From: a virus
Taxonomy: Duplodnaviria; Caudoviricetes
IMG/VR virus record: IMGVR_UViG_3300020718_000010
Location: 1 to 64,000 of that record
DNA: 64,000 nt
Reading direction: 5' to 3' (one strand)
In this document: positions 1-64,000 of the stretch, in pieces
Numbering within the stretch: position 1 is the first letter of the stretch
Layout: each line of letters opens with the position of its first letter
Position numbers and translations under genes: made by a program
The notes under the pieces: model-generated
Seen by the model: only the letters and a program-made list of their open reading frames with translations
The model's database searches: none
Told to the model about the DNA's origin: nothing

Positions 1-150
1 AGCCATCTTTGCTTGACGGGCCGCTTCTTTGTTCTTAGCAAGGGTTCGTGCTGCCTTTGCAGTGGACGCCAATACCTCTTGCTCCTTGCTGGCGAAGTAT
101 TGCTTTTCCAATTTGGTGAGGCCGGTCTTCTTCTTTACTGTTGGTTTCAT
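1..150 (-). CDS. Lys/Ala-rich basic protein, truncated by window edge (not in ORF track)
   Basis: ATG at 150 with AGGAG SD upstream; reads MKPTVKKKTGLTKLEKQYFASKEQEVLASTAKAARTLAKNKEAARQAKMA open to position 1. Confidence 0.6.
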   Translation of the reverse strand, partial: MKPTVKKKTGLTKLEKQYFASKEQEVLASTAKAARTLAKNKEAARQAKMA

Positions 151-219
151 GTGTGTTACTCCTTCATTTAGTGGCCGTTGAAAAGGGGCCGATTTTAAAA
201 ATAATTTTTTAGGCTTCGC

Positions 220-351
220 CTACTCATCCTTCTTTGCCTTGTGCTTCATAGTCCCTTTGTAGCCAAGGTAAAGCAAAGAGGAAATGATTCCGACGCCAAG
301 CAAGTCAGTAACGATAAAGAATGTCCACTTGGCCGCTCTTTTTTTATTCAC
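220..351 (-). CDS. Small membrane protein, 43 aa (not in ORF track)
   Basis: GTG start overlapping upstream gene end; VNKKRAAKWTFFIVTDLLGVGIISSLLYLGYKGTMKHKAKKDE*, one hydrophobic segment. Confidence 0.55.
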   Translation of the reverse strand: MNKKRAAKWTFFIVTDLLGVGIISSLLYLGYKGTMKHKAKKDE

Positions 352-691
352 CGCTTGCCCTTTGTCTTTCATAAAACTCTAAGTCCATGCGTTCTTGAAT
401 TCGTTTCTCTCTCTTCTTTGCGTTCCGGCGGTCACGTACTTCTTGTGACTGTGTGAACTTCTTTTGGTACTGCGTTATTGCTGTTGTGCAAGGCTGACAT
501 CTGCACTTCCAGTATTTGTAACCGCCTACTGTTCCGTGTTTTACAGAAGAGCCTTTTGCGCCTTTTCCCTTTGGCTGTTCGTGCTTGGTCCCAGTGGTGT
601 TCTTTCTATTTGTCTCATAAGGACCGTAAACATTTAATGGCACCTTTTCTAAGTCACCCTCAAGGGTGACAATCCATTTCATCTGCTCCAT
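344..691 (-). CDS. Hypothetical protein with HGT-x3-Y-x3-CRC-x2-C zinc-binding motif
   Basis: HGTVGGYKYWKCRCQPC motif of a type common in actinobacteriophage small proteins; 1-nt overlap with upstream gene. Confidence 0.65.
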   Translation of the reverse strand: MEQMKWIVTLEGDLEKVPLNVYGPYETNRKNTTGTKHEQPKGKGAKGSSVKHGTVGGYKYWKCRCQPCTTAITQYQKKFTQSQEVRDRRNAKKREKRIQERMDLEFYERQRASGE

Positions 692-1119
692 TACAAATCA
701 AACTTTCTAAAGAAACATTCTGCTTTTGGCACCGCTATGAACTCCTCGTCTTCTGTGTACATCGTGTCCTTGATTACAATACTGGACTCCAGTATTGTTT
801 GTCCACTCACGGAGAGGAAATGAGAACGTTCGTGGTTGAACATTATGAAGAATGTTCTCTCAGGGTTTGTTGCAAACTTAAGTTTGCGTGCGCTGAAGTG
901 AACTGTTGAGAATGGGAAGTCGGCGCCTTTCCAATTGTGCTTAACCTCAACTTCAAATTGGAACTGCTCGGCATTTTTTACTGCAAGGACATCGATGCCG
1001 TAGTCATCAGGGTTTACCCACGCAACGTATCCCTTAACGTCAGTTAACCATTCAATGAATTGGTCTTTTGCGTCATCATCATTGTTGTAAAGTTCGGCGC
1101 TAAAAGGTTTCTTGGCCAT
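691..1119 (-). CDS. PD-(D/E)XK-family nuclease-like protein
   Basis: PDDYGIDVLAV...FEVEVKHNW fits the PD-(D/E)xK catalytic signature; ATG at 1119 preferred over the 1128 start. Confidence 0.65.
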   Translation of the reverse strand: MAKKPFSAELYNNDDDAKDQFIEWLTDVKGYVAWVNPDDYGIDVLAVKNAEQFQFEVEVKHNWKGADFPFSTVHFSARKLKFATNPERTFFIMFNHERSHFLSVSGQTILESSIVIKDTMYTEDEEFIAVPKAECFFRKFDL

Positions 1120-1234
1120 CTTTGTCACCTAGGCAAAGCATGAACCCTAATCCATCTTCAAGTTCGGCCGATTCGCCGGGCTCGGTTTCATTGTGGGGCA
1201 ACCCACAAACGATGCAATAGTTTTCTTCACTCAT
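1100..1234 (-). CDS. Small Cys-containing protein, 44 aa
   Basis: MSEENYCIVCGLPH...LCLGDKDGQETF*; overlaps neighbours in operon fashion. Confidence 0.5.
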   Translation of the reverse strand: MSEENYCIVCGLPHNETEPGESAELEDGLGFMLCLGDKDGQETF

Positions 1235-1367
1235 CTAGGCCCCTTTTAATCTTGTCTACTATTTTGCTCATGTCGTCAAGTAACGCATATATGTTTTTTA
1301 ACGAGTCATTTAATGCCCACACACTTACAATGAAGTCTGCGTTCTCTAGTTCTTCCTCTTCATTCAT
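1227..1367 (-). CDS. Small acidic helical protein, 46 aa
   Basis: MNEEEELENADFIVSVWALNDSLKNIYALLDDMSKIVDKIKRGLDE*; start/stop overlaps with neighbours. Confidence 0.5.
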   Translation of the reverse strand: MNEEEELENADFIVSVWALNDSLKNIYALLDDMSKIVDKIKRGLDE

Positions 1368-1447
1368 TGGCTTTTCCAAATGTCGTGCGCAACAACCGCA
1401 ACTATTAACGCCATGACAATGGCAAGCATTACGTATGTGTTTGTCAT
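1364..1447 (-). CDS. Membrane micro-peptide, 27 aa
   Basis: MTNTYVMLAIVMALIVAVVAHDIWKSQ*; ATGA overlap with next gene. Confidence 0.4.
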   Translation of the reverse strand: MTNTYVMLAIVMALIVAVVAHDIWKSQ

Positions 1448-1466
1448 CTAATCATCCCCGCAACAA

Positions 1467-1574
1467 TTATTTAGGTGAAGCCAAGGCGAATATACCCAAC
1501 ATAACTACAAACCAAAGTAGCCAGAGTAATAGTCGTAGGTTTCTACGGTCTTGTGGATTAGTTATTCTGCGCAT
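1467..1574 (-). CDS. Membrane micro-peptide, 35 aa
   Basis: MRRITNPQDRRNLRLLLWLLWFVVMLGIFALASPK*; TAATG overlap places the start at 1574 rather than the ORF-track start. Confidence 0.5.
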   Translation of the reverse strand: MRRITNPQDRRNLRLLLWLLWFVVMLGIFALASPK

Positions 1575-1813
1575 TATTGCTCCATTGCCCAAATAGTAAT
1601 TAGAAATAGTACGGCTATGACTGGTACGTACCACATGGCAAGCCAGAAGGTGAAGTAAGCCAACAACGCTATAAAGCCAAGTATGGGTAGCCCAAACAAA
1701 ATTGTAAAGAGCGACCACACCCAAATTGAAGCAAACTTTTTTTGTGGTGAGTATGTTTGCCAGCGACGCTTTTTATACGCCCTATAAGAACGTCGTTGTT
1801 GTTTAGTGCTCAT
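1574..1813 (-). CDS. Small membrane protein with basic N-terminus
   Basis: Basic N-terminus followed by two hydrophobic segments; ATGA overlap at 1810-1813. Confidence 0.55.
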   Translation of the reverse strand: MSTKQQRRSYRAYKKRRWQTYSPQKKFASIWVWSLFTILFGLPILGFIALLAYFTFWLAMWYVPVIAVLFLITIWAMEQ

Positions 1814-1971
1814 CGTACCCACCTTTGGCTATGCGGCAACTGAAATGGCCTTGATACGTATTCGTCTTCAATGCGCTGACCACAATCAGGACAAAAAACA
1901 CTGGTGTGTTTCTTCTCAACAACCTCACCGCCGAAACCGGTTGTTTGCTTTAGGTGTGTGCATTCACTCAT
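1810..1971 (-). CDS. Small zinc-ribbon protein, 53 aa (not in ORF track)
   Basis: MSECTHL...FCPDCGQRIEDEY...WVR*; ATGA overlaps at both ends. Confidence 0.55.
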   Translation of the reverse strand: MSECTHLKQTTGFGGEVVEKKHTSVFCPDCGQRIEDEYVSRPFQLPHSQRWVR

Positions 1972-2264
1972 AGTTTCTTCCCACATTTAGGGCAGTGAGG
2001 CCACTTCTCACGTTGTGCGCTGATGTATTGGGTGGTGTTGTCTCCAATACTTCTGGCAAGAACATGGTTGCAGTCGGCCTGCGCCTGAAGGTTTTCTACC
2101 AACTCATTTCCTGTCATCGTTTTTCCAGAGGCACCTAACTCCGCTTCCCATGCGTCAAGTACTTTAATTACGTCGCAGGGGTAAGGGTTGCCGTCATAGT
2201 TACATTCTCTTTCTTTCCAAAGAAAATGTAGTTCCCGTAGTGATTGGCGCTCAGATTGATTCAT
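1968..2264 (-). CDS. Hypothetical protein with C-terminal zinc ribbon
   Basis: H...C...PYPC N-terminal motif and DCNHV...HCPKCGKKL C-terminus. Confidence 0.6.
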   Translation of the reverse strand: MNQSERQSLRELHFLWKERECNYDGNPYPCDVIKVLDAWEAELGASGKTMTGNELVENLQAQADCNHVLARSIGDNTTQYISAQREKWPHCPKCGKKL

Positions 2265-2458
2265 CGCCCCTCATTTGGTGCCCCGTATTGGTTCGTGCGC
2301 TCTTTAATTACGGTGTCCGCATTACCTACGGCCTCCTTGATAGCACGGTCAATGAACTCACTAAACAACTCTCCTGAATTAATCATTGCTTTAGCGATGC
2401 TAAGCAACTCTTCCCCAGTAAAGTCAATTTCAATTGATGATGTCTTCTTGTCGCTCAC
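2261..2458 (-). CDS. Small protein, possibly ribbon-helix-helix DNA-binding
   Basis: IEIDFTGEELLSIAKAM...FSEFIDRAIKEAV has a strand-helix-helix pattern. Confidence 0.45.
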   Translation of the reverse strand: MSDKKTSSIEIDFTGEELLSIAKAMINSGELFSEFIDRAIKEAVGNADTVIKERTNQYGAPNEGR

Positions 2459-2546
2459 GGTTTTCCCACTCGCTTTCTTTTGTCTTATTAATTTGGCGGG
2501 TTAATTCTTCTGATAGTTCAGCATCGGTTGGGTTAATCTCACTCAA
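2430..2546 (-). CDS. Small acidic ORF, 38 aa
   Basis: TTG start; LSEINPTDAELSEELTRQINKTKESEWENRERQEDIIN*; fills the gap between two genes. Confidence 0.3.
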   Translation of the reverse strand: MSEINPTDAELSEELTRQINKTKESEWENRERQEDIIN

Positions 2547-2751
2547 GGCCAACCCCCTTGTTGTACGTGGAAATTGGAGCCATGACAACTTCAGGATGGT
2601 TTATCCAATAAACAACGGCCTGCATTGCGGTGGTGTAACCACGATGCCATTGCAGTTTTAACTCGTCTGCATCTTCGCTGTCATCTAGGTCACCCATAAC
2701 CTCACAAAAGTTCTTAACTTCCTCTACGGTTCTCTCTCTAGTCATGTTCAT
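2539..2751 (-). CDS. Hypothetical protein
   Basis: 70-aa ORF overlapping neighbours in the same-strand operon. Confidence 0.55.
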   Translation of the reverse strand: MNMTRERTVEEVKNFCEVMGDLDDSEDADELKLQWHRGYTTAMQAVVYWINHPEVVMAPISTYNKGVGLE

Positions 2752-3280
2752 TCTCCTGTCCGGTTAATTCATCAAGAACTCTCATTACTTTTTCGTAAGC
2801 GTTGGCTTCTTCATTCCGACGTTTTGCCCACGAATGCTCTGCCATCTTCTCTAGGTTGATTTTTAGTGCATTGATAGTGCTGTTCAAAGAATTGTTTTCG
2901 CTAATTAAATCGTTTCGTTCATTGTCAACAATTCTTTCAATGAACGGCTTGTCTTCCTTAACAAGTCGGTCAATACTCTTTTGCCAAGATTGACCCCAGT
3001 TATCTCCGGCCCCAAGCGCCTCTGCTTGCCATGAGTTTTTACTTAAGTCTGGAGAAAGAACGGCGTCAGCAATGTAGTCCTCAATGGTGTCGCCCTTGAT
3101 GCTAGATAGTTTTTGTATTGCGCCAAACTCTTCATGCGTAAAAAAAATAGTTACGGCGAGTCTGTCGCTTTCTTTAAATTGAGATGGTGTTGGTATCACG
3201 TTCTGCAATTGTTGTCTTTGTGGTGAAACAATTCCCTCAAGCAGTTCAGTTATGTAGTCCAGTTTTTGGCTAGTGCCCAT
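2738..3280 (-). CDS. Hypothetical protein with RHH-like segment and C-terminal coiled coil
   Basis: VTIFFTHEEFGAIQKL...TIEDYIADAV segment; heptad-rich C-terminus; AGGAG SD. Confidence 0.6.
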   Translation of the reverse strand: MGTSQKLDYITELLEGIVSPQRQQLQNVIPTPSQFKESDRLAVTIFFTHEEFGAIQKLSSIKGDTIEDYIADAVLSPDLSKNSWQAEALGAGDNWGQSWQKSIDRLVKEDKPFIERIVDNERNDLISENNSLNSTINALKINLEKMAEHSWAKRRNEEANAYEKVMRVLDELTGQENEHD

Positions 3281-3282
3281 AA

Positions 3283-3672
3283 TTACTCCTTTTCTAATTT
3301 TGTTTGGATGTTTTTAACTTCGTTCCATTGTTCTTTGCCAGCGTCTAATCCATTTTGAGTTATTTGCTTTGCGGTTGCCATGTTCCGTTGGTGGTTGGCG
3401 TCAATTTCTGCATACGCCTCAACCGTCCTTTTTAAACAATTGGCAACCCTAGTTGCGTAATCCTCATTTGATAAATCCCCATTGATTAAACCCTGCGTTA
3501 GGAAAGATTCATCATAGGCGAGGGCTGTAGCAACTTGATGCTTTTCCCACTTCATTACGTTGGCAAACATTTCATCTAATTGAGTTGTTAAATAGCCAAG
3601 CCTTTCGGATGCCGCAAGTATTTCTGAAACCAATTCTTCGCTAGGCATTTGTGGTTGTTCGTTTTCAAACAC
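3283..3672 (-). CDS. Hypothetical helical protein
   Basis: 129-aa ORF, GTG start overlapping upstream stop. Confidence 0.6.
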   Translation of the reverse strand: MFENEQPQMPSEELVSEILAASERLGYLTTQLDEMFANVMKWEKHQVATALAYDESFLTQGLINGDLSNEDYATRVANCLKRTVEAYAEIDANHQRNMATAKQITQNGLDAGKEQWNEVKNIQTKLEKE

Positions 3673-3817
3673 GGCGCAACCAGTCCATCAAATCATTTAC
3701 GTGATACGCCACGCCAACTTTTGCCCCTTGATGTTTTAGTTGGACAATAAGAAGTTCTTCAAGGCGGTCTATCGCCTCTTGACGTTTGCGCTCACGGCGC
3801 TTTTCTAGCAGTTTCAT
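3665..3817 (-). CDS. Small basic protein, 50 aa, leaderless (not in ORF track)
   Basis: MKLLEKRRERKRQEAIDRLEELLIVQLKHQGAKVGVAYHVNDLMDWLRRV*; ATG 7 nt below a TACAGT -10. Confidence 0.6.
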   Translation of the reverse strand: MKLLEKRRERKRQEAIDRLEELLIVQLKHQGAKVGVAYHVNDLMDWLRRV

Positions 3818-3824
3818 AGGAGAA

Positions 3825-3853
3825 ACTGTACCGGTGTACAGCAGTTAAGTCAA
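3825..3853 (-). promoter_or_regulatory. sigma70-type promoter TTGACT-N17-TACAGT
   Basis: Near-consensus hexamers, 17-nt spacer, ATG 7 nt downstream. Confidence 0.75.
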
Positions 3854-3902
3854 GTAATTAAGAGTACAGATTATTGACTTTGATGATGAAACTTTGCATC
3901 CT

Positions 3903-3977
3903 TGGCTGGTCAGGTAGGACTCGAACCTACAACCACCTCATTAACAGTGAGGTGCACTGCCATTGTGCTACTGACCA
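3903..3977 (-). tRNA. trnN: tRNA-Asn (GUU), CCA encoded
   Basis: TGGTCAG/CTGACCA acceptor stem, GCAC/GTGC D-stem, CCTCA-CTGTTAA-TGAGG anticodon arm, GTAGG-TTCGAGT-CCTAC T-arm, ends GCCA. Confidence 0.97.
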
Positions 3978-4199
3978 CTACTTTTGTTTACGTTCATCCT
4001 TGCGCCAATTTAAAAACGCTTTGATGTACATGGTGCAGTATAGGACTCCGCCAAACACAAAACCGTATTGGTGGGTAGTAAGTGAGTAAATAAACCAAAG
4101 AGTTTCGGTCAGCAGCATTACAGCAAATCCCCATAAGTTCTTTTTACCAACAAAGAACAAGCCTGTTGAGCCAACTATGGCGAGTATCCATGACCACAT
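3978..4199 (-). CDS. PnuC-like small membrane protein (3 TM)
   Basis: W-x-LAIVG...GKKNLWGF...LWFIYSL..HQYGF pattern of phage PnuC-like half-transporters. Confidence 0.6.
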   Translation of the reverse strand: MWSWILAIVGSTGLFFVGKKNLWGFAVMLLTETLWFIYSLTTHQYGFVFGGVLYCTMYIKAFLNWRKDERKQK

Positions 4200-4201
4200 A
4201 G

Positions 4202-5422
4202 TTAGTTCCCCTCACGCTTTAAAGCACCGAGTGGCAAGCCTAACCGGTGCATAGCGTCCTTGGGTATGGAAACGTCTTCACTCCATGAGTTATAGATGTC
4301 TTCAGTAATGCTGAACTTGTAGTCCCCAATTTGGAATTTAATCTTTGGTGACTTTGGTGTTGGGTTTTTACCAGAAAGCACATCGTTAAAGTCTTCTTCG
4401 TCATAACCCGTACCCTCAAGGGTGGTTAGTGACTTAAGCGCTGCTATCAACATCTCTGAGTCGTATGTTGCTTTGTCGGCAATTCTGTTGTCAGCCAAAA
4501 CAATTTTGGCCGCAGCGTCATCGTCAACGTCAACCCAAACAACTGCCACTTCTTTCCAGCCAAGTGCTGATGCAGCAGCGACCGTATGGTTTCCCTTAAG
4601 AATTTGGTTATTGCGCTTGTTTACAACAATGGGTCGGTACTGGCCAAGTATGCGGAGGCTTTCGCTGATGGCCCCAACGTCGCCTTCACGAGGATTGGCT
4701 GGGTAGCGCTTGAGGCTTGAAATTTGTTCTAGCGTTGTCTCCACCATGCTGATGTCTTGGGCGCTCTCCTGAGGCTTTTTAGACCCCTTAGAAGGCTTCT
4801 TGGGCTTTGGTTCGGTTGGTATGTCTAGGCGACTGCGTATTTCTTTAATGATGGTGGCTTTTTTACCACCGACGGAATCTTTAATGTTGTCTTCCCAAAG
4901 TCCATAAAGTTCATTTTCCAATTCCCCAACAAAAAACCCAAGCCTGAATGAAATCTTTTTTTCGCCCGTTTCGTTTGTTTCGTCTGTCTTTTCATTTTCC
5001 AAAAGTGGCTCATGAGCAACTCCACCAGATGCTTCTTTGTAAAGGCCATCTAGTTCATCTAGATACGATTTGTCGTATCCGGTTCCCTCTAGGTCAGGGA
5101 CCGACCTCAATAAGTCAAGCAAAATACTGTTGTCATACATGGAAATGTCGCTGGTTCGATTATCTGTAATCAATACTTGAAGGGCCTCATCTTCTGTCCC
5201 CTCAAAATAAGTGACTGCTATTTTCTTCCAACCCAATGATTTAGCGGCTTTCCACGTATGGGTCCCGGCAATAACGGTCTTTCCGTGGACAACAATTGGT
5301 GAATACTGTCCATTAACTTCAAGAGATTCTGCAATTGCAGCAACGTCACCGAGCCGAGGGTTCTTAGGGTGCGCCTGTAGCGAGTCGATGTCTACAGTTT
5401 CTGCTCGCACATTGATTGTCAT
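4202..5422 (-). CDS. Tandem ParB/Srx-like N-terminal domain protein (two copies)
   Basis: Two copies of L..HP.NPR.GDV.AI.ESL...GQY.PIVV....I.G.HT..AA..LGW...DNR; probable start ATG 5422, 7 nt below TAGAAT. Confidence 0.85.
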   Translation of the reverse strand: MTINVRAETVDIDSLQAHPKNPRLGDVAAIAESLEVNGQYSPIVVHGKTVIAGTHTWKAAKSLGWKKIAVTYFEGTEDEALQVLITDNRTSDISMYDNSILLDLLRSVPDLEGTGYDKSYLDELDGLYKEASGGVAHEPLLENEKTDETNETGEKKISFRLGFFVGELENELYGLWEDNIKDSVGGKKATIIKEIRSRLDIPTEPKPKKPSKGSKKPQESAQDISMVETTLEQISSLKRYPANPREGDVGAISESLRILGQYRPIVVNKRNNQILKGNHTVAAASALGWKEVAVVWVDVDDDAAAKIVLADNRIADKATYDSEMLIAALKSLTTLEGTGYDEEDFNDVLSGKNPTPKSPKIKFQIGDYKFSITEDIYNSWSEDVSIPKDAMHRLGLPLGALKREGN

Positions 5423-5465
5423 AACAACAATTCTAGTATGCGAGTCGTTTTGTTTTCTTTTACTA

Positions 5466-5593
5466 AAGCAGCAATCCCCCCATTTCGGTGGGGGGAAAGC
5501 GCTTAAAGCATTTTTAGTGTCGGAAATACTAAACCCCCTCCGCCTTGGATGAGGTGAACTCACATTAATTGAGCACGGGAACTTAATGCAAGT
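5466..5593 (+). ncRNA. Candidate structured RNA or 5' leader (unassigned family)
   Basis: Three to four hairpins including a UUCG-capped stem; all four wobble pairs are G-U only in the + orientation; possible loop pseudoknot. Confidence 0.5.
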
Positions 5594-5663
5594 CAATTAA
5601 CCAAGATTTTGTAATGCTGGTGTAGATTTGAATGCAGGAACGCCCCTACGGAGGTACAAACCA

Positions 5664-6182
5664 GTGTCAGAATCTTTCCACCCAAAGTCATTGCTAAAGA
5701 GCGCATCGAACTATCCTGCTGCCCTTTTCCCTGAAGGCTTTAAAGCAAACAGCGATTTCGACAAGTCATCGCTTGACCTCATGAACCGTGCTGGCGCCAT
5801 CGTCGACCGTCACGAAGATGCACAACTAGGTGGACTCACCAAACTAAACGCTGATGACTGGGTTGACCTTGCCAATAAGCACAAAGCACTTTGTGAAGCA
5901 CACCTTGCTTTGGCTGAAGCGCTAAAGGCCTCTGGTTCTGAACTAAACATTCAAGCAGTTGGTGCCCATGATGCAGCGTCAAAGGCTCACGCAGGCGCTT
6001 CAAAAGTTGCAGAGATGATGAACGTTCCTGTTGGCATGGCAGCAACAATGCCTCAAGGTCAAGAGCAAGTTGTTTATGCTCACGAAGGTTGGGACAGCCC
6101 AATGAAGGCATGGAAGGCAGCACACCGTGCTTTCATTGCTTCTAAAGGCGCTTACGACCGCACAGTTTTTGAAACTGAATAA
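5664..6182 (+). CDS. His/Ala-rich helical hypothetical protein A
   Basis: GGAGG SD then GTG at 5664; H-x6-H spaced His in Ala-rich helices. Confidence 0.75.
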   Translation: MSESFHPKSLLKSASNYPAALFPEGFKANSDFDKSSLDLMNRAGAIVDRHEDAQLGGLTKLNADDWVDLANKHKALCEAHLALAEALKASGSELNIQAVGAHDAASKAHAGASKVAEMMNVPVGMAATMPQGQEQVVYAHEGWDSPMKAWKAAHRAFIASKGAYDRTVFETE

Positions 6183-6185
6183 TTT

Positions 6186-6590
6186 ATGTCCGGTTTTTCT
6201 GCTGAAGAACTTCTTTACCCTTTAACAAAAAAACTTGTTAGACACAGTTCTGTTGGTCAAAAATCTGCATCCTTAGTTGGAGAAGCAAACGGACTACACC
6301 TAAATCAAAGTGGTGACCACTTGGGCCGTGCTAAAAAACACCGTAAGGTTGCCGAAAGCCACCGTGCAATTGCAATTACTTTACGTGGCGCTGGTTACAT
6401 TAACGCAGCAAACGCTCATGAAGAAGCCGCTGAATCTCATGAGAATGCCGCCAATGCTCATGAATTAGTTGAAGACGCATCGGGTGGTTCTGTTGCATCA
6501 AACGGTTTAACTTCAGACGCCGCCAACACTGCATCTGGTGAAGCAGCCGGTGCAAGCGCATCTGCTGGCGCAGCAACAACTGCTGCTTAA
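6186..6590 (+). CDS. His/Ala-rich helical hypothetical protein B (paralog of A)
   Basis: AKKHRKVAESHRAIA..L..AG..INAANAHEEAAESH aligns with protein A; 3-nt gap. Confidence 0.75.
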   Translation: MSGFSAEELLYPLTKKLVRHSSVGQKSASLVGEANGLHLNQSGDHLGRAKKHRKVAESHRAIAITLRGAGYINAANAHEEAAESHENAANAHELVEDASGGSVASNGLTSDAANTASGEAAGASASAGAATTAA

Positions 6591-9043
6591 GAAGCCTGAG
6601 CCATTCCTCGCTCAGCAAGGGCGACCAACAAGTCACCAATAACTGAATTCTCTTCGTTGTCATCTTCATCTGTACCGTCAATAGCACGGTCAACAATGTT
6701 TCTTTTGTGAGAAATCAATGCAGCAATGTCCTCATCAATTGTGTTTGCGGTAAGCATTAACCATGCTGTCACTGAGTCTTTTTGACCAATGCGGTGGCAA
6801 CGGTCTGCACCCTGCTCCATGTCCGATGGTGTCCAACCTTGTTCTAGAAACAGCACATCACTTGCTGCGGTCAATGTCAAGCCAACACCTGCAGCCTTAA
6901 TGTTGCAAGCAATAACTTTTTGACCATCAGAGTTTTGGAAAAGGTCAACGGCTTCTTGACGGCGCTCTGCCGTAATGCCACCTTGAATCTTTACTCCATT
7001 ACTAAAGTTGATAGCGATATCGTCAACTGTTGCTCGGTGCCATCCAAACACAACAAGTTTTTTATCATTCTCAAGAAAGTTTTTAATCCATTCTTGAGCA
7101 GCGCTCATTTTTGCTTTTGCGGCCAATTGTTTGAGTGTGCTGATTGATACAAGTTGTTCAGCGGCTTTTGCACGCAGGGCTTTGCGCCATGCGGCATCTT
7201 GCGCTTCCTGAGTGTCTGCACCAGCCTCACGAGCCAACTGTAGAGCAAGTTCTGCCAAATACTTAACAATGTCAGCCTCGGCTTTTCTGTACTCTTTCAT
7301 GACCTGAGCGTCTCCCTCAACCACAACGTGGCTCCAACGCTTTGGTGGCAATTCTTTAAGCACGTCTGCTTTACGACGGCGCACGTAGCAAGAAGCACGA
7401 AGTTTGCGGTTTAAAGAGGCCAGCGAGCGTGAACTGGCACGGCCGTAAACATTGCGAAATTTAGTTGCACCACCAAATTCTTCTAAACGTTTTATCACTC
7501 TCAACTGGGTTATTAATTCCAATGGCTGATTAACAATTGGCGTTCCAGATAGGCATAACCTAATTCCGTTTTCTACCACTTTGTCACTTAATTGAATTGA
7601 GGCTTTTGAACGTTGTGCTGAACCGTTCTTTATGTAGTGGCTTTCGTCAAGAACTAAACCTTTAATTTCGGGGAATTTTTCAACCCAATAAGAAAGAATG
7701 TCGTAATTGATTACGTAGATGTCCGCCTCTGGAACTGTTCCAGATGTTCCATTAATTACTTTTACGTTTACATCTTTAATCCAATTGTGTGCTTCCCTCT
7801 CCCAGTTAAGTTTTAGTGAAGCGGGGCAAACGATAACGGCTGGAAATGCTTTAGCGGCCTTTAAACAGGCAAGTCCTTGGCTTGTCTTACCAAGGCCCAT
7901 TTCATCACCAATAAGGATGCCGCCCTCCGTTGGTTCTGTAAGTATCCACTCCCCCTCATCATGGACATAACCCATTGCACGCATTGAGTAAGCGACGCCT
8001 GCCCTTTGGAAAGGGAACAATTGATACAACTCGCTACCAAACCCATTGATAGTAATTTCTGCATCGCTTGCTGCACTGGCATTAATTACATCTTGAACAA
8101 GTCGACTATCTTCAACAAGCATTTCTGCTTCTTTTGAAAGGCTTGCTTTGTGTGTTTCGGTGAATTTAAGAACTTCATCCGCAGATTCAATAGGCACCAG
8201 CCATGCACGGAGTTGTGGTGACCATTCAGAACCCGGCATCTGTCTGACTTCACTAACAATTTGTGCGTCATAATTAAAGGTGATTGCAAAGTTATTGTTC
8301 TTAACGCCCACCATTGGATTGGTATCAATTTCCAATTCAGGCAACCAGTGAATGTCTTCGGTTACAAACAAACCATATTCTTTAGCCAATTTTTTGACAA
8401 TAGAAACCGACTCTTGTGGTGCGGTCCATTCCTTAGCGTCAGCATCCCACTTACGACCGGGAACCCCTGAGCGAATAGCATCAATTAAAGGGGCGTGGTA
8501 TTCAAACTTAAATCTAATAACGCCATTTTTTAAGTAGACATCACCAAGGTAGGTAGGTGCAGCCTTTGGTGCGGACTCAAGGATTGAACGTGCTTTATCG
8601 CTAACAGGAATGCCATTTCTACCAGCCCATTCAATCGCAACACCGTACTTTGAAACATCAACCTGCCATCCACGAAGGTCACGATTCCATCGTGCTGAAA
8701 GCGCACTTTTTGGAGATGCTGGGTCTTCGTATGGTAAAAAAACAAGAATCTTTCCATCTTTAAATTCAATTGCTCTTAAGCCCTTAGGACCATTTATGTT
8801 TTGTGGTTCAGAAATTAAATCGTAATCAATACCAGCACGAAGTAATTGATTCTTGTACTTAGAAATCATCACCCATGCTTCACGTTGAACTTGTGGGGTC
8901 CATGCTTCCGGGGATACGGATGCAAGTGCTTTTCCAAATTTAGAATCTGGTCCATTAAAACCAATTCCATCTTGCGTTACGGCGCCATCACAAAACCCTG
9001 CAAGGGTTTGCACAGCACGAGCAAGTGTCGGGTCAGTGGCCAT
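6587..9043 (-). CDS. SNF2-family (SMARCAL1/HARP-like) helicase with repeated N-terminal HARP-like domains
   Basis: GDEMGLGKT (I), LDESHYIKN (II), SGTP (III), QGADRCHRIGQ (VI); three N-terminal W-x-W-x-V repeats. Confidence 0.92.
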   Translation of the reverse strand: MATDPTLARAVQTLAGFCDGAVTQDGIGFNGPDSKFGKALASVSPEAWTPQVQREAWVMISKYKNQLLRAGIDYDLISEPQNINGPKGLRAIEFKDGKILVFLPYEDPASPKSALSARWNRDLRGWQVDVSKYGVAIEWAGRNGIPVSDKARSILESAPKAAPTYLGDVYLKNGVIRFKFEYHAPLIDAIRSGVPGRKWDADAKEWTAPQESVSIVKKLAKEYGLFVTEDIHWLPELEIDTNPMVGVKNNNFAITFNYDAQIVSEVRQMPGSEWSPQLRAWLVPIESADEVLKFTETHKASLSKEAEMLVEDSRLVQDVINASAASDAEITINGFGSELYQLFPFQRAGVAYSMRAMGYVHDEGEWILTEPTEGGILIGDEMGLGKTSQGLACLKAAKAFPAVIVCPASLKLNWEREAHNWIKDVNVKVINGTSGTVPEADIYVINYDILSYWVEKFPEIKGLVLDESHYIKNGSAQRSKASIQLSDKVVENGIRLCLSGTPIVNQPLELITQLRVIKRLEEFGGATKFRNVYGRASSRSLASLNRKLRASCYVRRRKADVLKELPPKRWSHVVVEGDAQVMKEYRKAEADIVKYLAELALQLAREAGADTQEAQDAAWRKALRAKAAEQLVSISTLKQLAAKAKMSAAQEWIKNFLENDKKLVVFGWHRATVDDIAINFSNGVKIQGGITAERRQEAVDLFQNSDGQKVIACNIKAAGVGLTLTAASDVLFLEQGWTPSDMEQGADRCHRIGQKDSVTAWLMLTANTIDEDIAALISHKRNIVDRAIDGTDEDDNEENSVIGDLLVALAERGMAQAS

Positions 9044-9049
9044 TTATAA

Positions 9050-9078
9050 AGTATACAGGGGTGTAGTAACACCCACAA
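9050..9078 (-). promoter_or_regulatory. Promoter TTGTGG-N17-TATACT for a leaderless helicase mRNA
   Basis: TATACT 6 nt upstream of ATG 9043; no SD. Confidence 0.7.
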
Positions 9079-9081
9079 GAC

Positions 9082-9345
9082 TTATTTGTCTCGGTTGTGA
9101 TGCTTGTAAAGTGCTTGGTCTGTTGTCTCAGCCCATTCAGCAATCTTTCGCCATGTAACTCCGTGGTTACGAAGGCGTGTAACCGTCTGACGGCGCTCTT
9201 TTCCTAATTCAATTACTTCTTGTTCATGCTTGCGCATTTGACGGCAAATGTCACGAATGTGTGAAAGGAGTGAAGCAACTTCTGGTGACGATGTTTCGTC
9301 CATTTCTTTGCGGTTTGGAAGAGGGGTAACTGGGTCAATTGGCAT
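9082..9345 (-). CDS. Helix-turn-helix DNA-binding protein
   Basis: RRQTVTRLRNHGVTWRKIAEWAETTDQALYK HTH pattern; AAGGAG SD; TATACT -10 at 9368-9373. Confidence 0.8.
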   Translation of the reverse strand: MPIDPVTPLPNRKEMDETSSPEVASLLSHIRDICRQMRKHEQEVIELGKERRQTVTRLRNHGVTWRKIAEWAETTDQALYKHHNRDK

Positions 9346-9446
9346 ATGGTTCTCCTTGGTGAGTTTTAGTATAGTGGGGTTTCCAAAAGTGGGTTGGTAT
9401 ACGGTGGTTCCCTTTTAGGGATAAGTGCCTCATTGGGCTGACGCAA

Positions 9447-9542
9447 TTAGAAGTTCTTTGCAATCAAAGCAATAACAAGTACAGAAACTTGTCCAAGGGC
9501 GAAAACAACAAGAAGTTCGTTGTGTTCAATCCACTTTTTCAT
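9447..9542 (-). CDS. Membrane micro-peptide, 31 aa (not in ORF track)
   Basis: MKKWIEHNELLVVFALGQVSVLVIALIAKNF*; overlaps the end of the RusA gene. Confidence 0.4.
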   Translation of the reverse strand: MKKWIEHNELLVVFALGQVSVLVIALIAKNF

Positions 9543-9909
9543 GTACATATTCTACCTCAGTAATAAAAATCTCTAGTGCGTCACGGCCCATTTGAGGTGC
9601 TAAAAAAGTAAGTTTTACAACAATGTTTGCGTGGTCATCAACCAAAACTCCCGCATCAACGAGTCCGTCAATTGCTGCTTTGACGTGTGGGAAACAAGCG
9701 CCAACATCTTGCCTGTATCTACCATTTAAAACATAAGGTTGCACAGTAACTTCTATTTGCTCCATACTTGGGAGCATTGCGTCCCTCGCTAAATCGCAAA
9801 ACGCTTGACGCCATTCTTTAACGATTCTTGCCCTAACCATGTGGTGAGCACGACGTTCATTGTTTAACGTAAAGTCAGGTCGCTTTTCGTATGTAAGTAC
9901 ATACGTCAT
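9526..9909 (-). CDS. rusA: RusA-like Holliday junction resolvase
   Basis: QDVGAC..HVKAAIDGLVDAGVLVDD catalytic Asp/Lys pattern. Confidence 0.8.
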   Translation of the reverse strand: MTYVLTYEKRPDFTLNNERRAHHMVRARIVKEWRQAFCDLARDAMLPSMEQIEVTVQPYVLNGRYRQDVGACFPHVKAAIDGLVDAGVLVDDHANIVVKLTFLAPQMGRDALEIFITEVEYVHEKVD

Positions 9910-10397
9910 AGGTCCAAAATTTTATAAGGTGCCCGTGCCATTGTTCCATGTTGCGTTGCCGCTTTTAATGCAATGGTCAATCGGTCTTTTGGTGTAACAG
10001 TTGTTCCGTCTAATGCAAACAATGCACCTAGTGCAATTGCCTCTCCGCCGCCAACGCTTCCGTAATTTTCACGACACTTAACAACAGCAAAGTCATCAGT
10101 GATGTAATAAATTCCGCTCATGTTTACAACAAGAAGTTCTGCACCCCAATCGGAAGGTGTGTTGTTACGCCCTTCCCAAATTGTTGCAAGATGGTCACGC
10201 AATGCGTATGGGTCACCAATACCAGAATCTCTTGCAATCTCACCCTGTCGAAACGACCCAGCAATTCCAATTAAAGAATCCTCTGCTTTCCAAACCTTTG
10301 GGTCAGTTGCAATGGTGACAGTATCGTCTGAGAAAGCCCCTGAGTCTCCGCCTATCCAAGCGCTTTTTTTATCGAACCATCCAACAATTACCGTCAT
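9906..10397 (-). CDS. HslV/proteasome beta-like Ntn-hydrolase
   Basis: Met-Thr start TVIVG, GGDS, KVWK, IAG, GGG..IALGAL; leaderless behind TAGGCT. Confidence 0.75.
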   Translation of the reverse strand: MTVIVGWFDKKSAWIGGDSGAFSDDTVTIATDPKVWKAEDSLIGIAGSFRQGEIARDSGIGDPYALRDHLATIWEGRNNTPSDWGAELLVVNMSGIYYITDDFAVVKCRENYGSVGGGEAIALGALFALDGTTVTPKDRLTIALKAATQHGTMARAPYKILDL

Positions 10398-10432
10398 GGG
10401 AACCAGCCTACTCGGGCTATTTCAGCCAACAA

Positions 10433-10627
10433 CTATGGTTTAGTTTGCGCTAAATGCTTTGCAACGGCCGCTTTTGCTTGCGCCTCTGTAAACCATCGTG
10501 CGTCTTCCCAGCCACATGAACAGAATGGTTGGTGAAGGTCGGTATTCATCATTGATGATTTGTAAACCTCAATCTCAATTTCGTGAGATGAGTTTCCCTC
10601 GGCTACTTTTGGTTTTTTAGTTGCCAC
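10433..10627 (-). CDS. Small zinc-finger protein
   Basis: H..FCSCGW...A...H motif; GTG start at 10627 overlapping the upstream gene end. Confidence 0.6.
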   Translation of the reverse strand: MATKKPKVAEGNSSHEIEIEVYKSSMMNTDLHQPFCSCGWEDARWFTEAQAKAAVAKHLAQTKP

Positions 10628-10877
10628 CGTAACGACCACGCTTAATGCGCTTCCAGTAAACGCCACTTTGGTCGCCAATAAATTCCCAATGGTCGTTGCA
10701 AGTAACGCCCTCTTGTTCTCCAAGGCACTGCCAGATACTTCCGATTGGATATGAGCCAATAGGAATCTCGCAGTTGTGTGGAATGTAAATCATTGCACCC
10801 TTTGGTGCTTGTTCTTCGTTTGACTCAAAGACATCAGAAACGTCACTTGGGTCAATGTCAATAATTTCGTTGGACAT
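10617..10877 (-). CDS. Small zinc-binding protein
   Basis: HNC..P......GSIWQC......C...W motif typical of actinophage small proteins; GAGG SD. Confidence 0.65.
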   Translation of the reverse strand: MSNEIIDIDPSDVSDVFESNEEQAPKGAMIYIPHNCEIPIGSYPIGSIWQCLGEQEGVTCNDHWEFIGDQSGVYWKRIKRGRYGGN

Positions 10878-10910
10878 TATTCCTCTTTCGCTATACCCCG
10901 ATACTAGCGA

Positions 10911-11450
10911 CTAAGACCACTTGTGTGCAAGGAATAAAGTTGTTGGTGTTACTCCATAGATATCTGGCCACCCTTGGAACCACCCACCGTAACGAAGGGC
11001 CTCCGCAGATACTGCGCTGCAAACCCATGTTCCATTTCGTCTAAATGAAATAAACCATTCTGGCGTCAGGATGTCAAGACTAATGCAGAAAATTGAGCCT
11101 AGGCCGTAAGAATCTCCTAGTTGTTTTTCAACAAACTCCGCAACTTTCTTGGGGTCGCATCCTTCGGGTGGTGTAAAAATAGATATGACAGAAGATTTTT
11201 TTATTAAATCTTTCATCTTTGAACGGATAACCCCACGAAGTGTTGCTTGAATAATTTCAACTTCATCCCAGTTTGAGCCTTCTTTAGTAACAACAAATAC
11301 GTGATTGTATTTTCCGTCACGCCATTTTAGTTTTTCTCCAACACGAATAAGAAAACCAAGCGCTCCAGTAGTTCGTGCAAACCCAATGTCGCCAACACGA
11401 ACTTTGTCTGCTGTTTTATTAATTCCGGTAAAAAGATGAGTAGTTGTCAT
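10911..11450 (-). CDS. Permuted papain-like (NlpC/P60, YiiX/YebB-type) amidase
   Basis: GDIGF...YNHVFVV...QAT..GV...LGDSY...WVCSAVSAE: His precedes catalytic Cys. Confidence 0.8.
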   Translation of the reverse strand: MTTTHLFTGINKTADKVRVGDIGFARTTGALGFLIRVGEKLKWRDGKYNHVFVVTKEGSNWDEVEIIQATLRGVIRSKMKDLIKKSSVISIFTPPEGCDPKKVAEFVEKQLGDSYGLGSIFCISLDILTPEWFISFRRNGTWVCSAVSAEALRYGGWFQGWPDIYGVTPTTLFLAHKWS

Positions 11451-11457
11451 AAGGCTT

Positions 11458-11847
11458 TTATTCTACTTCCCATGCGTGTTTTGTTAAACCTAGTTCGTGA
11501 GCAATTTTAGGATTGTCTTCCACCCACGAGTTGTGGTGATTACACAAAAGAATTATTCCTTCCATGTTTAAAAGATTTTTGTCGCTTTGCCCCGACCTTG
11601 CACGAGAAAGAATTTCGTGACCATTAACGTCACCAAAACACGGCGTACCAATAAGTTCTTTTCCTTGACACACCCACGTTTCACGTTTTCCAAAATGCTC
11701 AAGCATGGCTTCTTTGCGAAGTTTATTTACTTCCTTACGTCTGTCGCTTACGGGGTTTAATTTTGTTCGTTTCATTTGACTTTCGCCACGCTTAAGCGGT
11801 GTTCTTTTTAAACTATTAGTTCTTTTAAGTGGCTTTCGTCTTTCCAT
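11458..11847 (-). CDS. HNH-type endonuclease (NinG/Ref-like)
   Basis: Basic N-terminus, C...C pair, GHEILSRARSG, LLCNHHNSWVE. Confidence 0.7.
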   Translation of the reverse strand: MERRKPLKRTNSLKRTPLKRGESQMKRTKLNPVSDRRKEVNKLRKEAMLEHFGKRETWVCQGKELIGTPCFGDVNGHEILSRARSGQSDKNLLNMEGIILLCNHHNSWVEDNPKIAHELGLTKHAWEVE

Positions 11848-11849
11848 AC

Positions 11850-12371
11850 CTACGACGTTATAGCCAATAATTGCTCAGGATTTTCTATGCCTCCAACAGA
11901 AATTTCAGGCAATCTCAAATCAAAATTCTGTCTTTTTACAACTTCTGAATCCCTATCTTTTTTGTACTGCTCATACGCCTTAAGAAAATGAGCACGTAGT
12001 ATCTCAGGGCTTTCGCTAAAACAAAGAGTTCTATAACCAATTGCACCTACCGCACTTCTAACAGCACTGTTTGACCAATCCGGCTGACTCGAATGACCGT
12101 GTGACTGAATTGCGTATTGCACCTCCGACCAAGCCTCAATTGCTGATGGTGAAAGAATCCCCTGTGCTTCTGCAACCTTGCGTCGAATACCGGCAATGGT
12201 TGGATTCCATTCCTCAGTAGCGACCCAACCCTCTGCTGCTCTAAAGACCTCATTACCATCTAAGTCCTTCAACATCTCATGCCACATGGTTATTGAATCT
12301 TTGGTCCACTTAAGTGTTGGAAATGCCATCCCTAAAATGGCGCATACTTTTGCAGTTTCTGTTTTTGTCAT
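11850..12371 (-). CDS. Replicative helicase loader/inhibitor (SPP1 G39P-like)
   Basis: MTKTETAKVCAILGMAFP...WHEMLKDL...P.IAGIR; directly follows the initiator gene. Confidence 0.75.
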   Translation of the reverse strand: MTKTETAKVCAILGMAFPTLKWTKDSITMWHEMLKDLDGNEVFRAAEGWVATEEWNPTIAGIRRKVAEAQGILSPSAIEAWSEVQYAIQSHGHSSQPDWSNSAVRSAVGAIGYRTLCFSESPEILRAHFLKAYEQYKKDRDSEVVKRQNFDLRLPEISVGGIENPEQLLAITS

Positions 12372-13201
12372 CAATCCTCACCTGATAGAAAATCTTGAAT
12401 TGCGGAAACAATTCCGGGGCGTTGTTTTTTCTTTTCTTGAATTGCTTGAAGTCGAATACGGTCGTATTGAGTTCGTAATTTTTCTGGTGACAAAATATTT
12501 GCTGACCAAAAATCATGGCTTGTTACCCACAAAATTGCACGCTCAACCTCGGCGGGGTCACGCTCATCAATCCTGAGCATTTTTTCAACCGAGTAAACCC
12601 AAGCGTCGGTAACCGTAGGTCTCTTAGAACCGTTTTTCCTAATCTCGTCAGCCAGTAAATTTGCAAGTCGAACCGCATCGGGATTTTCCAAAGCCCCCTT
12701 TTCCGCTTTGCTTTTAGATTTGGTAGAAACGCTGGTTTCTCCGTTTGCGGATGCAACGGAGATTCTTTTATCAGTTCTTGCTTTAATCAGTTCTTGCTTA
12801 GAATCAGTACTTACTAAGTGGGGCACTTCACCGTCGACGGTGGAACCGTTCACGCTATTACCGTGCACGGTAAAACGCCCCACGGTCCCATCAGGGGAAA
12901 TGCAAATCTCATGAACAACACGGTCCGTATGAGTCCACTTTCCGTCCTCAGACATAAATTGCCCATTGTTTGTAACGTATCCGGCTTCCTCAAGTTCTTT
13001 CAGGATGCTTAAAACTTTTTCTTTTTTTGCCTTAGGACTTTCAGTGGCAAGGTGGCCAACAATGACTTGCCAGTGGTCTGGCTTCGATAGGAGGTAGGTT
13101 AAAAGCCCTCGTGCTTCCCACGATAGGCGTGAGTCTTCAATGGTTTCGTTTGGCAGAATTGTGAAGTTGTCTCGTATTGGTGATGGGGAGCGTCTAATCA
13201 T
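12371..13201 (-). CDS. Phage replication initiator protein
   Basis: NFTILPN..IED.RLSWEARGLLTYLLSKPDHW wHTH N-terminus; FWSANILSPEKLRTQYDRIRLQ C-terminus; AAGGAGG SD before ATG 13201. Confidence 0.85.
   Translation of the reverse strand: MIRRSPSPIRDNFTILPNETIEDSRLSWEARGLLTYLLSKPDHWQVIVGHLATESPKAKKEKVLSILKELEEAGYVTNNGQFMSEDGKWTHTDRVVHEICISPDGTVGRFTVHGNSVNGSTVDGEVPHLVSTDSKQELIKARTDKRISVASANGETSVSTKSKSKAEKGALENPDAVRLANLLADEIRKNGSKRPTVTDAWVYSVEKMLRIDERDPAEVERAILWVTSHDFWSANILSPEKLRTQYDRIRLQAIQEKKKQRPGIVSAIQDFLSGED
12830..12886. repeat. Four 15-bp-period iteron-like repeats inside the initiator gene (putative ori)
   Basis: ACCGTCGACGGT (12830), ACCGTTCACGCT (12845), ACCGTGCACGGT (12860), ACGCCCCACGGT (12875). 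Confidence 0.65.
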
Positions 13202-13276
13202 TGGAGCCTCCTTTCTTGATATTTGTAGAGGTCGGCGACGATACACTAAAAATGTCCGCCATGCACGTATGTTTAT

Positions 13277-13363
13277 TTGACCCTAAATAACAAGACCGTC
13301 CTAGAACCCGGTTGGGGCACTAAGACGGTCTTGGAGGGCTTAAAAAAGCCTTCTAGGGGTCAA
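13277..13363. other. Nested inverted-repeat structure between the recombinase and initiator genes
   Basis: TTGACCC/GGGTCAA outer stem enclosing AAGACCGTC/GACGGTCTT and GAGGGCTT/AAGCCTTC hairpins. Confidence 0.55.
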
Positions 13364-13383
13364 TCCGTCGATTCTAAATAGGC

Positions 13384-14328
13384 CTATTCCCCGCCGGATT
13401 CTGAAGAGGCAAGAACCTCATCAATTAGAACCTGAACGTCACCAATCTGCCCAAGATTAAGAGCAGTTACCTTTGGTAGGTTTGCCCCCTTCCAAAGGTC
13501 GGTTAAAAGACGGCGCTGATTTGGGGTCAAACTTTTAATCTCATTGGCCAAATCTTCACGTTCTTGTTCAACAGTTGAATCTGCACCGGTGGTAGAAACA
13601 GGAATTTCTACTTTGCGCTCAGGCTCTGGCTCTCCAGCCTGAAGCCAGTTCAGGAATGTCTTTGCAGCACCTGTTGCCTCACCAGCACGGAAAAGTTTGT
13701 CTGCCAATTCAGGGCAACGTGTTTTGTTGACATTGGTGTTGTGGTCGATGTCAAGGTCCAACACAAGTGTGAATTCATACTCAATGCCAGCACGTTGCTC
13801 GGGGGCAAGTCCAATCTTTTTTGGAGAAGCCTTCCCTCTCTCATCACGCTCGACGGACCACTCAGTCTTTGAACGCATAGAAGCAATTACGTGGCCATTG
13901 AAGGAGAGGATTCGGTCAATCATCTTTTGCTGGATAGGTGTAACAACTTTCCAGCCAGCAAAATTATTACCTCCAGATTTAGCGCCAGCACGGTCAGCCA
14001 TTTCTAGAATTCCACCCTCACCAGACCAAAAGTGTGTAAGTGAGTCAATAATTACAACCGCAAAGCCTTCGTTTTCGGCTGCATCTAAGTAATCAATTAA
14101 CTTTTGTGGTGAGTATGGCGGTGCAAAAGATAGTGAGTAAAAATCAAACTTATCGGCGTAAAGTTTTGCGCTGTCTCGTTCTGTGTCAATAAAAGCAATC
14201 TTGCCACCTTCAGCCAATTCGGTTGCCCAAAGAAGTGCTGAATAGGTTTTGCCCGCTCCCGACGGACCTGTTATGGCAATGCGTGCCTTTGATTCGGCCT
14301 TGGTGGCCTTGGTAAATAATCCACTCAT
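13384..14328 (-). CDS. Sak4-like AAA (RecA-fold) single-strand annealing protein
   Basis: ITGPSGAGKT Walker A, FIDTE, IIDSLTHFW Walker B, EYEF..V: AAA_24/Sak4 pattern. Confidence 0.85.
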   Translation of the reverse strand: MSGLFTKATKAESKARIAITGPSGAGKTYSALLWATELAEGGKIAFIDTERDSAKLYADKFDFYSLSFAPPYSPQKLIDYLDAAENEGFAVVIIDSLTHFWSGEGGILEMADRAGAKSGGNNFAGWKVVTPIQQKMIDRILSFNGHVIASMRSKTEWSVERDERGKASPKKIGLAPEQRAGIEYEFTLVLDLDIDHNTNVNKTRCPELADKLFRAGEATGAAKTFLNWLQAGEPEPERKVEIPVSTTGADSTVEQEREDLANEIKSLTPNQRRLLTDLWKGANLPKVTALNLGQIGDVQVLIDEVLASSESGGE

Positions 14329-14379
14329 GGTGAACCTTCTTCCTTTTGATACATATTGGTATTGGTATTAGTGAGGACA

Positions 14380-14408
14380 AGTGTAACAGGTAACAGTACC
14401 CCTGTCCA
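14380..14408 (-). promoter_or_regulatory. Promoter TGGACA-N17-TACACT for the Sak4/replication operon
   Basis: Hexamers, 17-nt spacer and TGn extension read directly. Confidence 0.7.
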
Positions 14409-14430
14409 GTCTTATATAAAAAACATCTAC

Positions 14431-14459
14431 TTGACCCCCCTACTGTATCCATGTACACT
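14431..14459 (+). promoter_or_regulatory. Promoter TTGACC-N17-TACACT for the Gam-like gene
   Basis: Near-consensus hexamers, 17-nt spacer, divergent from the 14380-14408 promoter. Confidence 0.8.
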
Positions 14460-14485
14460 TGGGATGTCAACTAATAGGGAGCATA

Positions 14486-15064
14486 ATGACAACAGACCAA
14501 TTTGATTTACCATTAGAAGAGTATTTATTACAACAAGGAGAGCCAGAGGGTTTTGAAGGGCTTGACCGAGAGTTTGTAATTAATAATGATGACGATGCTT
14601 TGTGGGCAATGAAGGGATTTGCCAATGCTCAACGACGCATAAATGAAATTGAGCGTCAAGGGCAAAAAGAAATTGACCGAATAAACCTATGGATTCAAGC
14701 AAACACACGTCGCCACCAATACGAGATTGATTACTACCAAAACATTCTTCAATCTTATTTAAATCGTGTCCGTGAAGACAGTGCTGATGGTAGAAAGTCT
14801 TTGGACTTTCCGGATGGCGTTGTTTCAAGCAGGATTACGCCTAGCAAGGTAAGTGTCTCCGACATTCAGGCTTTTGTTGCGTGGGCAGAAACTAACGGCC
14901 ACGAAGAATGGATTCGTATTAAAAAAGATGCAGACGTTTCTAGCATCAAGAAAGTTGTTGATTATTCGGGCGACCTTGTTATTGACCCAATTACTGGTGA
15001 GGTTATTGAAGGCCTTTCTCATGTTGAGGGTGGGCTTTCTGTGACTATAAAGGTGTCTGAATAA
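14486..15064 (+). CDS. gam: Mu Gam-like DNA end-binding host-nuclease inhibitor
   Basis: A.WAM.......RRINEI.....EIDRI..W...Y....L..Y......RKSL.FP.G.V..R; AGGGAG SD before ATG 14486. Confidence 0.8.
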   Translation: MTTDQFDLPLEEYLLQQGEPEGFEGLDREFVINNDDDALWAMKGFANAQRRINEIERQGQKEIDRINLWIQANTRRHQYEIDYYQNILQSYLNRVREDSADGRKSLDFPDGVVSSRITPSKVSVSDIQAFVAWAETNGHEEWIRIKKDADVSSIKKVVDYSGDLVIDPITGEVIEGLSHVEGGLSVTIKVSE

Positions 15065-15261
15065 TGTCAGAATTAAAAAATTACAACGAGCAACTTTTAA
15101 AAACTCTCGGCCATCTTATTAAAGCAAAAATTCCTGAACAAGAACTTGTTTGGGAAGAGCCTTCGCAGTGTGTGACATTTGATTTTGTTCACGAGGGATG
15201 GGGTTGTGGATACTTTATCCTTCGTGCTGATGGTACTTGGGATTGCATTCTTCCCGATTAA
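15064..15261 (+). CDS. Hypothetical protein
   Basis: 65-aa ORF with TAATG overlap to gam. Confidence 0.6.
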   Translation: MSELKNYNEQLLKTLGHLIKAKIPEQELVWEEPSQCVTFDFVHEGWGCGYFILRADGTWDCILPD

Positions 15262-15265
15262 ATAA

Positions 15266-15315
15266 ACAAAGCCCGTAGGTTTGGATTTCTCCGCCTACGG
15301 GCTTTGTTGTTTTTG
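15266..15315. terminator. Intrinsic terminator between convergent early and late genes (likely bidirectional)
   Basis: Perfect 14-bp stem ACAAAGCCCGTAGG/CCTACGGGCTTTGT flanked by A-rich and T-rich tracts. Confidence 0.85.
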
Positions 15316-15346
15316 ATTATCAGGTGTTAGTCACCTTAGAAATAAA

Positions 15347-15625
15347 TTACTTTTTAAGAATTGATTCAGGCTTTGCTGCGCCTAAAAGTTTTCCTAGCGC
15401 TGGAACCTTTGCTTCTGCATAGTGAATTGCAGTGCTGTAAACCGCTGCTACAACAGGCGCTACGTAAGCGTATGCTTGTGTTGTTGTTAGCGTGAAGCCA
15501 GCCTTTGCTGCCCACGAAACTAAAAGTCCAACAATTGCTGGAACGGCATATCTAGTGAATGATGCTGCTAGTGCCTTCGGGTCTACCGGTGATGCGTTAG
15601 TCGTTGTTGGTGTCTGGTCGCTCAT
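15347..15625 (-). CDS. Putative holin (actinophage type)
   Basis: Two hydrophobic segments, RYAVPAIVGLLVSW...AAVY.....E.K.P..GKLLG; AGGAG SD before ATG 15625. Confidence 0.7.
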   Translation of the reverse strand: MSDQTPTTTNASPVDPKALAASFTRYAVPAIVGLLVSWAAKAGFTLTTTQAYAYVAPVVAAVYSTAIHYAEAKVPALGKLLGAAKPESILKK

Positions 15626-15929
15626 TAGAAGCAAACTCCTGTCTTAGGGTCTCTGGTAAATCTTTCTCGGCTTGGGCCCTGTGCCATCCGAGGTGTCTTT
15701 CTACCTTATCCTCAATGGTGTCAAAACGCAAGTCCATTTTTGCAAAACCTAAGTCAATTTTTTCAAATCGTGCATCTAGTCGCTCATATTGAGCATCATC
15801 CCTAACGCTATCTGCTTTGTTTTCTTTACGATTTTGATGTGCTGAATACCACGCCGATGTTGCCGCAAGTGTTGCGGGAACGGCAGAAATTATTGCCGCT
15901 ACTACGTAGGGGTAAGTGGTGGGGGTCAT
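15597..15929 (-). CDS. Lysis-cassette membrane-anchored coiled-coil protein (DUF2746-like)
   Basis: N-terminal TM then heptad repeats ending HLGWH; leaderless ATG 15929, 6 nt below TAAAAT. Confidence 0.6.
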   Translation of the reverse strand: MTPTTYPYVVAAIISAVPATLAATSAWYSAHQNRKENKADSVRDDAQYERLDARFEKIDLGFAKMDLRFDTIEDKVERHLGWHRAQAEKDLPETLRQEFASNERPDTNND

Positions 15930-15963
15930 GCCCAAATTTTAGACCACGGTTTCCAAAAGCAGG

Positions 15964-16851
15964 TTATGAAGCGGGGCCTTCATTGTAAATAGTTAAAGAC
16001 GTTGGTGTTGTCTTTGATTTACTAGTTTTTGGGAAAGGATTTGTTGGTGCAAATTGAATGTTCCAAGTTGTAGAAGTAGACGTACTGTTGTTTACCCCAG
16101 TTTCCCATCCTACGTACCAAGCAAAATCAGATTTGGAAAACATTTTTGTCCAGTCACCGCTTTTAGATGTTTTATCCGAAAGTGACCACGTTATTGAACC
16201 ATGAAGTGTGTAATAGCCCGGAGAAGGAATTGCAATTTGATTTGCAGGTGAATAAGAGCATTCATTTTGTGTAAGCGTTGTTGACTGCATTGTTGCAGGT
16301 GGCGCAAAAACTCCAATAGAGAAGAAACCACTTGATGATGTCGTTCCGCTTACAAGAATTGTTGTAGAAATTTCTGCTTTGTAAAGATGATTTGGTAAAA
16401 CTTCGCAAGTAATACTTAAACCAGCGCCACCCGCTGTTGGCAAAAGCGGCAGAGGGGTATTGCCTGTTGGCATTGAATAAAGGTAAGCGTCGGTCCAGAC
16501 TTTTCTTGCCATTAAATGGGAGGGAGCACCTTGACCGCCGTTGGTTGATGTAGTGGGCGTCCCATTTGTTGCTGGTGTATTTCCAGAAATTGCGCTTTGC
16601 ACGACTGCATCATATTCAGTAAGCGTTAACCAAACTGTGTCATTTAGTTTTGGTGTGTAACTAGAAACATAAGAAACACCGTGGAGCGGAGATGTATCTC
16701 CTGCAAGTTGAACACTTAAAAGGGGGCCCCCACCGTCGTAGTTGGGGTCAAAGCCAACAATTTGACCCATTCGCATTGTGTCTGTTGGAGGTAAAGAACT
16801 TTGCCCGTTATTAACAATTGAATTTGCTAGGTCTTTGTAATCAAATGGCAT
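15964..16851 (-). CDS. Minor tail protein (tip/spike-like)
   Basis: N-terminal OB-like G.IVG....V...G.......VSSY.P..ND.VW segment; last gene of tail block. Confidence 0.6.
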   Translation of the reverse strand: MPFDYKDLANSIVNNGQSSLPPTDTMRMGQIVGFDPNYDGGGPLLSVQLAGDTSPLHGVSYVSSYTPKLNDTVWLTLTEYDAVVQSAISGNTPATNGTPTTSTNGGQGAPSHLMARKVWTDAYLYSMPTGNTPLPLLPTAGGAGLSITCEVLPNHLYKAEISTTILVSGTTSSSGFFSIGVFAPPATMQSTTLTQNECSYSPANQIAIPSPGYYTLHGSITWSLSDKTSKSGDWTKMFSKSDFAWYVGWETGVNNSTSTSTTWNIQFAPTNPFPKTSKSKTTPTSLTIYNEGPAS

Positions 16852-18560
16852 TAGTAACCCTGACTGTACTCAGCAGAACGAATAATGTCTTGCTTAGTTC
16901 CACTACGACGTGCACGACAAGTTAGCGACATTGCTGTTTGTGGTTCAAGCGGAATTGTAACCTTTTCAACATAATAAGGAATTGAACCATCGCTGGGGAC
17001 ACTTGGGTCAAGCACTGCCGTCCCCTTTCTGTAATCCAACGTTGGTGTTATTGGATTAATTGAAATTGTTTTTGCACCAATTGAAACGTCATCTGCAACT
17101 GTAATTGTTTCTGAACCAGCATCTGTATAGAGAACAAGTTGTTTTCCTTTTGGAATAAACATAGAAATTCCATTTACAGAAATTTTTGTAATTGTTTTTT
17201 TTCCAGTGTCAGCAGTTAATCCACCAACAACTGTGTCTTCATCAAAAATTCCAACTCTTTTACGACGCACAAGAACAACATCACCCGCATCTATTGCGGG
17301 GTTGCAGATGCCTTCAAGCGTTGTTGTTTCGTCCCCACCAATAAAAGCGTTTAAATATTTGTCAGCAGCATTTTGAACCATTGCTTGTGTTGTTAATTTT
17401 TTGCGACCGGGTTCATAACCGATTGTTCTTCCATACTCACCTAAATAGTAAGTAGGGGAATTTGGGTCGCCGTCAAAAGCGATTGCTTTTAATGGTTTTT
17501 TTGTAGCGGTATTTTCACCAGTGGCAATTACATAATTAACAGATTTTGAATCATCAAGTTTTTTACTGACATTTGTAAGAAGTCCATTTTCTCCGTCACG
17601 AAAAGACCAGCAGGCTTGAACCGTGTTGGGGTCATCAATTGATTTAAGAGTAAATTTACCGTCACGGTCTACAAAAAGTTCTGCACCCAGTGCGGTTGCA
17701 AGTCCAGTAATGTCTGTCCAAGGGGAGTTAGAGCCAGATGAACTTACGGTTCGTGCACCCATAATAATTGGTGAAGTTAATTTTGCGTCAGCGTTACCTG
17801 CAAAGTTAAATGTTGGCTCACCAAAAACTGGACTTCTTAGTGGCCAACGGTCTTTAATTAAAATTTTAATTGCTTCTTGAATGGTTCCCGGAGTTGAAGC
17901 GGTACCAACGACATATGTTTGTTCTGGTGTTGTGTCGGTTTTTGAAACAGGGACAGAGTATTTTTTGGTCCAAACAGTAACTGGGCTGGTCCAATGGTTT
18001 CTACCAATGTTATTGCTTATGTCAGCGCCAGTGACATTAATTTGAAGTTGTGCTTCATTTGGTTCATCAATTTGTACTGTATTTATTCTAAAAACCCCAA
18101 GAGGTATTAATTCATAAGGAGGGTTTTCTGCTAAATCAATTGCCCATTGAGGAATGTTTTCTTTAGGTTTTCCATTTTCATCAACAAGATTGTCAAAACG
18201 CAATAACCAGTCGGGTATGTGTGCTTCCGAATCCCAAAGTTGTTGTGGTATCCGTGTTGGGTCCCAAAGAACTCCACGGTAAGCAAAAATGTGTTGTCCA
18301 TAAATATTTAAAGGGTCGTAATCATTGTGTGGAATTAGCAATTCATCATTAGTTACAAAACTAATGCTTCTTCTAAAGTCCTTTGATGTTCTATCAATTG
18401 TTACGGAACCAGAAACAACGGGAATGTTCGTAGTTATTTTTTTGGGTGAAAGTGCCTTTACAACAACCATTGAACGGTGAGAACTTTTAAGAGATTCAGT
18501 CATTTTTTTACTAATGCGAAAATGTAGTGCTGAATATTCTGTTGACGGTGGAAGTGGCAT
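16851..18560 (-). CDS. Tail hub / baseplate protein (DUF5047-like)
   Basis: GSVTIDR....RRS, LIPLGVFRI, LGAELFVDRDG, YNYVIATGEN-like and YYLGEYG motifs; position after Dit-like gene. Confidence 0.75.
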   Translation of the reverse strand: MPLPPSTEYSALHFRISKKMTESLKSSHRSMVVVKALSPKKITTNIPVVSGSVTIDRTSKDFRRSISFVTNDELLIPHNDYDPLNIYGQHIFAYRGVLWDPTRIPQQLWDSEAHIPDWLLRFDNLVDENGKPKENIPQWAIDLAENPPYELIPLGVFRINTVQIDEPNEAQLQINVTGADISNNIGRNHWTSPVTVWTKKYSVPVSKTDTTPEQTYVVGTASTPGTIQEAIKILIKDRWPLRSPVFGEPTFNFAGNADAKLTSPIIMGARTVSSSGSNSPWTDITGLATALGAELFVDRDGKFTLKSIDDPNTVQACWSFRDGENGLLTNVSKKLDDSKSVNYVIATGENTATKKPLKAIAFDGDPNSPTYYLGEYGRTIGYEPGRKKLTTQAMVQNAADKYLNAFIGGDETTTLEGICNPAIDAGDVVLVRRKRVGIFDEDTVVGGLTADTGKKTITKISVNGISMFIPKGKQLVLYTDAGSETITVADDVSIGAKTISINPITPTLDYRKGTAVLDPSVPSDGSIPYYVEKVTIPLEPQTAMSLTCRARRSGTKQDIIRSAEYSQGY

Positions 18561-18562
18561 AA

Positions 18563-21500
18563 CTAACTTCCGTAAGTGTAGCCAAAATTTGGCGGTGCAG
18601 CCTCGACATAAGAAATTGCAACTTCACGGTATGGGTTTGCTGCAGCATGGTGTGTGACTTGAATATCGCCATTGATAAATACATAGCGTCGTTCAGATTC
18701 AACCGGGTCAATAAGAATTAATGTTTCACCCTTATTTAACAAAGAAACAAAATCATTCCAATTAGCATCGTCTGTCCAAATGACAGTAATAGTTGCGTCT
18801 CTTCCTTGTACAACACCGGCAATGGTAAGTGGTCGACTTGAGCCAAGCGGGTAGTAAACACCGGCGGGGTGCTTTTGAGTTTCTTGTACATTATTTTGAA
18901 CGTTAATTGGGTAACGTACCGCTTCATCTGAAGTGCTTGAAATCCACCAAGTGCTACTAGAGACGGGTGGTGCAATTGCTGGTATAGATGTAACACCTAA
19001 GGTTTCAATGTTATTTGCATCTTTGAAACTTGCTTGTGCACGGTAAGCAGTGTAAGAACCGGGAATTACATCCCAATCCGTAAATTGTACTTGCCCGTTT
19101 CCATTGGTATTAATGCTTCCACCATTCCAAAGCGTGTTCCATGTAACGCCGTAATCTTCGCTTTTTTCAATTTTAAATACGTACGAAGCGTCTGGGTTAT
19201 CTGTATATCCTGATTTGTTCCAATTAAAAACAGCAACGGGGGTATTTTGAAGTTGATTATTTGAAAAAGAACCACTAATACTTGTTGTGAAACCAGTCAC
19301 TTGAGTTCCTGCAGGATAAGAATTTGATAAAGGTGATTGTAGATAAACTTTTTTTGAACCATCCCAACTTGGGTCAATTATTACTTGCTCTGCAGTTGAA
19401 TAGATAGATGCTGGAGTTGTTAAAAAAGAACCCGCTGCTTTTCCTTGGGCAAGTTGTTGCGAATTAGTCAATTGTGCTTGTGCAATTCCCGTTTTTGCCG
19501 TTAAAGAAGACTCTGATGATTTTGGTATTAGGTCATAAACGTTTATGTATAGGGTTGCGCCAGCGGCAAGACCAACAACAGAATCAAGGACAATTAATTG
19601 TGTTCCAACAGAAACTGGTTGAGTCAAAGTTGTTACGATAACCGGGTCACCGCCACCTTGGTGAATTTCTCTGCTCCCGTTGTCGTTAACGGGGTCAAAA
19701 AGATAAAGTGAATCGCCCCCCTCAGTTGGTGTTGTAGAAGGCAAAATAAATGCGTGGTCTGCACTTGGTCCAGATTTCAAAGCAGTTATTGGTGATAAAA
19801 GGTTTGGTAATTCTGTGCTTAAAACAGTTGCACCATTTGCAACGCTTGGTGTTAGAGATTTAAACATAAGCCCTGAAAGAGCAAATACTTTTCCACTTGT
19901 AACACCAGTTAAAAGAATTCTAGGACAAGCAATTGTTGCAGAAATATTAATAGTGTCGGCTGAGGTGCTTGGATATCCGCTTACAAATTGAACAGGTATT
20001 GTTTTTGCGCCTGATGGTACAGAGGCTGTTGTTAAAATTTTTCCACCGCTTGAAAGATAAAGCAATGTGTTTGCGGCAAGTGCATTTGTTATTCCTGAAC
20101 TAAAAGTGTATGAAGAGCCCAAACTAATTGGGTCAGAAGTGTGTGCATTAACAAGGTTGCGTGTAAGGGTTAATACATTGCCATTTATTGAATCAACTTG
20201 AACGCTTTCTACATTTAATGCAGTTCCAACGGTCAATGTTGTGCCTGCAAGGATTGTTAATCCCGTTGTGGAACTTAGTGTTAAAGAATTTGAATTAATT
20301 GACCCCGTTGCGGTTACGGTTGCACCGCCGCTTGTTTTGGAAAAAAATGTTGCCCCTGTTGCAACAACGGTATTTGATGGTGCTGTCGCAACAATTGCAT
20401 TTGGTACCCAGCCAAGTGTTCCAGAATTTTTGCCCAAACTAATTGGAGAAATTGTGTTTACCTGAGTAGGGTTTTTAAGACTTTTTGTTCCATTTGAAGA
20501 AGATATAAAATTCCCATTGTCGTCATACCAGTCGATATACATACCAAAAGTAGGTGTGTCTGTGCCTACAATAATTTTTCCATATCCTGCAAACCCGTAA
20601 ACATTTCCAGCGGTAACGGGGATTGAATTGTCTGCATTCCATCCATTCCATCCGCCGGTTGGGTAAATGGTTATTTCTGAATTGCCTGTTGCACTTGGCA
20701 TTAATTGAAGAGAGTTTGTTCCAAAATAAGGGGGATTTCTAAAAACAACCGAAGTAGCACCAGCAGAAAATTTTGCTTTTGGAATAAAAGGGTTGCATGG
20801 AATGTTTTGTGTACCCGCTTCTATAACTAAAGAAGTACTTTGAACAAGTGTTATGGCGATTGAATAAATGGAAGTGTGCGCAGTATCTGAAAAAATAGGA
20901 GTGATTGTTGTTCCGCTTGGCACAACAATGTAAAAAACATTATTCCCACCAACAACAGTTGATGCTGTATTTGAACCTACAAGCGTCATTGGCGGTATGC
21001 CAGCGCCTGAAATTTGACTTCCAGAAAATTGATTTGCTGTTATAACAGAATCACTTGTAACTTGAATTGCATTATTTGTTGTGGTTGTTGTTCCCGCCGT
21101 CCAAGTGCTTCCGGTGTAATTACCAATGTTGCAATTAGAGAATTGTGTGTAGGGGGTGTTGGATGTATTAATGGAAACAACAAAACTTTGTTGTTGGAAA
21201 ACATCTGTTGTTGTTTTTTTGGGCGCTGAAGGAATTAGAACAGTTTTTGTTCCAGCCTTACCGGGGGTTGTAACTGAATAATTTAAAATCATGTAAGCAC
21301 CCGGGCCAAATGATTTAATTGAGGTGTTACCAGAAATGGTTAATTTTTGCGTTGCTGGCAAGTTTGATTTAGCGTATGGTGAAACCGCACTCATTCTTGT
21401 TCCAACTGGTATTTCGTATGCTTGTGTTCCGGCAACTTTAAATGCGTCTAAAGAATAACGTTTTGTGCCATCGCTGCAATTGCAGTCAAGAGAGGACATA

Positions 21501-23311
21501 GGCGCTATTGCTTTATTAGTCCCTGTTATTTTTATTTTTCCAACATTAAATGGAGCAGTCAAAGTCATTGAACCAGTTTTTGTTCCGTATTGCAAGTAAA
21601 TGGTTGTACCCGCTGGAAGGCTTGGTATTTCTGCGGAAGGAGGTGCCGTCTTATCTCCTTGTTGAGCAAAAATATTATAAACACCAGACCCGAGGCCCAT
21701 AAAAACAGCGTTGCCATTTGATGCAGCACCCCATGAAACTTTGCCTGTTGTTGTTCCAAACCATTGTGGTGCTGCTGCTTTTGGTGCGGCCGTGCTGTTC
21801 CCCGTAACGGTTACATCTACTTTAGTTAAATCGGAAAGTGACGTAACCGCTTGGCTGGTTACGTCTACCCCACCAGTGGTGTTATTAAAAGTTGCAACTA
21901 CTTTTGGAATAAAAATAGTTGCGCTTATGCCGCCTTTGGGGACGGAAATATATTGATGAGCGATTCCTGCATTTCCCGTTGAAACGGTCACATTTGTTAT
22001 TGGTTTTCCATTTCCAGAAGTTTGTTGAATTGCAAATGGACCAACACCAGAAGTTGTAGTTACCGCAGCGGTGCCACCAGTAACTCGACCCGTTGGTGCG
22101 ACGGGGGTTACTGTGGTGACTTTTTCTGTCCAAGTTAAAGTTCCAATATCACCAACATAAATGTCTTGTTGAAGACCATAGGTAACCGTTGCCCACTGAC
22201 TGTGAGATGCGGCAGTTGAACCAAGGTAACCACGTTGAACAATAGTAAATGTATCTGGCGATGTTGCTGTTGTGCCATCAAAATTATTGACTACAAGAAT
22301 TTTTTCATCATCAATTTGTACCCAAAATTGTTTGTATTCTTTGTTTGGAAAATATAAAGGTGGGGTGTTTTTTCCATTACTTCCAGAAACCATAAAGTCT
22401 GTCGTTCCAGTTGATGTGGAAAGACCACCGAGTAAAGAAACATAGCCCGTTGCTCCTACGTTTACGTAGTCCCATGATTTATTAGTATCTAGGGTGTCCT
22501 TAAGGACAACGCCAGTTGCCCCAACGTCAAGCAATGTTGCTGCTGTGTCGTATTGGGTTGTGTTCCAACCACCAATGCCAGCGTCAAAGTCTCCGTTATT
22601 TCCGTTAAAAAGATTGTCTGTGCTTTGAATAGTTAAAACATTTACAGAGTTTGTATTGTCTGTGTATACAGACATGATTGGTGCTTGTGGTTGTAGTATT
22701 ACTACGTTAAAAGGTTCTGCGGTCCAGTCACCTAGCCAAGTTGTATTTTGGTGGTTTTTACCAACCTGTACATATGCCCAATATTTTTCACCGCTAATAA
22801 AACCGTCTTTTTTCTCTACAAATATTTGATTTGTATTATCATTTGCTTGTTTTTCAACAATAAGATTTTTTGTTGAATTAGGGTCAAAATTAGAAGATTG
22901 AACTATAAAATCTGGAAAAATACGAACTCGCCAAGATACTTGCGGTGATGAATCCATGTCATCGTATTCCCATCCGATTGTGTATTCGGTTGTGTCATTG
23001 GGGTCTGATGAAAACTCCATGTTGTCTGATGGGGTAAAGTAAATGTTTTTTGCTAATGCTGAAGCATTAAATTCAATAGTTTGCCCCATTGAGCGAACTG
23101 TTGTTGTTGTTTGCTGCGGGACTTGTGCGGTGACTTTGGGGGTTACAGAGGATAGAGAGTTCGCTGTCCACTCTTCGCCGCTTGGTGATTTAGATAATTT
23201 TGCACCACGAATGACCGTGTATCCCCCATTGGGTGCGGGCGTTATTTCCTGAGCCTTTGTTTCAGCACCCGTTTTAGGGTCAACGTGAGATACGGCGACC
23301 TTATTTATCAT
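18563..23311 (-). CDS. Large distal-tail (Dit-like) protein with FN3/CBM-like insertions
   Basis: W.YDD.D..PQ..WRVRIF FN3-like N-part; NGDFD.GIGGW CBM-like motif; C-terminal WWIS...GVYYPLG..RP....G.....L..LL..G.TL..IDP. Confidence 0.7.
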   Translation of the reverse strand: MINKVAVSHVDPKTGAETKAQEITPAPNGGYTVIRGAKLSKSPSGEEWTANSLSSVTPKVTAQVPQQTTTTVRSMGQTIEFNASALAKNIYFTPSDNMEFSSDPNDTTEYTIGWEYDDMDSSPQVSWRVRIFPDFIVQSSNFDPNSTKNLIVEKQANDNTNQIFVEKKDGFISGEKYWAYVQVGKNHQNTTWLGDWTAEPFNVVILQPQAPIMSVYTDNTNSVNVLTIQSTDNLFNGNNGDFDAGIGGWNTTQYDTAATLLDVGATGVVLKDTLDTNKSWDYVNVGATGYVSLLGGLSTSTGTTDFMVSGSNGKNTPPLYFPNKEYKQFWVQIDDEKILVVNNFDGTTATSPDTFTIVQRGYLGSTAASHSQWATVTYGLQQDIYVGDIGTLTWTEKVTTVTPVAPTGRVTGGTAAVTTTSGVGPFAIQQTSGNGKPITNVTVSTGNAGIAHQYISVPKGGISATIFIPKVVATFNNTTGGVDVTSQAVTSLSDLTKVDVTVTGNSTAAPKAAAPQWFGTTTGKVSWGAASNGNAVFMGLGSGVYNIFAQQGDKTAPPSAEIPSLPAGTTIYLQYGTKTGSMTLTAPFNVGKIKITGTNKAIAPMSSLDCNCSDGTKRYSLDAFKVAGTQAYEIPVGTRMSAVSPYAKSNLPATQKLTISGNTSIKSFGPGAYMILNYSVTTPGKAGTKTVLIPSAPKKTTTDVFQQQSFVVSINTSNTPYTQFSNCNIGNYTGSTWTAGTTTTTNNAIQVTSDSVITANQFSGSQISGAGIPPMTLVGSNTASTVVGGNNVFYIVVPSGTTITPIFSDTAHTSIYSIAITLVQSTSLVIEAGTQNIPCNPFIPKAKFSAGATSVVFRNPPYFGTNSLQLMPSATGNSEITIYPTGGWNGWNADNSIPVTAGNVYGFAGYGKIIVGTDTPTFGMYIDWYDDNGNFISSSNGTKSLKNPTQVNTISPISLGKNSGTLGWVPNAIVATAPSNTVVATGATFFSKTSGGATVTATGSINSNSLTLSSTTGLTILAGTTLTVGTALNVESVQVDSINGNVLTLTRNLVNAHTSDPISLGSSYTFSSGITNALAANTLLYLSSGGKILTTASVPSGAKTIPVQFVSGYPSTSADTINISATIACPRILLTGVTSGKVFALSGLMFKSLTPSVANGATVLSTELPNLLSPITALKSGPSADHAFILPSTTPTEGGDSLYLFDPVNDNGSREIHQGGGDPVIVTTLTQPVSVGTQLIVLDSVVGLAAGATLYINVYDLIPKSSESSLTAKTGIAQAQLTNSQQLAQGKAAGSFLTTPASIYSTAEQVIIDPSWDGSKKVYLQSPLSNSYPAGTQVTGFTTSISGSFSNNQLQNTPVAVFNWNKSGYTDNPDASYVFKIEKSEDYGVTWNTLWNGGSINTNGNGQVQFTDWDVIPGSYTAYRAQASFKDANNIETLGVTSIPAIAPPVSSSTWWISSTSDEAVRYPINVQNNVQETQKHPAGVYYPLGSSRPLTIAGVVQGRDATITVIWTDDANWNDFVSLLNKGETLILIDPVESERRYVFINGDIQVTHHAAANPYREVAISYVEAAPPNFGYTYGS

Positions 23312-26300
23312 GAAGAAACCTTTACTGCGTAGTGCGCCTGAACGCTATTGACACGAGCCGTACGCCACGCTGAACCATCATACATCTTGAAACTGTTTAT
23401 AGCAGGGTCGTAAATAACGTCTCCAATAGCAGGTACAGATGGGTATTCGTTGTACGTAATTGTTTCACTCACATTGTGAGAATAATTTGTAGAACCAGAA
23501 AGTTGCAATGCGTAATTATTTGAAGAAATAAGTGTTGGAGGTGCAACTGGATATACAGTTTCTTGATTTTTCCCGGAACCAAGAACGAGACCATAAGGTT
23601 TCATAAAATTAATTGAACCAACAGTTAACGTAGTCGGTATTGATGTTGTTAATAGAGCGGGTTGATTAACCACAACACCCGTAACGCCATTAAATTGAAG
23701 CGTTGAACCAGAAGAAATGGCAATAAGGCTTGGTTGGGTAAATGATATTGATGTTCCGCTTACTGAAGCAATTGTGGTGTCGTATGGGAACGCAGAAAAA
23801 TAAATGTACTTTCCGCTATTTGTTGAGTAAGCATTTTGGGAGAGAGTAACGGTTCCGTTGCCAATCGCCGTAACCGTGCAACCCGCCTGAACACCAGCAC
23901 CATAAACAGTCATACCAACTGAAACACCAACATTTGTAGATACTTGAATTATTGGTGAACTTATTGTTGTTGAAGCAATAGCAGAAACAGATATTGGTTT
24001 TTGACCAACAGTTAATGTGTTTGGAATAGAAGAAACAGAAATTGTTGAAATTCCAATTAATGCGTTTGAATTTAAAACCGTAGATGCAACAGGTGATTCA
24101 ATTACGTCGGTAATAAATGGCATATCAATAAAAAGGTCATTTTGCCCAAAGGTTAGGTAATAACCGGTGCCTGTATCGCCAAGCATTTGCGTCCACATCA
24201 TTGAGTCATTCATTGATGAGAATTGAATAAAATTATTTCCAGAAATAGTATTTGCATTAATGGTAAAACCCATCATGTTTGAGTCAAAATTATAAACAGG
24301 AGTAAATGGTTTTACGGGAATAAAAGCAGAACCGGAAGCAGGTGTTTTTTCGCTAACAATAAGTTCTTGGTTAAAACCATTTTCTCCAATAATTATTACG
24401 TCACCAGCGCCGAGCGGTTGTTGTAAATCAACAGTAACAATTGCTCCATAATTTGAAATTACACCGTTTGAACCAAAAGAAGTTGGGAAATTAAAGTTTG
24501 ACGTAAAAGGAATAACTGGAACATTTGTGTCGCCCGGCATTACTTGGGTTGTAACGTTTGTAATTACCGTACTTCCACTTGTTATTGTTCCACCAAAAGG
24601 CATTGGGTGGCTTATGCACTGAAAAGCGTATGTGCCGGTAGAGGTGGCAGCCGAACTAATTGTTACGGTTGCGTTTGTAATGTCTAATGCAGTGATTGTT
24701 GCGCCTGAAGGAATTCCCGTTCCCGCAACGGTCATACCAACCATTAAATTTCCTGTTGGGGCAATAGTCAACTTTTGTGATTGACCACCGTATGAAATTG
24801 TTATTGCCGTGCCTGAGGGAATCATGCAAGAAGAAGGTGTTGTGTAAAGGTTACCAACCATGTTCATTGAAGCGCTACCAACGTTGTCGCCAGTATTAAT
24901 ACCTTGAGAACCAAAAGTCAAAGAAATGTTTGAAGAAGAAATTAAAGCAGAAACAGCAACATTATTAGAGTTAACCAAAGTAATTGTATTATTTACCGCA
25001 TTTATAGAGCCAATAAATACTCCACCAATAACTTGAGGTGAAGTTGGAATTCCAGTTCCTATAACTAACATTCCAACAGAAAGATTTGTAGTTTTTGTAA
25101 CCGTAACTGTTGACGTTCCGTTTAAAGCGCAATCAAGAACAATTCCACTTAGGTAGAAATGAGGAAGGGTTATTTGGCTATACGACTGGTTTGTATCGTA
25201 AGTCGTAAGGTGAATTTCCGTTAAATCAGGATAAGAGTCATCTGTTGATGTATTTAAAGTAAGAACTTTATTTCCAACGGGGTCAAGCCCAACTGTTAAT
25301 ACGGTGTAATTGTCGTTACCAATATTTATAGCAAATGGAATTTGTGTAGGTATTGAACCTGTTTCAACAAAAGGAATTTGAGTAGAGCCATAGTTAATGT
25401 TTCCATTTACAAGACCAACAATTGGCGTGCAAGCCATGTCGTAAGGAATTATTGTTGGGTAAGCAGTTGGAAAACCAGAACCACTATTTATGTAAATTTC
25501 TTGACTTCCCATTGGTGCCGTTTGGCTTAAAGCGGCAGAAATTGCTGACTCCCCATTGCTGCCCGGCGTTAACCAAGGCTGGCTCATTCCAACAAGAGCA
25601 GTGGCATTTACAGCATCTGTGCCACTTACGTTTGATGCAATCAAAGCAGGCGTTTCATCCCCAAGTTCGGCATTTCCTAAAATAGGTGCCCCTTTTGCAT
25701 GAGAGTTTATAAAAGCATCCCCAACATAAAAAGCAGCGGGTGCGCTTAGTGGTGGCAAACTAAGGCTTAGAACAATTTTGTGAGGCAAAAGCGCTATTGC
25801 ATTTATTAAAGTTCCTGATTGAATTCCTAAATTTGTTGAATTATTTAATGGAATAAGTTCAGCGCCAATTGGAAAAATGCTTGAATTTGTAACGTTTGTT
25901 AAAACGGTTGCAGAATTGTAATCAACAACAACTGTTGGGTATGTTGTTAAAGAGTTGGCGGCTATAACCGTGTTGGTTGTCGGGCTGCTTAAGCCAACAA
26001 GGTTTCCACTAATTGAAAGAATTGTTGTTCCAGATGCAATACCTGTTCCAGCAATTGTTTGCCCAACTGTCCAATTCACCGGTGTTCCTGCAACAACAAT
26101 TACAGTACCCGTCGTTGTCCCCGCTGGTATTGAGCCCGAAAGAACAACCGTTGTTCCTGTTGCTGAAACAATTGTGAAGTTTTGAAGAATTGAATACCCA
26201 CCTTGAAGGGTGTAAAAAGCAACACTCATTCCTGCGGTGAGGCCAGCGATAGAACTTGCTGCTGTAAGGTTTGCAGAACTTGCAGTTGCAGTAGCGGTAA

Positions 26301-29300
26301 ATGAAACAGTTCCTGCATAAATGTTTGTTTTATTTGCAGTCGCCATTAACGCTATGTACGAAGTACCACTGTGTGCGTAAGAAGTTGAACTAACAAGCGG
26401 TACAGAAGAACCGCCTCCCCACGTTGGTGAAATTTGAACATATTCACTATTCAAACCATCAGAAATGTAAAGATTTCCTCCGGCATACATTCCAGCAGTG
26501 GATGTAACACTTATAGATTTGTCACCGACCGCTATTGATGCTGATGCTGATGTTGTTGCAGAACCGTTTGTTCCAGTAAAAGAAGAGATGGAATAAATTC
26601 CAGCAGTTATGTTTGGAAGAATTACGGGCTCATCAATTGCGTGGTCATGAGCAAAATTTTGATTTATTGCCAAATCCCATGAGACGGGAACGTTTGGGTA
26701 TTGGTTAGGCGCCGATGGCGTAAGGCCATCAACTCTTTGAAAGTTTCCTGAAAGAAGTACGGCTTCTTGCGTTTCTCCGCTTCCCACAATTACAACTCCA
26801 CCAGACGCCATAAGGTCAAGCGGTGCAACGCTTTGGTAAGTAATGGTGTTTATACCGTTAACGTCAAGGCCGCTAAAAACGTCGCTGGCCGGTGGTGGAT
26901 TTACAATAATAGAAGTTGTTGTACCACCAGTTACCGCTACTGCCAATGTAGAACCAGATAGTGAACCAATTTGAGATGGTACGACCGCCTCAAGGTCTCC
27001 CACCGTCGATGAACCAAAGTAACGTGCGCCTGCTTTGTAGGATGCAACAAAAGAACCTGCGTCGTGGTCGTAAATAAATGGAACGGGGCGAGTAACAACA
27101 CCGGGCCCAGAAGATGTTCCTCTTACTGAGTCAAAAGCAGAATAGGTAGAAACATTTCCTTCCCATACGTAAAGACCTGCTTTTGGAAAATTTAAATTGT
27201 TGTTGTAAAAACCGGCTTTTGGTTGCTGCAAGGTTTTTAATTGACTATCTGTAATAAATACTTGGTTCCCAACAACATTAGATGGTTGAACTGAAAAAAT
27301 AGAATTTTCGTAAACAAAGGTAGATACACCTTTTGACAAATAAGAAACTAAAGTACTTGTACTATCAAGCGTAACGCTTGCTTGGTTTTGGTTTTGGAAT
27401 ATTTCTGGTGTTCCATTTGTTGCAAGAACTCCAGTAAACGAAGCAGTAGCCGGTTGGCTCATTGTCAATATCAAACCAGAAACAGAAACAAGTGTTGTGC
27501 CAAGTGGAATTCCCGGACCGGTTACAGAACCACCAATTGTAAAACCACCAGTTGGTGTAGATGTTGCTGTCAATTGAGTTGATGAAGCAACAATGTTTAC
27601 TGTAAAACTTCCCGGGGTTGTTTTTCCTGTTAAAACAGTATTGGAAAGTGAAATTATGTTGTTAACAGAGTCAATGGCAGTTGCATAAGTGCTGAAGGTA
27701 ACATTTGTTGGCCAAGCACCGGTACTTTGAGTTGCGCCAAGGGAAACCGGTTTTGTTATGTTGATTCCAAAACTTCCACTTGGAATTGCCGTAAATGTTC
27801 CACTGAAAGTACCCGTTGGCATATTTGAGCCTGTTGTACTTAAGTTAATTGTTGTCCCTACTTGACTTGCAGCAACTACAGCAGGGGATGTCGGGAGGGC
27901 TATGGTATTTCCATTTGAATCTTTACCACTACCAGTTATAACTGCGCCGCCAGAAGGGAACGAAGAACCCGGACTTGTTGATGTTTTTGCAACTCCGGTG
28001 ATAGAAAAACTTGCAGCAGTTCCACTTCCAGCAATTGAAACAACGCCAGAATAGCCAAAGGCTTGATATATATAATCATCTACAATTCCATCATAAATAC
28101 GTGCAAGAATTTGCGTTTGCCCCGCAGGGATTCCCGAATATGTCGAATTATAAAAACCACCAGCAAGATACTGGCCATTGCTTAATTTAAACCATGTAGC
28201 AACTTTTCTGTCGGTCATGTTTTTTGTAGCGTTTTTATTTACGTAAACGCCAGCACCATAAGGTATTCCATTTCCATCAGCAGAAGATGTTTGAGAATTT
28301 GGAACCGCAGCGTTTACAGAAAGAACTTTTGAGCCCCTTAATCCATATTGGTCACCATCATCGACAAAAGAAACCCCGTACCATTCTGATAAAGGACTTA
28401 AACCAAAGTTAAGAACTTCACCTGAAGCGTGATAGTTAATGGTTCCTTTGTTGACGCCTGTATTTAGGTATGCACCTTTATTTGACGTAGAAACAACAAC
28501 AATTTGATTTTTTGCATATGCAGGGTTGTTTACCCCAGTATCAATAACATAAAATTCTTCAGGTCCAGCGCTTTGTCCAGTAGGTGGTGTCGGTGTAACA
28601 CCATTGACGGTTCCCGGTAAAGAAAAAGTATCTCCGGGGTAAAAAATGGGACGACCATTAAATGTGTTTGATGTAATGGTTAAGACTTTTGAACCATTGC
28701 CAAGAACGGTTGTTGTTCCGCCTACTTTTAGTTGGAAACCCGCTGGGTGGTCAAAAACTGGAAAACCCCACCACATTGTTGGTGGTACATTAATGTTATT
28801 AAGATAAGCATCTTGATATGTTGTAATAGAGTGCGCCATTGTTGTTGCGCTAGTAAAGTAAATAGTATTACCACTAATAGAAGATACTTTTAAGACTTCG
28901 GAACCATTTGTGTTGTCAGTAATTGTTACGTATTGGCCCGCAGAAAGTCCGCTTGGCGCATAGGCAAGTGTTACAGATGTAGCACCAGAACTTACAGCAC
29001 CAGATAATTGGCCAAATTGCGCATAACAAACAATGGTGTCACCGTTGACATTTGCAATGGTAAGTGTCTCTGCGTTTGCACCACTACCAATTGTTATTTG
29101 TTGTCCTGATGCGTAGTATTGACCAGTTCCTGTTGTAACCGTAAAAACAGCGGGAATTCCTACGTAAGCACCCTCAGCGTAGTAAGACTGAAGGTAACCA
29201 TTAAGGCCATAAACGTATCCCGGTGCAGCGTCTACCCCGGTGTAACCAGAAAGGTTTACGTAGTCAAACCCAGCATATCCGGCGCCGCCAAATGTTGGTA

Positions 29301-32300
29301 TAGCAACTCCACCGGCAACATAAAGGTCTGCGCTTCCTGATGCCCCCGCTAAGTTTGCATAAGCGTTTACAACTGAAGCATTTAAAGAATTTGTTTTTAC
29401 AGCAACTGAAGTATCTCCTGCTTTGGCGGAAGCATTTGGTAACGAATCAATTGTGCTGCTTGGGTATTCAGTAAAGGTAAAGGTTTCAGTTACATTTGTG
29501 GCGCTTAAAACAGTAATTGATTCCGCTAATTTTGTAGAGCCTGTGTAATAGTTGGCTTGGTTAAGCGTAATAATGTAATTGCTACCAGATTTTGTAACTG
29601 CAGTAATGTAGGTTTCAGTTCCTGTAATTCCACTGTAAAAGTAATTTCCAACAATTACTTGACCAACTTGTGGAACTGTACCTACCGTACCTTGCGTGGT
29701 TATTGTCTTTGACTGAGCAGTAAAATTACCGGCAAAAGATGTAGTAATGGTTGTTGTGGGTGTCTGACTTGTGGTGATAATTGTTGTGTTAAAAAATGAA
29801 TCGTAAGACACGCTTGTTAGAGATGTTCCGGTTGGAATTTGTCCATTTGCATCTGTAACAATTGTTGAGAAAAGCGGCAAAGAAGTTAATGCAGTTATGT
29901 TCCCTGTAAAATAAATAGTTCCAAGTCCGGGTTGAAATCTTCCGTTGGGCACCACGGTTGGTGTATAAATTTCATTTGGTCCCTTTGTTAAAGTAAGACC
30001 GTTAGAACCAACCGTAGGTACAATTTCACTTGTTGTGTAAGAAGCGGCGGTGGTGGTAGTTGTAGATGTTGCACCAGCGGCATTTGCGGTTAACTTAACG
30101 TACGCATCTTTTGCTGCGGGAACGTGGCCCATTAAATTGATAACAGGCGATGCAGACATTGCATTTGAACCAGAATTTGTAGCGGTTGCAGTTGCAACAA
30201 CGGCTGTACCAGAACTGTCAACCATTTTTATGGTTGCTGATGTTGGGCTTGCCCAAGTTACATCTCCAGCAACATTTGAAATAAGTGTTCCCGCAGGTAT
30301 TCCAAAACCAACTAAAGAATAACGGAATGGCCCAGTTGCATATGTTTGGTAGATACCAGTTATGTCAGAACCGCTAACAGTAATTGTGCTGCTTCCTAGG
30401 GTTACGCTTCCATTAATTAAATAAGTTTGCGCCCCAAAACCAAGTCCTGAGTCAGCAAAATTTCCTGTTGCTTGAATTGTTGCGTAACTACCATCTGGAT
30501 TTAAATACCAAGGCTCAGTAACAGATTGCAAAACTTGTGTTGAAGCAGTCCCTGTGTATGTACCTGTAAATGTATATGGGTTATTGGTAAAAACCGGGCT
30601 TCCAACAGTTGTTCCGGAAGCAATGTAGCCTTTATCGTCCGTGACAGCCATCCCAGAAACAAGATTTGCAATACTTGAACTGAATTGCCCCGTAATTGGT
30701 GGAATAATAATTCCTGTTGTTGAAGTGTTGTCAGACGCTTGAACACGTGCTGCACTTGCAACCGGACCAAAAAGAGTTGTGTCACTTGAGTCTGAAACAG
30801 TTGGGTTTGTTACACCAATAAGAGCACTGTAATTAGTTGCGTCTACAAGTCTTGGGTTTGCACCGTAGTAGCCAGCATCTGTTGTGTACGAACCGGTAAA
30901 TGGATTTGAACCAATGCTTTTTACCGTTGCGACAAGTGAAAGATTGCTAGTTCCGCTAAAGTCTTGAATTACAACTGGCATTACAAGTGTTCCGCCATAA
31001 ACAGGATTATTAACCGGGTCTGAGTAAATGTATGGTGCTGTTGAAAGACCAGATGTAAATGTATTCCCACCCGAAGTGTTTAAAGTAAGGCTTTGCCCTG
31101 CGATGTTTGAGGCAAACGCCGTTGCGCTATTTATTGTGTAATTAAAAGTGTAAGTGGTAGAAACCGTGTCGTTTACAGTTACATTGTTTGTAAGTGTTGA
31201 ATAGGTGCCGTTACTACTAAAAATACTTGTGTGTGACACAACGCTAACTGTTCCGCTTGCGGTTGCAGAAGAACTTATTTTTACGGTGTTTGTTCCAACG
31301 CTTACAATCCAAGTTCCTGCAGGGATTCCCGTTCCTGTAACAACTTGTCCCGGGTTCAAACCGGTTACGCTAGAAACTGAAGTTAAAACGTTGCTTCCAT
31401 TTGAGGTTGTTGCAGTGAAAGTCCAAGTTGGTACGTTTGAGTTTCCCGTTCCAAAAATCATTCCACCAAGTGGATACCCAACAGAGAATGCGTTTGGTTG
31501 AAAAACATTTCCGGGCGATGCTGAAGAAAGTGAACCCGAAAGCATTTGGCCAGTTTTTCCAGTTGCCGTAAACGAACTTGAGTATGGGAATGTGTATGTC
31601 CCACCTGAGGGTGTAGGAATTTTGTAAAGGTACGTACTTGTTGATGTGAGGTCAGTTGTAATGGTTGTGCCATTAATTGCAGTAATTACACCACCGTACC
31701 AACCAACTGGCTGGTAGTTATTTGGTGTCGCAATGTTAAATACTGCAGTAAGTGTTTGGCCAGTAGAGAAGTTGCCCGCACTTGAAAGAACAATCGTAGT
31801 GCTTGAAGAACCAATGGTGATACTGGAAATTTGAAAACCTGAAGCCACAAAAGAAACACTTCCGTCAGCGTCGCTTTCTGCGGCCTCTGGAGAAATGACT
31901 GGGTACTGGGTTAATACAACCGATGTTCCGCTTACCGAAGCGATGTGCGTCCCTGCCGTAATGCCGGGTCCAGAAACCATTTGCCCAACACTCAAACCAG
32001 TAATTGTGGGAACCGTCAAAATCTTTGTTACGTTTCCACTTGAATATGTAAATGTTCCAGAAAAAGCAACTGTATTAAAATCAGTAAGAATTGTTTCTAG
32101 GTTTGTTAAAGCCTTTGGGTCACCCGAACAAGAAATGTAGAAAGGGTCGCTAGAGTTTCCACCAACATTGTCTGGTGTTGGTGGATTGACCAAGGGCGCA
32201 TAGTAATTTGTTGAAGTGCCGCTAAAAGATGCGTTGTTTTGCATTACCGTTGCAGCAATTGCGCTTGGGGTATGTTGATAGTTATTAGAAGGAATCATTA

Positions 32301-32781
32301 CTGCTGATTCATTCGCACCAGCAGCGTAAAGGTCAGTTGAAACGGTTGGAATCAACCCTTTAACTCCAATAATTCCGGTTTCAGTAACAAAACCATCAGT
32401 TGAGTACGAGGAAGAAGAATAAGGGGTTTGACCCTTTTTGAGGCCTTCCATTACTACCAGAGAATCACCAGCAGCAAAATTAGAAACATCTTCTACGTAA
32501 AGGAAATTGTCTCCGTAATTTGCAACACTTGCTGAGCCAGCACCGTCAAGAACAATGTTTGTTCCACCCCTAATAACTTGGGTTGAATATGAATTACCAG
32601 TAAGAAATTTGGTGATGTCTTCTACGTGAGCAAAGTGAATTGTGCCAGTGGAGTCATTAATTGTTCCAACTGCAAATTTTGTAAGGTCAGCAAGGGCGGC
32701 GGCGGCTCCCGATGAACCAACTACGTTCCAGTAATCCGTGGTGATATTTGCAGCAACTGCTGTAGCGGTTAGTAGTTTCAT
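23308..32781 (-). CDS. Giant 3157-aa Thr/Ser/Gly-rich virion protein built of repeated beta modules
   Basis: First gene after TMP; >12 copies of G-x2-V-x-G-x-GI-P/A-x-GT-x-I/V-x2-V module. Confidence 0.8.
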   Translation of the reverse strand: MKLLTATAVAANITTDYWNVVGSSGAAAALADLTKFAVGTINDSTGTIHFAHVEDITKFLTGNSYSTQVIRGGTNIVLDGAGSASVANYGDNFLYVEDVSNFAAGDSLVVMEGLKKGQTPYSSSSYSTDGFVTETGIIGVKGLIPTVSTDLYAAGANESAVMIPSNNYQHTPSAIAATVMQNNASFSGTSTNYYAPLVNPPTPDNVGGNSSDPFYISCSGDPKALTNLETILTDFNTVAFSGTFTYSSGNVTKILTVPTITGLSVGQMVSGPGITAGTHIASVSGTSVVLTQYPVISPEAAESDADGSVSFVASGFQISSITIGSSSTTIVLSSAGNFSTGQTLTAVFNIATPNNYQPVGWYGGVITAINGTTITTDLTSTSTYLYKIPTPSGGTYTFPYSSSFTATGKTGQMLSGSLSSASPGNVFQPNAFSVGYPLGGMIFGTGNSNVPTWTFTATTSNGSNVLTSVSSVTGLNPGQVVTGTGIPAGTWIVSVGTNTVKISSSATASGTVSVVSHTSIFSSNGTYSTLTNNVTVNDTVSTTYTFNYTINSATAFASNIAGQSLTLNTSGGNTFTSGLSTAPYIYSDPVNNPVYGGTLVMPVVIQDFSGTSNLSLVATVKSIGSNPFTGSYTTDAGYYGANPRLVDATNYSALIGVTNPTVSDSSDTTLFGPVASAARVQASDNTSTTGIIIPPITGQFSSSIANLVSGMAVTDDKGYIASGTTVGSPVFTNNPYTFTGTYTGTASTQVLQSVTEPWYLNPDGSYATIQATGNFADSGLGFGAQTYLINGSVTLGSSTITVSGSDITGIYQTYATGPFRYSLVGFGIPAGTLISNVAGDVTWASPTSATIKMVDSSGTAVVATATATNSGSNAMSASPVINLMGHVPAAKDAYVKLTANAAGATSTTTTTAASYTTSEIVPTVGSNGLTLTKGPNEIYTPTVVPNGRFQPGLGTIYFTGNITALTSLPLFSTIVTDANGQIPTGTSLTSVSYDSFFNTTIITTSQTPTTTITTSFAGNFTAQSKTITTQGTVGTVPQVGQVIVGNYFYSGITGTETYITAVTKSGSNYIITLNQANYYTGSTKLAESITVLSATNVTETFTFTEYPSSTIDSLPNASAKAGDTSVAVKTNSLNASVVNAYANLAGASGSADLYVAGGVAIPTFGGAGYAGFDYVNLSGYTGVDAAPGYVYGLNGYLQSYYAEGAYVGIPAVFTVTTGTGQYYASGQQITIGSGANAETLTIANVNGDTIVCYAQFGQLSGAVSSGATSVTLAYAPSGLSAGQYVTITDNTNGSEVLKVSSISGNTIYFTSATTMAHSITTYQDAYLNNINVPPTMWWGFPVFDHPAGFQLKVGGTTTVLGNGSKVLTITSNTFNGRPIFYPGDTFSLPGTVNGVTPTPPTGQSAGPEEFYVIDTGVNNPAYAKNQIVVVSTSNKGAYLNTGVNKGTINYHASGEVLNFGLSPLSEWYGVSFVDDGDQYGLRGSKVLSVNAAVPNSQTSSADGNGIPYGAGVYVNKNATKNMTDRKVATWFKLSNGQYLAGGFYNSTYSGIPAGQTQILARIYDGIVDDYIYQAFGYSGVVSIAGSGTAASFSITGVAKTSTSPGSSFPSGGAVITGSGKDSNGNTIALPTSPAVVAASQVGTTINLSTTGSNMPTGTFSGTFTAIPSGSFGINITKPVSLGATQSTGAWPTNVTFSTYATAIDSVNNIISLSNTVLTGKTTPGSFTVNIVASSTQLTATSTPTGGFTIGGSVTGPGIPLGTTLVSVSGLILTMSQPATASFTGVLATNGTPEIFQNQNQASVTLDSTSTLVSYLSKGVSTFVYENSIFSVQPSNVVGNQVFITDSQLKTLQQPKAGFYNNNLNFPKAGLYVWEGNVSTYSAFDSVRGTSSGPGVVTRPVPFIYDHDAGSFVASYKAGARYFGSSTVGDLEAVVPSQIGSLSGSTLAVAVTGGTTTSIIVNPPPASDVFSGLDVNGINTITYQSVAPLDLMASGGVVIVGSGETQEAVLLSGNFQRVDGLTPSAPNQYPNVPVSWDLAINQNFAHDHAIDEPVILPNITAGIYSISSFTGTNGSATTSASASIAVGDKSISVTSTAGMYAGGNLYISDGLNSEYVQISPTWGGGSSVPLVSSTSYAHSGTSYIALMATANKTNIYAGTVSFTATATASSANLTAASSIAGLTAGMSVAFYTLQGGYSILQNFTIVSATGTTVVLSGSIPAGTTTGTVIVVAGTPVNWTVGQTIAGTGIASGTTILSISGNLVGLSSPTTNTVIAANSLTTYPTVVVDYNSATVLTNVTNSSIFPIGAELIPLNNSTNLGIQSGTLINAIALLPHKIVLSLSLPPLSAPAAFYVGDAFINSHAKGAPILGNAELGDETPALIASNVSGTDAVNATALVGMSQPWLTPGSNGESAISAALSQTAPMGSQEIYINSGSGFPTAYPTIIPYDMACTPIVGLVNGNINYGSTQIPFVETGSIPTQIPFAINIGNDNYTVLTVGLDPVGNKVLTLNTSTDDSYPDLTEIHLTTYDTNQSYSQITLPHFYLSGIVLDCALNGTSTVTVTKTTNLSVGMLVIGTGIPTSPQVIGGVFIGSINAVNNTITLVNSNNVAVSALISSSNISLTFGSQGINTGDNVGSASMNMVGNLYTTPSSCMIPSGTAITISYGGQSQKLTIAPTGNLMVGMTVAGTGIPSGATITALDITNATVTISSAATSTGTYAFQCISHPMPFGGTITSGSTVITNVTTQVMPGDTNVPVIPFTSNFNFPTSFGSNGVISNYGAIVTVDLQQPLGAGDVIIIGENGFNQELIVSEKTPASGSAFIPVKPFTPVYNFDSNMMGFTINANTISGNNFIQFSSMNDSMMWTQMLGDTGTGYYLTFGQNDLFIDMPFITDVIESPVASTVLNSNALIGISTISVSSIPNTLTVGQKPISVSAIASTTISSPIIQVSTNVGVSVGMTVYGAGVQAGCTVTAIGNGTVTLSQNAYSTNSGKYIYFSAFPYDTTIASVSGTSISFTQPSLIAISSGSTLQFNGVTGVVVNQPALLTTSIPTTLTVGSINFMKPYGLVLGSGKNQETVYPVAPPTLISSNNYALQLSGSTNYSHNVSETITYNEYPSVPAIGDVIYDPAINSFKMYDGSAWRTARVNSVQAHYAVKVSS

Positions 32782-32817
32782 AGTGGCCCTACACCACTTT
32801 ACCCTTAGTTTTTTTGA

Positions 32818-35259
32818 TTAGCGACCCATTGTTTTCAGGGTAAAACGAAGTTCCCTGAACTGCTGCTCTACGTGGTGCTTGATGTCGGCAACGGTGGCTG
32901 AGTCGGCGTTGCCGTTGATATTGATGGCAACTGCACCCGGGTGAATATTGAGGGTTGAACCACGGCTTGACTGCATTGCACGCATACTTGAAAGGCTCAT
33001 TACTGCCTCCCCGGCCTGCATCATCATTGGGACTTCTTTTCCAAATGGCCCCGGGACAATTCCTCCGCTGTGCATTTTGCCCTTTGGTTTTTCACCTACA
33101 TGGGGAATTGTGCTTATTTGTACGGCGTGGCCGAGAATTGGAATCCAATTAGTTGCTTTATTCCAAAGGTTAATAATCAAATCAATCGCATCAATAAATC
33201 CGTTAATCATCCCATTCCACATAGAAGAACCAAGACTGCTAATTCCGCTCCACAATGTTTTAAAGAATCCTAAAATTTTATTTATGCCTGTTGTTATTTG
33301 GTTCCAAGCCCAGTCAAAAGCGGCATAGACGCCATGCCATACGTCAACAAAGACTGTTTTAATTGCCCTAAAGATATCAAGCCACATATTGATGTACATA
33401 TGAATGTACTTATCGATGGCGGCAAAAATCATCTTTCCAAAATCAAGAATTCCCTGCCATACAATTTTAACTATTTTTAAGAATGTTTGCCAATGGGTGA
33501 TGATAAGAGTAATTACCGCAACCGCCGCTATACCCGCAATTACCCATGGATTAAGAAGCAATGAACTAAGTCCACCAAGTTTTGAAGCAAGCCCCGCTAC
33601 TCCACCAACATCTTTTACGACAGTGGTTCCGGCTTTTGCCGCCGCTTCGGTTGCCTCGGCTGCTGCCATCGCTTTTCGCATTTTCATAAATGCTTGTAAT
33701 TTAGAAAGAAAACCAGCACCCTCTGCGGTTTGGAACATAACAAATGCTGTTCGTAGTTTCCCTATTTTTCCAATTAAACCTATGATTCCATCTGCAACAA
33801 GGTTCAACGGACTTATAAAAAGTTTGCGGGTAAACCATACTGCTGCAAGGACTTCAAGAATTCCCTTAAGTGGTCCTAGGTTCTTAGCAACCGTAGAAAT
33901 AACACCAATTATTTTTCCAAGAACAACTCCAGAGAATGCAACCGCTGTAGCAAAAACGTTAATTAAATAAATAATTGATGGAAGAGCACCTGTTACAAGT
34001 GGCATTAATGCCACCAAAAGGTTTGCAATCGATGTGGCAAGTAGTGGAAGAACTGGTGCCATGGTTACAAATGCTTGTAACAATCCGTTCATCAATTTTT
34101 CTAATTGTTTGTTGTCTGCCATTTGTTTAAATGTTTTGGCAATTGCATTTACGCCAACCATTAAGTTTTTGCTAACCGCATCACCCATTGTGACAAATAA
34201 TTTACCAAGTGGCCCTAATTTATCTCCGGAGCCCACAAGTTTTGCAAAGGCATCAGCAAGTGGTGTAACAATTGCGGCAACCAATTGAATGAACGGTGTG
34301 ACCATATTCAAAATTGCTGGAATTATAGAATTTGTCAACAGGGTAAGCAATGGCGCAAACGCATTAAAAATCTTACCCAATGCATTACCAAGTGTTTGAG
34401 CAACCTGTTTAATGGCGGTGCCCATAAAAGAAAGTACGGGCATAAGTGCTTGAACGACTGGGATTACTGCTTGTGCCAAAGAGTCAAAGATAGGAATAAG
34501 ACCTAATCCAAGTGACTGCCAAATTAATTGAATGTCATTCTTCAAAAGGTCAATTGGACTTTGCGCACTTTTAGCAAGGTCTTTAGTGGCGGAGCCAATG
34601 TCACGCAACGCCATTTGTTGAGCCGCAAGAACACCGTTTTGCTTTTCTGTATTCTTAATGGCTTGTTGTTGTGCGTTAGTAAGGGTGATTCCCATACGAC
34701 GAAGTGCGCCCATTGATTTTGCAGGGTCTGCAATCATGCGTGTCAACATACGGCTAGTAGATGAAATATTTCCACCAGTCACTTCAGCAATGTTGGCAGC
34801 ATCTGTCAAAACGGTATTTAAACCGTCTTTCATGCCCTTTGTTGCATTCATTACGTCTTTGTTAGCAATAATGAAGTTTTGAGCACGAACAATGTCTGCT
34901 TTGTTAATACCGTTTTGAATTGATAGAGCCGTAGCCATTTGGTCTAGGCGCTGTGAATACCACCTAGTTGACTGCGCATTACCTTGTAATTCGTATTGAC
35001 GTTGAAGGTTATTGTTTTTTACAAGTTGAGACTGAACCTTTTGAAGGTTAATAAGTTGTGATGCGGATTCAATGGCATGAGAGATTCCCACACCAACACC
35101 AACAACACCAATGGTGTTTTTGATAATTCCGCCGACTTTGGAAAATGAGCCTTTAATTTGCTCTGCAGCCATACTGGCCGCTTTTTCAATGTCACTAAAC
35201 CCAGATTTGGTATCGGTAGTGTCAAGTAGCGCTCTTAGTCGAATGTCAGTTGTTGCCAC
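32818..35259 (-). CDS. Tape measure protein
   Basis: Follows chaperone genes; helical amphipathic repeats, W-spaced repeats, C-terminal MHSGGIVPG....VP...QAGEAV. Confidence 0.9.
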   Translation of the reverse strand: MATTDIRLRALLDTTDTKSGFSDIEKAASMAAEQIKGSFSKVGGIIKNTIGVVGVGVGISHAIESASQLINLQKVQSQLVKNNNLQRQYELQGNAQSTRWYSQRLDQMATALSIQNGINKADIVRAQNFIIANKDVMNATKGMKDGLNTVLTDAANIAEVTGGNISSTSRMLTRMIADPAKSMGALRRMGITLTNAQQQAIKNTEKQNGVLAAQQMALRDIGSATKDLAKSAQSPIDLLKNDIQLIWQSLGLGLIPIFDSLAQAVIPVVQALMPVLSFMGTAIKQVAQTLGNALGKIFNAFAPLLTLLTNSIIPAILNMVTPFIQLVAAIVTPLADAFAKLVGSGDKLGPLGKLFVTMGDAVSKNLMVGVNAIAKTFKQMADNKQLEKLMNGLLQAFVTMAPVLPLLATSIANLLVALMPLVTGALPSIIYLINVFATAVAFSGVVLGKIIGVISTVAKNLGPLKGILEVLAAVWFTRKLFISPLNLVADGIIGLIGKIGKLRTAFVMFQTAEGAGFLSKLQAFMKMRKAMAAAEATEAAAKAGTTVVKDVGGVAGLASKLGGLSSLLLNPWVIAGIAAVAVITLIITHWQTFLKIVKIVWQGILDFGKMIFAAIDKYIHMYINMWLDIFRAIKTVFVDVWHGVYAAFDWAWNQITTGINKILGFFKTLWSGISSLGSSMWNGMINGFIDAIDLIINLWNKATNWIPILGHAVQISTIPHVGEKPKGKMHSGGIVPGPFGKEVPMMMQAGEAVMSLSSMRAMQSSRGSTLNIHPGAVAININGNADSATVADIKHHVEQQFRELRFTLKTMGR

Positions 35260-35278
35260 TTGTCACCACCTTTCCTTA

Positions 35279-35479
35279 CTACCCGTTCTGAGCCTTTCTC
35301 ATCGCTTCTTCTTGTTCAAACGCACGCAATTTCCAAACTGCTTGCCACTCAACAACTTCCGCTGCTGAGATGGCATTATGTGCCGGTGAACCGTCTAGCA
35401 ACTCGCCAACCGTCCGACCCAACTTCTCCGCTAGTTCGTAGAGGAAGCGTCGGTCAGGATTGGCGAGAAACCTTTTCCC
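35279..35479 (-). CDS. Tail assembly chaperone -1 frame extension (gpT-like)
   Basis: -1 frame from the slippery site reads GKRFLANPDRRFLYELAEKLGRTVGELL...EVVEWQAVWKL...NG*. Confidence 0.85.
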   Translation of the reverse strand, partial: GKRFLANPDRRFLYELAEKLGRTVGELLDGSPAHNAISAAEVVEWQAVWKLRAFEQEEAMRKAQNG

Positions 35480-35817
35480 GCCGCATCAACCGCCTCTTCA
35501 GTCATTCCAGAAAGTTCCATAGCAACCGTAGCAATTTGCTCAACCGCTGCTGCAGACTTGGCCATGAGTGCGTCACGGTCACCTTCTGCAAATACACGCT
35601 CTCCCGTTTCCGGGTCGAACGTGCAAAGAATTACAAGGTCTGGAAGAACTTCTTCTAAATTAAATGCGCCAGTTGTAGAAGCAGCATTGTTAATCATGCG
35701 TGCTCGGTCCTTGGCGGTCATTGATTTAACAAGAACAGTTACATCCCAAGCCGTGACGTTTACTTCTCTAGAAGCAATATCGTCTTTGGCGAAGATTTGT
35801 GCTGAAAGGTTTGACAT
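35431..35817 (-). CDS. Tail assembly chaperone (gpG-like)
   Basis: V..W..TVLVKSMTAKDR...LVILC..DPETGERVF; between tail tube and TMP. Confidence 0.85.
   Translation of the reverse strand: MSNLSAQIFAKDDIASREVNVTAWDVTVLVKSMTAKDRARMINNAASTTGAFNLEEVLPDLVILCTFDPETGERVFAEGDRDALMAKSAAAVEQIATVAMELSGMTEEAVDAAGKGFSPILTDASSTN
35473..35479 (-). other. Programmed -1 frameshift heptamer G-GGA-AAA
   Basis: X-XXY-YYZ in the correct phase near the end of the chaperone ORF. Confidence 0.85.
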
Positions 35818-35846
35818 AAGTATTAGTACTCCTATAGGTGGTTAAC

Positions 35847-36536
35847 CTATAGTGTAGTACGTACCACCGCACCAGTCACTTGAATTTCACCGTCAAATGT
35901 AACCACACCGGAAACAGATGATTTGAGGTCGTACTTGGTAGAAATGCCTTGGCCGTAGTATTTTGGCGAAGCAGTTAGACCAGTAAATCCACCCGGTGTT
36001 GAAGGACCATAAACGAACGATACAAAAGCGCCTGTGTTTTGGAAGGCGAAAAGGTCGTTCATAATTTGGTCAATTCCACCAGATGCACCGTCAGCGCCAC
36101 TGTAGGCGGTTGGGTCGTACATACCGCTGAATGAAATTGTGTATGACTTTAGACCAACGATGTATGACTTAACACCAGAAGCGTTAAAAGTCGTTGTTTC
36201 CGCAGACTCAATTGCCTGTGGGAATGAAATGTCGTTGATGTAAGGGCTGATGTTTACCATTGGCAAAACCACAGAACCAGAAGCAGCAGTTGCTGAAACA
36301 CCAAGTGTGGTGCTTGTAGAAACTGCGGCAGATGAGTAGTTTGGTACGCCGTTGATGAAGAGACCGTAAGTAGAACCACCAGCGATGATTGACTCTTGGG
36401 TGCTCAACATTGAGCCTGTGCCGAGTGTGATTGAAGCAGCGGTGCTAGAAACAGCAGAAGTTAGCGTCGAAGACGTTGTTCCGATGTCGTAACCAAGTGC
36501 TAGAAACGCATTCTTACCGTGTTGGAAGGTAGGCAT
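35847..36536 (-). CDS. Major tail tube protein paralog 2 (internal insertion)
   Basis: MPTFQHGKN...ISPYINDISFP...E.AETTTF....KSYIVGL...SFSGMYD...YGP...Y.G......DL.S.VSGVVTF. Confidence 0.8.
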   Translation of the reverse strand: MPTFQHGKNAFLALGYDIGTTSSTLTSAVSSTAASITLGTGSMLSTQESIIAGGSTYGLFINGVPNYSSAAVSTSTTLGVSATAASGSVVLPMVNISPYINDISFPQAIESAETTTFNASGVKSYIVGLKSYTISFSGMYDPTAYSGADGASGGIDQIMNDLFAFQNTGAFVSFVYGPSTPGGFTGLTASPKYYGQGISTKYDLKSSVSGVVTFDGEIQVTGAVVRTTL

Positions 36537-36553
36537 GATGGATTATTCCTTTC

Positions 36554-37285
36554 CTAGTATCGGGCGAACCCGAAGTAGATGTTTGATGTTGCATTGGTTC
36601 CCGTCAACGTCCAGTTAAGGCGTGTGTAACGGTAAATAGTGCTTGGGAGTGAGGCGGTGCTTACGACTGAAGTTCCCACGCCAGTCACAGCGCTCGTTGC
36701 ATTAACCCAAGTTGAGTTATCCGCTGAGTGCTGAAGCGTAACGGAGAGCGTTCCCGTAAGCGAAAGAACGCCAATAACGAAAAGACCCCCACGTGTTGAC
36801 GGAGATTTTCCGTCAAGAACGGTGGTGCTTCCCGATGTGGTGGTGGTGAAGAATTGACCAAAGCCATTCCAAACTCCCCCATCAGCCTGAACCTCTGCGT
36901 CAATAGATACAACTCCACTGACTGGAGATTTCAAGTCGTACTTTGTTTCAATGCCTTGTGCCATGTAGCAACGGTCGTTTTGCGCCGTTCCGCCAGCAGG
37001 GAATACAAGGATTGCTTCATTGGCAGTGTTGCTGATTGCCGTAGAGATAATTGAGTCAATTCCGCTTGAGGTTCCATCGTAGAAACCTGAAAGAGCAATT
37101 GTTCCGGTTCCAAGACCTGTAACGAAAGACTTAACGCCTGAGGTTTGGAAAGTTGTTACTTCAGATGCTTCAAGTGAGCGTGAAACAGCAGCATCGTTGA
37201 AGTATTGAGAAAGGTCGTAACCGAGGTTTACAGCAGGGTTTGAGAAAAGAACTCGGGTATTCTTACCGTGAAGGAATGTTGCCAT
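36554..37285 (-). CDS. Major tail tube protein paralog 1 (C-terminal extension)
   Basis: MATFLHGKN..YDLSQYFN...EVTTF....KSFV.GL..G.I.LSGFYD...KYDLKSPVSGVV plus LQHSADNSTW extension. Confidence 0.8.
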   Translation of the reverse strand: MATFLHGKNTRVLFSNPAVNLGYDLSQYFNDAAVSRSLEASEVTTFQTSGVKSFVTGLGTGTIALSGFYDGTSSGIDSIISTAISNTANEAILVFPAGGTAQNDRCYMAQGIETKYDLKSPVSGVVSIDAEVQADGGVWNGFGQFFTTTTSGSTTVLDGKSPSTRGGLFVIGVLSLTGTLSVTLQHSADNSTWVNATSAVTGVGTSVVSTASLPSTIYRYTRLNWTLTGTNATSNIYFGFARY

Positions 37286-37476
37286 TAGTTGCTTTCCTCT
37301 TCAGTTGGTGCTGCAGCGGCTGGTGCTGAACTTGGAACGATGAATCCATCGGCCATAAGCCAAGCAATGCTTTCGCCCGGAAGGTCTTCAATTACATCGC
37401 CGCAGGACGCTACCTTCCCTTGATAAAACAAGGGAGATTGGTCTGTTACCAAATACGCCGTTTTTGACTTAGCCAT
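37285..37476 (-). CDS. Small tail-associated protein
   Basis: 63 aa, Y.V.......G.V..GD.I.DLP......L...G.I pattern; TAATG overlap to tube gene. Confidence 0.6.
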   Translation of the reverse strand: MAKSKTAYLVTDQSPLFYQGKVASCGDVIEDLPGESIAWLMADGFIVPSSAPAAAAPTEEESN

Positions 37477-37516
37477 CCGTGCCTCACATAGCAGAAAGTG
37501 GGTTACTTACTAAGAA

Positions 37517-37525
37517 ATCGTACCA
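37517..37525 (-). promoter_or_regulatory. Extended -10 promoter TGG-TACGAT restarting transcription for tail genes
   Basis: TGn-TAnnnT immediately downstream of the terminator U-tract. Confidence 0.5.
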
Positions 37526-37527
37526 TT

Positions 37528-37571
37528 GAAAAACAAAAATCCCCTTAGACGAAAACTCGACCAAGGGGATT
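37528..37571 (-). terminator. Intrinsic terminator
   Basis: AATCCCCTT/AAGGGGATT stem followed on the minus strand by TTTGTTTTTC. Confidence 0.75.
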
Positions 37572-37596
37572 ATTAAAGACTTTTGGAAAAGAGGTA

Positions 37597-37893
37597 TTAT
37601 GCAGCGTCTTCTTCAACGGCACGGCGACGACGTTTACCTTTTGGAACGACCTTGCTCACACGCTCAGGTGCAAAGAAACGGTCTGTGGTGTTCCCATTTG
37701 GCCCGCCAAAGACATGGACGGCGATTACCTTATCCTCTTTAACATGAACCGCTTTAAAGGCAAATGAGCCGGCTGCCCCACTGACCTTAACTGCATCACC
37801 GGGCTCTAGACCTGCATCACCCCACAACGGAAGCGCCGTCCACGCTGGTACATAATGCGGAACATGAACTCCCGTAATTTTTTTACTCGCCAT
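37597..37893 (-). CDS. SH3-like actinophage protein (DUF7246-like)
   Basis: LEPGD.VKV.G..G.F.F......V.V.GGP.G....RFF.PERV; AAGGGAG SD. Confidence 0.6.
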   Translation of the reverse strand: MASKKITGVHVPHYVPAWTALPLWGDAGLEPGDAVKVSGAAGSFAFKAVHVKEDKVIAVHVFGGPNGNTTDRFFAPERVSKVVPKGKRRRRAVEEDAA

Positions 37894-37929
37894 TTGTTGT
37901 CTCCCTTTCTTTCAAATGACTACTCATTA

Positions 37930-37958
37930 AGTATAGCAGGTTATAGTACTGCTTTCAA
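37930..37958 (-). promoter_or_regulatory. Promoter TTGAAA-N17-TATACT inside the structural operon
   Basis: Hexamers, TGn extension and 17-nt spacer read directly. Confidence 0.75.
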
Positions 37959-38182
37959 GCACCCAATTGTTCGCCGCACTCACAAACAAGGAATTCTCCA
38001 GTTAGAGATGCGACAGGTACTGCGTTTTCATGTTGACAATCGCCATCAAAAAGTTTTTCAACTTTTTTTTCGGGTTGTGGTGGTGTGAGCAATTTTTCGA
38101 CTGCGGTGAGTGCATGAAGCGCCGCTTCGTTCGCCGCTTTTGCTGCTTTGATACTTTGCAAAATTAAATTGATTTCGCTCAT
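37955..38182 (-). CDS. Small protein with C-terminal Cys/His motif
   Basis: Helical N-terminus, CQH...CECG C-terminus; ATGA overlap. Confidence 0.55.
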   Translation of the reverse strand: MSEINLILQSIKAAKAANEAALHALTAVEKLLTPPQPEKKVEKLFDGDCQHENAVPVASLTGEFLVCECGEQLGA

Positions 38183-38607
38183 GGAAGAATGTGTGCTTGT
38201 AAGTTAGCGGTGAAACGTGGTCGGTCAACATCGTCATAACCAATTGGGTTTGGAGAGCCAAGCGGTTCAAGTCGAAGAATTGTTATTCCATTAATTGTTA
38301 CGGTGCTGGTGATTGCACCAAGTATGTTTCGTACAACCATGCAGAGGTCGTATGCGCCCGGGTAATCCTCACGGTCACCACGGGTCATAATTTGGATACG
38401 TGGATTTTCTAGTTGCGAAACATCATTTCCAAAAGTAAGCGTTGGACTTTCGCCTTGATATTGCTGAATAAGGACTGCAGCGTTTGGCGCTTCTGCGGGG
38501 AGGCGACCTAAAAACAAATTTTTACCAAGTAACAATTGCTGATTAGCGGGTAAACCCACTGTTTGAAGTGGCAAGTAGTTCCCAATTGCGTCTAGAAGAG
38601 TTGTCAT
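38179..38607 (-). CDS. Tail terminator (gp17/minor-capsid family)
   Basis: LFLGRLP..P......Y.G..P....ENP.IQI..RG...Y..AY...D..DRP.F..N. Confidence 0.8.
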   Translation of the reverse strand: MTTLLDAIGNYLPLQTVGLPANQQLLLGKNLFLGRLPAEAPNAAVLIQQYQGESPTLTFGNDVSQLENPRIQIMTRGDREDYPGAYDLCMVVRNILGAITSTVTINGITILRLEPLGSPNPIGYDDVDRPRFTANLQAHILP

Positions 38608-39056
38608 TAGTTTCCTTTAGAAAAGTCTAGTGGGGGCATCTTTGTTGGCGCTTGCAAAACAGTATTACTTCCAAGAAGCAACGAAATGTTTTTTTGTATT
38701 TCAGCAATTAAATCTTTTTCATTTTCAAGCGCAGGTATTTCTAAAAACTTTGATTGTGTTGGTGCGGCGTGTTCTTTTGTAAGGTCTTCGTGAACATAAA
38801 TTGCATAGTCAACGATGTCGTCTCCGTAAATAATTTCAGCGCCAGCACCGGTTGTGGCAAAAGTTGGCTTTCGTGTATTTAGTTGACCTGAGGCTTTTAA
38901 TGCCCCCGTGTCAACTGGAACAAGTTGCTGGCTTCTTTCAAAAATGGTGCCCATAACCTTGTTAATGGCAACTTGAGCAACTTTGTTTACCATTGGTGCT
39001 TTAGCCAAAAGACTTTTAAGTTCACTTAAATCAACGGTGATTTTCATTTCGGCCAT
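38607..39056 (-). CDS. Neck/tail completion protein (HK97 gp10-like)
   Basis: SQQLVPVDTGALKASG...YAIYVHE...KFLE.PA. Confidence 0.85.
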   Translation of the reverse strand: MAEMKITVDLSELKSLLAKAPMVNKVAQVAINKVMGTIFERSQQLVPVDTGALKASGQLNTRKPTFATTGAGAEIIYGDDIVDYAIYVHEDLTKEHAAPTQSKFLEIPALENEKDLIAEIQKNISLLLGSNTVLQAPTKMPPLDFSKGN

Positions 39057-39064
39057 GTCAAAAC

Positions 39065-39475
39065 CTATTCAAAGTGAAGAACTGTGTTGTAGCCAATTAA
39101 TCCTGTTTCGTCGTAATTATTAGATACATACATAATTACTGGGTGTAGCAACGCTGGTTGAGTCTCTCCCGGAACGGTTACACGTGCTTCGGTTGTTATT
39201 GCAGGATAAAAACCATCCAAATATGCACGTCCCGAACTAACTCGGTCACGACCATCGATGGTAGAAAGAACTTTTGTTTCGTATTCAAGGCGGCATTTAA
39301 ATTTACTTTGAGGACCATATTCAACTAATGAATCGCTTGTTCCATCGCCTTCAATGTAGTGACGACCATACCCATCAAGGGTTGCTGTTCCTTGTGTGAC
39401 GGCTGGGTTGGCAATAATGTTTTCAATAATTATTGTCTGCGTCATCATCGCAAGAAGTGCGGGGTCGATTGACAT
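39065..39475 (-). CDS. Head closure protein (gp16-like)
   Basis: D.YG......C........G..RVSS...YL pattern; position after adaptor. Confidence 0.7.
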   Translation of the reverse strand: MSIDPALLAMMTQTIIIENIIANPAVTQGTATLDGYGRHYIEGDGTSDSLVEYGPQSKFKCRLEYETKVLSTIDGRDRVSSGRAYLDGFYPAITTEARVTVPGETQPALLHPVIMYVSNNYDETGLIGYNTVLHFE

Positions 39476-39484
39476 TTAAGACTC

Positions 39485-39982
39485 CTAGAAAGGTTCTACT
39501 GAGTCGTTTACGTTGTCATCGAAACCGGGCTCGTAGCCAGTTCCGTATGTTGAAGTGACACCCGTAACCGCACCAGAAGGCCAGTCGTTTGCAACTGCGT
39601 AGTAGCGGTCAAACTTTCCAATTCGCAACTCTGCACCGAGAGCGTTGGGGTCGGCATTTGCGTGTGGTGGGTTGACACGGCGGCTACGCATAAGTAGTTC
39701 TGCGGCGAGAGCCTTAAACTTTTCAGCACGGTCTCCGTAGGATTTACTTAGGCTTAGACCACCAACGGTCTTTGTTTCGGTTTCGGCCAATTGAATAAAT
39801 TGAGAGGCAAGACTAAAGCAAGTATTAGAGGCGGCACGGTATGGCTCGTTATTGACTTCATTAAGGCTGAAGGCAATTTCCTCGTCTTGCACCAATGGCG
39901 TCGCTGGGTTTGTGTCTCCAATTAAAAAACGAACTGCGTCTTTTGTGGAACTTGTGGGGTCTGCTGAATAACTCCAACTCAT
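39485..39982 (-). CDS. Head-tail adaptor (gp15/gp6-like)
   Basis: MSWSYS.DP....DAVRFLIGDT......QDEEI...L.......AA. Confidence 0.8.
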   Translation of the reverse strand: MSWSYSADPTSSTKDAVRFLIGDTNPATPLVQDEEIAFSLNEVNNEPYRAASNTCFSLASQFIQLAETETKTVGGLSLSKSYGDRAEKFKALAAELLMRSRRVNPPHANADPNALGAELRIGKFDRYYAVANDWPSGAVTGVTSTYGTGYEPGFDDNVNDSVEPF

Positions 39983-39989
39983 AATGCTC

Positions 39990-40316
39990 CTATGAAATTA
40001 CTGCTGCGTCGATGCGCAGAGTACCGCTAAGAATTCTTTGGTGTCCGTCTGAAGAACTTGCTGTTATTTGAATGTTCCAAATACCCGGCGTAAGTACGGC
40101 AAGTTCATTTGGTGCCCAGTTCACAAAAAGGTTTGGTGATGTTGAGCGACCTACAAGTCCAGTCGTCTTTGTAAGAACCGCTGCGTTTGGTGGGCGTCCG
40201 ATTGTAAGTTTGAAAGTCCATCCAGAACTGAAGTCCAATGTCGCTCCGTTTACATCTATCCAGTTGAACTCCGCTGCTGGGAGACTGGCTGCTGCTGTGG
40301 GGTAGTGAATTGTCAT
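39990..40316 (-). CDS. Small Ig/BppU-like structural protein
   Basis: D.NG..LDFS.GW.F.L........LTKT.G......V.W...EL....G.W..QI.A. Confidence 0.6.
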   Translation of the reverse strand: MTIHYPTAAASLPAAEFNWIDVNGATLDFSSGWTFKLTIGRPPNAAVLTKTTGLVGRSTSPNLFVNWAPNELAVLTPGIWNIQITASSSDGHQRILSGTLRIDAAVIS

Positions 40317-41650
40317 TATGTTCCTTCTCCATACGAGGATAGTCCGTCATCTTGAAAAATAATTCCGTCACCGTCTTGTACCGTGCCAAAACCATCATCT
40401 TGGAAGGTATTAACGTTATCATCGGTTTCGGTGATGGTGTCGCCTTCAACGCCGTGAATGATAAATGCGTCAGAAACAATGTCTTTGAGGAAGCCAGATA
40501 CTGCAAACATTGATTCACGTACTGAAGAAAAAACCAAGTAACCGAAGTTTTTAAATGCCACTTCTTTTTGGAAAAGGGTGGGTGAACCAGAAACTGATAC
40601 ACCATGTGAAGTGGTAGAAACTGTCGATTCTTTCTCTGTGACTGAAGAAACACGTCCATAAGTAATGACACGAGCCAAAGCGCTAGACATGATTTCCGTT
40701 GTCTCAGAAGTAACGCTATGACCAAGGCTTCTATTGGCACCAAACAAAGTTTTGGAAAATACTTCGCTTGTTTTCTCTAAGCCCTTTGATTTAAACGCTG
40801 TTGAAAGTTGCGTCTCAACAGAAACGTTGCTTCTAGTTGATTCTTGCGCACGAGAAGCGGTGGTGATTTGGCTTTGCGTTGTTTCGCTTTCTTTAATTGC
40901 ACTGTATGACTTGGCACCATCAGTGTATTGAGATGCAAAAGCAACCGAGCCGACAAATAGAGCACGGAGCGATGTGCTTGTGGCTTTAAATACTTCCCCA
41001 ACAATTCCAAATGAAACAAACGAAAGAACTTTAAGACCGCTAACATTTTGTGTTTCAGAAACAACACCACTACGTTCAGAGGCGACGGCCTTGGCGCCCG
41101 CTCCAGATAAGCGCTCTGCCATTTCTGAGGAACGTTGAGCATCATACTTACGTGTATTAGCGGAAACTGTTGTTTCAGAAACGGTCCCAGTTTCTACCAC
41201 ACCAAATATTTTGGAGTTTTCAATGGCAAACAACTCTTGCTCTGCAGCAGTAACCGAAGAGCCCTTAGAGCGTGTGTTGGCGGTTGTAAGTTTTTCGATT
41301 TCACTTGCACCCTGTTCTGCGGTTGTTAACTTAATTGACTCTGCCGAAATAAATTCGCTAACCGCTGATTCAACATTGTGCGTAAGCAGTTTTGCCATTT
41401 CAGAAAATTGAATTGTTTTTTGCGATGACGCCTCAATAAGGTCAGCAATTTTTACGGAATTAGACGCAAGGTGTTGGGCGCTAGAAGAAACTACATCGTA
41501 TTCTTTGCCAATTTTTGCCCGAAAAAGAGCGCCGCCATGATAGAGGGGTCTGGTGATATTGAGAATGCCACGATAGGGGAAACCATCGAAGTAGTACTCG
41601 TTGTCATACCCGCTATAAAAGGTATCGCTAATGCCGTACTGAGATGGCAT
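40316..41650 (-). CDS. Ser/Thr/Glu-rich protein with ~20-aa periodicity (fibre-like)
   Basis: Recurrent xSE/xET units about every 20 residues; acidic C-terminus. Confidence 0.6.
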   Translation of the reverse strand: MPSQYGISDTFYSGYDNEYYFDGFPYRGILNITRPLYHGGALFRAKIGKEYDVVSSSAQHLASNSVKIADLIEASSQKTIQFSEMAKLLTHNVESAVSEFISAESIKLTTAEQGASEIEKLTTANTRSKGSSVTAAEQELFAIENSKIFGVVETGTVSETTVSANTRKYDAQRSSEMAERLSGAGAKAVASERSGVVSETQNVSGLKVLSFVSFGIVGEVFKATSTSLRALFVGSVAFASQYTDGAKSYSAIKESETTQSQITTASRAQESTRSNVSVETQLSTAFKSKGLEKTSEVFSKTLFGANRSLGHSVTSETTEIMSSALARVITYGRVSSVTEKESTVSTTSHGVSVSGSPTLFQKEVAFKNFGYLVFSSVRESMFAVSGFLKDIVSDAFIIHGVEGDTITETDDNVNTFQDDGFGTVQDGDGIIFQDDGLSSYGEGT

Positions 41651-41666
41651 AGCCAGCCCCTACGGA

Positions 41667-42065
41667 TTAAACGGCTACGAAAAGTTGCTTGCCGTAGATG
41701 GTTGTTCCACCGTCTGGCGAGTAAAACTGAACGAGCGAGCGCTTGTTAGAGGTGAACGTCGGTGCAACTCCACCATCCCAAAGGATTCCATTGAATGTCA
41801 CGGTGTAAGAACCGGGCTGAACAACGTCTACGTACCAGATGTTCCAATAGTAAGTGACTCCAGTTGATGAGTTGTATGGCACACCCGTGAAAGTGATTGA
41901 TGTGTTTGACGTAAATGTGTTTAGGCGAATGACCGCACCGTTTGTGACTGTGTAAGTCGTTGCTCCGTTAACACCTGAAAAGTTTTGGATTTTTCCAGTA
42001 GTTCCAGCGTTAACGTAAGCGTCAGTTGCCTGAGTCAAGATTTGTGGCTGTGATGTAATTCCCAT
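41667..42065 (-). CDS. Small fibre-tip type domain protein
   Basis: C-terminal W.GG.APT........F.S.DGGTT.YG motif seen at the ends of phage fibre proteins. Confidence 0.6.
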   Translation of the reverse strand: MGITSQPQILTQATDAYVNAGTTGKIQNFSGVNGATTYTVTNGAVIRLNTFTSNTSITFTGVPYNSSTGVTYYWNIWYVDVVQPGSYTVTFNGILWDGGVAPTFTSNKRSLVQFYSPDGGTTIYGKQLFVAV

Positions 42066-42415
42066 TACTTTGCATCCTTCTCGCTGGGGGTGCTAGATGC
42101 CTTTTTTGGGGCCTCTTCTTTTGCAGGTGCCTCAACGCTTGTAGTCACATCAGCAGGGGCCTCTACGGCCTTTGGGGCGTCTGTGGCGTCAGGCTCGTTA
42201 AAGCCCGCTCCGTGCCAAAGAGCCTTTGCTGAATCGCCAATGTTTGGCGGGAACCAAACGCCACCTTCAAAAGTCCAACCAACCGAAGGCTGTGGCTCCA
42301 TTGAAGTTACGTCGTAAGGCGTGTAGATGAGACCGTACTCGCCCAATGAAGGGATGTCTTTACTCACCATAAGGTGAGCAACTTGTGTGCCACTAACGAG
42401 TGCGAATGTTGCCAT
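42065..42415 (-). CDS. Fibre assembly chaperone-like small protein
   Basis: MATFALV....V..L.V......P..GW.F.GG.W.PP; follows Gly-rich adhesin. Confidence 0.55.
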   Translation of the reverse strand: MATFALVSGTQVAHLMVSKDIPSLGEYGLIYTPYDVTSMEPQPSVGWTFEGGVWFPPNIGDSAKALWHGAGFNEPDATDAPKAVEAPADVTTSVEAPAKEEAPKKASSTPSEKDAK

Positions 42416-42434
42416 TTTAAAAATCTCCTAGGTA

Positions 42435-45400
42435 TTAACTGTAGAATACTGCTTTGTCGAACCAGCGAACGAGTGCGTAACCGTCTGCGCCGTTTCCACC
42501 GTTTGACTTGTAACCAAAGTATCCAAGGCTGTTTGCAAAGTCAACATCAACAACGTCACCAGCATCCATGTAGAGGTACTCCCAACAAACATCAAAGTAG
42601 TAGGCGTTAGCCGGTGCTTCGAGGGTCTGCCAAGAACCTGCCGTAGAACCTACTGGTCCTAGGTAGGTGGTGGTGTTAACCGCTGAGAATACAATGTTGT
42701 AAATTGGGCGGTCTTCACGGATAATGTTGTTGTTCTGGTCTTTCCAACGCACGGTTGGTCGAACTTGCTTGGTTAGTCCAGCAAACTGAGGCGAAGTTAC
42801 ACCGTTTGGAGCAGTTGTTAAGCGTGCTGCAATGTTTGGGAAGTACAAGGCTGTACGTGGCAAGATTGAGAATGACTGCCAAACAGTGTTTGCTTTAGCA
42901 TTTCCAACATCTTGAATCGTTCCACGAAGGTTATATGAGTTAAAAATTCCAGATGCAGAAGATGCAACAACGTTAATGTTGTAGAGCGACTGCCACTTAT
43001 AAGCATCAGATGTTGCCGATTCGTATGAAATTGCTGCTGCTGCAGATGTGTGTGTGATTGGTGCGGATAGCCAGAGGTTACCTTGGTTTGTCCCGCCACC
43101 ACCGCCACCACCGCCAGTGTTCTGGATTGCATCCATTCCACGTGAGTAAAACATAACGTTATTTTGTTGGTCGACAAGGTAAGAGTTTCCTCCACGTCCA
43201 CCACCACCAGAACCACGTCCAGAGTAGATAAATCCTTGGTTTGCGTTGTATGTCCAACCAGCACCACCACCGCCACCACCCATAGGGACACCATTTGGAG
43301 CACCTGAGTTTATTCCTGAAATTGCAGTTCCGGCACCACCATCACCTGCTTGACCATACATACCGTATGTTGCGTTTCCACCTGTGTATACATTGTAAGA
43401 GGCGTAACCACCGGCATTTCCACGCATTGGCATTGTATCAAATACATATGAACCAGTTGAGTATTGGTATGTAGACGCAGGGAACTGGTATGTAGTTGTG
43501 GCAGATGGCGTTGGGGTTGCGATAATTGCATTCATTCCCGGTAACCATGAGCCTCCACCACCACCGGCAAGGGTGATGTACTGTGAACCCGCAGAGTTAA
43601 ATGCAGCGTGTCCACCATTATTGGCGCCTTGAAGACCGTATTGCCACTGGTAGTTGTTGGTGTTGTAAGTTCCACCACCACCGCCACCTTCAGCAATGAC
43701 TGAGTATGAACTAATTACAGGTGAGTTTCCTGATTGACCAGCCCAGAAGTAGGTAACGTTGTCAACTTTTTTGTAAGCAGTAACGCTTGCACCCGGTTCC
43801 AATTGTGGAGCAAAAATCTGGTACGTAGTTGAAGCATTCTGTCCACCTTGGTAAACAGTGAATCCAATACGAGCATATAGTGAACCCGTTGGCGCAACCT
43901 GACCAGCAATTCCAAGACGTGTTGGTACGGCCATTGCTGGTGATGTGTATGAAGAAGACATCTGGCTACCAGATGTAACACCAGTAATAGCAATTGGCAA
44001 AGCAGTTCCAGTAAAACGTGTAAGTACGTTGTAGTCTGCGTCAAGGTATTCAATAAATGCGTTAACCGGACGGTACTGGTTGGAAGTGTTTGAACCAATT
44101 ACGTACATTGAAGCACTGTATGTACTACCAGCAGTGACACGGTTTGGAACACTTGAAATTTCTAAATTGTTACCGTTTGTAACTGCAGAAGTTACTGCAA
44201 GTGCAGCCTTCTGTGAGTAAATAGGTGGTGAGAATGGGGTTGTGTTGTTACCCATTTCAAGTTGAACATTGTCAAACCAGAATGTTGTGCTTGGCTGCTG
44301 AATAACAATTGAAGGGTAAATAAATTGTGGTGTTGAACCGTAACCGTATGCACCGTTTGCAGTTGCTGTAGCAAATGAAGGCGTTGTAAATGTAGCCGAA
44401 ATGCGGCGCCATCCGTTTTGTCCAACGGTTACGTTTGAACCAAGGACTTGAACACCAGCAGGCTGAGCAAATGTAATTGTGCTTGCAACTGGACCGCTTG
44501 TAGTCAATGAAAGACCAATGGTTGTTCCAGAAACAGAAGAAACGGTTGTGTTTGACTGAATGTTTGAACCGGTTACTGTCATACCAACAAAAATTCCCGT
44601 TGCTGAAGTTACGGTAATTGAACCAGCACCTGATGTACCCGTAGCAGCAACAGAAACTGTTCCACCGTAGTTTGTAAGCGCCGCTGGTGTTGCTTGACGA
44701 ACAAAGAATCCGTTAGCAGTACCTGCGTCAATTGATGAAGTTGTACCAGAAGTTGTACCACCCAAGTAGGAAACCGCAGTCGCAGCACCGTATGAAGCAC
44801 CGGTAGAACGTAGTTGGAACAAGATTGGTGTCGTGGTAGAAACATTGGCAGAGGCCGATACGTAGGCTGACATTGTGTATGTCTGACCCGGAATGTATGG
44901 AACGCCGTTGTAACCACCAGCAGTTGACGTTGCGTTTGTGGTAATTGAGGATGCCGAGGCAATTGTTGAGAAGTTCATCCAAGTTGGGTTTGAAGTAGAA
45001 ACCGCAGAACCTGTAATTGCGTTAAGACCGTTGATACCGGCAGTTCCAGAATATGAAACAGTTACAGGACTTGTAGAAAGCGCCTGTGTAAGACCGCTGC
45101 TAATTGTAAATACGTATCCAGCAGTTGAGTTACCGCTAACTGAAGTAATAACCGTACCCGAAGCAAATCCAGTACCAATTAGGAACATACCAACTTGAAC
45201 AATTGTTGGGTTGTCCAAAGTAATTGTTGTTGCACCATTTGCACCGGTTGCATTCATAACAAATCCGGCAATCATTTCTGTCAACTTGGTAGGAATACCA
45301 GAAGATGAAATTGCAATTGTTGCTGGGTTTGTTCCCTGAACGCTGATTAATGAAAGGGATACAAGAGTTGGGTCTTCCAATTGAGAAAAACGTGGAGGAA

Positions 45401-46199
45401 GAATGTTGTTAGAGAAAATTTGTTCGTTTGTTGCAATTTCAGCAACCTGACCATCAGGAGCACCGGGAGCGTTTACCGTGTAGTTGCTTGATGTGATTGA
45501 AGAACCACCAACTGCCGTAATGTTCGGGTACATAACCTCTGAAAGTGCAAGGGTGTTTTGCCCAAAGTCAAAAGAAATTGTTTCACCAATGGTTGACGTT
45601 AATGATGCGCTTAAGTTAACAGTGTTACCAGAAACCGTAGTTACGTACGTGTTTGTTTGAATACCAGCACCTGATTGGTTGGTAACCAACATTCCCGGAA
45701 CAATTCCAAGGGCGTTAGGGTAGACAGTAATTGAAGACGCACCGTTAACACCAGAAGCGCCACGAAGGATTACGGCTGGAGTCCAACCGGTCATGTTAAG
45801 TGAGAAATCTGAGTTGTTTAAGTAGTTGAAAACAGTAGTCGAACCAAATGTGGTTGCCCCACCATTTGCACCCGGGAGTGTGCTGGTTACATCTCCTGCT
45901 GAAATTTGTGAACCAAGTCCACCTTGACCACCGGCTCCAATGTTAATTGAATAGGCGGTTCCACCAGTTACTTGAACATTTTGAACAACAACGGCTCCAC
46001 CGCCGCCACCGCCACCAGCAACCTGTGACGAACCACCGCCACCGCCTCCACCAGCACCTACAAGAACAACCTGTGCATATGAAACGTTTGCAGGTGGTGT
46101 CCAAGTACCGCTTGATGTGAATGCTTGCTCGTTTACGTAAACACGACCGGAGTTATCGTTCGGGAATACTACGAAATCTTTGCTTGAGGAAATAGCCAT
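42435..46199 (-). CDS. Gly-rich adhesin-like protein with inserted CBM-like and beta modules
   Basis: FTSSGTWTPP..V....VGAGGGGG N-half and GGGGG...GGNGADG...VRW C-half; W.R...T....D.VQLE.G CBM-like motifs. Confidence 0.75.
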   Translation of the reverse strand: MAISSSKDFVVFPNDNSGRVYVNEQAFTSSGTWTPPANVSYAQVVLVGAGGGGGGGSSQVAGGGGGGGAVVVQNVQVTGGTAYSINIGAGGQGGLGSQISAGDVTSTLPGANGGATTFGSTTVFNYLNNSDFSLNMTGWTPAVILRGASGVNGASSITVYPNALGIVPGMLVTNQSGAGIQTNTYVTTVSGNTVNLSASLTSTIGETISFDFGQNTLALSEVMYPNITAVGGSSITSSNYTVNAPGAPDGQVAEIATNEQIFSNNILPPRFSQLEDPTLVSLSLISVQGTNPATIAISSSGIPTKLTEMIAGFVMNATGANGATTITLDNPTIVQVGMFLIGTGFASGTVITSVSGNSTAGYVFTISSGLTQALSTSPVTVSYSGTAGINGLNAITGSAVSTSNPTWMNFSTIASASSITTNATSTAGGYNGVPYIPGQTYTMSAYVSASANVSTTTPILFQLRSTGASYGAATAVSYLGGTTSGTTSSIDAGTANGFFVRQATPAALTNYGGTVSVAATGTSGAGSITVTSATGIFVGMTVTGSNIQSNTTVSSVSGTTIGLSLTTSGPVASTITFAQPAGVQVLGSNVTVGQNGWRRISATFTTPSFATATANGAYGYGSTPQFIYPSIVIQQPSTTFWFDNVQLEMGNNTTPFSPPIYSQKAALAVTSAVTNGNNLEISSVPNRVTAGSTYSASMYVIGSNTSNQYRPVNAFIEYLDADYNVLTRFTGTALPIAITGVTSGSQMSSSYTSPAMAVPTRLGIAGQVAPTGSLYARIGFTVYQGGQNASTTYQIFAPQLEPGASVTAYKKVDNVTYFWAGQSGNSPVISSYSVIAEGGGGGGTYNTNNYQWQYGLQGANNGGHAAFNSAGSQYITLAGGGGGSWLPGMNAIIATPTPSATTTYQFPASTYQYSTGSYVFDTMPMRGNAGGYASYNVYTGGNATYGMYGQAGDGGAGTAISGINSGAPNGVPMGGGGGGAGWTYNANQGFIYSGRGSGGGGRGGNSYLVDQQNNVMFYSRGMDAIQNTGGGGGGGGTNQGNLWLSAPITHTSAAAAISYESATSDAYKWQSLYNINVVASSASGIFNSYNLRGTIQDVGNAKANTVWQSFSILPRTALYFPNIAARLTTAPNGVTSPQFAGLTKQVRPTVRWKDQNNNIIREDRPIYNIVFSAVNTTTYLGPVGSTAGSWQTLEAPANAYYFDVCWEYLYMDAGDVVDVDFANSLGYFGYKSNGGNGADGYALVRWFDKAVFYS

Positions 46200-46219
46200 T
46201 AGCCGTTACCTATCCTTTA

Positions 46220-46525
46220 TTAATTCACTGTTACGCCAGATACGAAGTAGTTAATTACTCCACCGACGCTTGCGAGAATGTTTGTTGATTCACCAGCAAT
46301 TGTTACTGCACGGGTATCAAAGTTGACCGTTCCGTTTGCTGGAATCTGAAGTCCTGACATATACGAGTAACTACCAATTGTCATTGTTACCGTAACGGTG
46401 TAAGAAGCCGTGTTAGCAAGCGTGATGTTGGTGATGATTCCTGTAGTTGATGCCGGAACTGTGTAAATCGTGGCTGACGAAGTTGTTGCTACGCCTGCTC
46501 CGAATCGTGTGACTGTAGTTGCCAT
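46220..46525 (-). CDS. ~100-aa beta-sandwich structural protein, copy 1
   Basis: TIYTVPA.T..I.TNI.LAN; paralog of 57091-57414. Confidence 0.65.
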   Translation of the reverse strand: MATTVTRFGAGVATTSSATIYTVPASTTGIITNITLANTASYTVTVTMTIGSYSYMSGLQIPANGTVNFDTRAVTIAGESTNILASVGGVINYFVSGVTVN

Positions 46526-46526
46526 A

Positions 46527-46865
46527 TTACGCTAGTACTCCCATGAAGGCTTGAAGTTGAAGGGTTGTTGCAGTGTTATTAATTGCAGTAATCTGCGTTG
46601 AGCCAGCGCTGTTTACTGCAGCAACTTGAGTAGTTCCGGCAGAGTTGACGGCATTTACTTGGGTTGTTCCAGCGGTGGTGATTTGTGACACGTAACTGGC
46701 AGTTGCAGCAACGATGTCGTTAATACCAAGCAAAGTCCCAAGAGTTGAAAGGGCGTTTGCGTAGTATGCGTAGTCAGTTGATGAAAGTCCACCAGCCGCC
46801 AACGATACTGTCATATCGTTCTGGAGTGCTGTAATTTGGGTGCTTAGTGTTGAGTAAGACGACAT
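46527..46865 (-). CDS. Coiled-coil protein with AGTTQV.AVN repeats and C-terminal MG motif
   Basis: Three 11-aa repeats; ends LQLQAFMGVLA; GGAGG SD. Confidence 0.65.
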   Translation of the reverse strand: MSSYSTLSTQITALQNDMTVSLAAGGLSSTDYAYYANALSTLGTLLGINDIVAATASYVSQITTAGTTQVNAVNSAGTTQVAAVNSAGSTQITAINNTATTLQLQAFMGVLA

Positions 46866-46895
46866 TTTGAGTGACCTCCAGTGGCTTCAAGGAAA

Positions 46896-46904
46896 AGTAT
46901 AACA
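46896..46904 (-). promoter_or_regulatory. Extended -10 promoter TGT-TATACT
   Basis: In the 70-nt intergenic gap upstream of 46865. Confidence 0.5.
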
Positions 46905-46934
46905 GCGGTTTTTTTCTTGGCTGAGGGCTTAAAA

Positions 46935-49900
46935 CTAAGCCTGAGCCTCGGTCCATGAAACACGGGCAGCAATGTTTGAGGTTGATGTTCCAATGTTTGT
47001 ACAAGTAATCACAAGTACGTCTGGTCCGTTAGGGAAAGATGGAGAAGAGACGTTTCCATCACCACTCAAGTAGGAGTTACCCATTTCTTTAATACCTGTA
47101 AGGGAGTATACGGATGAGTTGTAGTTAGAAGAACCACCACCGTTTTCTGAGAAGAATGAGAATACTGAGTCACCTTGGAAAACCGTCCCAGTTGGCACTC
47201 CTCCGGCTGTGGAAGTAGAACCCGGGGTTCCACCTCCACCAGAGCCTGAATTATCAAAATAAAGAACCTGAGCAAGAGAGTTAGCGGCAACTGGGTCCTT
47301 GGTCCAGTCATTTGGAAGACCCGAATAACCGACTGCAGGGGTGAAGGTTATAATCGTACCGTTAGTAACTGCAGAAGTTGTACCGTTGCTCAAAATAACG
47401 TTTGAACCAGTAACGAGGTTGACAATAGTTCCGGCTGGGATGTTACCGGCTGAACTTGTTACGCTCATTCCCGGAACAATACCAATTACACCGTTGTTAT
47501 TCTGAGTTGCAGTGTCTGCTACAACCAAAGTAGTAGAACCGCTACTTGCAGTAACCGCAGTGCGTGTACAGGCCAACTGAGAAGGAGTCCAGTTTGTGTA
47601 CGTCATCTGTGCTGGGTTCAAAATACAGTCAATACGAAATGAGCCGTTAGTTTGAACTCCAATAGTCTGTAGTGATAATTGCATTCGGTTAACAAGTTCA
47701 CGAATACCAAAGTTTCTACCAATAGCGTTGTCCACTGTCGGGGCAACACGAATTGCAACGAGAGGACGTGTCTGTCCAGCGGCAACCGCTAAGTATTTGG
47801 TCATACCACCGGTATAGAGGGAAAGAAGGTCGCTTTGGAATTGACCATCCATAACAACCGAACTTCCCCAGTGCTGAACAATGGGTGCGCAGGTTTGAGT
47901 AATTGGCTGCACAGATACTTGGGCGTTTCCACCACTCCCAGTCCATGATGAGTCTGTGCTGAAAGTAACGTTGCTTGTGGTCCCTGAGTAAACAAATGGT
48001 TGGTCAGGATACGTCAGTGTTACTGATGCACGGCGCTGACTAATTGTCAATGGATAACCCTGTGCCGCAACGTTGTACGCACCAATTGATGAATACGCCA
48101 TAATTTCACAGTTGGTGTCATCTTTGACCCAAATGTAGCCACTTGGAAGCCAGTTGGTGACGTTCGTAACGTAGATTGTTGTGTCGGTTGGCTGAAGAAC
48201 AGAACCAAGAACTCCGGAGGCACCCGAAGTCATAACACTTGTTGTGAGTGGGTCGTTTGCTACTTCATAGCGTGCAGGTAGGTTACCTGAACGCTGGTAT
48301 GAAACTTGGTTAACGTTGTTGTTTGCGATGCGGTGGAAGAAAATAATGTTTCCACGTGGTCCACGAACACCGTAACGTATTGTTCCCGCTCCGTACCATG
48401 AGTAGTCAATGTAAACCATTTGCATTTTTTTAACGTCAAAGACATATCCAGAAGGACCAGTTCCATCTAATTTGTCCATGTTCCATTGGTTTTGCAAAAT
48501 CTTGATTGTTTGTGTAAGGCAGAAACGAGTTCCAGAAACGCTAGGGCCACGCCATGCTGGCGAGATATACATTTGTGTATCACTGCTGATTCCAAGAATT
48601 CGATATGAAGTACCCTTAATAACGATGTTCTGACCTGTTTGAAGTTGCTTTCGGAAAGATGTTCCAACGCCCAAAACAAGGTTGCTGTTCTTTGTAAGAG
48701 TCAAACGCCCTTGCATAATTTTGTCTGAGTGGCGGCGGTTAACCGACATATTTAAACCGTCGTATTCAAAGTAAAAACCACTTTGCTCGTCATACATTCC
48801 ACAACGTGCTGCAGCATTTGCCCATTGGTATGCGTGGCAGTACATATTGTTGCTTGATGGGCTTAGGTCATTTGTATTTACTGTTCCGGTAAGCGTCTTT
48901 TGAACTTGGAATGTATTTGAGTTGCTTACAGAAGTTACGGTGAAATAACCGTTGTAGGGGTTGTAGGTTCCAGCAATTGTTACGCCTTCAACGTAAACGA
49001 CCGCTCCAGCCTGTAGTCCGTGGTCTTCAACTGTGGTGATTGTTATTGTTGAAGTTGTTCCATTTACTCCACCACTCATTGAAAGTCCATCAATGTTAAA
49101 TGTTGGCGTTAATTTTGCACCAGTAGAGAATTGGATAGCCTTACCTGCTTGGTAGCGGAAGTAACGACGAGTTTGGCGAATTGTTTGTGCACCGGGAACG
49201 TTGTTGTACGTGGTGATTGCCACACCAGCGTCGTATGGTCGGTGAATTACGTATCCTTCGGATTTTGCAACAATGCGTGAACCCGTTGGGACAAGAACAG
49301 AAGCCTGACTTAGTGGTAATTGGAAAATAAATTGCGTTGTATTTGGAACTTGCTTAATGATGTAGTCACCATCAAATGAGTTTGTTCCACTAATAGAAAT
49401 AGGTGTTGCCGGAAAAAGACCGTGGGGCGAAGTAAACGTAACGGTGATGTTTGAGTATGGCGATGCACCGTCTGATTGTGCGTACCAAGGGTTCATTGTG
49501 TTTACAGAACCCTGAATTGCACCATAGAGCGTCTGGCCCTGTGCAGGCCAGTTTCCACCGGGAATGTGTGCGGAGTCGAATACGTCTCCACCATAGACAG
49601 AACTAAGTCCCTGATAAATACATTCACCACCGACAACTCCACGTCCACGGTATGTAAATGTGTAAATGTTTGGAGTACTAATTACAGAAAAAGTACCTTC
49701 AGCCTTGTAGTTTTGTGTTTCTTGTACTGAAACAACAGCGCCCGGAAAGAGACCATGAGGCGTTGAGGTTGTTACTGTGATTAGAGAACGTGGGCTTGTT
49801 CCATCTCCGTAGATAGAGGTTGCACCAATTGAGTTACCACCGTTAGGTTTTGCAAAGAAAGAAGGGTAGTTTTGCTCTAGAAAAATTGCTTCCCATTTTG

Positions 49901-50294
49901 AAGGTTGTACTGAGTATTCAAAGTCGGTGTCAATAAGTGATTGTGGGTTTCCAGAACGCAGGCGCTGAGCACCGTCAATCATTGTTTCTTCGTATGTTAC
50001 AAGTTGTGCAATGTCATCGTAGTAAACCTGAATAACATCTGTAGCGAGCATCGCCGCAGTAATTGCTGAAGTTGCAAATGTAATCTGCGTGTTGTACATT
50101 GCGGTTCCAGCGTCAACTTTTGTGACAGACTGAAGTGGTTTAGATGAATCAGAAAAGTTGTAAAGGACAATGTTGCGTGTTACGTTGGTGATGAGCATAA
50201 GGCGCTCTTGACGAATCCAACGGTTGTTGATGGTGAGCGTGTAGGTTGATGGACTAAATACATAGTCCGTTTCTAGTAATACGCCTCTTGCCAT
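46935..50294 (-). CDS. 1119-aa virion structural protein with three HG(L/F)-type beta repeats
   Basis: RLMLITNVT.N..LYNFSD N-terminus, PQSLIDTDFEY.VQP.KWE, three T.T....HGL..G..V...G....G.F.V repeats. Confidence 0.7.
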   Translation of the reverse strand: MARGVLLETDYVFSPSTYTLTINNRWIRQERLMLITNVTRNIVLYNFSDSSKPLQSVTKVDAGTAMYNTQITFATSAITAAMLATDVIQVYYDDIAQLVTYEETMIDGAQRLRSGNPQSLIDTDFEYSVQPSKWEAIFLEQNYPSFFAKPNGGNSIGATSIYGDGTSPRSLITVTTSTPHGLFPGAVVSVQETQNYKAEGTFSVISTPNIYTFTYRGRGVVGGECIYQGLSSVYGGDVFDSAHIPGGNWPAQGQTLYGAIQGSVNTMNPWYAQSDGASPYSNITVTFTSPHGLFPATPISISGTNSFDGDYIIKQVPNTTQFIFQLPLSQASVLVPTGSRIVAKSEGYVIHRPYDAGVAITTYNNVPGAQTIRQTRRYFRYQAGKAIQFSTGAKLTPTFNIDGLSMSGGVNGTTSTITITTVEDHGLQAGAVVYVEGVTIAGTYNPYNGYFTVTSVSNSNTFQVQKTLTGTVNTNDLSPSSNNMYCHAYQWANAAARCGMYDEQSGFYFEYDGLNMSVNRRHSDKIMQGRLTLTKNSNLVLGVGTSFRKQLQTGQNIVIKGTSYRILGISSDTQMYISPAWRGPSVSGTRFCLTQTIKILQNQWNMDKLDGTGPSGYVFDVKKMQMVYIDYSWYGAGTIRYGVRGPRGNIIFFHRIANNNVNQVSYQRSGNLPARYEVANDPLTTSVMTSGASGVLGSVLQPTDTTIYVTNVTNWLPSGYIWVKDDTNCEIMAYSSIGAYNVAAQGYPLTISQRRASVTLTYPDQPFVYSGTTSNVTFSTDSSWTGSGGNAQVSVQPITQTCAPIVQHWGSSVVMDGQFQSDLLSLYTGGMTKYLAVAAGQTRPLVAIRVAPTVDNAIGRNFGIRELVNRMQLSLQTIGVQTNGSFRIDCILNPAQMTYTNWTPSQLACTRTAVTASSGSTTLVVADTATQNNNGVIGIVPGMSVTSSAGNIPAGTIVNLVTGSNVILSNGTTSAVTNGTIITFTPAVGYSGLPNDWTKDPVAANSLAQVLYFDNSGSGGGGTPGSTSTAGGVPTGTVFQGDSVFSFFSENGGGSSNYNSSVYSLTGIKEMGNSYLSGDGNVSSPSFPNGPDVLVITCTNIGTSTSNIAARVSWTEAQA

Positions 50295-50303
50295 TGGATG
50301 TCC

Positions 50304-50711
50304 TTAAATTAAACTTGTTGGTGAAATAACTGTAGTAGATGTAACTTGCGTAACGTAGGTTGTAGAAACCTTCTTTGGAAAATAGATTCCAATTCCCAAT
50401 TTTGCGTCGTTGGCCAAAATGTTTCCAAACTGGTTACCAGAAATACCCTGAGGTCCTAGGCCACCAGCGACGCCTTGTGCCCCTTGACTCCCTTGTGCCC
50501 CCTGTGTTCCAGAAATTCCGGCTGCTCCTTGAGCGCCCTGAGGGCCAACTTGTCCAGAAGAGTACGAAAGGTTGTTCCAATACGTAAGACCGTCGCCAAC
50601 CTTGAATTTGCCAGTATCTAACTCAAGACCAAGTTCTCCTTGGGCTAAAAGTGTATTAGCGGAAGTCCATTGGGCAGCGGTTCCACGACGAAATTGAATG
50701 GTTGTAGTCAT
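50304..50711 (-). CDS. Mtd_N-like domain plus collagen-like protein
   Basis: IQFRRGTAAQWTSAN..L.QGE.G.E.DTGKFKVGDG...WN.L.Y then G-x-Q triplets. Confidence 0.8.
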   Translation of the reverse strand: MTTTIQFRRGTAAQWTSANTLLAQGELGLELDTGKFKVGDGLTYWNNLSYSSGQVGPQGAQGAAGISGTQGAQGSQGAQGVAGGLGPQGISGNQFGNILANDAKLGIGIYFPKKVSTTYVTQVTSTTVISPTSLI

Positions 50712-51059
50712 TTAAAAGTGGCCTCCGTCGATACCAACAGTACCACCGGAAACCGTTGTTGGGGAACCCGCATCTACGTTGATGCCGTATGAACCCTGTG
50801 TCCCTTGAAGACCTTGGTATCCAGTCGCACCTTGCGCACCGGTTAATCCTTGCGGGCCTTGGGTCCCGGTTGGAATGCTGAAATTAAGAACTGCGGCTGC
50901 AGTTGTCCCAGAGTTTGTTACGGATGCAGGCTGACCAGCGGCTGTAGTCGTTGTTGTTCCAATTGTTACTGAAACAGGGGCACCCTGAGGACCTTGGGCT
51001 CCGACGATAGCGGGAAGCCACGTACCAGATGTGGAGTCATAATAGCGAAGGACAGGCAT
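50712..51059 (-). CDS. Short collagen-like protein with shared N-terminal anchor
   Basis: MPVLRYYDSTSGTWLPAIVG then GAQGPQG repeats. Confidence 0.75.
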   Translation of the reverse strand: MPVLRYYDSTSGTWLPAIVGAQGPQGAPVSVTIGTTTTTAAGQPASVTNSGTTAAAVLNFSIPTGTQGPQGLTGAQGATGYQGLQGTQGSYGINVDAGSPTTVSGGTVGIDGGHF

Positions 51060-51108
51060 CTTTTCCTTTCAGAACCTATATCAATACTACTTTGACATTG
51101 CTGATTTT

Positions 51109-54100
51109 TTAGATGTTGACTTGAGAGAGTGCCATTGAAGGTAGGTCATCAAGACCCAATCCAGAAGATTGAAGAGCCCCTGCTGAGGTTGAGATGGTAG
51201 AAACCGTTGATAAAAGAGTCACCGTGACAAAACCGTTGCTGTTTGGTGCGTTTGCCCCAGTCGAATTTACTTGGTTTGTACCGCTATTGTAAGAACCTGA
51301 AGCACCCGGGGTTCCACTTGCATTTCCACCCGTGTACCCACCACCTGCACCACTTTGACCTTGGCAGCATCCATCTGTTGCTGCACCGCCACCAAATCCA
51401 CCACCACCGTTACACGATGTACTTCCATTTCCACCATTAATAAAAGAATAAGGAAAACTTGATTGGCAAGCAGAAGCAACACTGCCATTCCCAGAAAAAC
51501 CTCCGCCACCCGGAGCGCCTGAACCACCAGTTCCACCGTTTGGCCCACTATTTGTCGTAAGCGCATCTACACGGCTGGAACTCCATGGTGAAGTTGAAGC
51601 ACCACCACCAGCCACAACTAATGCAGTATTTGTATTTGTTGCTACAAAAGTTCCGCCACCGCCACCGCCATAAGATGAATAAACACCACATTGACCAACA
51701 AGAATTTTAATTACTTGACCTTTTGACAAAGTAAAATCACCACGCATTGATGCGCCATAACCAGCAGTTCCGTTTCCTTGATAACCAGCAGCGCCAACCG
51801 CAGTGATTCTGTAAACAGCCGTGCTTGGAACTGTCCAATATTGAATTCCTCCTGTAGCGTTAAAATATAAAGAGTTATTTAACCATGGGTATGTGCTTGT
51901 GCTGTATGAACCAAGAAGCGTAGAAAGCGCTGGCCCAGTAGGCCCTGATGTTCCACCAGAAGTAAATGTAAATGTGCTGAAAGAATAGGAAGGCGTTTCT
52001 GAAGCACCACCAAAAGATGGCGTTTCTACGCCGGGCAAAAATACCATTTGGTCAAGCCAAATAGATTGACCTGTTGATGGTGACCCTTGGGCGTCGTCTG
52101 TAATGTAAAGGGCACAAGTACCTGCCGTTGTTGTTGCAGGAACACTCAAAGAAACAAGATTCCACGTATTGAGCGTTGGGGTAAAATTACTTGAAACCCT
52201 TGTGCCATTTGGGTATTGAAACATGATTGTGTATGTTTTACCGGCACTTGTTGAATCAGCATAAATGTATCCGTAGTACTGATATGTCTGATTTGCAACC
52301 ATTGAATAGGCGCTATTTGCAACGTAACCATATCCAGCCGTTGTATTTGCACGAGTGCATTTAAGCGAATAAGTTCCAGACTGTGCATATGTTGAATCTT
52401 GTGTCGCCGTCCAGTTGATTCCAGCGCCCCAATTTCCTGTTCCTGATTCAAAACCAATATCTGCCGCAGTCATTGATGTTGAGAAACCAACATTGTTAGT
52501 GAGCGCACCAGCGGCGTCAACCACTCCTGCCTGAACATCTGCATAAAATGCGTTTCCAATTGTCAATTGTTGGTTTGCAGAAATAACTTTTGGCCCCATA
52601 AACGATGTGCCATCTGGTAGAAACTTTGCAACAAGGATATTTGTCCCACCACCGGCGGCTCCACCTATGTACCTTGTTGTTGAGCCGGGAACGGCAATTG
52701 TTAAATAACCGGGGCTCGAAGGTGCGTATGCTCCTACTGTCCCGTTGTACCCAACTGTTGAGGTGATTGTCGTTCCATTAAAAGTAGAACCTCCATTGTA
52801 TTGGCCATTCGATGTACTTAAATTTGTTGCTGTGGCAATTACATAAGAGCCCCCGCCACCGGCATTGTTGGGGTTGCTCGTGTCCCCACCCGCACCACCA
52901 GAGTAACCACCGCCACCGCCACCGCCCCAACCGTTTCCGTTAGAGCCACCGCCACCGCCAAAACCACCGTAAGAATAAGAGGGATTGTTAAGTGCATACC
53001 CACCAATTCCACTATTGGTAAATGCTTTCCCATTCATGTATGGATAACCATTTGTATTTCCATTTGAGTCTCCAGTTAGCCCGCCACCACCACCGGAAAG
53101 ACCATTTACAGAACCGCCTCCGCCACCGCCCGAACCACCAGTTCCACCGTTATATCCAGCACTTCCATTATTTGTAGTTTGACCGTCAACCTGAGATTGA
53201 CTTCCTATGCCGTAGTTGTAATAAGTTCCACCACCGCCACCTGCAACAATGATTGGGTTATTTGATGAATCAGTCATGAACGTTCCACCACCGCCACCGC
53301 CGTCATAGTATGCACTACCCGGCTGTCCAACAATAATTTTGTAAACCGTTCCAGCAGTAAGCGTTACCGTTGCTTGAATTATTGCACCACGCCCGGCAAT
53401 ATAAGAAGTTGTTGTTGGTGTTCCACCACGAGCGCCCGGGGCACCCGCTGCCGTAATTGTGTATGAACCGGTGGCTGGAGCGGTCCAATATTGAGTTCCC
53501 GTTGTTCCGGGCTCATTAAAATATGCGGTGTTTGTAAGCCATGGATTTTGTGTGGTGTTGTAATAACTTAGAAGCGTAGAAAGCGATGGCCCCGTGTATG
53601 CGTTGACGCCACCAGTTCCAAAAGTAAATGTATTTCCAGCAACTGTGTATGAAGAAACCGGCCCGGGTACGGTAACGGTTGTTGCTGGAAGACCATTTCC
53701 AATTTGACCAGTTACGTAAACGTTACCTGTTGCGTCGTTTGCGACACCGTAAAGAAGTGTATTTCCTGCGGCACCAGTAAGTGTTGTTGAAGGGCCTGTA
53801 AGCGCTTTTTGCCAAAGAAGAACGCCTGCATCTGAGTATTTAAGTAAGTACGATTGGTTTGGGGTGTTGTTTGTGTCGTTACCCGTTACGTAAACCAAAC
53901 CTAGGTTGTCAACCGATACAGATGTATTGTAAAGATTTCTACCAATTCCACGTTTCCATTGAATAACACCACTGGAATTATATTTTGCTACAAAACCAAA
54001 AGTGTTGTAGTAGTAACCAACTACATAAACGTATCCTTTTGCGTCCGTGGTAACTCCAAGAACTGATGTGTTTGTGTTGTACAAAGAGCGTTGCCACGCA

Positions 54101-54807
54101 AGGGTTCCGCTGGTGTTATATTGCGCCAAGAAACCATAGTTATCTGTTCCATTATTGTAAATTCCACCAACGTAAACATTTCCTGATTTATCTAATGCAA
54201 CTCCGTTGCCCTGAACAGAGCCAGATTGTGTCAGGTAACGCTGCCATTGATAAACACCTGCAGATGTGTACTTAATTACAACTCCGGCGAAAACCGTTGC
54301 TGATGTTGCTCCATAGTAACCAGTTACATAAACATTGTTAGCACTATCAAGCGCAACTGATGCTGCGTAGTTTGGATATGAGGTACTTGAACCATTGGCG
54401 TATTGAACTTGCCAGAGAATAAGCCCGTTTGCTGAATATTTAAGAAGAGAACCAATCCAGTATCCGTTGTAGTACTGGCCAGCAACGTAGATATTTCCAG
54501 AATTATCTACTGCAACCCCTTGGTGATTTCCACCACCTGCTCCATTATTTTTGAAAGAGCGCTGCCAAATAACCTGTCCATTGGGTGAATACTTGGTTAA
54601 AAGTGCAAAACCATAATTATTGGCACGCCCTACCGTATAAACATTTCCTGATGCGTCAACCGTTATTCCTTGGTTTGAGTCCGATTGGCTGGCTACTTGC
54701 TGAACGTAGTTAGATTGAGACGCAATAAAGTTAGGGCCGTTAACGGTTAACCCTTCACCCCCAGCACCTTTAACCGAAGCCGCCCCCGCAGTATTTGCTA
54801 AAGGCAT
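51109..54807 (-). CDS. Adhesin-like protein: beta-propeller, two ALK/LTK-type Gly-rich domains and CBM-like domain
   Basis: Six to seven G.AVD.SGNVYV.G...KY...G...WQ repeats; two W.VP....Y.I.A.GA.G...G.G......L..G....I.VGQ.G...GGGGGTF units. Confidence 0.8.
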   Translation of the reverse strand: MPLANTAGAASVKGAGGEGLTVNGPNFIASQSNYVQQVASQSDSNQGITVDASGNVYTVGRANNYGFALLTKYSPNGQVIWQRSFKNNGAGGGNHQGVAVDNSGNIYVAGQYYNGYWIGSLLKYSANGLILWQVQYANGSSTSYPNYAASVALDSANNVYVTGYYGATSATVFAGVVIKYTSAGVYQWQRYLTQSGSVQGNGVALDKSGNVYVGGIYNNGTDNYGFLAQYNTSGTLAWQRSLYNTNTSVLGVTTDAKGYVYVVGYYYNTFGFVAKYNSSGVIQWKRGIGRNLYNTSVSVDNLGLVYVTGNDTNNTPNQSYLLKYSDAGVLLWQKALTGPSTTLTGAAGNTLLYGVANDATGNVYVTGQIGNGLPATTVTVPGPVSSYTVAGNTFTFGTGGVNAYTGPSLSTLLSYYNTTQNPWLTNTAYFNEPGTTGTQYWTAPATGSYTITAAGAPGARGGTPTTTSYIAGRGAIIQATVTLTAGTVYKIIVGQPGSAYYDGGGGGGTFMTDSSNNPIIVAGGGGGTYYNYGIGSQSQVDGQTTNNGSAGYNGGTGGSGGGGGGSVNGLSGGGGGLTGDSNGNTNGYPYMNGKAFTNSGIGGYALNNPSYSYGGFGGGGGSNGNGWGGGGGGGYSGGAGGDTSNPNNAGGGGSYVIATATNLSTSNGQYNGGSTFNGTTITSTVGYNGTVGAYAPSSPGYLTIAVPGSTTRYIGGAAGGGTNILVAKFLPDGTSFMGPKVISANQQLTIGNAFYADVQAGVVDAAGALTNNVGFSTSMTAADIGFESGTGNWGAGINWTATQDSTYAQSGTYSLKCTRANTTAGYGYVANSAYSMVANQTYQYYGYIYADSTSAGKTYTIMFQYPNGTRVSSNFTPTLNTWNLVSLSVPATTTAGTCALYITDDAQGSPSTGQSIWLDQMVFLPGVETPSFGGASETPSYSFSTFTFTSGGTSGPTGPALSTLLGSYSTSTYPWLNNSLYFNATGGIQYWTVPSTAVYRITAVGAAGYQGNGTAGYGASMRGDFTLSKGQVIKILVGQCGVYSSYGGGGGGTFVATNTNTALVVAGGGASTSPWSSSRVDALTTNSGPNGGTGGSGAPGGGGFSGNGSVASACQSSFPYSFINGGNGSTSCNGGGGFGGGAATDGCCQGQSGAGGGYTGGNASGTPGASGSYNSGTNQVNSTGANAPNSNGFVTVTLLSTVSTISTSAGALQSSGLGLDDLPSMALSQVNI

Positions 54808-55358
54808 TAGTACCTCGTTAGAGAAGCAAAGACCGTATAGGTCGGAGTTGCACTTGTTTTTACAATAGTAAATACGTAAGCGTCGTATCCGTTTGCGTTA
54901 CCCGCAGTTGGTGCATATCCACCTTGCCAAAAAGCATTTTGCGTTACTCCGTCAATGTTTACGTTTAGGCAGTAATAGGCAGTTCCACCTTGGTTGACGT
55001 ATGCAGCGATGGTGATTGACTGTCCAATGGAAAGCAATGAGTTAAGCGTTGCGCTGGATGTTGAGGCAATATTAAATGTCCAGTTATTTGTAGCCTGCGC
55101 CGTCCATACATAAAAAGACCCGTTTGTCGTTACGTAAAGCGGAACCGTTGTATTTCCAGTTGAACCCAAAGACACTGTGGTAGAAAGTGACGTACTTTCC
55201 AAAGGTGAGTTCAAAACAACGTTTACGGCATTAACTCCATTAGTTCCAGCCGCCCCTTGGGCGCCCTGAGCACCAGCAGCACCCTGTGAGCCTTGTGCCC
55301 CATAGACAGCAGGAAGCCAACTCTGTGACGTGTTATCAAAGTAATAGAGTTGGGGCAC
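54807..55358 (-). CDS. Anchor plus collagen plus fibre-tip domain protein
   Basis: MPQLYYFD....WLPAV.G, G-x-Q triplets, W.GG.APTAGNA...D.Y.FTI.KT C-terminus. Confidence 0.75.
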   Translation of the reverse strand: MPQLYYFDNTSQSWLPAVYGAQGSQGAAGAQGAQGAAGTNGVNAVNVVLNSPLESTSLSTTVSLGSTGNTTVPLYVTTNGSFYVWTAQATNNWTFNIASTSSATLNSLLSIGQSITIAAYVNQGGTAYYCLNVNIDGVTQNAFWQGGYAPTAGNANGYDAYVFTIVKTSATPTYTVFASLTRY

Positions 55359-55369
55359 TTTTAAAAACC

Positions 55370-55786
55370 TTAACTATCGGTTGATGAAGAAGGCGCAGAC
55401 TTTGTTTCACCAGATGCAATAAAATCTGCCTGTGCTTTTTCGTCTACAGGCAAAGTTGGCGCTGGCTCTTCTCCTGCTTCTTGTGCCTTGTAAGCATCAA
55501 GACGATTCTGAAGAGCATCAATTTGCGCTTGAATAGTCGCAGCAGTTTCTGGTGATGGGATGTGCTCAGCGTTGTAGTGAGTTTGAATTTGTGCGATTAC
55601 CCATGTCTCTGCTTCTTGGTAACTAGCCCAGTCGATTCCAGTATCAGGATTGTGTGGCTGGTCTAGAACCGCCCATCCTTCAGGGTGTGGGTCATTAGCG
55701 TTAAAAACGTTAACTGTAAATGGTGGTGTTTCTTGAATTGTGTAAGCCCATCCATCAAGAATTGTTGCGTGGTCTGGAAATGACAT
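55370..55786 (-). CDS. Small acidic chaperone-like protein
   Basis: V.VF....P......QP..P.....W....EA..W; follows propeller adhesin. Confidence 0.55.
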   Translation of the reverse strand: MSFPDHATILDGWAYTIQETPPFTVNVFNANDPHPEGWAVLDQPHNPDTGIDWASYQEAETWVIAQIQTHYNAEHIPSPETAATIQAQIDALQNRLDAYKAQEAGEEPAPTLPVDEKAQADFIASGETKSAPSSSTDS

Positions 55787-55798
55787 TTTTTATTCTCC

Positions 55799-57091
55799 TT
55801 AGTATGTGTTCGATGAACCGTTGTAGACACCAAATGCTATTGGAAGCGCAGCGCCCATTGGTACCACTGTTGCATACTGGTTATTATTATTTGGCGACAT
55901 TACAATAAAACCATTTCCGTAAGCAATTCCACTTGGTTGATATGAGACGCCAGTGGTGGTCCAACCATTGCTCCAAGAACCATTTAAGATGTACGAGTAT
56001 CCTTGGTTGTTGTTGTTATATGCGTTAATAAAATACCCAGCAGCAAAAACAGATTTTCCACTATAACTACTTTGCGACATACCGTTTGTACTAACCCATT
56101 TTTGTCCATTGTTTATCGAGTATGCGGAAACGTTTTGATTTTGTGTTGTACTCATGACCCATGTAGGCACACCGTTGGGGTCACCATAGGCAAGACCTTG
56201 CCAATAATAAGAACCTAAATTATTTGTGTACTGTGTCCACGTGTATCCGTTTGAAGTGGTCGCCAAAATGTTTGTAGAAGAACCGTCACCAGCAATAGCC
56301 ATCCAAATTCCGTTTCCATAGGCAATGCAAGTCCAATAAACCGTTGAAGGAAGGGTTGATGCTGTCCAAGTTTGTCCATTGTTGGTTGAATATGAGGCGG
56401 AATTTGTTGACGAACCACCAAGTTGCGACTGTGAATACCCAGCAATATCAACCCAAGTTCCAGCACCATTTGAAAGGTTTGTACCAAAAGCAAGACTTGC
56501 CCAGTACGTTGATGATGAATTTGTGTAGGCAGTCCATGTGTACCCGTTTGGTGATGTTGCTACATAGTTATGCGTAGACGCAGCACCAGCAATGGCCACG
56601 AAGATACCATTTCCAAAAGTAACGCAACTCCAATAAGCGGTATATGGCATTGAAGCAAGGGCCCAAGTAGAGCCATTATTTGTTGAGTAAAGACAGTTAG
56701 AACTGCTGTTGTTATTGATGGTTACAAAAGTATTGTTTCCAAAAGCACACGTTGTGTAATACCCTCCATATCCCATGATGTTATTTGAGTAGGAGTTTGA
56801 CATTGCTCCACCGGATGCAATCACGGTCATTGTGTGGGCGTAGTTTGCAGCAACGTTTAAAGTTCTTGTTGTATTTGACGGAACATAAGTTTTACCTCCA
56901 CCAATGTCCATTTGCAAACCGTTTGAACCCGAAGTAATAATTACAACGTTACTTTTAGGCGTGATTGTTGCGGTGGCGTATCCATTGGCACTTGTAGATG
57001 TAACTACGCCGTCAGTAACAACAGACGCAGCACCCGGCGGTAATTGCGTGGAGTTTGATTGAACTACGTTCGGGTAGTAGTAAATCGGCAT
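55799..57091 (-). CDS. Beta-propeller (BNR/sialidase-like repeat) protein
   Basis: Repeated W...AFGNG.FVAIA........YS.NG.TWT units. Confidence 0.75.
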   Translation of the reverse strand: MPIYYYPNVVQSNSTQLPPGAASVVTDGVVTSTSANGYATATITPKSNVVIITSGSNGLQMDIGGGKTYVPSNTTRTLNVAANYAHTMTVIASGGAMSNSYSNNIMGYGGYYTTCAFGNNTFVTINNNSSSNCLYSTNNGSTWALASMPYTAYWSCVTFGNGIFVAIAGAASTHNYVATSPNGYTWTAYTNSSSTYWASLAFGTNLSNGAGTWVDIAGYSQSQLGGSSTNSASYSTNNGQTWTASTLPSTVYWTCIAYGNGIWMAIAGDGSSTNILATTSNGYTWTQYTNNLGSYYWQGLAYGDPNGVPTWVMSTTQNQNVSAYSINNGQKWVSTNGMSQSSYSGKSVFAAGYFINAYNNNNQGYSYILNGSWSNGWTTTGVSYQPSGIAYGNGFIVMSPNNNNQYATVVPMGAALPIAFGVYNGSSNTY

Positions 57092-57414
57092 TAGATAATC
57101 ACCACTCCAGAAATGTGGATGTAAAGAGCCGAAGCAGTTCCCGCTCCACCAGTAATTGAGTAGTTGGCGGGCACTGTTTGTTTGATGTCAAAAAATGCGG
57201 TGGTGTTTGCTGGAATAGAAACAGCCGAAAGAATTGGAATTGCGTTACCAGTTGGGTCTGGAAGGTTTAGTGTTGCAGTCGCAGCAGTCGCTGTGCTGTT
57301 GGCAATGGCGACGTTTGTGACAATGGCAGTTCCGGTTGCTGGGGCGGTGTAGAGAGACGTGTTTGTGGTCGTGGTCAGAAGCACACGCTTCATGAGGGTT
57401 GCTGTAGTGGCCAT
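57091..57414 (-). CDS. ~100-aa beta-sandwich structural protein, copy 2
   Basis: SLYTAPA.G.AIVTNV.IAN...SGV. Confidence 0.65.
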   Translation of the reverse strand: MATTATLMKRVLLTTTTNTSLYTAPATGTAIVTNVAIANSTATAATATLNLPDPTGNAIPILSAVSIPANTTAFFDIKQTVPANYSITGGAGTASALYIHISGVVII

Positions 57415-58061
57415 TAGTAAAATGCTCCCATAATTAATTGAGTCTGAAGTTCAGTCTCTATCGTAACCGAGTTAACGAAAGGTTCCCATATTGCCGATGT
57501 GGCGTTATAAGTAAATACAACAAAAAGGCCCGGCGAAAGAACAAGTCCAGAGACACGGATTGTGTCACTTCCACCAGTTCCAAAGGCAACTTGGGCTGTT
57601 GCTGAAATAAGGTTCTGCACGCCAACAATTGTTCCCGCCGATGGGGCGGTCGGTAAGTTGACTTGCATAAGGCTGGCTGGGTTACAAAGAACCAATTGAT
57701 AAGCAGTTGCTGAATAGGTTCCCGAGGTTTGGATAGTGCTTGGTGTCAGGGCAAAAAGACCTGAGCCCGTAATCCCTTGATACCCTTGCGCCCCTTGCGC
57801 CCCCTGCGCACCCGTGGAAGCGGTAACCCAAGAGCCAATGTTTAATGGCGTACTTGTGGTGATTCCGGTAGCGCTATTTACAACAAATTGCGTCAGGTTT
57901 GTAATGCTGGTAATTGTTGTGTTTATTCCGTATGAAGAGTTGGCGACAACCATTCCTTGCGACAAAGCCGCTGTGGTAGAAACCGAGATTGTTGTTCCAG
58001 ATACTGCCGTAGGAGTAAATGGAGAACCGGTGGCTGGTGAGAAGTAGGAGAGTTGTGTCAT
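57414..58061 (-). CDS. Anchor plus collagen protein with C-terminal MG motif
   Basis: Start ATG 58061 (TAATG overlap), MTQLSYF...SWV....GAQGAQG; ends LQTQLIMGAFY. Confidence 0.7.
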   Translation of the reverse strand: MTQLSYFSPATGSPFTPTAVSGTTISVSTTAALSQGMVVANSSYGINTTITSITNLTQFVVNSATGITTSTPLNIGSWVTASTGAQGAQGAQGYQGITGSGLFALTPSTIQTSGTYSATAYQLVLCNPASLMQVNLPTAPSAGTIVGVQNLISATAQVAFGTGGSDTIRVSGLVLSPGLFVVFTYNATSAIWEPFVNSVTIETELQTQLIMGAFY

Positions 58062-59170
58062 TACAGTTCCGCCGTAAATCCTATGTAACCACCAGAAATA
58101 GCACTTCTTATCCAATAAGGTCTAAATTGTGTAAGCGTTCCTGTAACTCCAACATTTAATATAACAACTTGTGTTGTATTGCTACTACCCGCCAAACCTG
58201 CTGAAGTAATCGTAAAAGAGTTTGCGCCATCGACTGCTTGAAGGTTTGCAAAGGCAACAGTACCAGAGGGTACTGCCCTCATTGTTACAGGAAGTAAAAA
58301 TGGAACGTAAAAACTGCTTGTTGTGTTTGCTGTTCCAAGTGGAGATAAAATTGCACCACTATTATTTGTGTCAGAAGTAACTTGCAAATAGTACCTCTGA
58401 CACGCCGCCAACTCACCTTGAACAAGACCACCGGCACGTGTGAACTGAGTTGCTGTTGAACCAAGTTCGAGTTGTACGTTAGCAATTCTTACTGTTGCTC
58501 CATTTGTTGATTGAGCGGTATCTGGAACAATTCCAAACCTAATGCTAAGTGCATCTGTAGGAATTGTTGTGGTGAATGAAAGTCGTGTCCATACAGTAGG
58601 AGCATTGTTGGCTTGGTTTTGAGTTACGCTGAGAGCCGTTCCGCTTCCAAGTGTTGTGTATGAAGCGTCTGTCGCTGAGTTGCTGTAATAAATTTCAGGA
58701 ACAATGTTTCCAGTCCAACCACCAGAGACAAGGGCGTAATAGGAGAATGTAACCGTTTGACCACGAAGGGGAATAACGTTTGCGGTTTCAATTGGTTGGT
58801 GAATTTGGCAAAAACTTCCCGCAGTCGTTCCAGTTATGTTCCATTTAAGGCCGTAACGAGCACCAACTGGAAGGTTTGTTGTTTCTTGAGTTATTGATGA
58901 TGTTCCGATAACTCTTCCGTACCAGCGGTCGGCTGTGTAAACTTGGTCACTTGTAAATGAGGTTCCACGTTGCCAGATGTCAAAGGCTCCATTAATCAGT
59001 GAGTTTTTACCAGCAATATTTGTTGTAAGCGAGGACGTACCTTGATTGCCTTGAAAACCTTGGCTCCCTTGAAAACCTTGATACCCTTGTGAGCCTTGGT
59101 ACCCTTGCGGTCCACCGACTACAGCGTCCCAGTTACCAGTTGATGAGTTATAGATGCGTGCTGTTGTCAT
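58061..59170 (-). CDS. Collagen-stalk fibre with CBM-like/CQRY domain, paralog 1
   Basis: GKN..ING.FDIWQRGTSF...VQLELGS.AT.F.RAGG...GELA.CQRYY. Confidence 0.8.
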   Translation of the reverse strand: MTTARIYNSSTGNWDAVVGGPQGYQGSQGYQGFQGSQGFQGNQGTSSLTTNIAGKNSLINGAFDIWQRGTSFTSDQVYTADRWYGRVIGTSSITQETTNLPVGARYGLKWNITGTTAGSFCQIHQPIETANVIPLRGQTVTFSYYALVSGGWTGNIVPEIYYSNSATDASYTTLGSGTALSVTQNQANNAPTVWTRLSFTTTIPTDALSIRFGIVPDTAQSTNGATVRIANVQLELGSTATQFTRAGGLVQGELAACQRYYLQVTSDTNNSGAILSPLGTANTTSSFYVPFLLPVTMRAVPSGTVAFANLQAVDGANSFTITSAGLAGSSNTTQVVILNVGVTGTLTQFRPYWIRSAISGGYIGFTAEL

Positions 59171-60471
59171 TACAACTCCGAACTAAATGCTATGTAAGAT
59201 GCTGATGAGTTACTGGCATACAACTGGTAGCAATAACCAACCGTTAATCCTGACGCAACGTTTGGTTGAATAGTTGCTGAAAGTGTGGTCGCAGAAGCAC
59301 CGGCCAAGTTTATTGACGTAACAGTAATGGGTGTTCCGGCAGAAACGGCAAGGCTTCCCGAAGATGAAAATGATGGGGCTGCTCTCATAGCAACAGGAAA
59401 CACAATGTGTGTATTAGCAATAGTTGTAGTTGCTCCATACCCAAGACCAAATGAGCAATAACTTGACCCACCGTTTTGCCAGTAGTACCTCTGACATAGA
59501 GCCAATTCACCACCAATAGTTCCACCAGCACGAGAAAAAGGAGTTACGGTTGAACCAAGTTCAACTTGAACACCTGTTATGTCTATGTAGTCTGCAGCAC
59601 CTGATGCTCCAGCGGACGTACTCCAATTAAATTGAATTCCTAGTTGAGTCGTTGTTGCGGGGACTGTTCCTGAATATACAAAACGTTGCCATGTGCCAGT
59701 AAATGAAGAAATCGTTTGAGAAATAAATCCGTTAGAACCATTAAATCCTGTTGAGTAAAGGTTTTGGTCATTCCCTGTTCCTGAAACTAATTGTGTAGCA
59801 AAACCTGTTCCTGACCAGTTTGCGCCAACTCTTGCATAAAAAGAAAAGGTAACTGTTTGTCCAGCAAATCTATATGAATCTTTTGATTCAAAATTATATG
59901 TCAGTGGCACAAATGGTGTTGAAGTATTTCCAGATGCTTTTTGAACACGCATTGCATAGTAAATATTTGGCAAGTTTGTGGTGTCTGAAGTTTGCACCTG
60001 AGATATTGTTATGTTTGTTGAAACAGAACAGTTAAACGTCCAACGGTCAAGGCTGTAAGCAGGACCAGCGGTAAAAGTTTGACTCGTTCCACGTTGCGCT
60101 ATGTCCATGCCGCCATTTATGACCGCATTTTTTCCGGCAACACCATAAGCCGATGTTGCAATTCCTGTGACTGACGTGCTTGTGTCAAGCCAGACAACCG
60201 AAGTGTTTGCTGGTGCTGTTGATTGAGAGACGACTGCCGTGGCACCTTGTGCACCTTGTGCTCCGCCTGATGGTCCTTGAAATCCTTGTGGACCTTGAGT
60301 TCCAACTCCGGCTGATGCTGTATTAAGCCATAAAAGCGTTGTGTCGGCAGGTGCTGTTGACCCCGTTGATACGCCCTGAGCACCCTGAAAACCTTGGCTC
60401 CCCTGAGGTCCTACGGCGGACATTGGTAACCATGTGTTGCTGGTTACGTCGTAATAACGGAGTTGTGCCAT
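59170..60471 (-). CDS. Collagen-stalk fibre with CBM-like/CQRY domain, paralog 2
   Basis: Same domain; two STAP..T...W.DT motifs. Confidence 0.8.
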   Translation of the reverse strand: MAQLRYYDVTSNTWLPMSAVGPQGSQGFQGAQGVSTGSTAPADTTLLWLNTASAGVGTQGPQGFQGPSGGAQGAQGATAVVSQSTAPANTSVVWLDTSTSVTGIATSAYGVAGKNAVINGGMDIAQRGTSQTFTAGPAYSLDRWTFNCSVSTNITISQVQTSDTTNLPNIYYAMRVQKASGNTSTPFVPLTYNFESKDSYRFAGQTVTFSFYARVGANWSGTGFATQLVSGTGNDQNLYSTGFNGSNGFISQTISSFTGTWQRFVYSGTVPATTTQLGIQFNWSTSAGASGAADYIDITGVQVELGSTVTPFSRAGGTIGGELALCQRYYWQNGGSSYCSFGLGYGATTTIANTHIVFPVAMRAAPSFSSSGSLAVSAGTPITVTSINLAGASATTLSATIQPNVASGLTVGYCYQLYASNSSASYIAFSSEL

Positions 60472-60480
60472 GTATTAATC

Positions 60481-61788
60481 CTACAACTCTGCTGAAAACT
60501 GGACATAGGCGGCAGTTGCGCCACTTCCGTTGGTAATTGCACCGCCACTTTGTGCGGCACTACTAGAAAGTGCAATTTGGAAAGCGCATCCATAAGCACT
60601 GTTTTGGTCCACTGCAATGCTGCTAACTCCATAACTGGCTGCAATATTGTAATACGAGTATGAGGTCGTAGGACTAAAAGCAACGCTTGGGGTTATTCTC
60701 ATTTGGACCGGAAATTGCTGATACCCCTGAGCAGTTGTTCCGCTTGCGTAAGCCAAGAAGAGGCGAGAATACGTAAATCCCGTTACTGCTGGGTTGGCGT
60801 TGAGGTTCCAAAAATACCTTTGACATAGTGCGTATTCACCTTGGAGGTTCCCGCCCGCACGGGAGAAACCAGTTGCTACAGAGCCAAGTTCCAATTGCAT
60901 ACCCGTAATGTCAAAGTAGTCGTTGGCGCTGGCGGTTCCAGTTGGTGAATATGAGAATGTAATTCCCAATTGGGTCATTGTTGATGGCAAGTTAACGGTG
61001 TAGTTAAAGCGTTGCCATGAAGTTGTCAAAGTAGCGGTCGGGGAAAAAACCGTAGAGGCTCCAGTAAAACCGGTAAACACGTTTTGGTCGGTTCCAGTTC
61101 CTGAAACAAAGTTTGCAGTGAGCAAGTTACCGGCACCCGAGAAGTTCGCACCCGCACGTGCGTAGAAGGAAAGTGTTACTGTTTGAGCAGCATATGGAAT
61201 TGATGCAACTGATTCCAAGGTTTGGCCGAGGTAGATTGGCGCCACTTGAGTAGAGGCGTTATTGCGCTGAACACGAATAGCGTTATTAAAACTTGTTAGA
61301 CCGGATGCGATTTGCGAAATCGTGTAAGCGCTAACGGCTGCGGTTGAGTATGCCTGCCAGCGGTCCGCTGTGTAAGCAGATGAGTTTGCCGATAGTGAAA
61401 ATGATGTTCCACGTTGCCATACGTCGGCATATCCGTTAACCAGCGCATTTTTTCCAGCGGCGCTTGATGCAAGGGCTGCTGATGTTGTGCTTGTGTCAAG
61501 CCAAATAGTGCTTGTGTTTGATGGTGCCGTAGCGCTTGCGGTGAAACTGCTTGGCCCCTGCGAACCTTGAGCCCCTTGTGGTCCTGCGTTAACGACTCCA
61601 GTTACAGTGTTATTTAACCAAAGAGTACTTGTGTTGAGCGGTGCTGTTGAGCCTGCTTGGATTCCAGTGATTCCTTGGTTCCCCTGAAGACCTTGGGGGC
61701 CTTGGTACCCACGTGTCCCTTGAACACCCTGAGCACCAATGACGGTAGCAATCCATGCTGTTCCGTTCCAATATTTAATTGTTCCCAT
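60481..61788 (-). CDS. Collagen-stalk fibre with CBM-like/CQRY domain, paralog 3
   Basis: Same domain; two TAP.NT..W..T motifs. Confidence 0.8.
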   Translation of the reverse strand: MGTIKYWNGTAWIATVIGAQGVQGTRGYQGPQGLQGNQGITGIQAGSTAPLNTSTLWLNNTVTGVVNAGPQGAQGSQGPSSFTASATAPSNTSTIWLDTSTTSAALASSAAGKNALVNGYADVWQRGTSFSLSANSSAYTADRWQAYSTAAVSAYTISQIASGLTSFNNAIRVQRNNASTQVAPIYLGQTLESVASIPYAAQTVTLSFYARAGANFSGAGNLLTANFVSGTGTDQNVFTGFTGASTVFSPTATLTTSWQRFNYTVNLPSTMTQLGITFSYSPTGTASANDYFDITGMQLELGSVATGFSRAGGNLQGEYALCQRYFWNLNANPAVTGFTYSRLFLAYASGTTAQGYQQFPVQMRITPSVAFSPTTSYSYYNIAASYGVSSIAVDQNSAYGCAFQIALSSSAAQSGGAITNGSGATAAYVQFSAEL

Positions 61789-61798
61789 TAGTTATTCC

Positions 61799-62794
61799 TC
61801 ACGAAACCTTAGTTATTGTGCAGTAGCCGTTTGCGGCGTTATATGAAACACCTGATTGACTACTTCCTGCGTTGTAAGAACCACCGCCACCGCCTCCGTT
61901 ACCGTTAGTTCCAGCACCACCACCACCAGAGTAACCGCCAGCGCCGCCACCTCCAAAACCGGCAAAACCATTAACGTAACCAGAAGCACCCCCACCAAAT
62001 CCACCATAAGATTGTGTTGAGGGGCTAGTGCTAAATCCTCCAGAACCGCCTTGAGCATAACCAAAACCATTTAAATTTGTTCCACCACCTGCCGTATAGC
62101 CACCACCGCCAGTTCCACTGGATAAAAGTCCACCACCATTGTTTCCGCCGCCAGAGCCGTTGCCACCACCCGTGGCGCCGTTTCCGCCCGTGCCACCAGT
62201 ACCGCCACTGATTTGAGAACCCGTACCAAGTGGGGTTACTCCTGTGTTGGTAGAAACAGCGTCATATGAAACGCTTCCTCCATAAATGGTATTGGCACCT
62301 CCACCACCTCCGCCGGAAATAATTAAAGGAGTTGAAGTTCCAGAGCCTTGAAGAACAAAGGTGCCGCCGCCGCCTCCGGGGGGGCCTCCATACCCACTAC
62401 TAACACCCAACTGGCCTACAAGAATGTACAAGATAGTCCCAGATACAAGGGAAAAATTTCCTGACCAAATTAAACCCCTTCCACCCACCGAACTTGCAGT
62501 TCCACCCGCCGCACCAGCAGCAAGTATTGTAAAGGTCCCCGTGCTTGGTACGGTCCAAAGTTGTATTCCACCAGAAGTATTGAAATACAAAGTATTACTT
62601 GACCAACTTGTGCTTACATTGGAACTCAATGTGCTTATTGCTGTAGAAAGAGATGGCCCCGTATATCCTGATGTCCCATTGAAGGTTACATAACTTCCGG
62701 TTGGAAAAGTATATAAAGATGAGCCATAGTACGGAGTGGTAAATTCACCATACCCGTTAGCGGAGTCATCGCCCTGACCAGAAATAATAGGCAT
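61799..62794 (-). CDS. ALK/LTK-type glycine-rich adhesin-like protein
   Basis: GIQLWTVPSTG...AAGA.GG...GRG......L..G..LYILVGQ.G...GGGGGTFV...FGGG...GGGG.GGYSGG.G...GGGGSYN. Confidence 0.75.
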   Translation of the reverse strand: MPIISGQGDDSANGYGEFTTPYYGSSLYTFPTGSYVTFNGTSGYTGPSLSTAISTLSSNVSTSWSSNTLYFNTSGGIQLWTVPSTGTFTILAAGAAGGTASSVGGRGLIWSGNFSLVSGTILYILVGQLGVSSGYGGPPGGGGGTFVLQGSGTSTPLIISGGGGGGANTIYGGSVSYDAVSTNTGVTPLGTGSQISGGTGGTGGNGATGGGNGSGGGNNGGGLLSSGTGGGGYTAGGGTNLNGFGYAQGGSGGFSTSPSTQSYGGFGGGASGYVNGFAGFGGGGAGGYSGGGGAGTNGNGGGGGGSYNAGSSQSGVSYNAANGYCTITKVS

Positions 62795-63999
62795 TAGAAC
62801 TTAGTCAATCCTGCAAGAACTGTGTAGAAGTTTGATGCGGTTTTAATAATTGTGTAGTTGTAAACGTCAATTTGGTTAGCGTTTCCAGATGTTGGCGCAG
62901 TTCCACCAGACCAATAAACAATTCCGTATGTTCCCGCAGTTGTGGTGATTGCGTTACCGTCAATTTGTATTGCGGAGTTATACCAAGCGGTTCCACCCTG
63001 AAGAACCATTACCGCAATGGTAATTGATTGGTTAACTCCAAGAATTGAGTTAAGCGTTGTCGGGGTAGAACTACCAGTTATGTTAAGCGTCCAGTTTGCT
63101 GTTGCCGCTGCGTTGTAGAACCAAACAGAGCCTAGGGATGCGTAAATGCTTTGAGACGATGCGATTGCACTAGTTGAGTAGCGTATTGCTTCAAGCGGAG
63201 CCGTAAATACGGTATTGGTAGAAATAGTAGAAACCGCAGGGGCACTTTGCCATGTAGCGACACCAGATGCGTTTGCGGCCAAAACTTGGTTAGCCGTTGG
63301 GGTGTTGGTTGCAAAAATTGGGTTACTAAACGTAATCGCTGTAGTTCCAAGGGTGTCGGTTGTTTTATTGGTGCAGTACCAAGTTGTTCCTCCGTATGAT
63401 GACCCTTGAAGGATTGAGAAGTTTCCGGCGGCTAATTTTCCAATTGTATTGGCGTCAAAGTCACGAACGAATACTGCTGAAACACCAGTTGTTCCGTAGG
63501 TTGTGCACTTGTAGACGCCGTTTTGGAGACCAGCAGTTTGGTCTTTTAGCAAGATTCGGTCACCAAGACCGACCGTGTACCCATCCAAAACAAACGCTCC
63601 GGTGGCAGTGATGGTGAATGTGTCAGATGCAGTTCCTACATCGTTTGTTGTATTTGCGCCGACTGCGTACGTTCCAACAATGTTGGTTCCCGTTGAAGAA
63701 ACCTGTACAACTGGGTGAGAACCAAACTGGTAGAAACCAGCGGAAGAAGATGGTCCGCCAGACGCTAACAATTGGGAAGAAGTTCCTGTTGTTGAAGATG
63801 TTAGGGGCTTAGAAAAGTTGACTGCAGTTGTTCCCATTGTGTCGGTTGACTTAGAAGAACAAAACCAGACTGTTCCACCGTTTTGATTTCCTTGAAGAAT
63901 TTGAACTACGGAAGCCGCCAACTTGTTTGTAGTGTCAACGTCATTGTCTCTTACAAATGCTGCATTAATTCCATAGACACCCTGAGTTGTACATACATA
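62794..63999 (-). CDS. Fibre protein with tandem repeat domains, N-terminus beyond the window
   Basis: Frame open to the window edge (YVCTTQGVYGINAAFVRDND precedes the ORF-track start); LDG..V..GDRILLKDQT...NGVY repeat; fibre-tip C-terminus shared with 54807-55358. Confidence 0.75.
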   Translation of the reverse strand, partial: YVCTTQGVYGINAAFVRDNDVDTTNKLAASVVQILQGNQNGGTVWFCSSKSTDTMGTTAVNFSKPLTSSTTGTSSQLLASGGPSSSAGFYQFGSHPVVQVSSTGTNIVGTYAVGANTTNDVGTASDTFTITATGAFVLDGYTVGLGDRILLKDQTAGLQNGVYKCTTYGTTGVSAVFVRDFDANTIGKLAAGNFSILQGSSYGGTTWYCTNKTTDTLGTTAITFSNPIFATNTPTANQVLAANASGVATWQSAPAVSTISTNTVFTAPLEAIRYSTSAIASSQSIYASLGSVWFYNAAATANWTLNITGSSTPTTLNSILGVNQSITIAVMVLQGGTAWYNSAIQIDGNAITTTAGTYGIVYWSGGTAPTSGNANQIDVYNYTIIKTASNFYTVLAGLTKF

Positions 64000-64000
64000 G

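Follow-up and report, generated by a model that had tools for sequence, protein, structure and literature searches.

A two-hairpin module conserved near the helicase gene of a freshwater phage group may be a terminator region that has outlived its gene

The stretch at positions 5466 to 5593 of the window (64,000 nt, from the start of an IMG/VR virus record of 91 kb) carries two hairpins that recur together in at least six other lineages. In those relatives, the module starts 0 to 40 nt past the stop codon of a co-oriented gene and separates that gene from the next promoter. Our preferred reading, which in our judgment has an even chance of being right, is that the stretch is the end-of-gene terminator-region module of this phage group, orphaned in the window lineage and still selected as a terminator or insulator. 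The evidence agrees better with a stretch that polymerases enter from either side than with an RNA gene on a single strand.

Gene neighbourhood and putative promoters of the gap

The hairpin stretch sits inside the 241-nt gap between a leftward parB-like gene and the first of two rightward His/Ala-rich genes, the latter two being the sole plus-strand genes within 344-14328. The features of this locus are as follows.

3903-3977: tRNA-Asn downstream of parB, the sole tRNA detected (Rfam, ARAGORN)
4202-5422, minus: parB-like gene with two ParB_N domains (Pfam PF02195 and phrog_8071) and a leaderless-type ATG start at 5422
5430-5435, minus: putative parB -10 hexamer TAGAAT, 7 nt before the ATG
5464-5466, plus: TAA, at which alignments A2 and A5 place the stop codon of a co-oriented gene lying upstream in other lineages
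5466-5504: hairpin 1, core UCCCCCCAU-UUCG-GUGGGGGGA, with a 6-bp lower stem, an AA/AA internal loop, a 9-bp C6/G6 upper stem and a UUCG loop
5513-5533, plus: hairpin 2, 8 bp, built on the invariant word AGTGTCGG (5516-5523)
5533-5579: lineage-specific part with hairpin 3 (5541-5556, or alternatively 5533-5555), hairpin 4 (5559-5573) and a CCC/GGG closure
5565-5572 and 5593-5600: AT-rich perfect 8-bp inverted repeat, TTAATTGA/TCAATTAA, from a repeat search and the minus-strand minimum free energy (MFE) fold of haplotype B
5579-5597, plus: conserved word AACTTAATGCAAGTCAAT (1 of 500 shuffles as good)
5605-5628, plus: putative promoter box GATTTTGTAA..GGTG with -10 TAGATT, first His-rich gene
5636-5663, plus: putative short leader of about 28 nt, with the Shine-Dalgarno sequence GGAGG at 5651-5655, 8 nt upstream of the GTG at 5664
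5664-6590, plus: two His/Ala-rich genes, the first starting at GTG 5664

We infer the promoters of both diverging genes from conservation. On the parB side, TAGnnT stands 6 to 9 nt before the ATG in all 23 distinct upstream regions of relatives, and the alignment of 43 ParB relatives starts at residue 1. The same leaderless layout occurs elsewhere, at the helicase gene (TATACT, 6 nt, ATG) and at other genes of the window (5420-5435, 9043-9078, and 3817-3853), and suggests a host with frequent leaderless mRNAs. A hexamer of the wider form TAnnnT, 6 to 9 nt before start codons, was also noted upstream of parB in lineages L002 to L044, as well as before the helicase and other genes.

On the opposite side, the box and its spacing are the same in L045/L046, in L055, and in relatives with a compact gap, the His-like proteins of L045/L046 and L055 being 46 to 51% identical; GCAGGAACGCC is likewise conserved in L055. 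The box occurs as a single copy in the window, and a search of viral contigs with its pattern gave real matches solely in L045/L046. In most lineages, parB and the diverging His-like gene lie about 50 nt apart (43 ParB relatives), and this short gap holds the box GATTTCACTAA at its centre, flanked by two back-to-back TAGnnT hexamers that each precede an ATG by 6 to 7 nt. These compact-gap relatives, which are the closest by ParB, are without the hairpin module. Homologous His-like genes in relatives use the same box with leaders of 0 to 35 nt. Since the same box serves relatives without hairpins, and in the window lies downstream of the hairpins, the hairpin stretch is probably not the leader of the His-rich gene, as the earlier note had proposed for the two downstream genes. 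The hairpins would thus stand upstream of both core promoters, and the true leader of the first His-rich gene would be the stretch of about 28 nt listed above.

A weak sigma-70-like site, TTGATT-16-TAGTAT, is present at 5412-5439 on the plus strand; it scores 8 of 12 and was not called by the scan. Several other promoter readings were set aside. A minus-strand candidate, TTGACT-17-CTCAAT (5597-5569), has a poor -10 and a spacing that L022 does not share. A 'GATTTCAC box' as a repeated phage promoter class was dropped on its single copy in the window, and so were attempts to read the conserved words as sigma-54, boxA/boxB, or ECF-type sites, their spacing by eye being inconsistent.

The far end of the His-rich unit bears on the reading of the gap. 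At 6587-6590, the stop codons of the second His-rich gene (plus) and of a leftward SNF2 helicase gene (minus) overlap by 4 nt, and no terminator-like site is predicted at these convergent stops; the His-rich and helicase transcription units should read into each other there. At the near end, the TAA at 5464-5466 has no preceding open reading frame in the window, with an in-frame TAG (5434-5436) nine codons upstream. A coding role for the gap itself was discarded, as a 2-nt indel at 5505-5506 shifts every frame. Public gene calls extend the first His-rich gene to 198 to 247 aa over the hairpins, where the frame happens to be open (L053:1386-2078, L056, and L063-L066); the 172-aa form matches all distant homologues, and the calls of 230 to 247 aa are over-extensions. 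Directly downstream of parB, a 73-aa, fragment-sized PnuC/NMN-transporter-like reading frame was also noted at 3978-4199 (Pfam E 4.7e-6, just under the cut-off).

Hairpins 1 and 2 in the window and in other lineages

Hairpin 1 has the stable GC-rich stem-loop of an intrinsic terminator. With its six consecutive G-C pairs, it folds at -23.9 kcal/mol on the plus strand and -24.0 kcal/mol on the minus strand, and nowhere else in the 91-kb record does noncoding sequence contain a perfect GC-rich hairpin of at least 8 bp. The plus strand continues 3′ of it with AAAGCGCUU, without a U-tract. On the minus strand the tail is AUUGCUGCUU, with 5 U in 10 nt (6 in 10 in haplotype B of a sister lineage); this U-tail is the weakest of the family and is partly paired within the lower stem. 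A simple terminator scan of the window did not call hairpin 1.

The module was recognized elsewhere by several searches. With a profile of the three haplotypes described below, nhmmer matched the part with hairpins 1 and 2 in L030, L031, L035 (E 3e-4), and L026, and at these four loci the match starts at the stop codon of the SNF2 helicase gene and is followed by a tRNA-Ala gene. Local alignments to L030 and L040 beat 500 of 500 shuffles, in the same orientation, and searches with a helicase profile and the word AGTGTCGG gave further copies in L246, L250, and L239. In L030, L026, L022, L040, and L246, the helicase stop marks the start of the module, which in L246 is on the same strand. It follows the stop of a gene with an N-terminal motif in L045 (gene X, sharing the motif with the His-rich proteins), in L239, where that gene is upstream and co-oriented, and in L250, where the module lies between the convergent helicase gene and the motif-bearing gene. 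In all lineages it is within about 1 kb of the helicase gene and co-oriented with the genes downstream. The position at the end of a transcription unit is seen in the relatives; the window has the relic TAA on the plus strand and the antisense of the His-rich genes on the minus strand. Hairpins 1 and 2 are kept between lineages whose helicases are just 61 to 80% identical.

The N-terminal motif, F-x4-L-L/M-x-S-x-S-N-Y-P or (D/E)FT(S/T)xxL(I/L)K, is an observation in its own right. It is common to consecutive, otherwise unrelated proteins, namely both His-rich proteins, gene X of L045, a 321-aa protein of L030, and the products of several genes convergent with the helicase gene (window 5664-5720 and 6186-6240; L045:237-300; L030:1799-1850 and 2710-2764; L231 and L228 downstream of the helicase). 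By analogy with internal virion proteins, it could be a targeting or cleavage signal.

Across the window and its relatives, the stems of hairpin 1 are GC-rich, at -20 to -26 kcal/mol. Corresponding MFE values for the plus and minus orientations were -21.3 and -23.4 in L030, -15.7 and -22.8 in L026, -19.4 and -23.3 in L040, -21.3 and -25.7 in L022, and -12.2 and -23.9 in L045, so that in these five lineages and in the window the hairpin is as good or better in the orientation of the window's minus strand. Its mismatches in L026, L045, L246, and L250 are C.A on the plus strand and G.U on the minus strand. After the stem, the minus orientation has a U-tract in L030, L026, L040, and L045 and a U-rich tail in L022 and the window; L040 and L045 have a U-tract in the plus orientation too, and in L030 and L026 it is found solely on the strand antisense to all neighbouring genes. 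In the relatives, hairpin 1 is preceded by an A-tract, followed by a U-tract, or both, and such flanks are the signature of one-way or two-way intrinsic terminators. In the L030-type lineage, a second hairpin of a C-run and a G-run (CCCCTC...GGGGGG; L030:2960-3000) adjoins the parB -10 hexamer, after a tRNA-Gln gene.

Hairpin 2 behaves differently from an ordinary terminator part. The invariant columns of a seven-lineage alignment are the C-run, the G-run, and AGTGTCGG, the last being unchanged in all seven. In the relatives, hairpin 2, recognizable by the word AGUGUCGG, comes 10 to 20 nt after hairpin 1 and is followed by an AT-rich, lineage-specific part. Its pattern in L030, L026, L246, L239, and L045 is NN-AGU-GUCGG-AUU-NN, with outer pairs that covary in L030, L246, L239, and L045 and a G-U conserved on the sense (plus) strand in five lineages. 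On the minus strand, merely 3 to 6 pairs and a 9-nt loop are left in the relatives compared. The invariant apex, the covarying outer pairs, and the sense-strand G-U exceed the needs of a terminator.

Folding, haplotypes, and the question of the strand

The earlier note had described four hairpins and a complementarity of the loop CAUUAA to UUAAUG further downstream, and all of these are present; the plus-strand MFE structure reproduces hairpins 1 and 2 and the CCC/GGG junction. This structure has an energy of -42.4 kcal/mol (z -2.49), and the minus strand one of -47.3 kcal/mol (z -3.30); for haplotype B, the z-scores are -1.8 and -3.15, respectively. By GC-corrected MFE, the segment starting at 5461 is 67th (plus) and 12th (minus) of 3193 overlapping 140-nt segments of the 64 kb, which puts the stretch ahead of about 98% and 99.6% of segments of its size. 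Other regions fold more strongly than the gap, those with the lowest GC-corrected energies of the 64 kb being 15181-15400 (z -5.2 on the plus strand at 15181), 13221-13420, 35061-35500, and 47161-47340.

The note had further taken its non-canonical pairs, all G-U on the plus strand, as a mark of selection on a plus-strand RNA. This test is unsafe because the stems were picked on that strand, which makes the argument circular. The minus strand folds better, and its MFE structure holds six G-U pairs, which would be A-C on the plus strand, versus four in the plus-strand structure. Over 120 nt, the minus strand is the more stable in 5 of 8 lineages. A plus-strand RNA spanning the whole element is also disfavoured by the hairpin 1 mismatches of four lineages, C.A on plus and G.U on minus, and by the minus-strand U-tracts or U-rich tails of six.

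From contigs of two sister lineages, the gap is known in three haplotypes: A, that of the window, B, and B′. The His-rich and ParB proteins of the sister clusters, one each, show 90 to 94% identity, and the next relatives at most 67%. Between A and B, divergence per site is 0.38 at four-fold positions next to the gap, in the flanking genes (264 of 688), 0.10 in the gap itself (24 of 241, with a 2-nt indel in addition), and 0.11 in the hairpin stretch (14 of 128). Third-codon divergence is 0.42 in the parB codons beside the gap versus 0.16 in the first 150 nt of the His-rich gene. Measured against the parB side, the gap is clearly constrained; against the His side this is less evident, and the low divergence could come partly from a locally younger segment rather than from selection.

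Individual changes are informative as to which pairs are kept. In the lower stem of hairpin 1, G5471A together with C5500U is a compensatory change between A and B. In haplotype B, six adjacent bases of the 3′ arm of hairpin 2 are replaced, giving a perfect 5-bp AGUGU/ACACU stem, shifted by one base. The changes A5552>G and C5561>U of haplotype B leave G-U on the plus strand, and each is also Watson-Crick in alternative pairings. T5511>G in B′ breaks the 5-bp GCAUU/AAUGC helix that closes the plus-strand MFE structure. A tRNA-like cloverleaf was rejected in view of the same broken helix and the lack of any detection by tRNA searches. As to the covariation that had been proposed as a check, pair counting over the three haplotypes is powerless (87% of cells paired, one compensatory pair, 162 of 500 shuffles as good).

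The distal part is of another kind. The MFE structure of 5533-5579 differs between haplotypes and between strands, and after hairpin 2 the relatives have just a weak conserved block. The AT-rich word CAUUAAUUGA has three mutually exclusive pairings, the proposed pseudoknot being one; its rivals are a long minus-strand hairpin (5557-5594) and the 8-bp perfect repeat with 5593-5600. Furthermore, C5563>G, found in haplotypes B and B′ (the L053 type), removes the sole G-C pair of the pseudoknot, and this part has no homologue outside the lineage. Thus, the complementarity noticed earlier is real and the pseudoknot itself is not borne out. The word at the far end has a wider distribution, as L022 and L023 share AACTT..AATGCAAGTCAAT (window 5579-5597). 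In L022 (1000-1035) and L023, a 17-nt insert divides this 18-nt word, and the word runs exactly up to the 5′ end of a tRNA-Gln gene, where it could be a promoter or a pre-tRNA leader.

Known RNA families gave no match, in agreement with the earlier note. With cmscan against 4227 Rfam families, nothing in the gap reached the gathering score and 5300-5800 was empty to E 10; ARAGORN and the Rfam tRNA model found no tRNA or tRNA-like element in the gap. The phage GenBank collection, searched in near and distant modes, held no match to the stretch, and the 91-kb record no paralogous copy of the element or its words. The exact core of hairpin 1 was absent from viral contigs, where a 14-mer scan gave chance-level matches only; a degenerate pattern of hairpins 1 and 2 gave only unrelated matches in JGI metagenome contigs. 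Two antisense pairings, of hairpin 4 with the parB mRNA start (10 of 11, and 6 of 11 in haplotype B) and of the 3′ arm of hairpin 1 with codons 4 to 7 of the His-rich gene (10 of 11), were set aside as chance-level, the former for the size of the region.

Readings of the module and known systems

According to the preferred reading, the upstream sense gene would have been lost in the window lineage, with only the aligned TAA remaining, and the module would now stand between the diverging core promoters, namely the parB -10 (5435-5430) and the His box and -10 (5605-5628). Hairpin 1, followed on the minus strand by UUGCUGCUUU, would halt read-through from the helicase operon, which crosses the antisense of the two His-rich genes, before it reaches the leaderless parB promoter. 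On the plus strand, the module would shield the His promoter from stray transcription starting around parB. Insulation of parB from leftward read-through is suggested because no terminator-like site is predicted at 6587-6590. It would not be obligatory, because the relatives with a 50-nt gap manage without the module. A plain terminator of the helicase gene does not explain the U-tracts of L030 and L026, which are present only on the antisense strand. The sequences show the hairpins with their tails, their conservation and homology, and their place at stop codons in relatives, and we infer the transcript ends, termination, and its direction.

A structured plus-strand RNA seems unlikely to us, whether as a noncoding RNA of its own or as a long 5′ leader to the His-rich genes; its promoter would overlap the parB start. 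This reading could draw on the weak TTGATT-16-TAGTAT site, on the better plus-strand form of hairpin 2 with its G-U in five lineages and covarying outer pairs, on the plus-strand pairs that A5552>G and C5561>U retain, and on the co-orientation of the module with downstream genes in every lineage. However, the upstream promoter candidate, at just 8 of 12, went uncalled, and the conserved His box lies beyond the hairpins and also serves hairpin-less relatives. Hairpin 1 has C.A on this strand in four lineages, the pseudoknot and closing helix are broken in sister haplotypes, no Rfam family matches, and the plus-strand z-scores of -2.5 (A) and -1.8 (B) are modest. Transcription in the other direction, as a minus-strand small RNA or a parB attenuator, is to our mind equally improbable. 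Here, the reverse complement of hairpin 2 would display the conserved word UCCGACACU or contain the -10-like GACACT, the reverse complement of hairpin 1 would act as the intrinsic terminator, and read-through would yield a leadered parB mRNA. The better minus-strand folding in both haplotypes (z -3.3 and -3.15) and in most lineages over 120 nt is in its favour, as are the greater stability of hairpin 1 on that strand, with U-tracts or U-rich tails in most lineages, and GACACT itself, which is a 5 of 6 match to the phage's own -10 TACACT and in L030 and L026 has TTGTAA 17 to 18 nt upstream. Yet the window is without a correctly spaced -35, and 5534-5600 offers no convincing alternative promoter on this strand. 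Haplotype B hides the conserved word in a 6-bp stem, the RNA would in L030-type phages be antisense to nothing beyond a stop codon, and the transcript would be hardly more than one hairpin.

The stretch may act as DNA, through operators for the diverging promoters or single-strand initiation or origin-type hairpins beside replication genes, although we hold this to be quite improbable. Its place upstream of both putative core promoters would suit such a role, as would the 8-bp inverted repeat TTAATTGA/TCAATTAA adjoining the promoter box, the persistence of AGTGTCGG and AATGCAAGTCAAT across lineages irrespective of their pairing partners, and the constant proximity to the helicase gene. However, the flanks of hairpins 1 and 2 vary and remain complementary around an asymmetric centre that is kept, which indicates a folded single strand rather than a symmetric duplex site; most mismatches in hairpin 1 are wobbles on one of the two strands, and the words are not repeated elsewhere in the genome. 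Least probable of all, in our estimate, is a functionless relic left by deletion of the upstream gene. The loss of the sense gene and of the plus-strand U-tract, the module-free 50-nt gap of the relatives closest by ParB, and the little-diverged 5′ end of the adjacent His-rich gene would be expected from it. Against it, divergence is 0.11 in the hairpins versus 0.42 at the adjacent parB third positions, hairpin 1 has a compensatory pair, and hairpin 2 regains a perfect 5-bp stem through the replacement of six bases.

That hairpins 1 and 2 are together an RNA element in their own right, conserved in this freshwater phage group and more than a terminator, is rather unlikely. In its favour, AGUGUCGG is invariant, the outer pairs of hairpin 2 covary in four lineages, and the module was retained after gene loss. 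The element could be a small minus-strand antisense or regulatory RNA ending in hairpin 1, or a plus-strand 3′-end or processing signal recognized by a protein, for which the invariant GUCGG loop could be the recognition site. Of the new phage noncoding RNA that had been suggested, a conserved, structured, noncoding element stands; a novel catalytic or ligand-binding RNA is not supported, as the relatives carry the conserved part at gene ends.

If the terminator-region reading is true, the finding is an ordinary one, in which a terminator region outlives its gene as a spacer between diverging promoters. The two-hairpin AGUGUCGG module travels with a block of helicase and motif-bearing genes in uncultured bog-lake phages, the contigs being from Trout Bog-type JGI samples and the stratified-lake set, and could be useful as a marker of the phage group or as a compact natural terminator part.

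The put sites of HK022, the nut sites of lambda, and the RNase III sites of T7 lie downstream of a promoter, within the transcript acted on. Our stretch resembles them in having several hairpins near early promoters and, in hairpin 1, a long stem with a symmetric internal loop. Unlike them, it has its conserved promoter downstream of the hairpins; there is no sequence or Rfam similarity, and a boxA/boxB pattern is not established. In Actinobacteria, terminators without a U-tract ('I-shaped') have been described, and leaderless promoters of the TAnnnT type are common. A strong hairpin after a stop codon with no sense U-tract, as in L030, L026, and the window, and the leaderless TAnnnT-type promoters of the phage are in line with these. 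In contrast, half of the lineages have U-tracts.

Bidirectional Rho-independent terminators are known from phages, e.g., T50 of LUZ7, with a GC-rich hairpin that is A-rich on one side and U-rich on the other (PMC10204088). The window differs from such terminators in having no sense gene to terminate and a weak, partly paired U-tail; furthermore, hairpin 2 with its invariant apex always accompanies hairpin 1. As with these terminators, the module of the relatives comes immediately after a stop codon, with convergent genes on either side in L250, and its sequence varies while the stem is kept.
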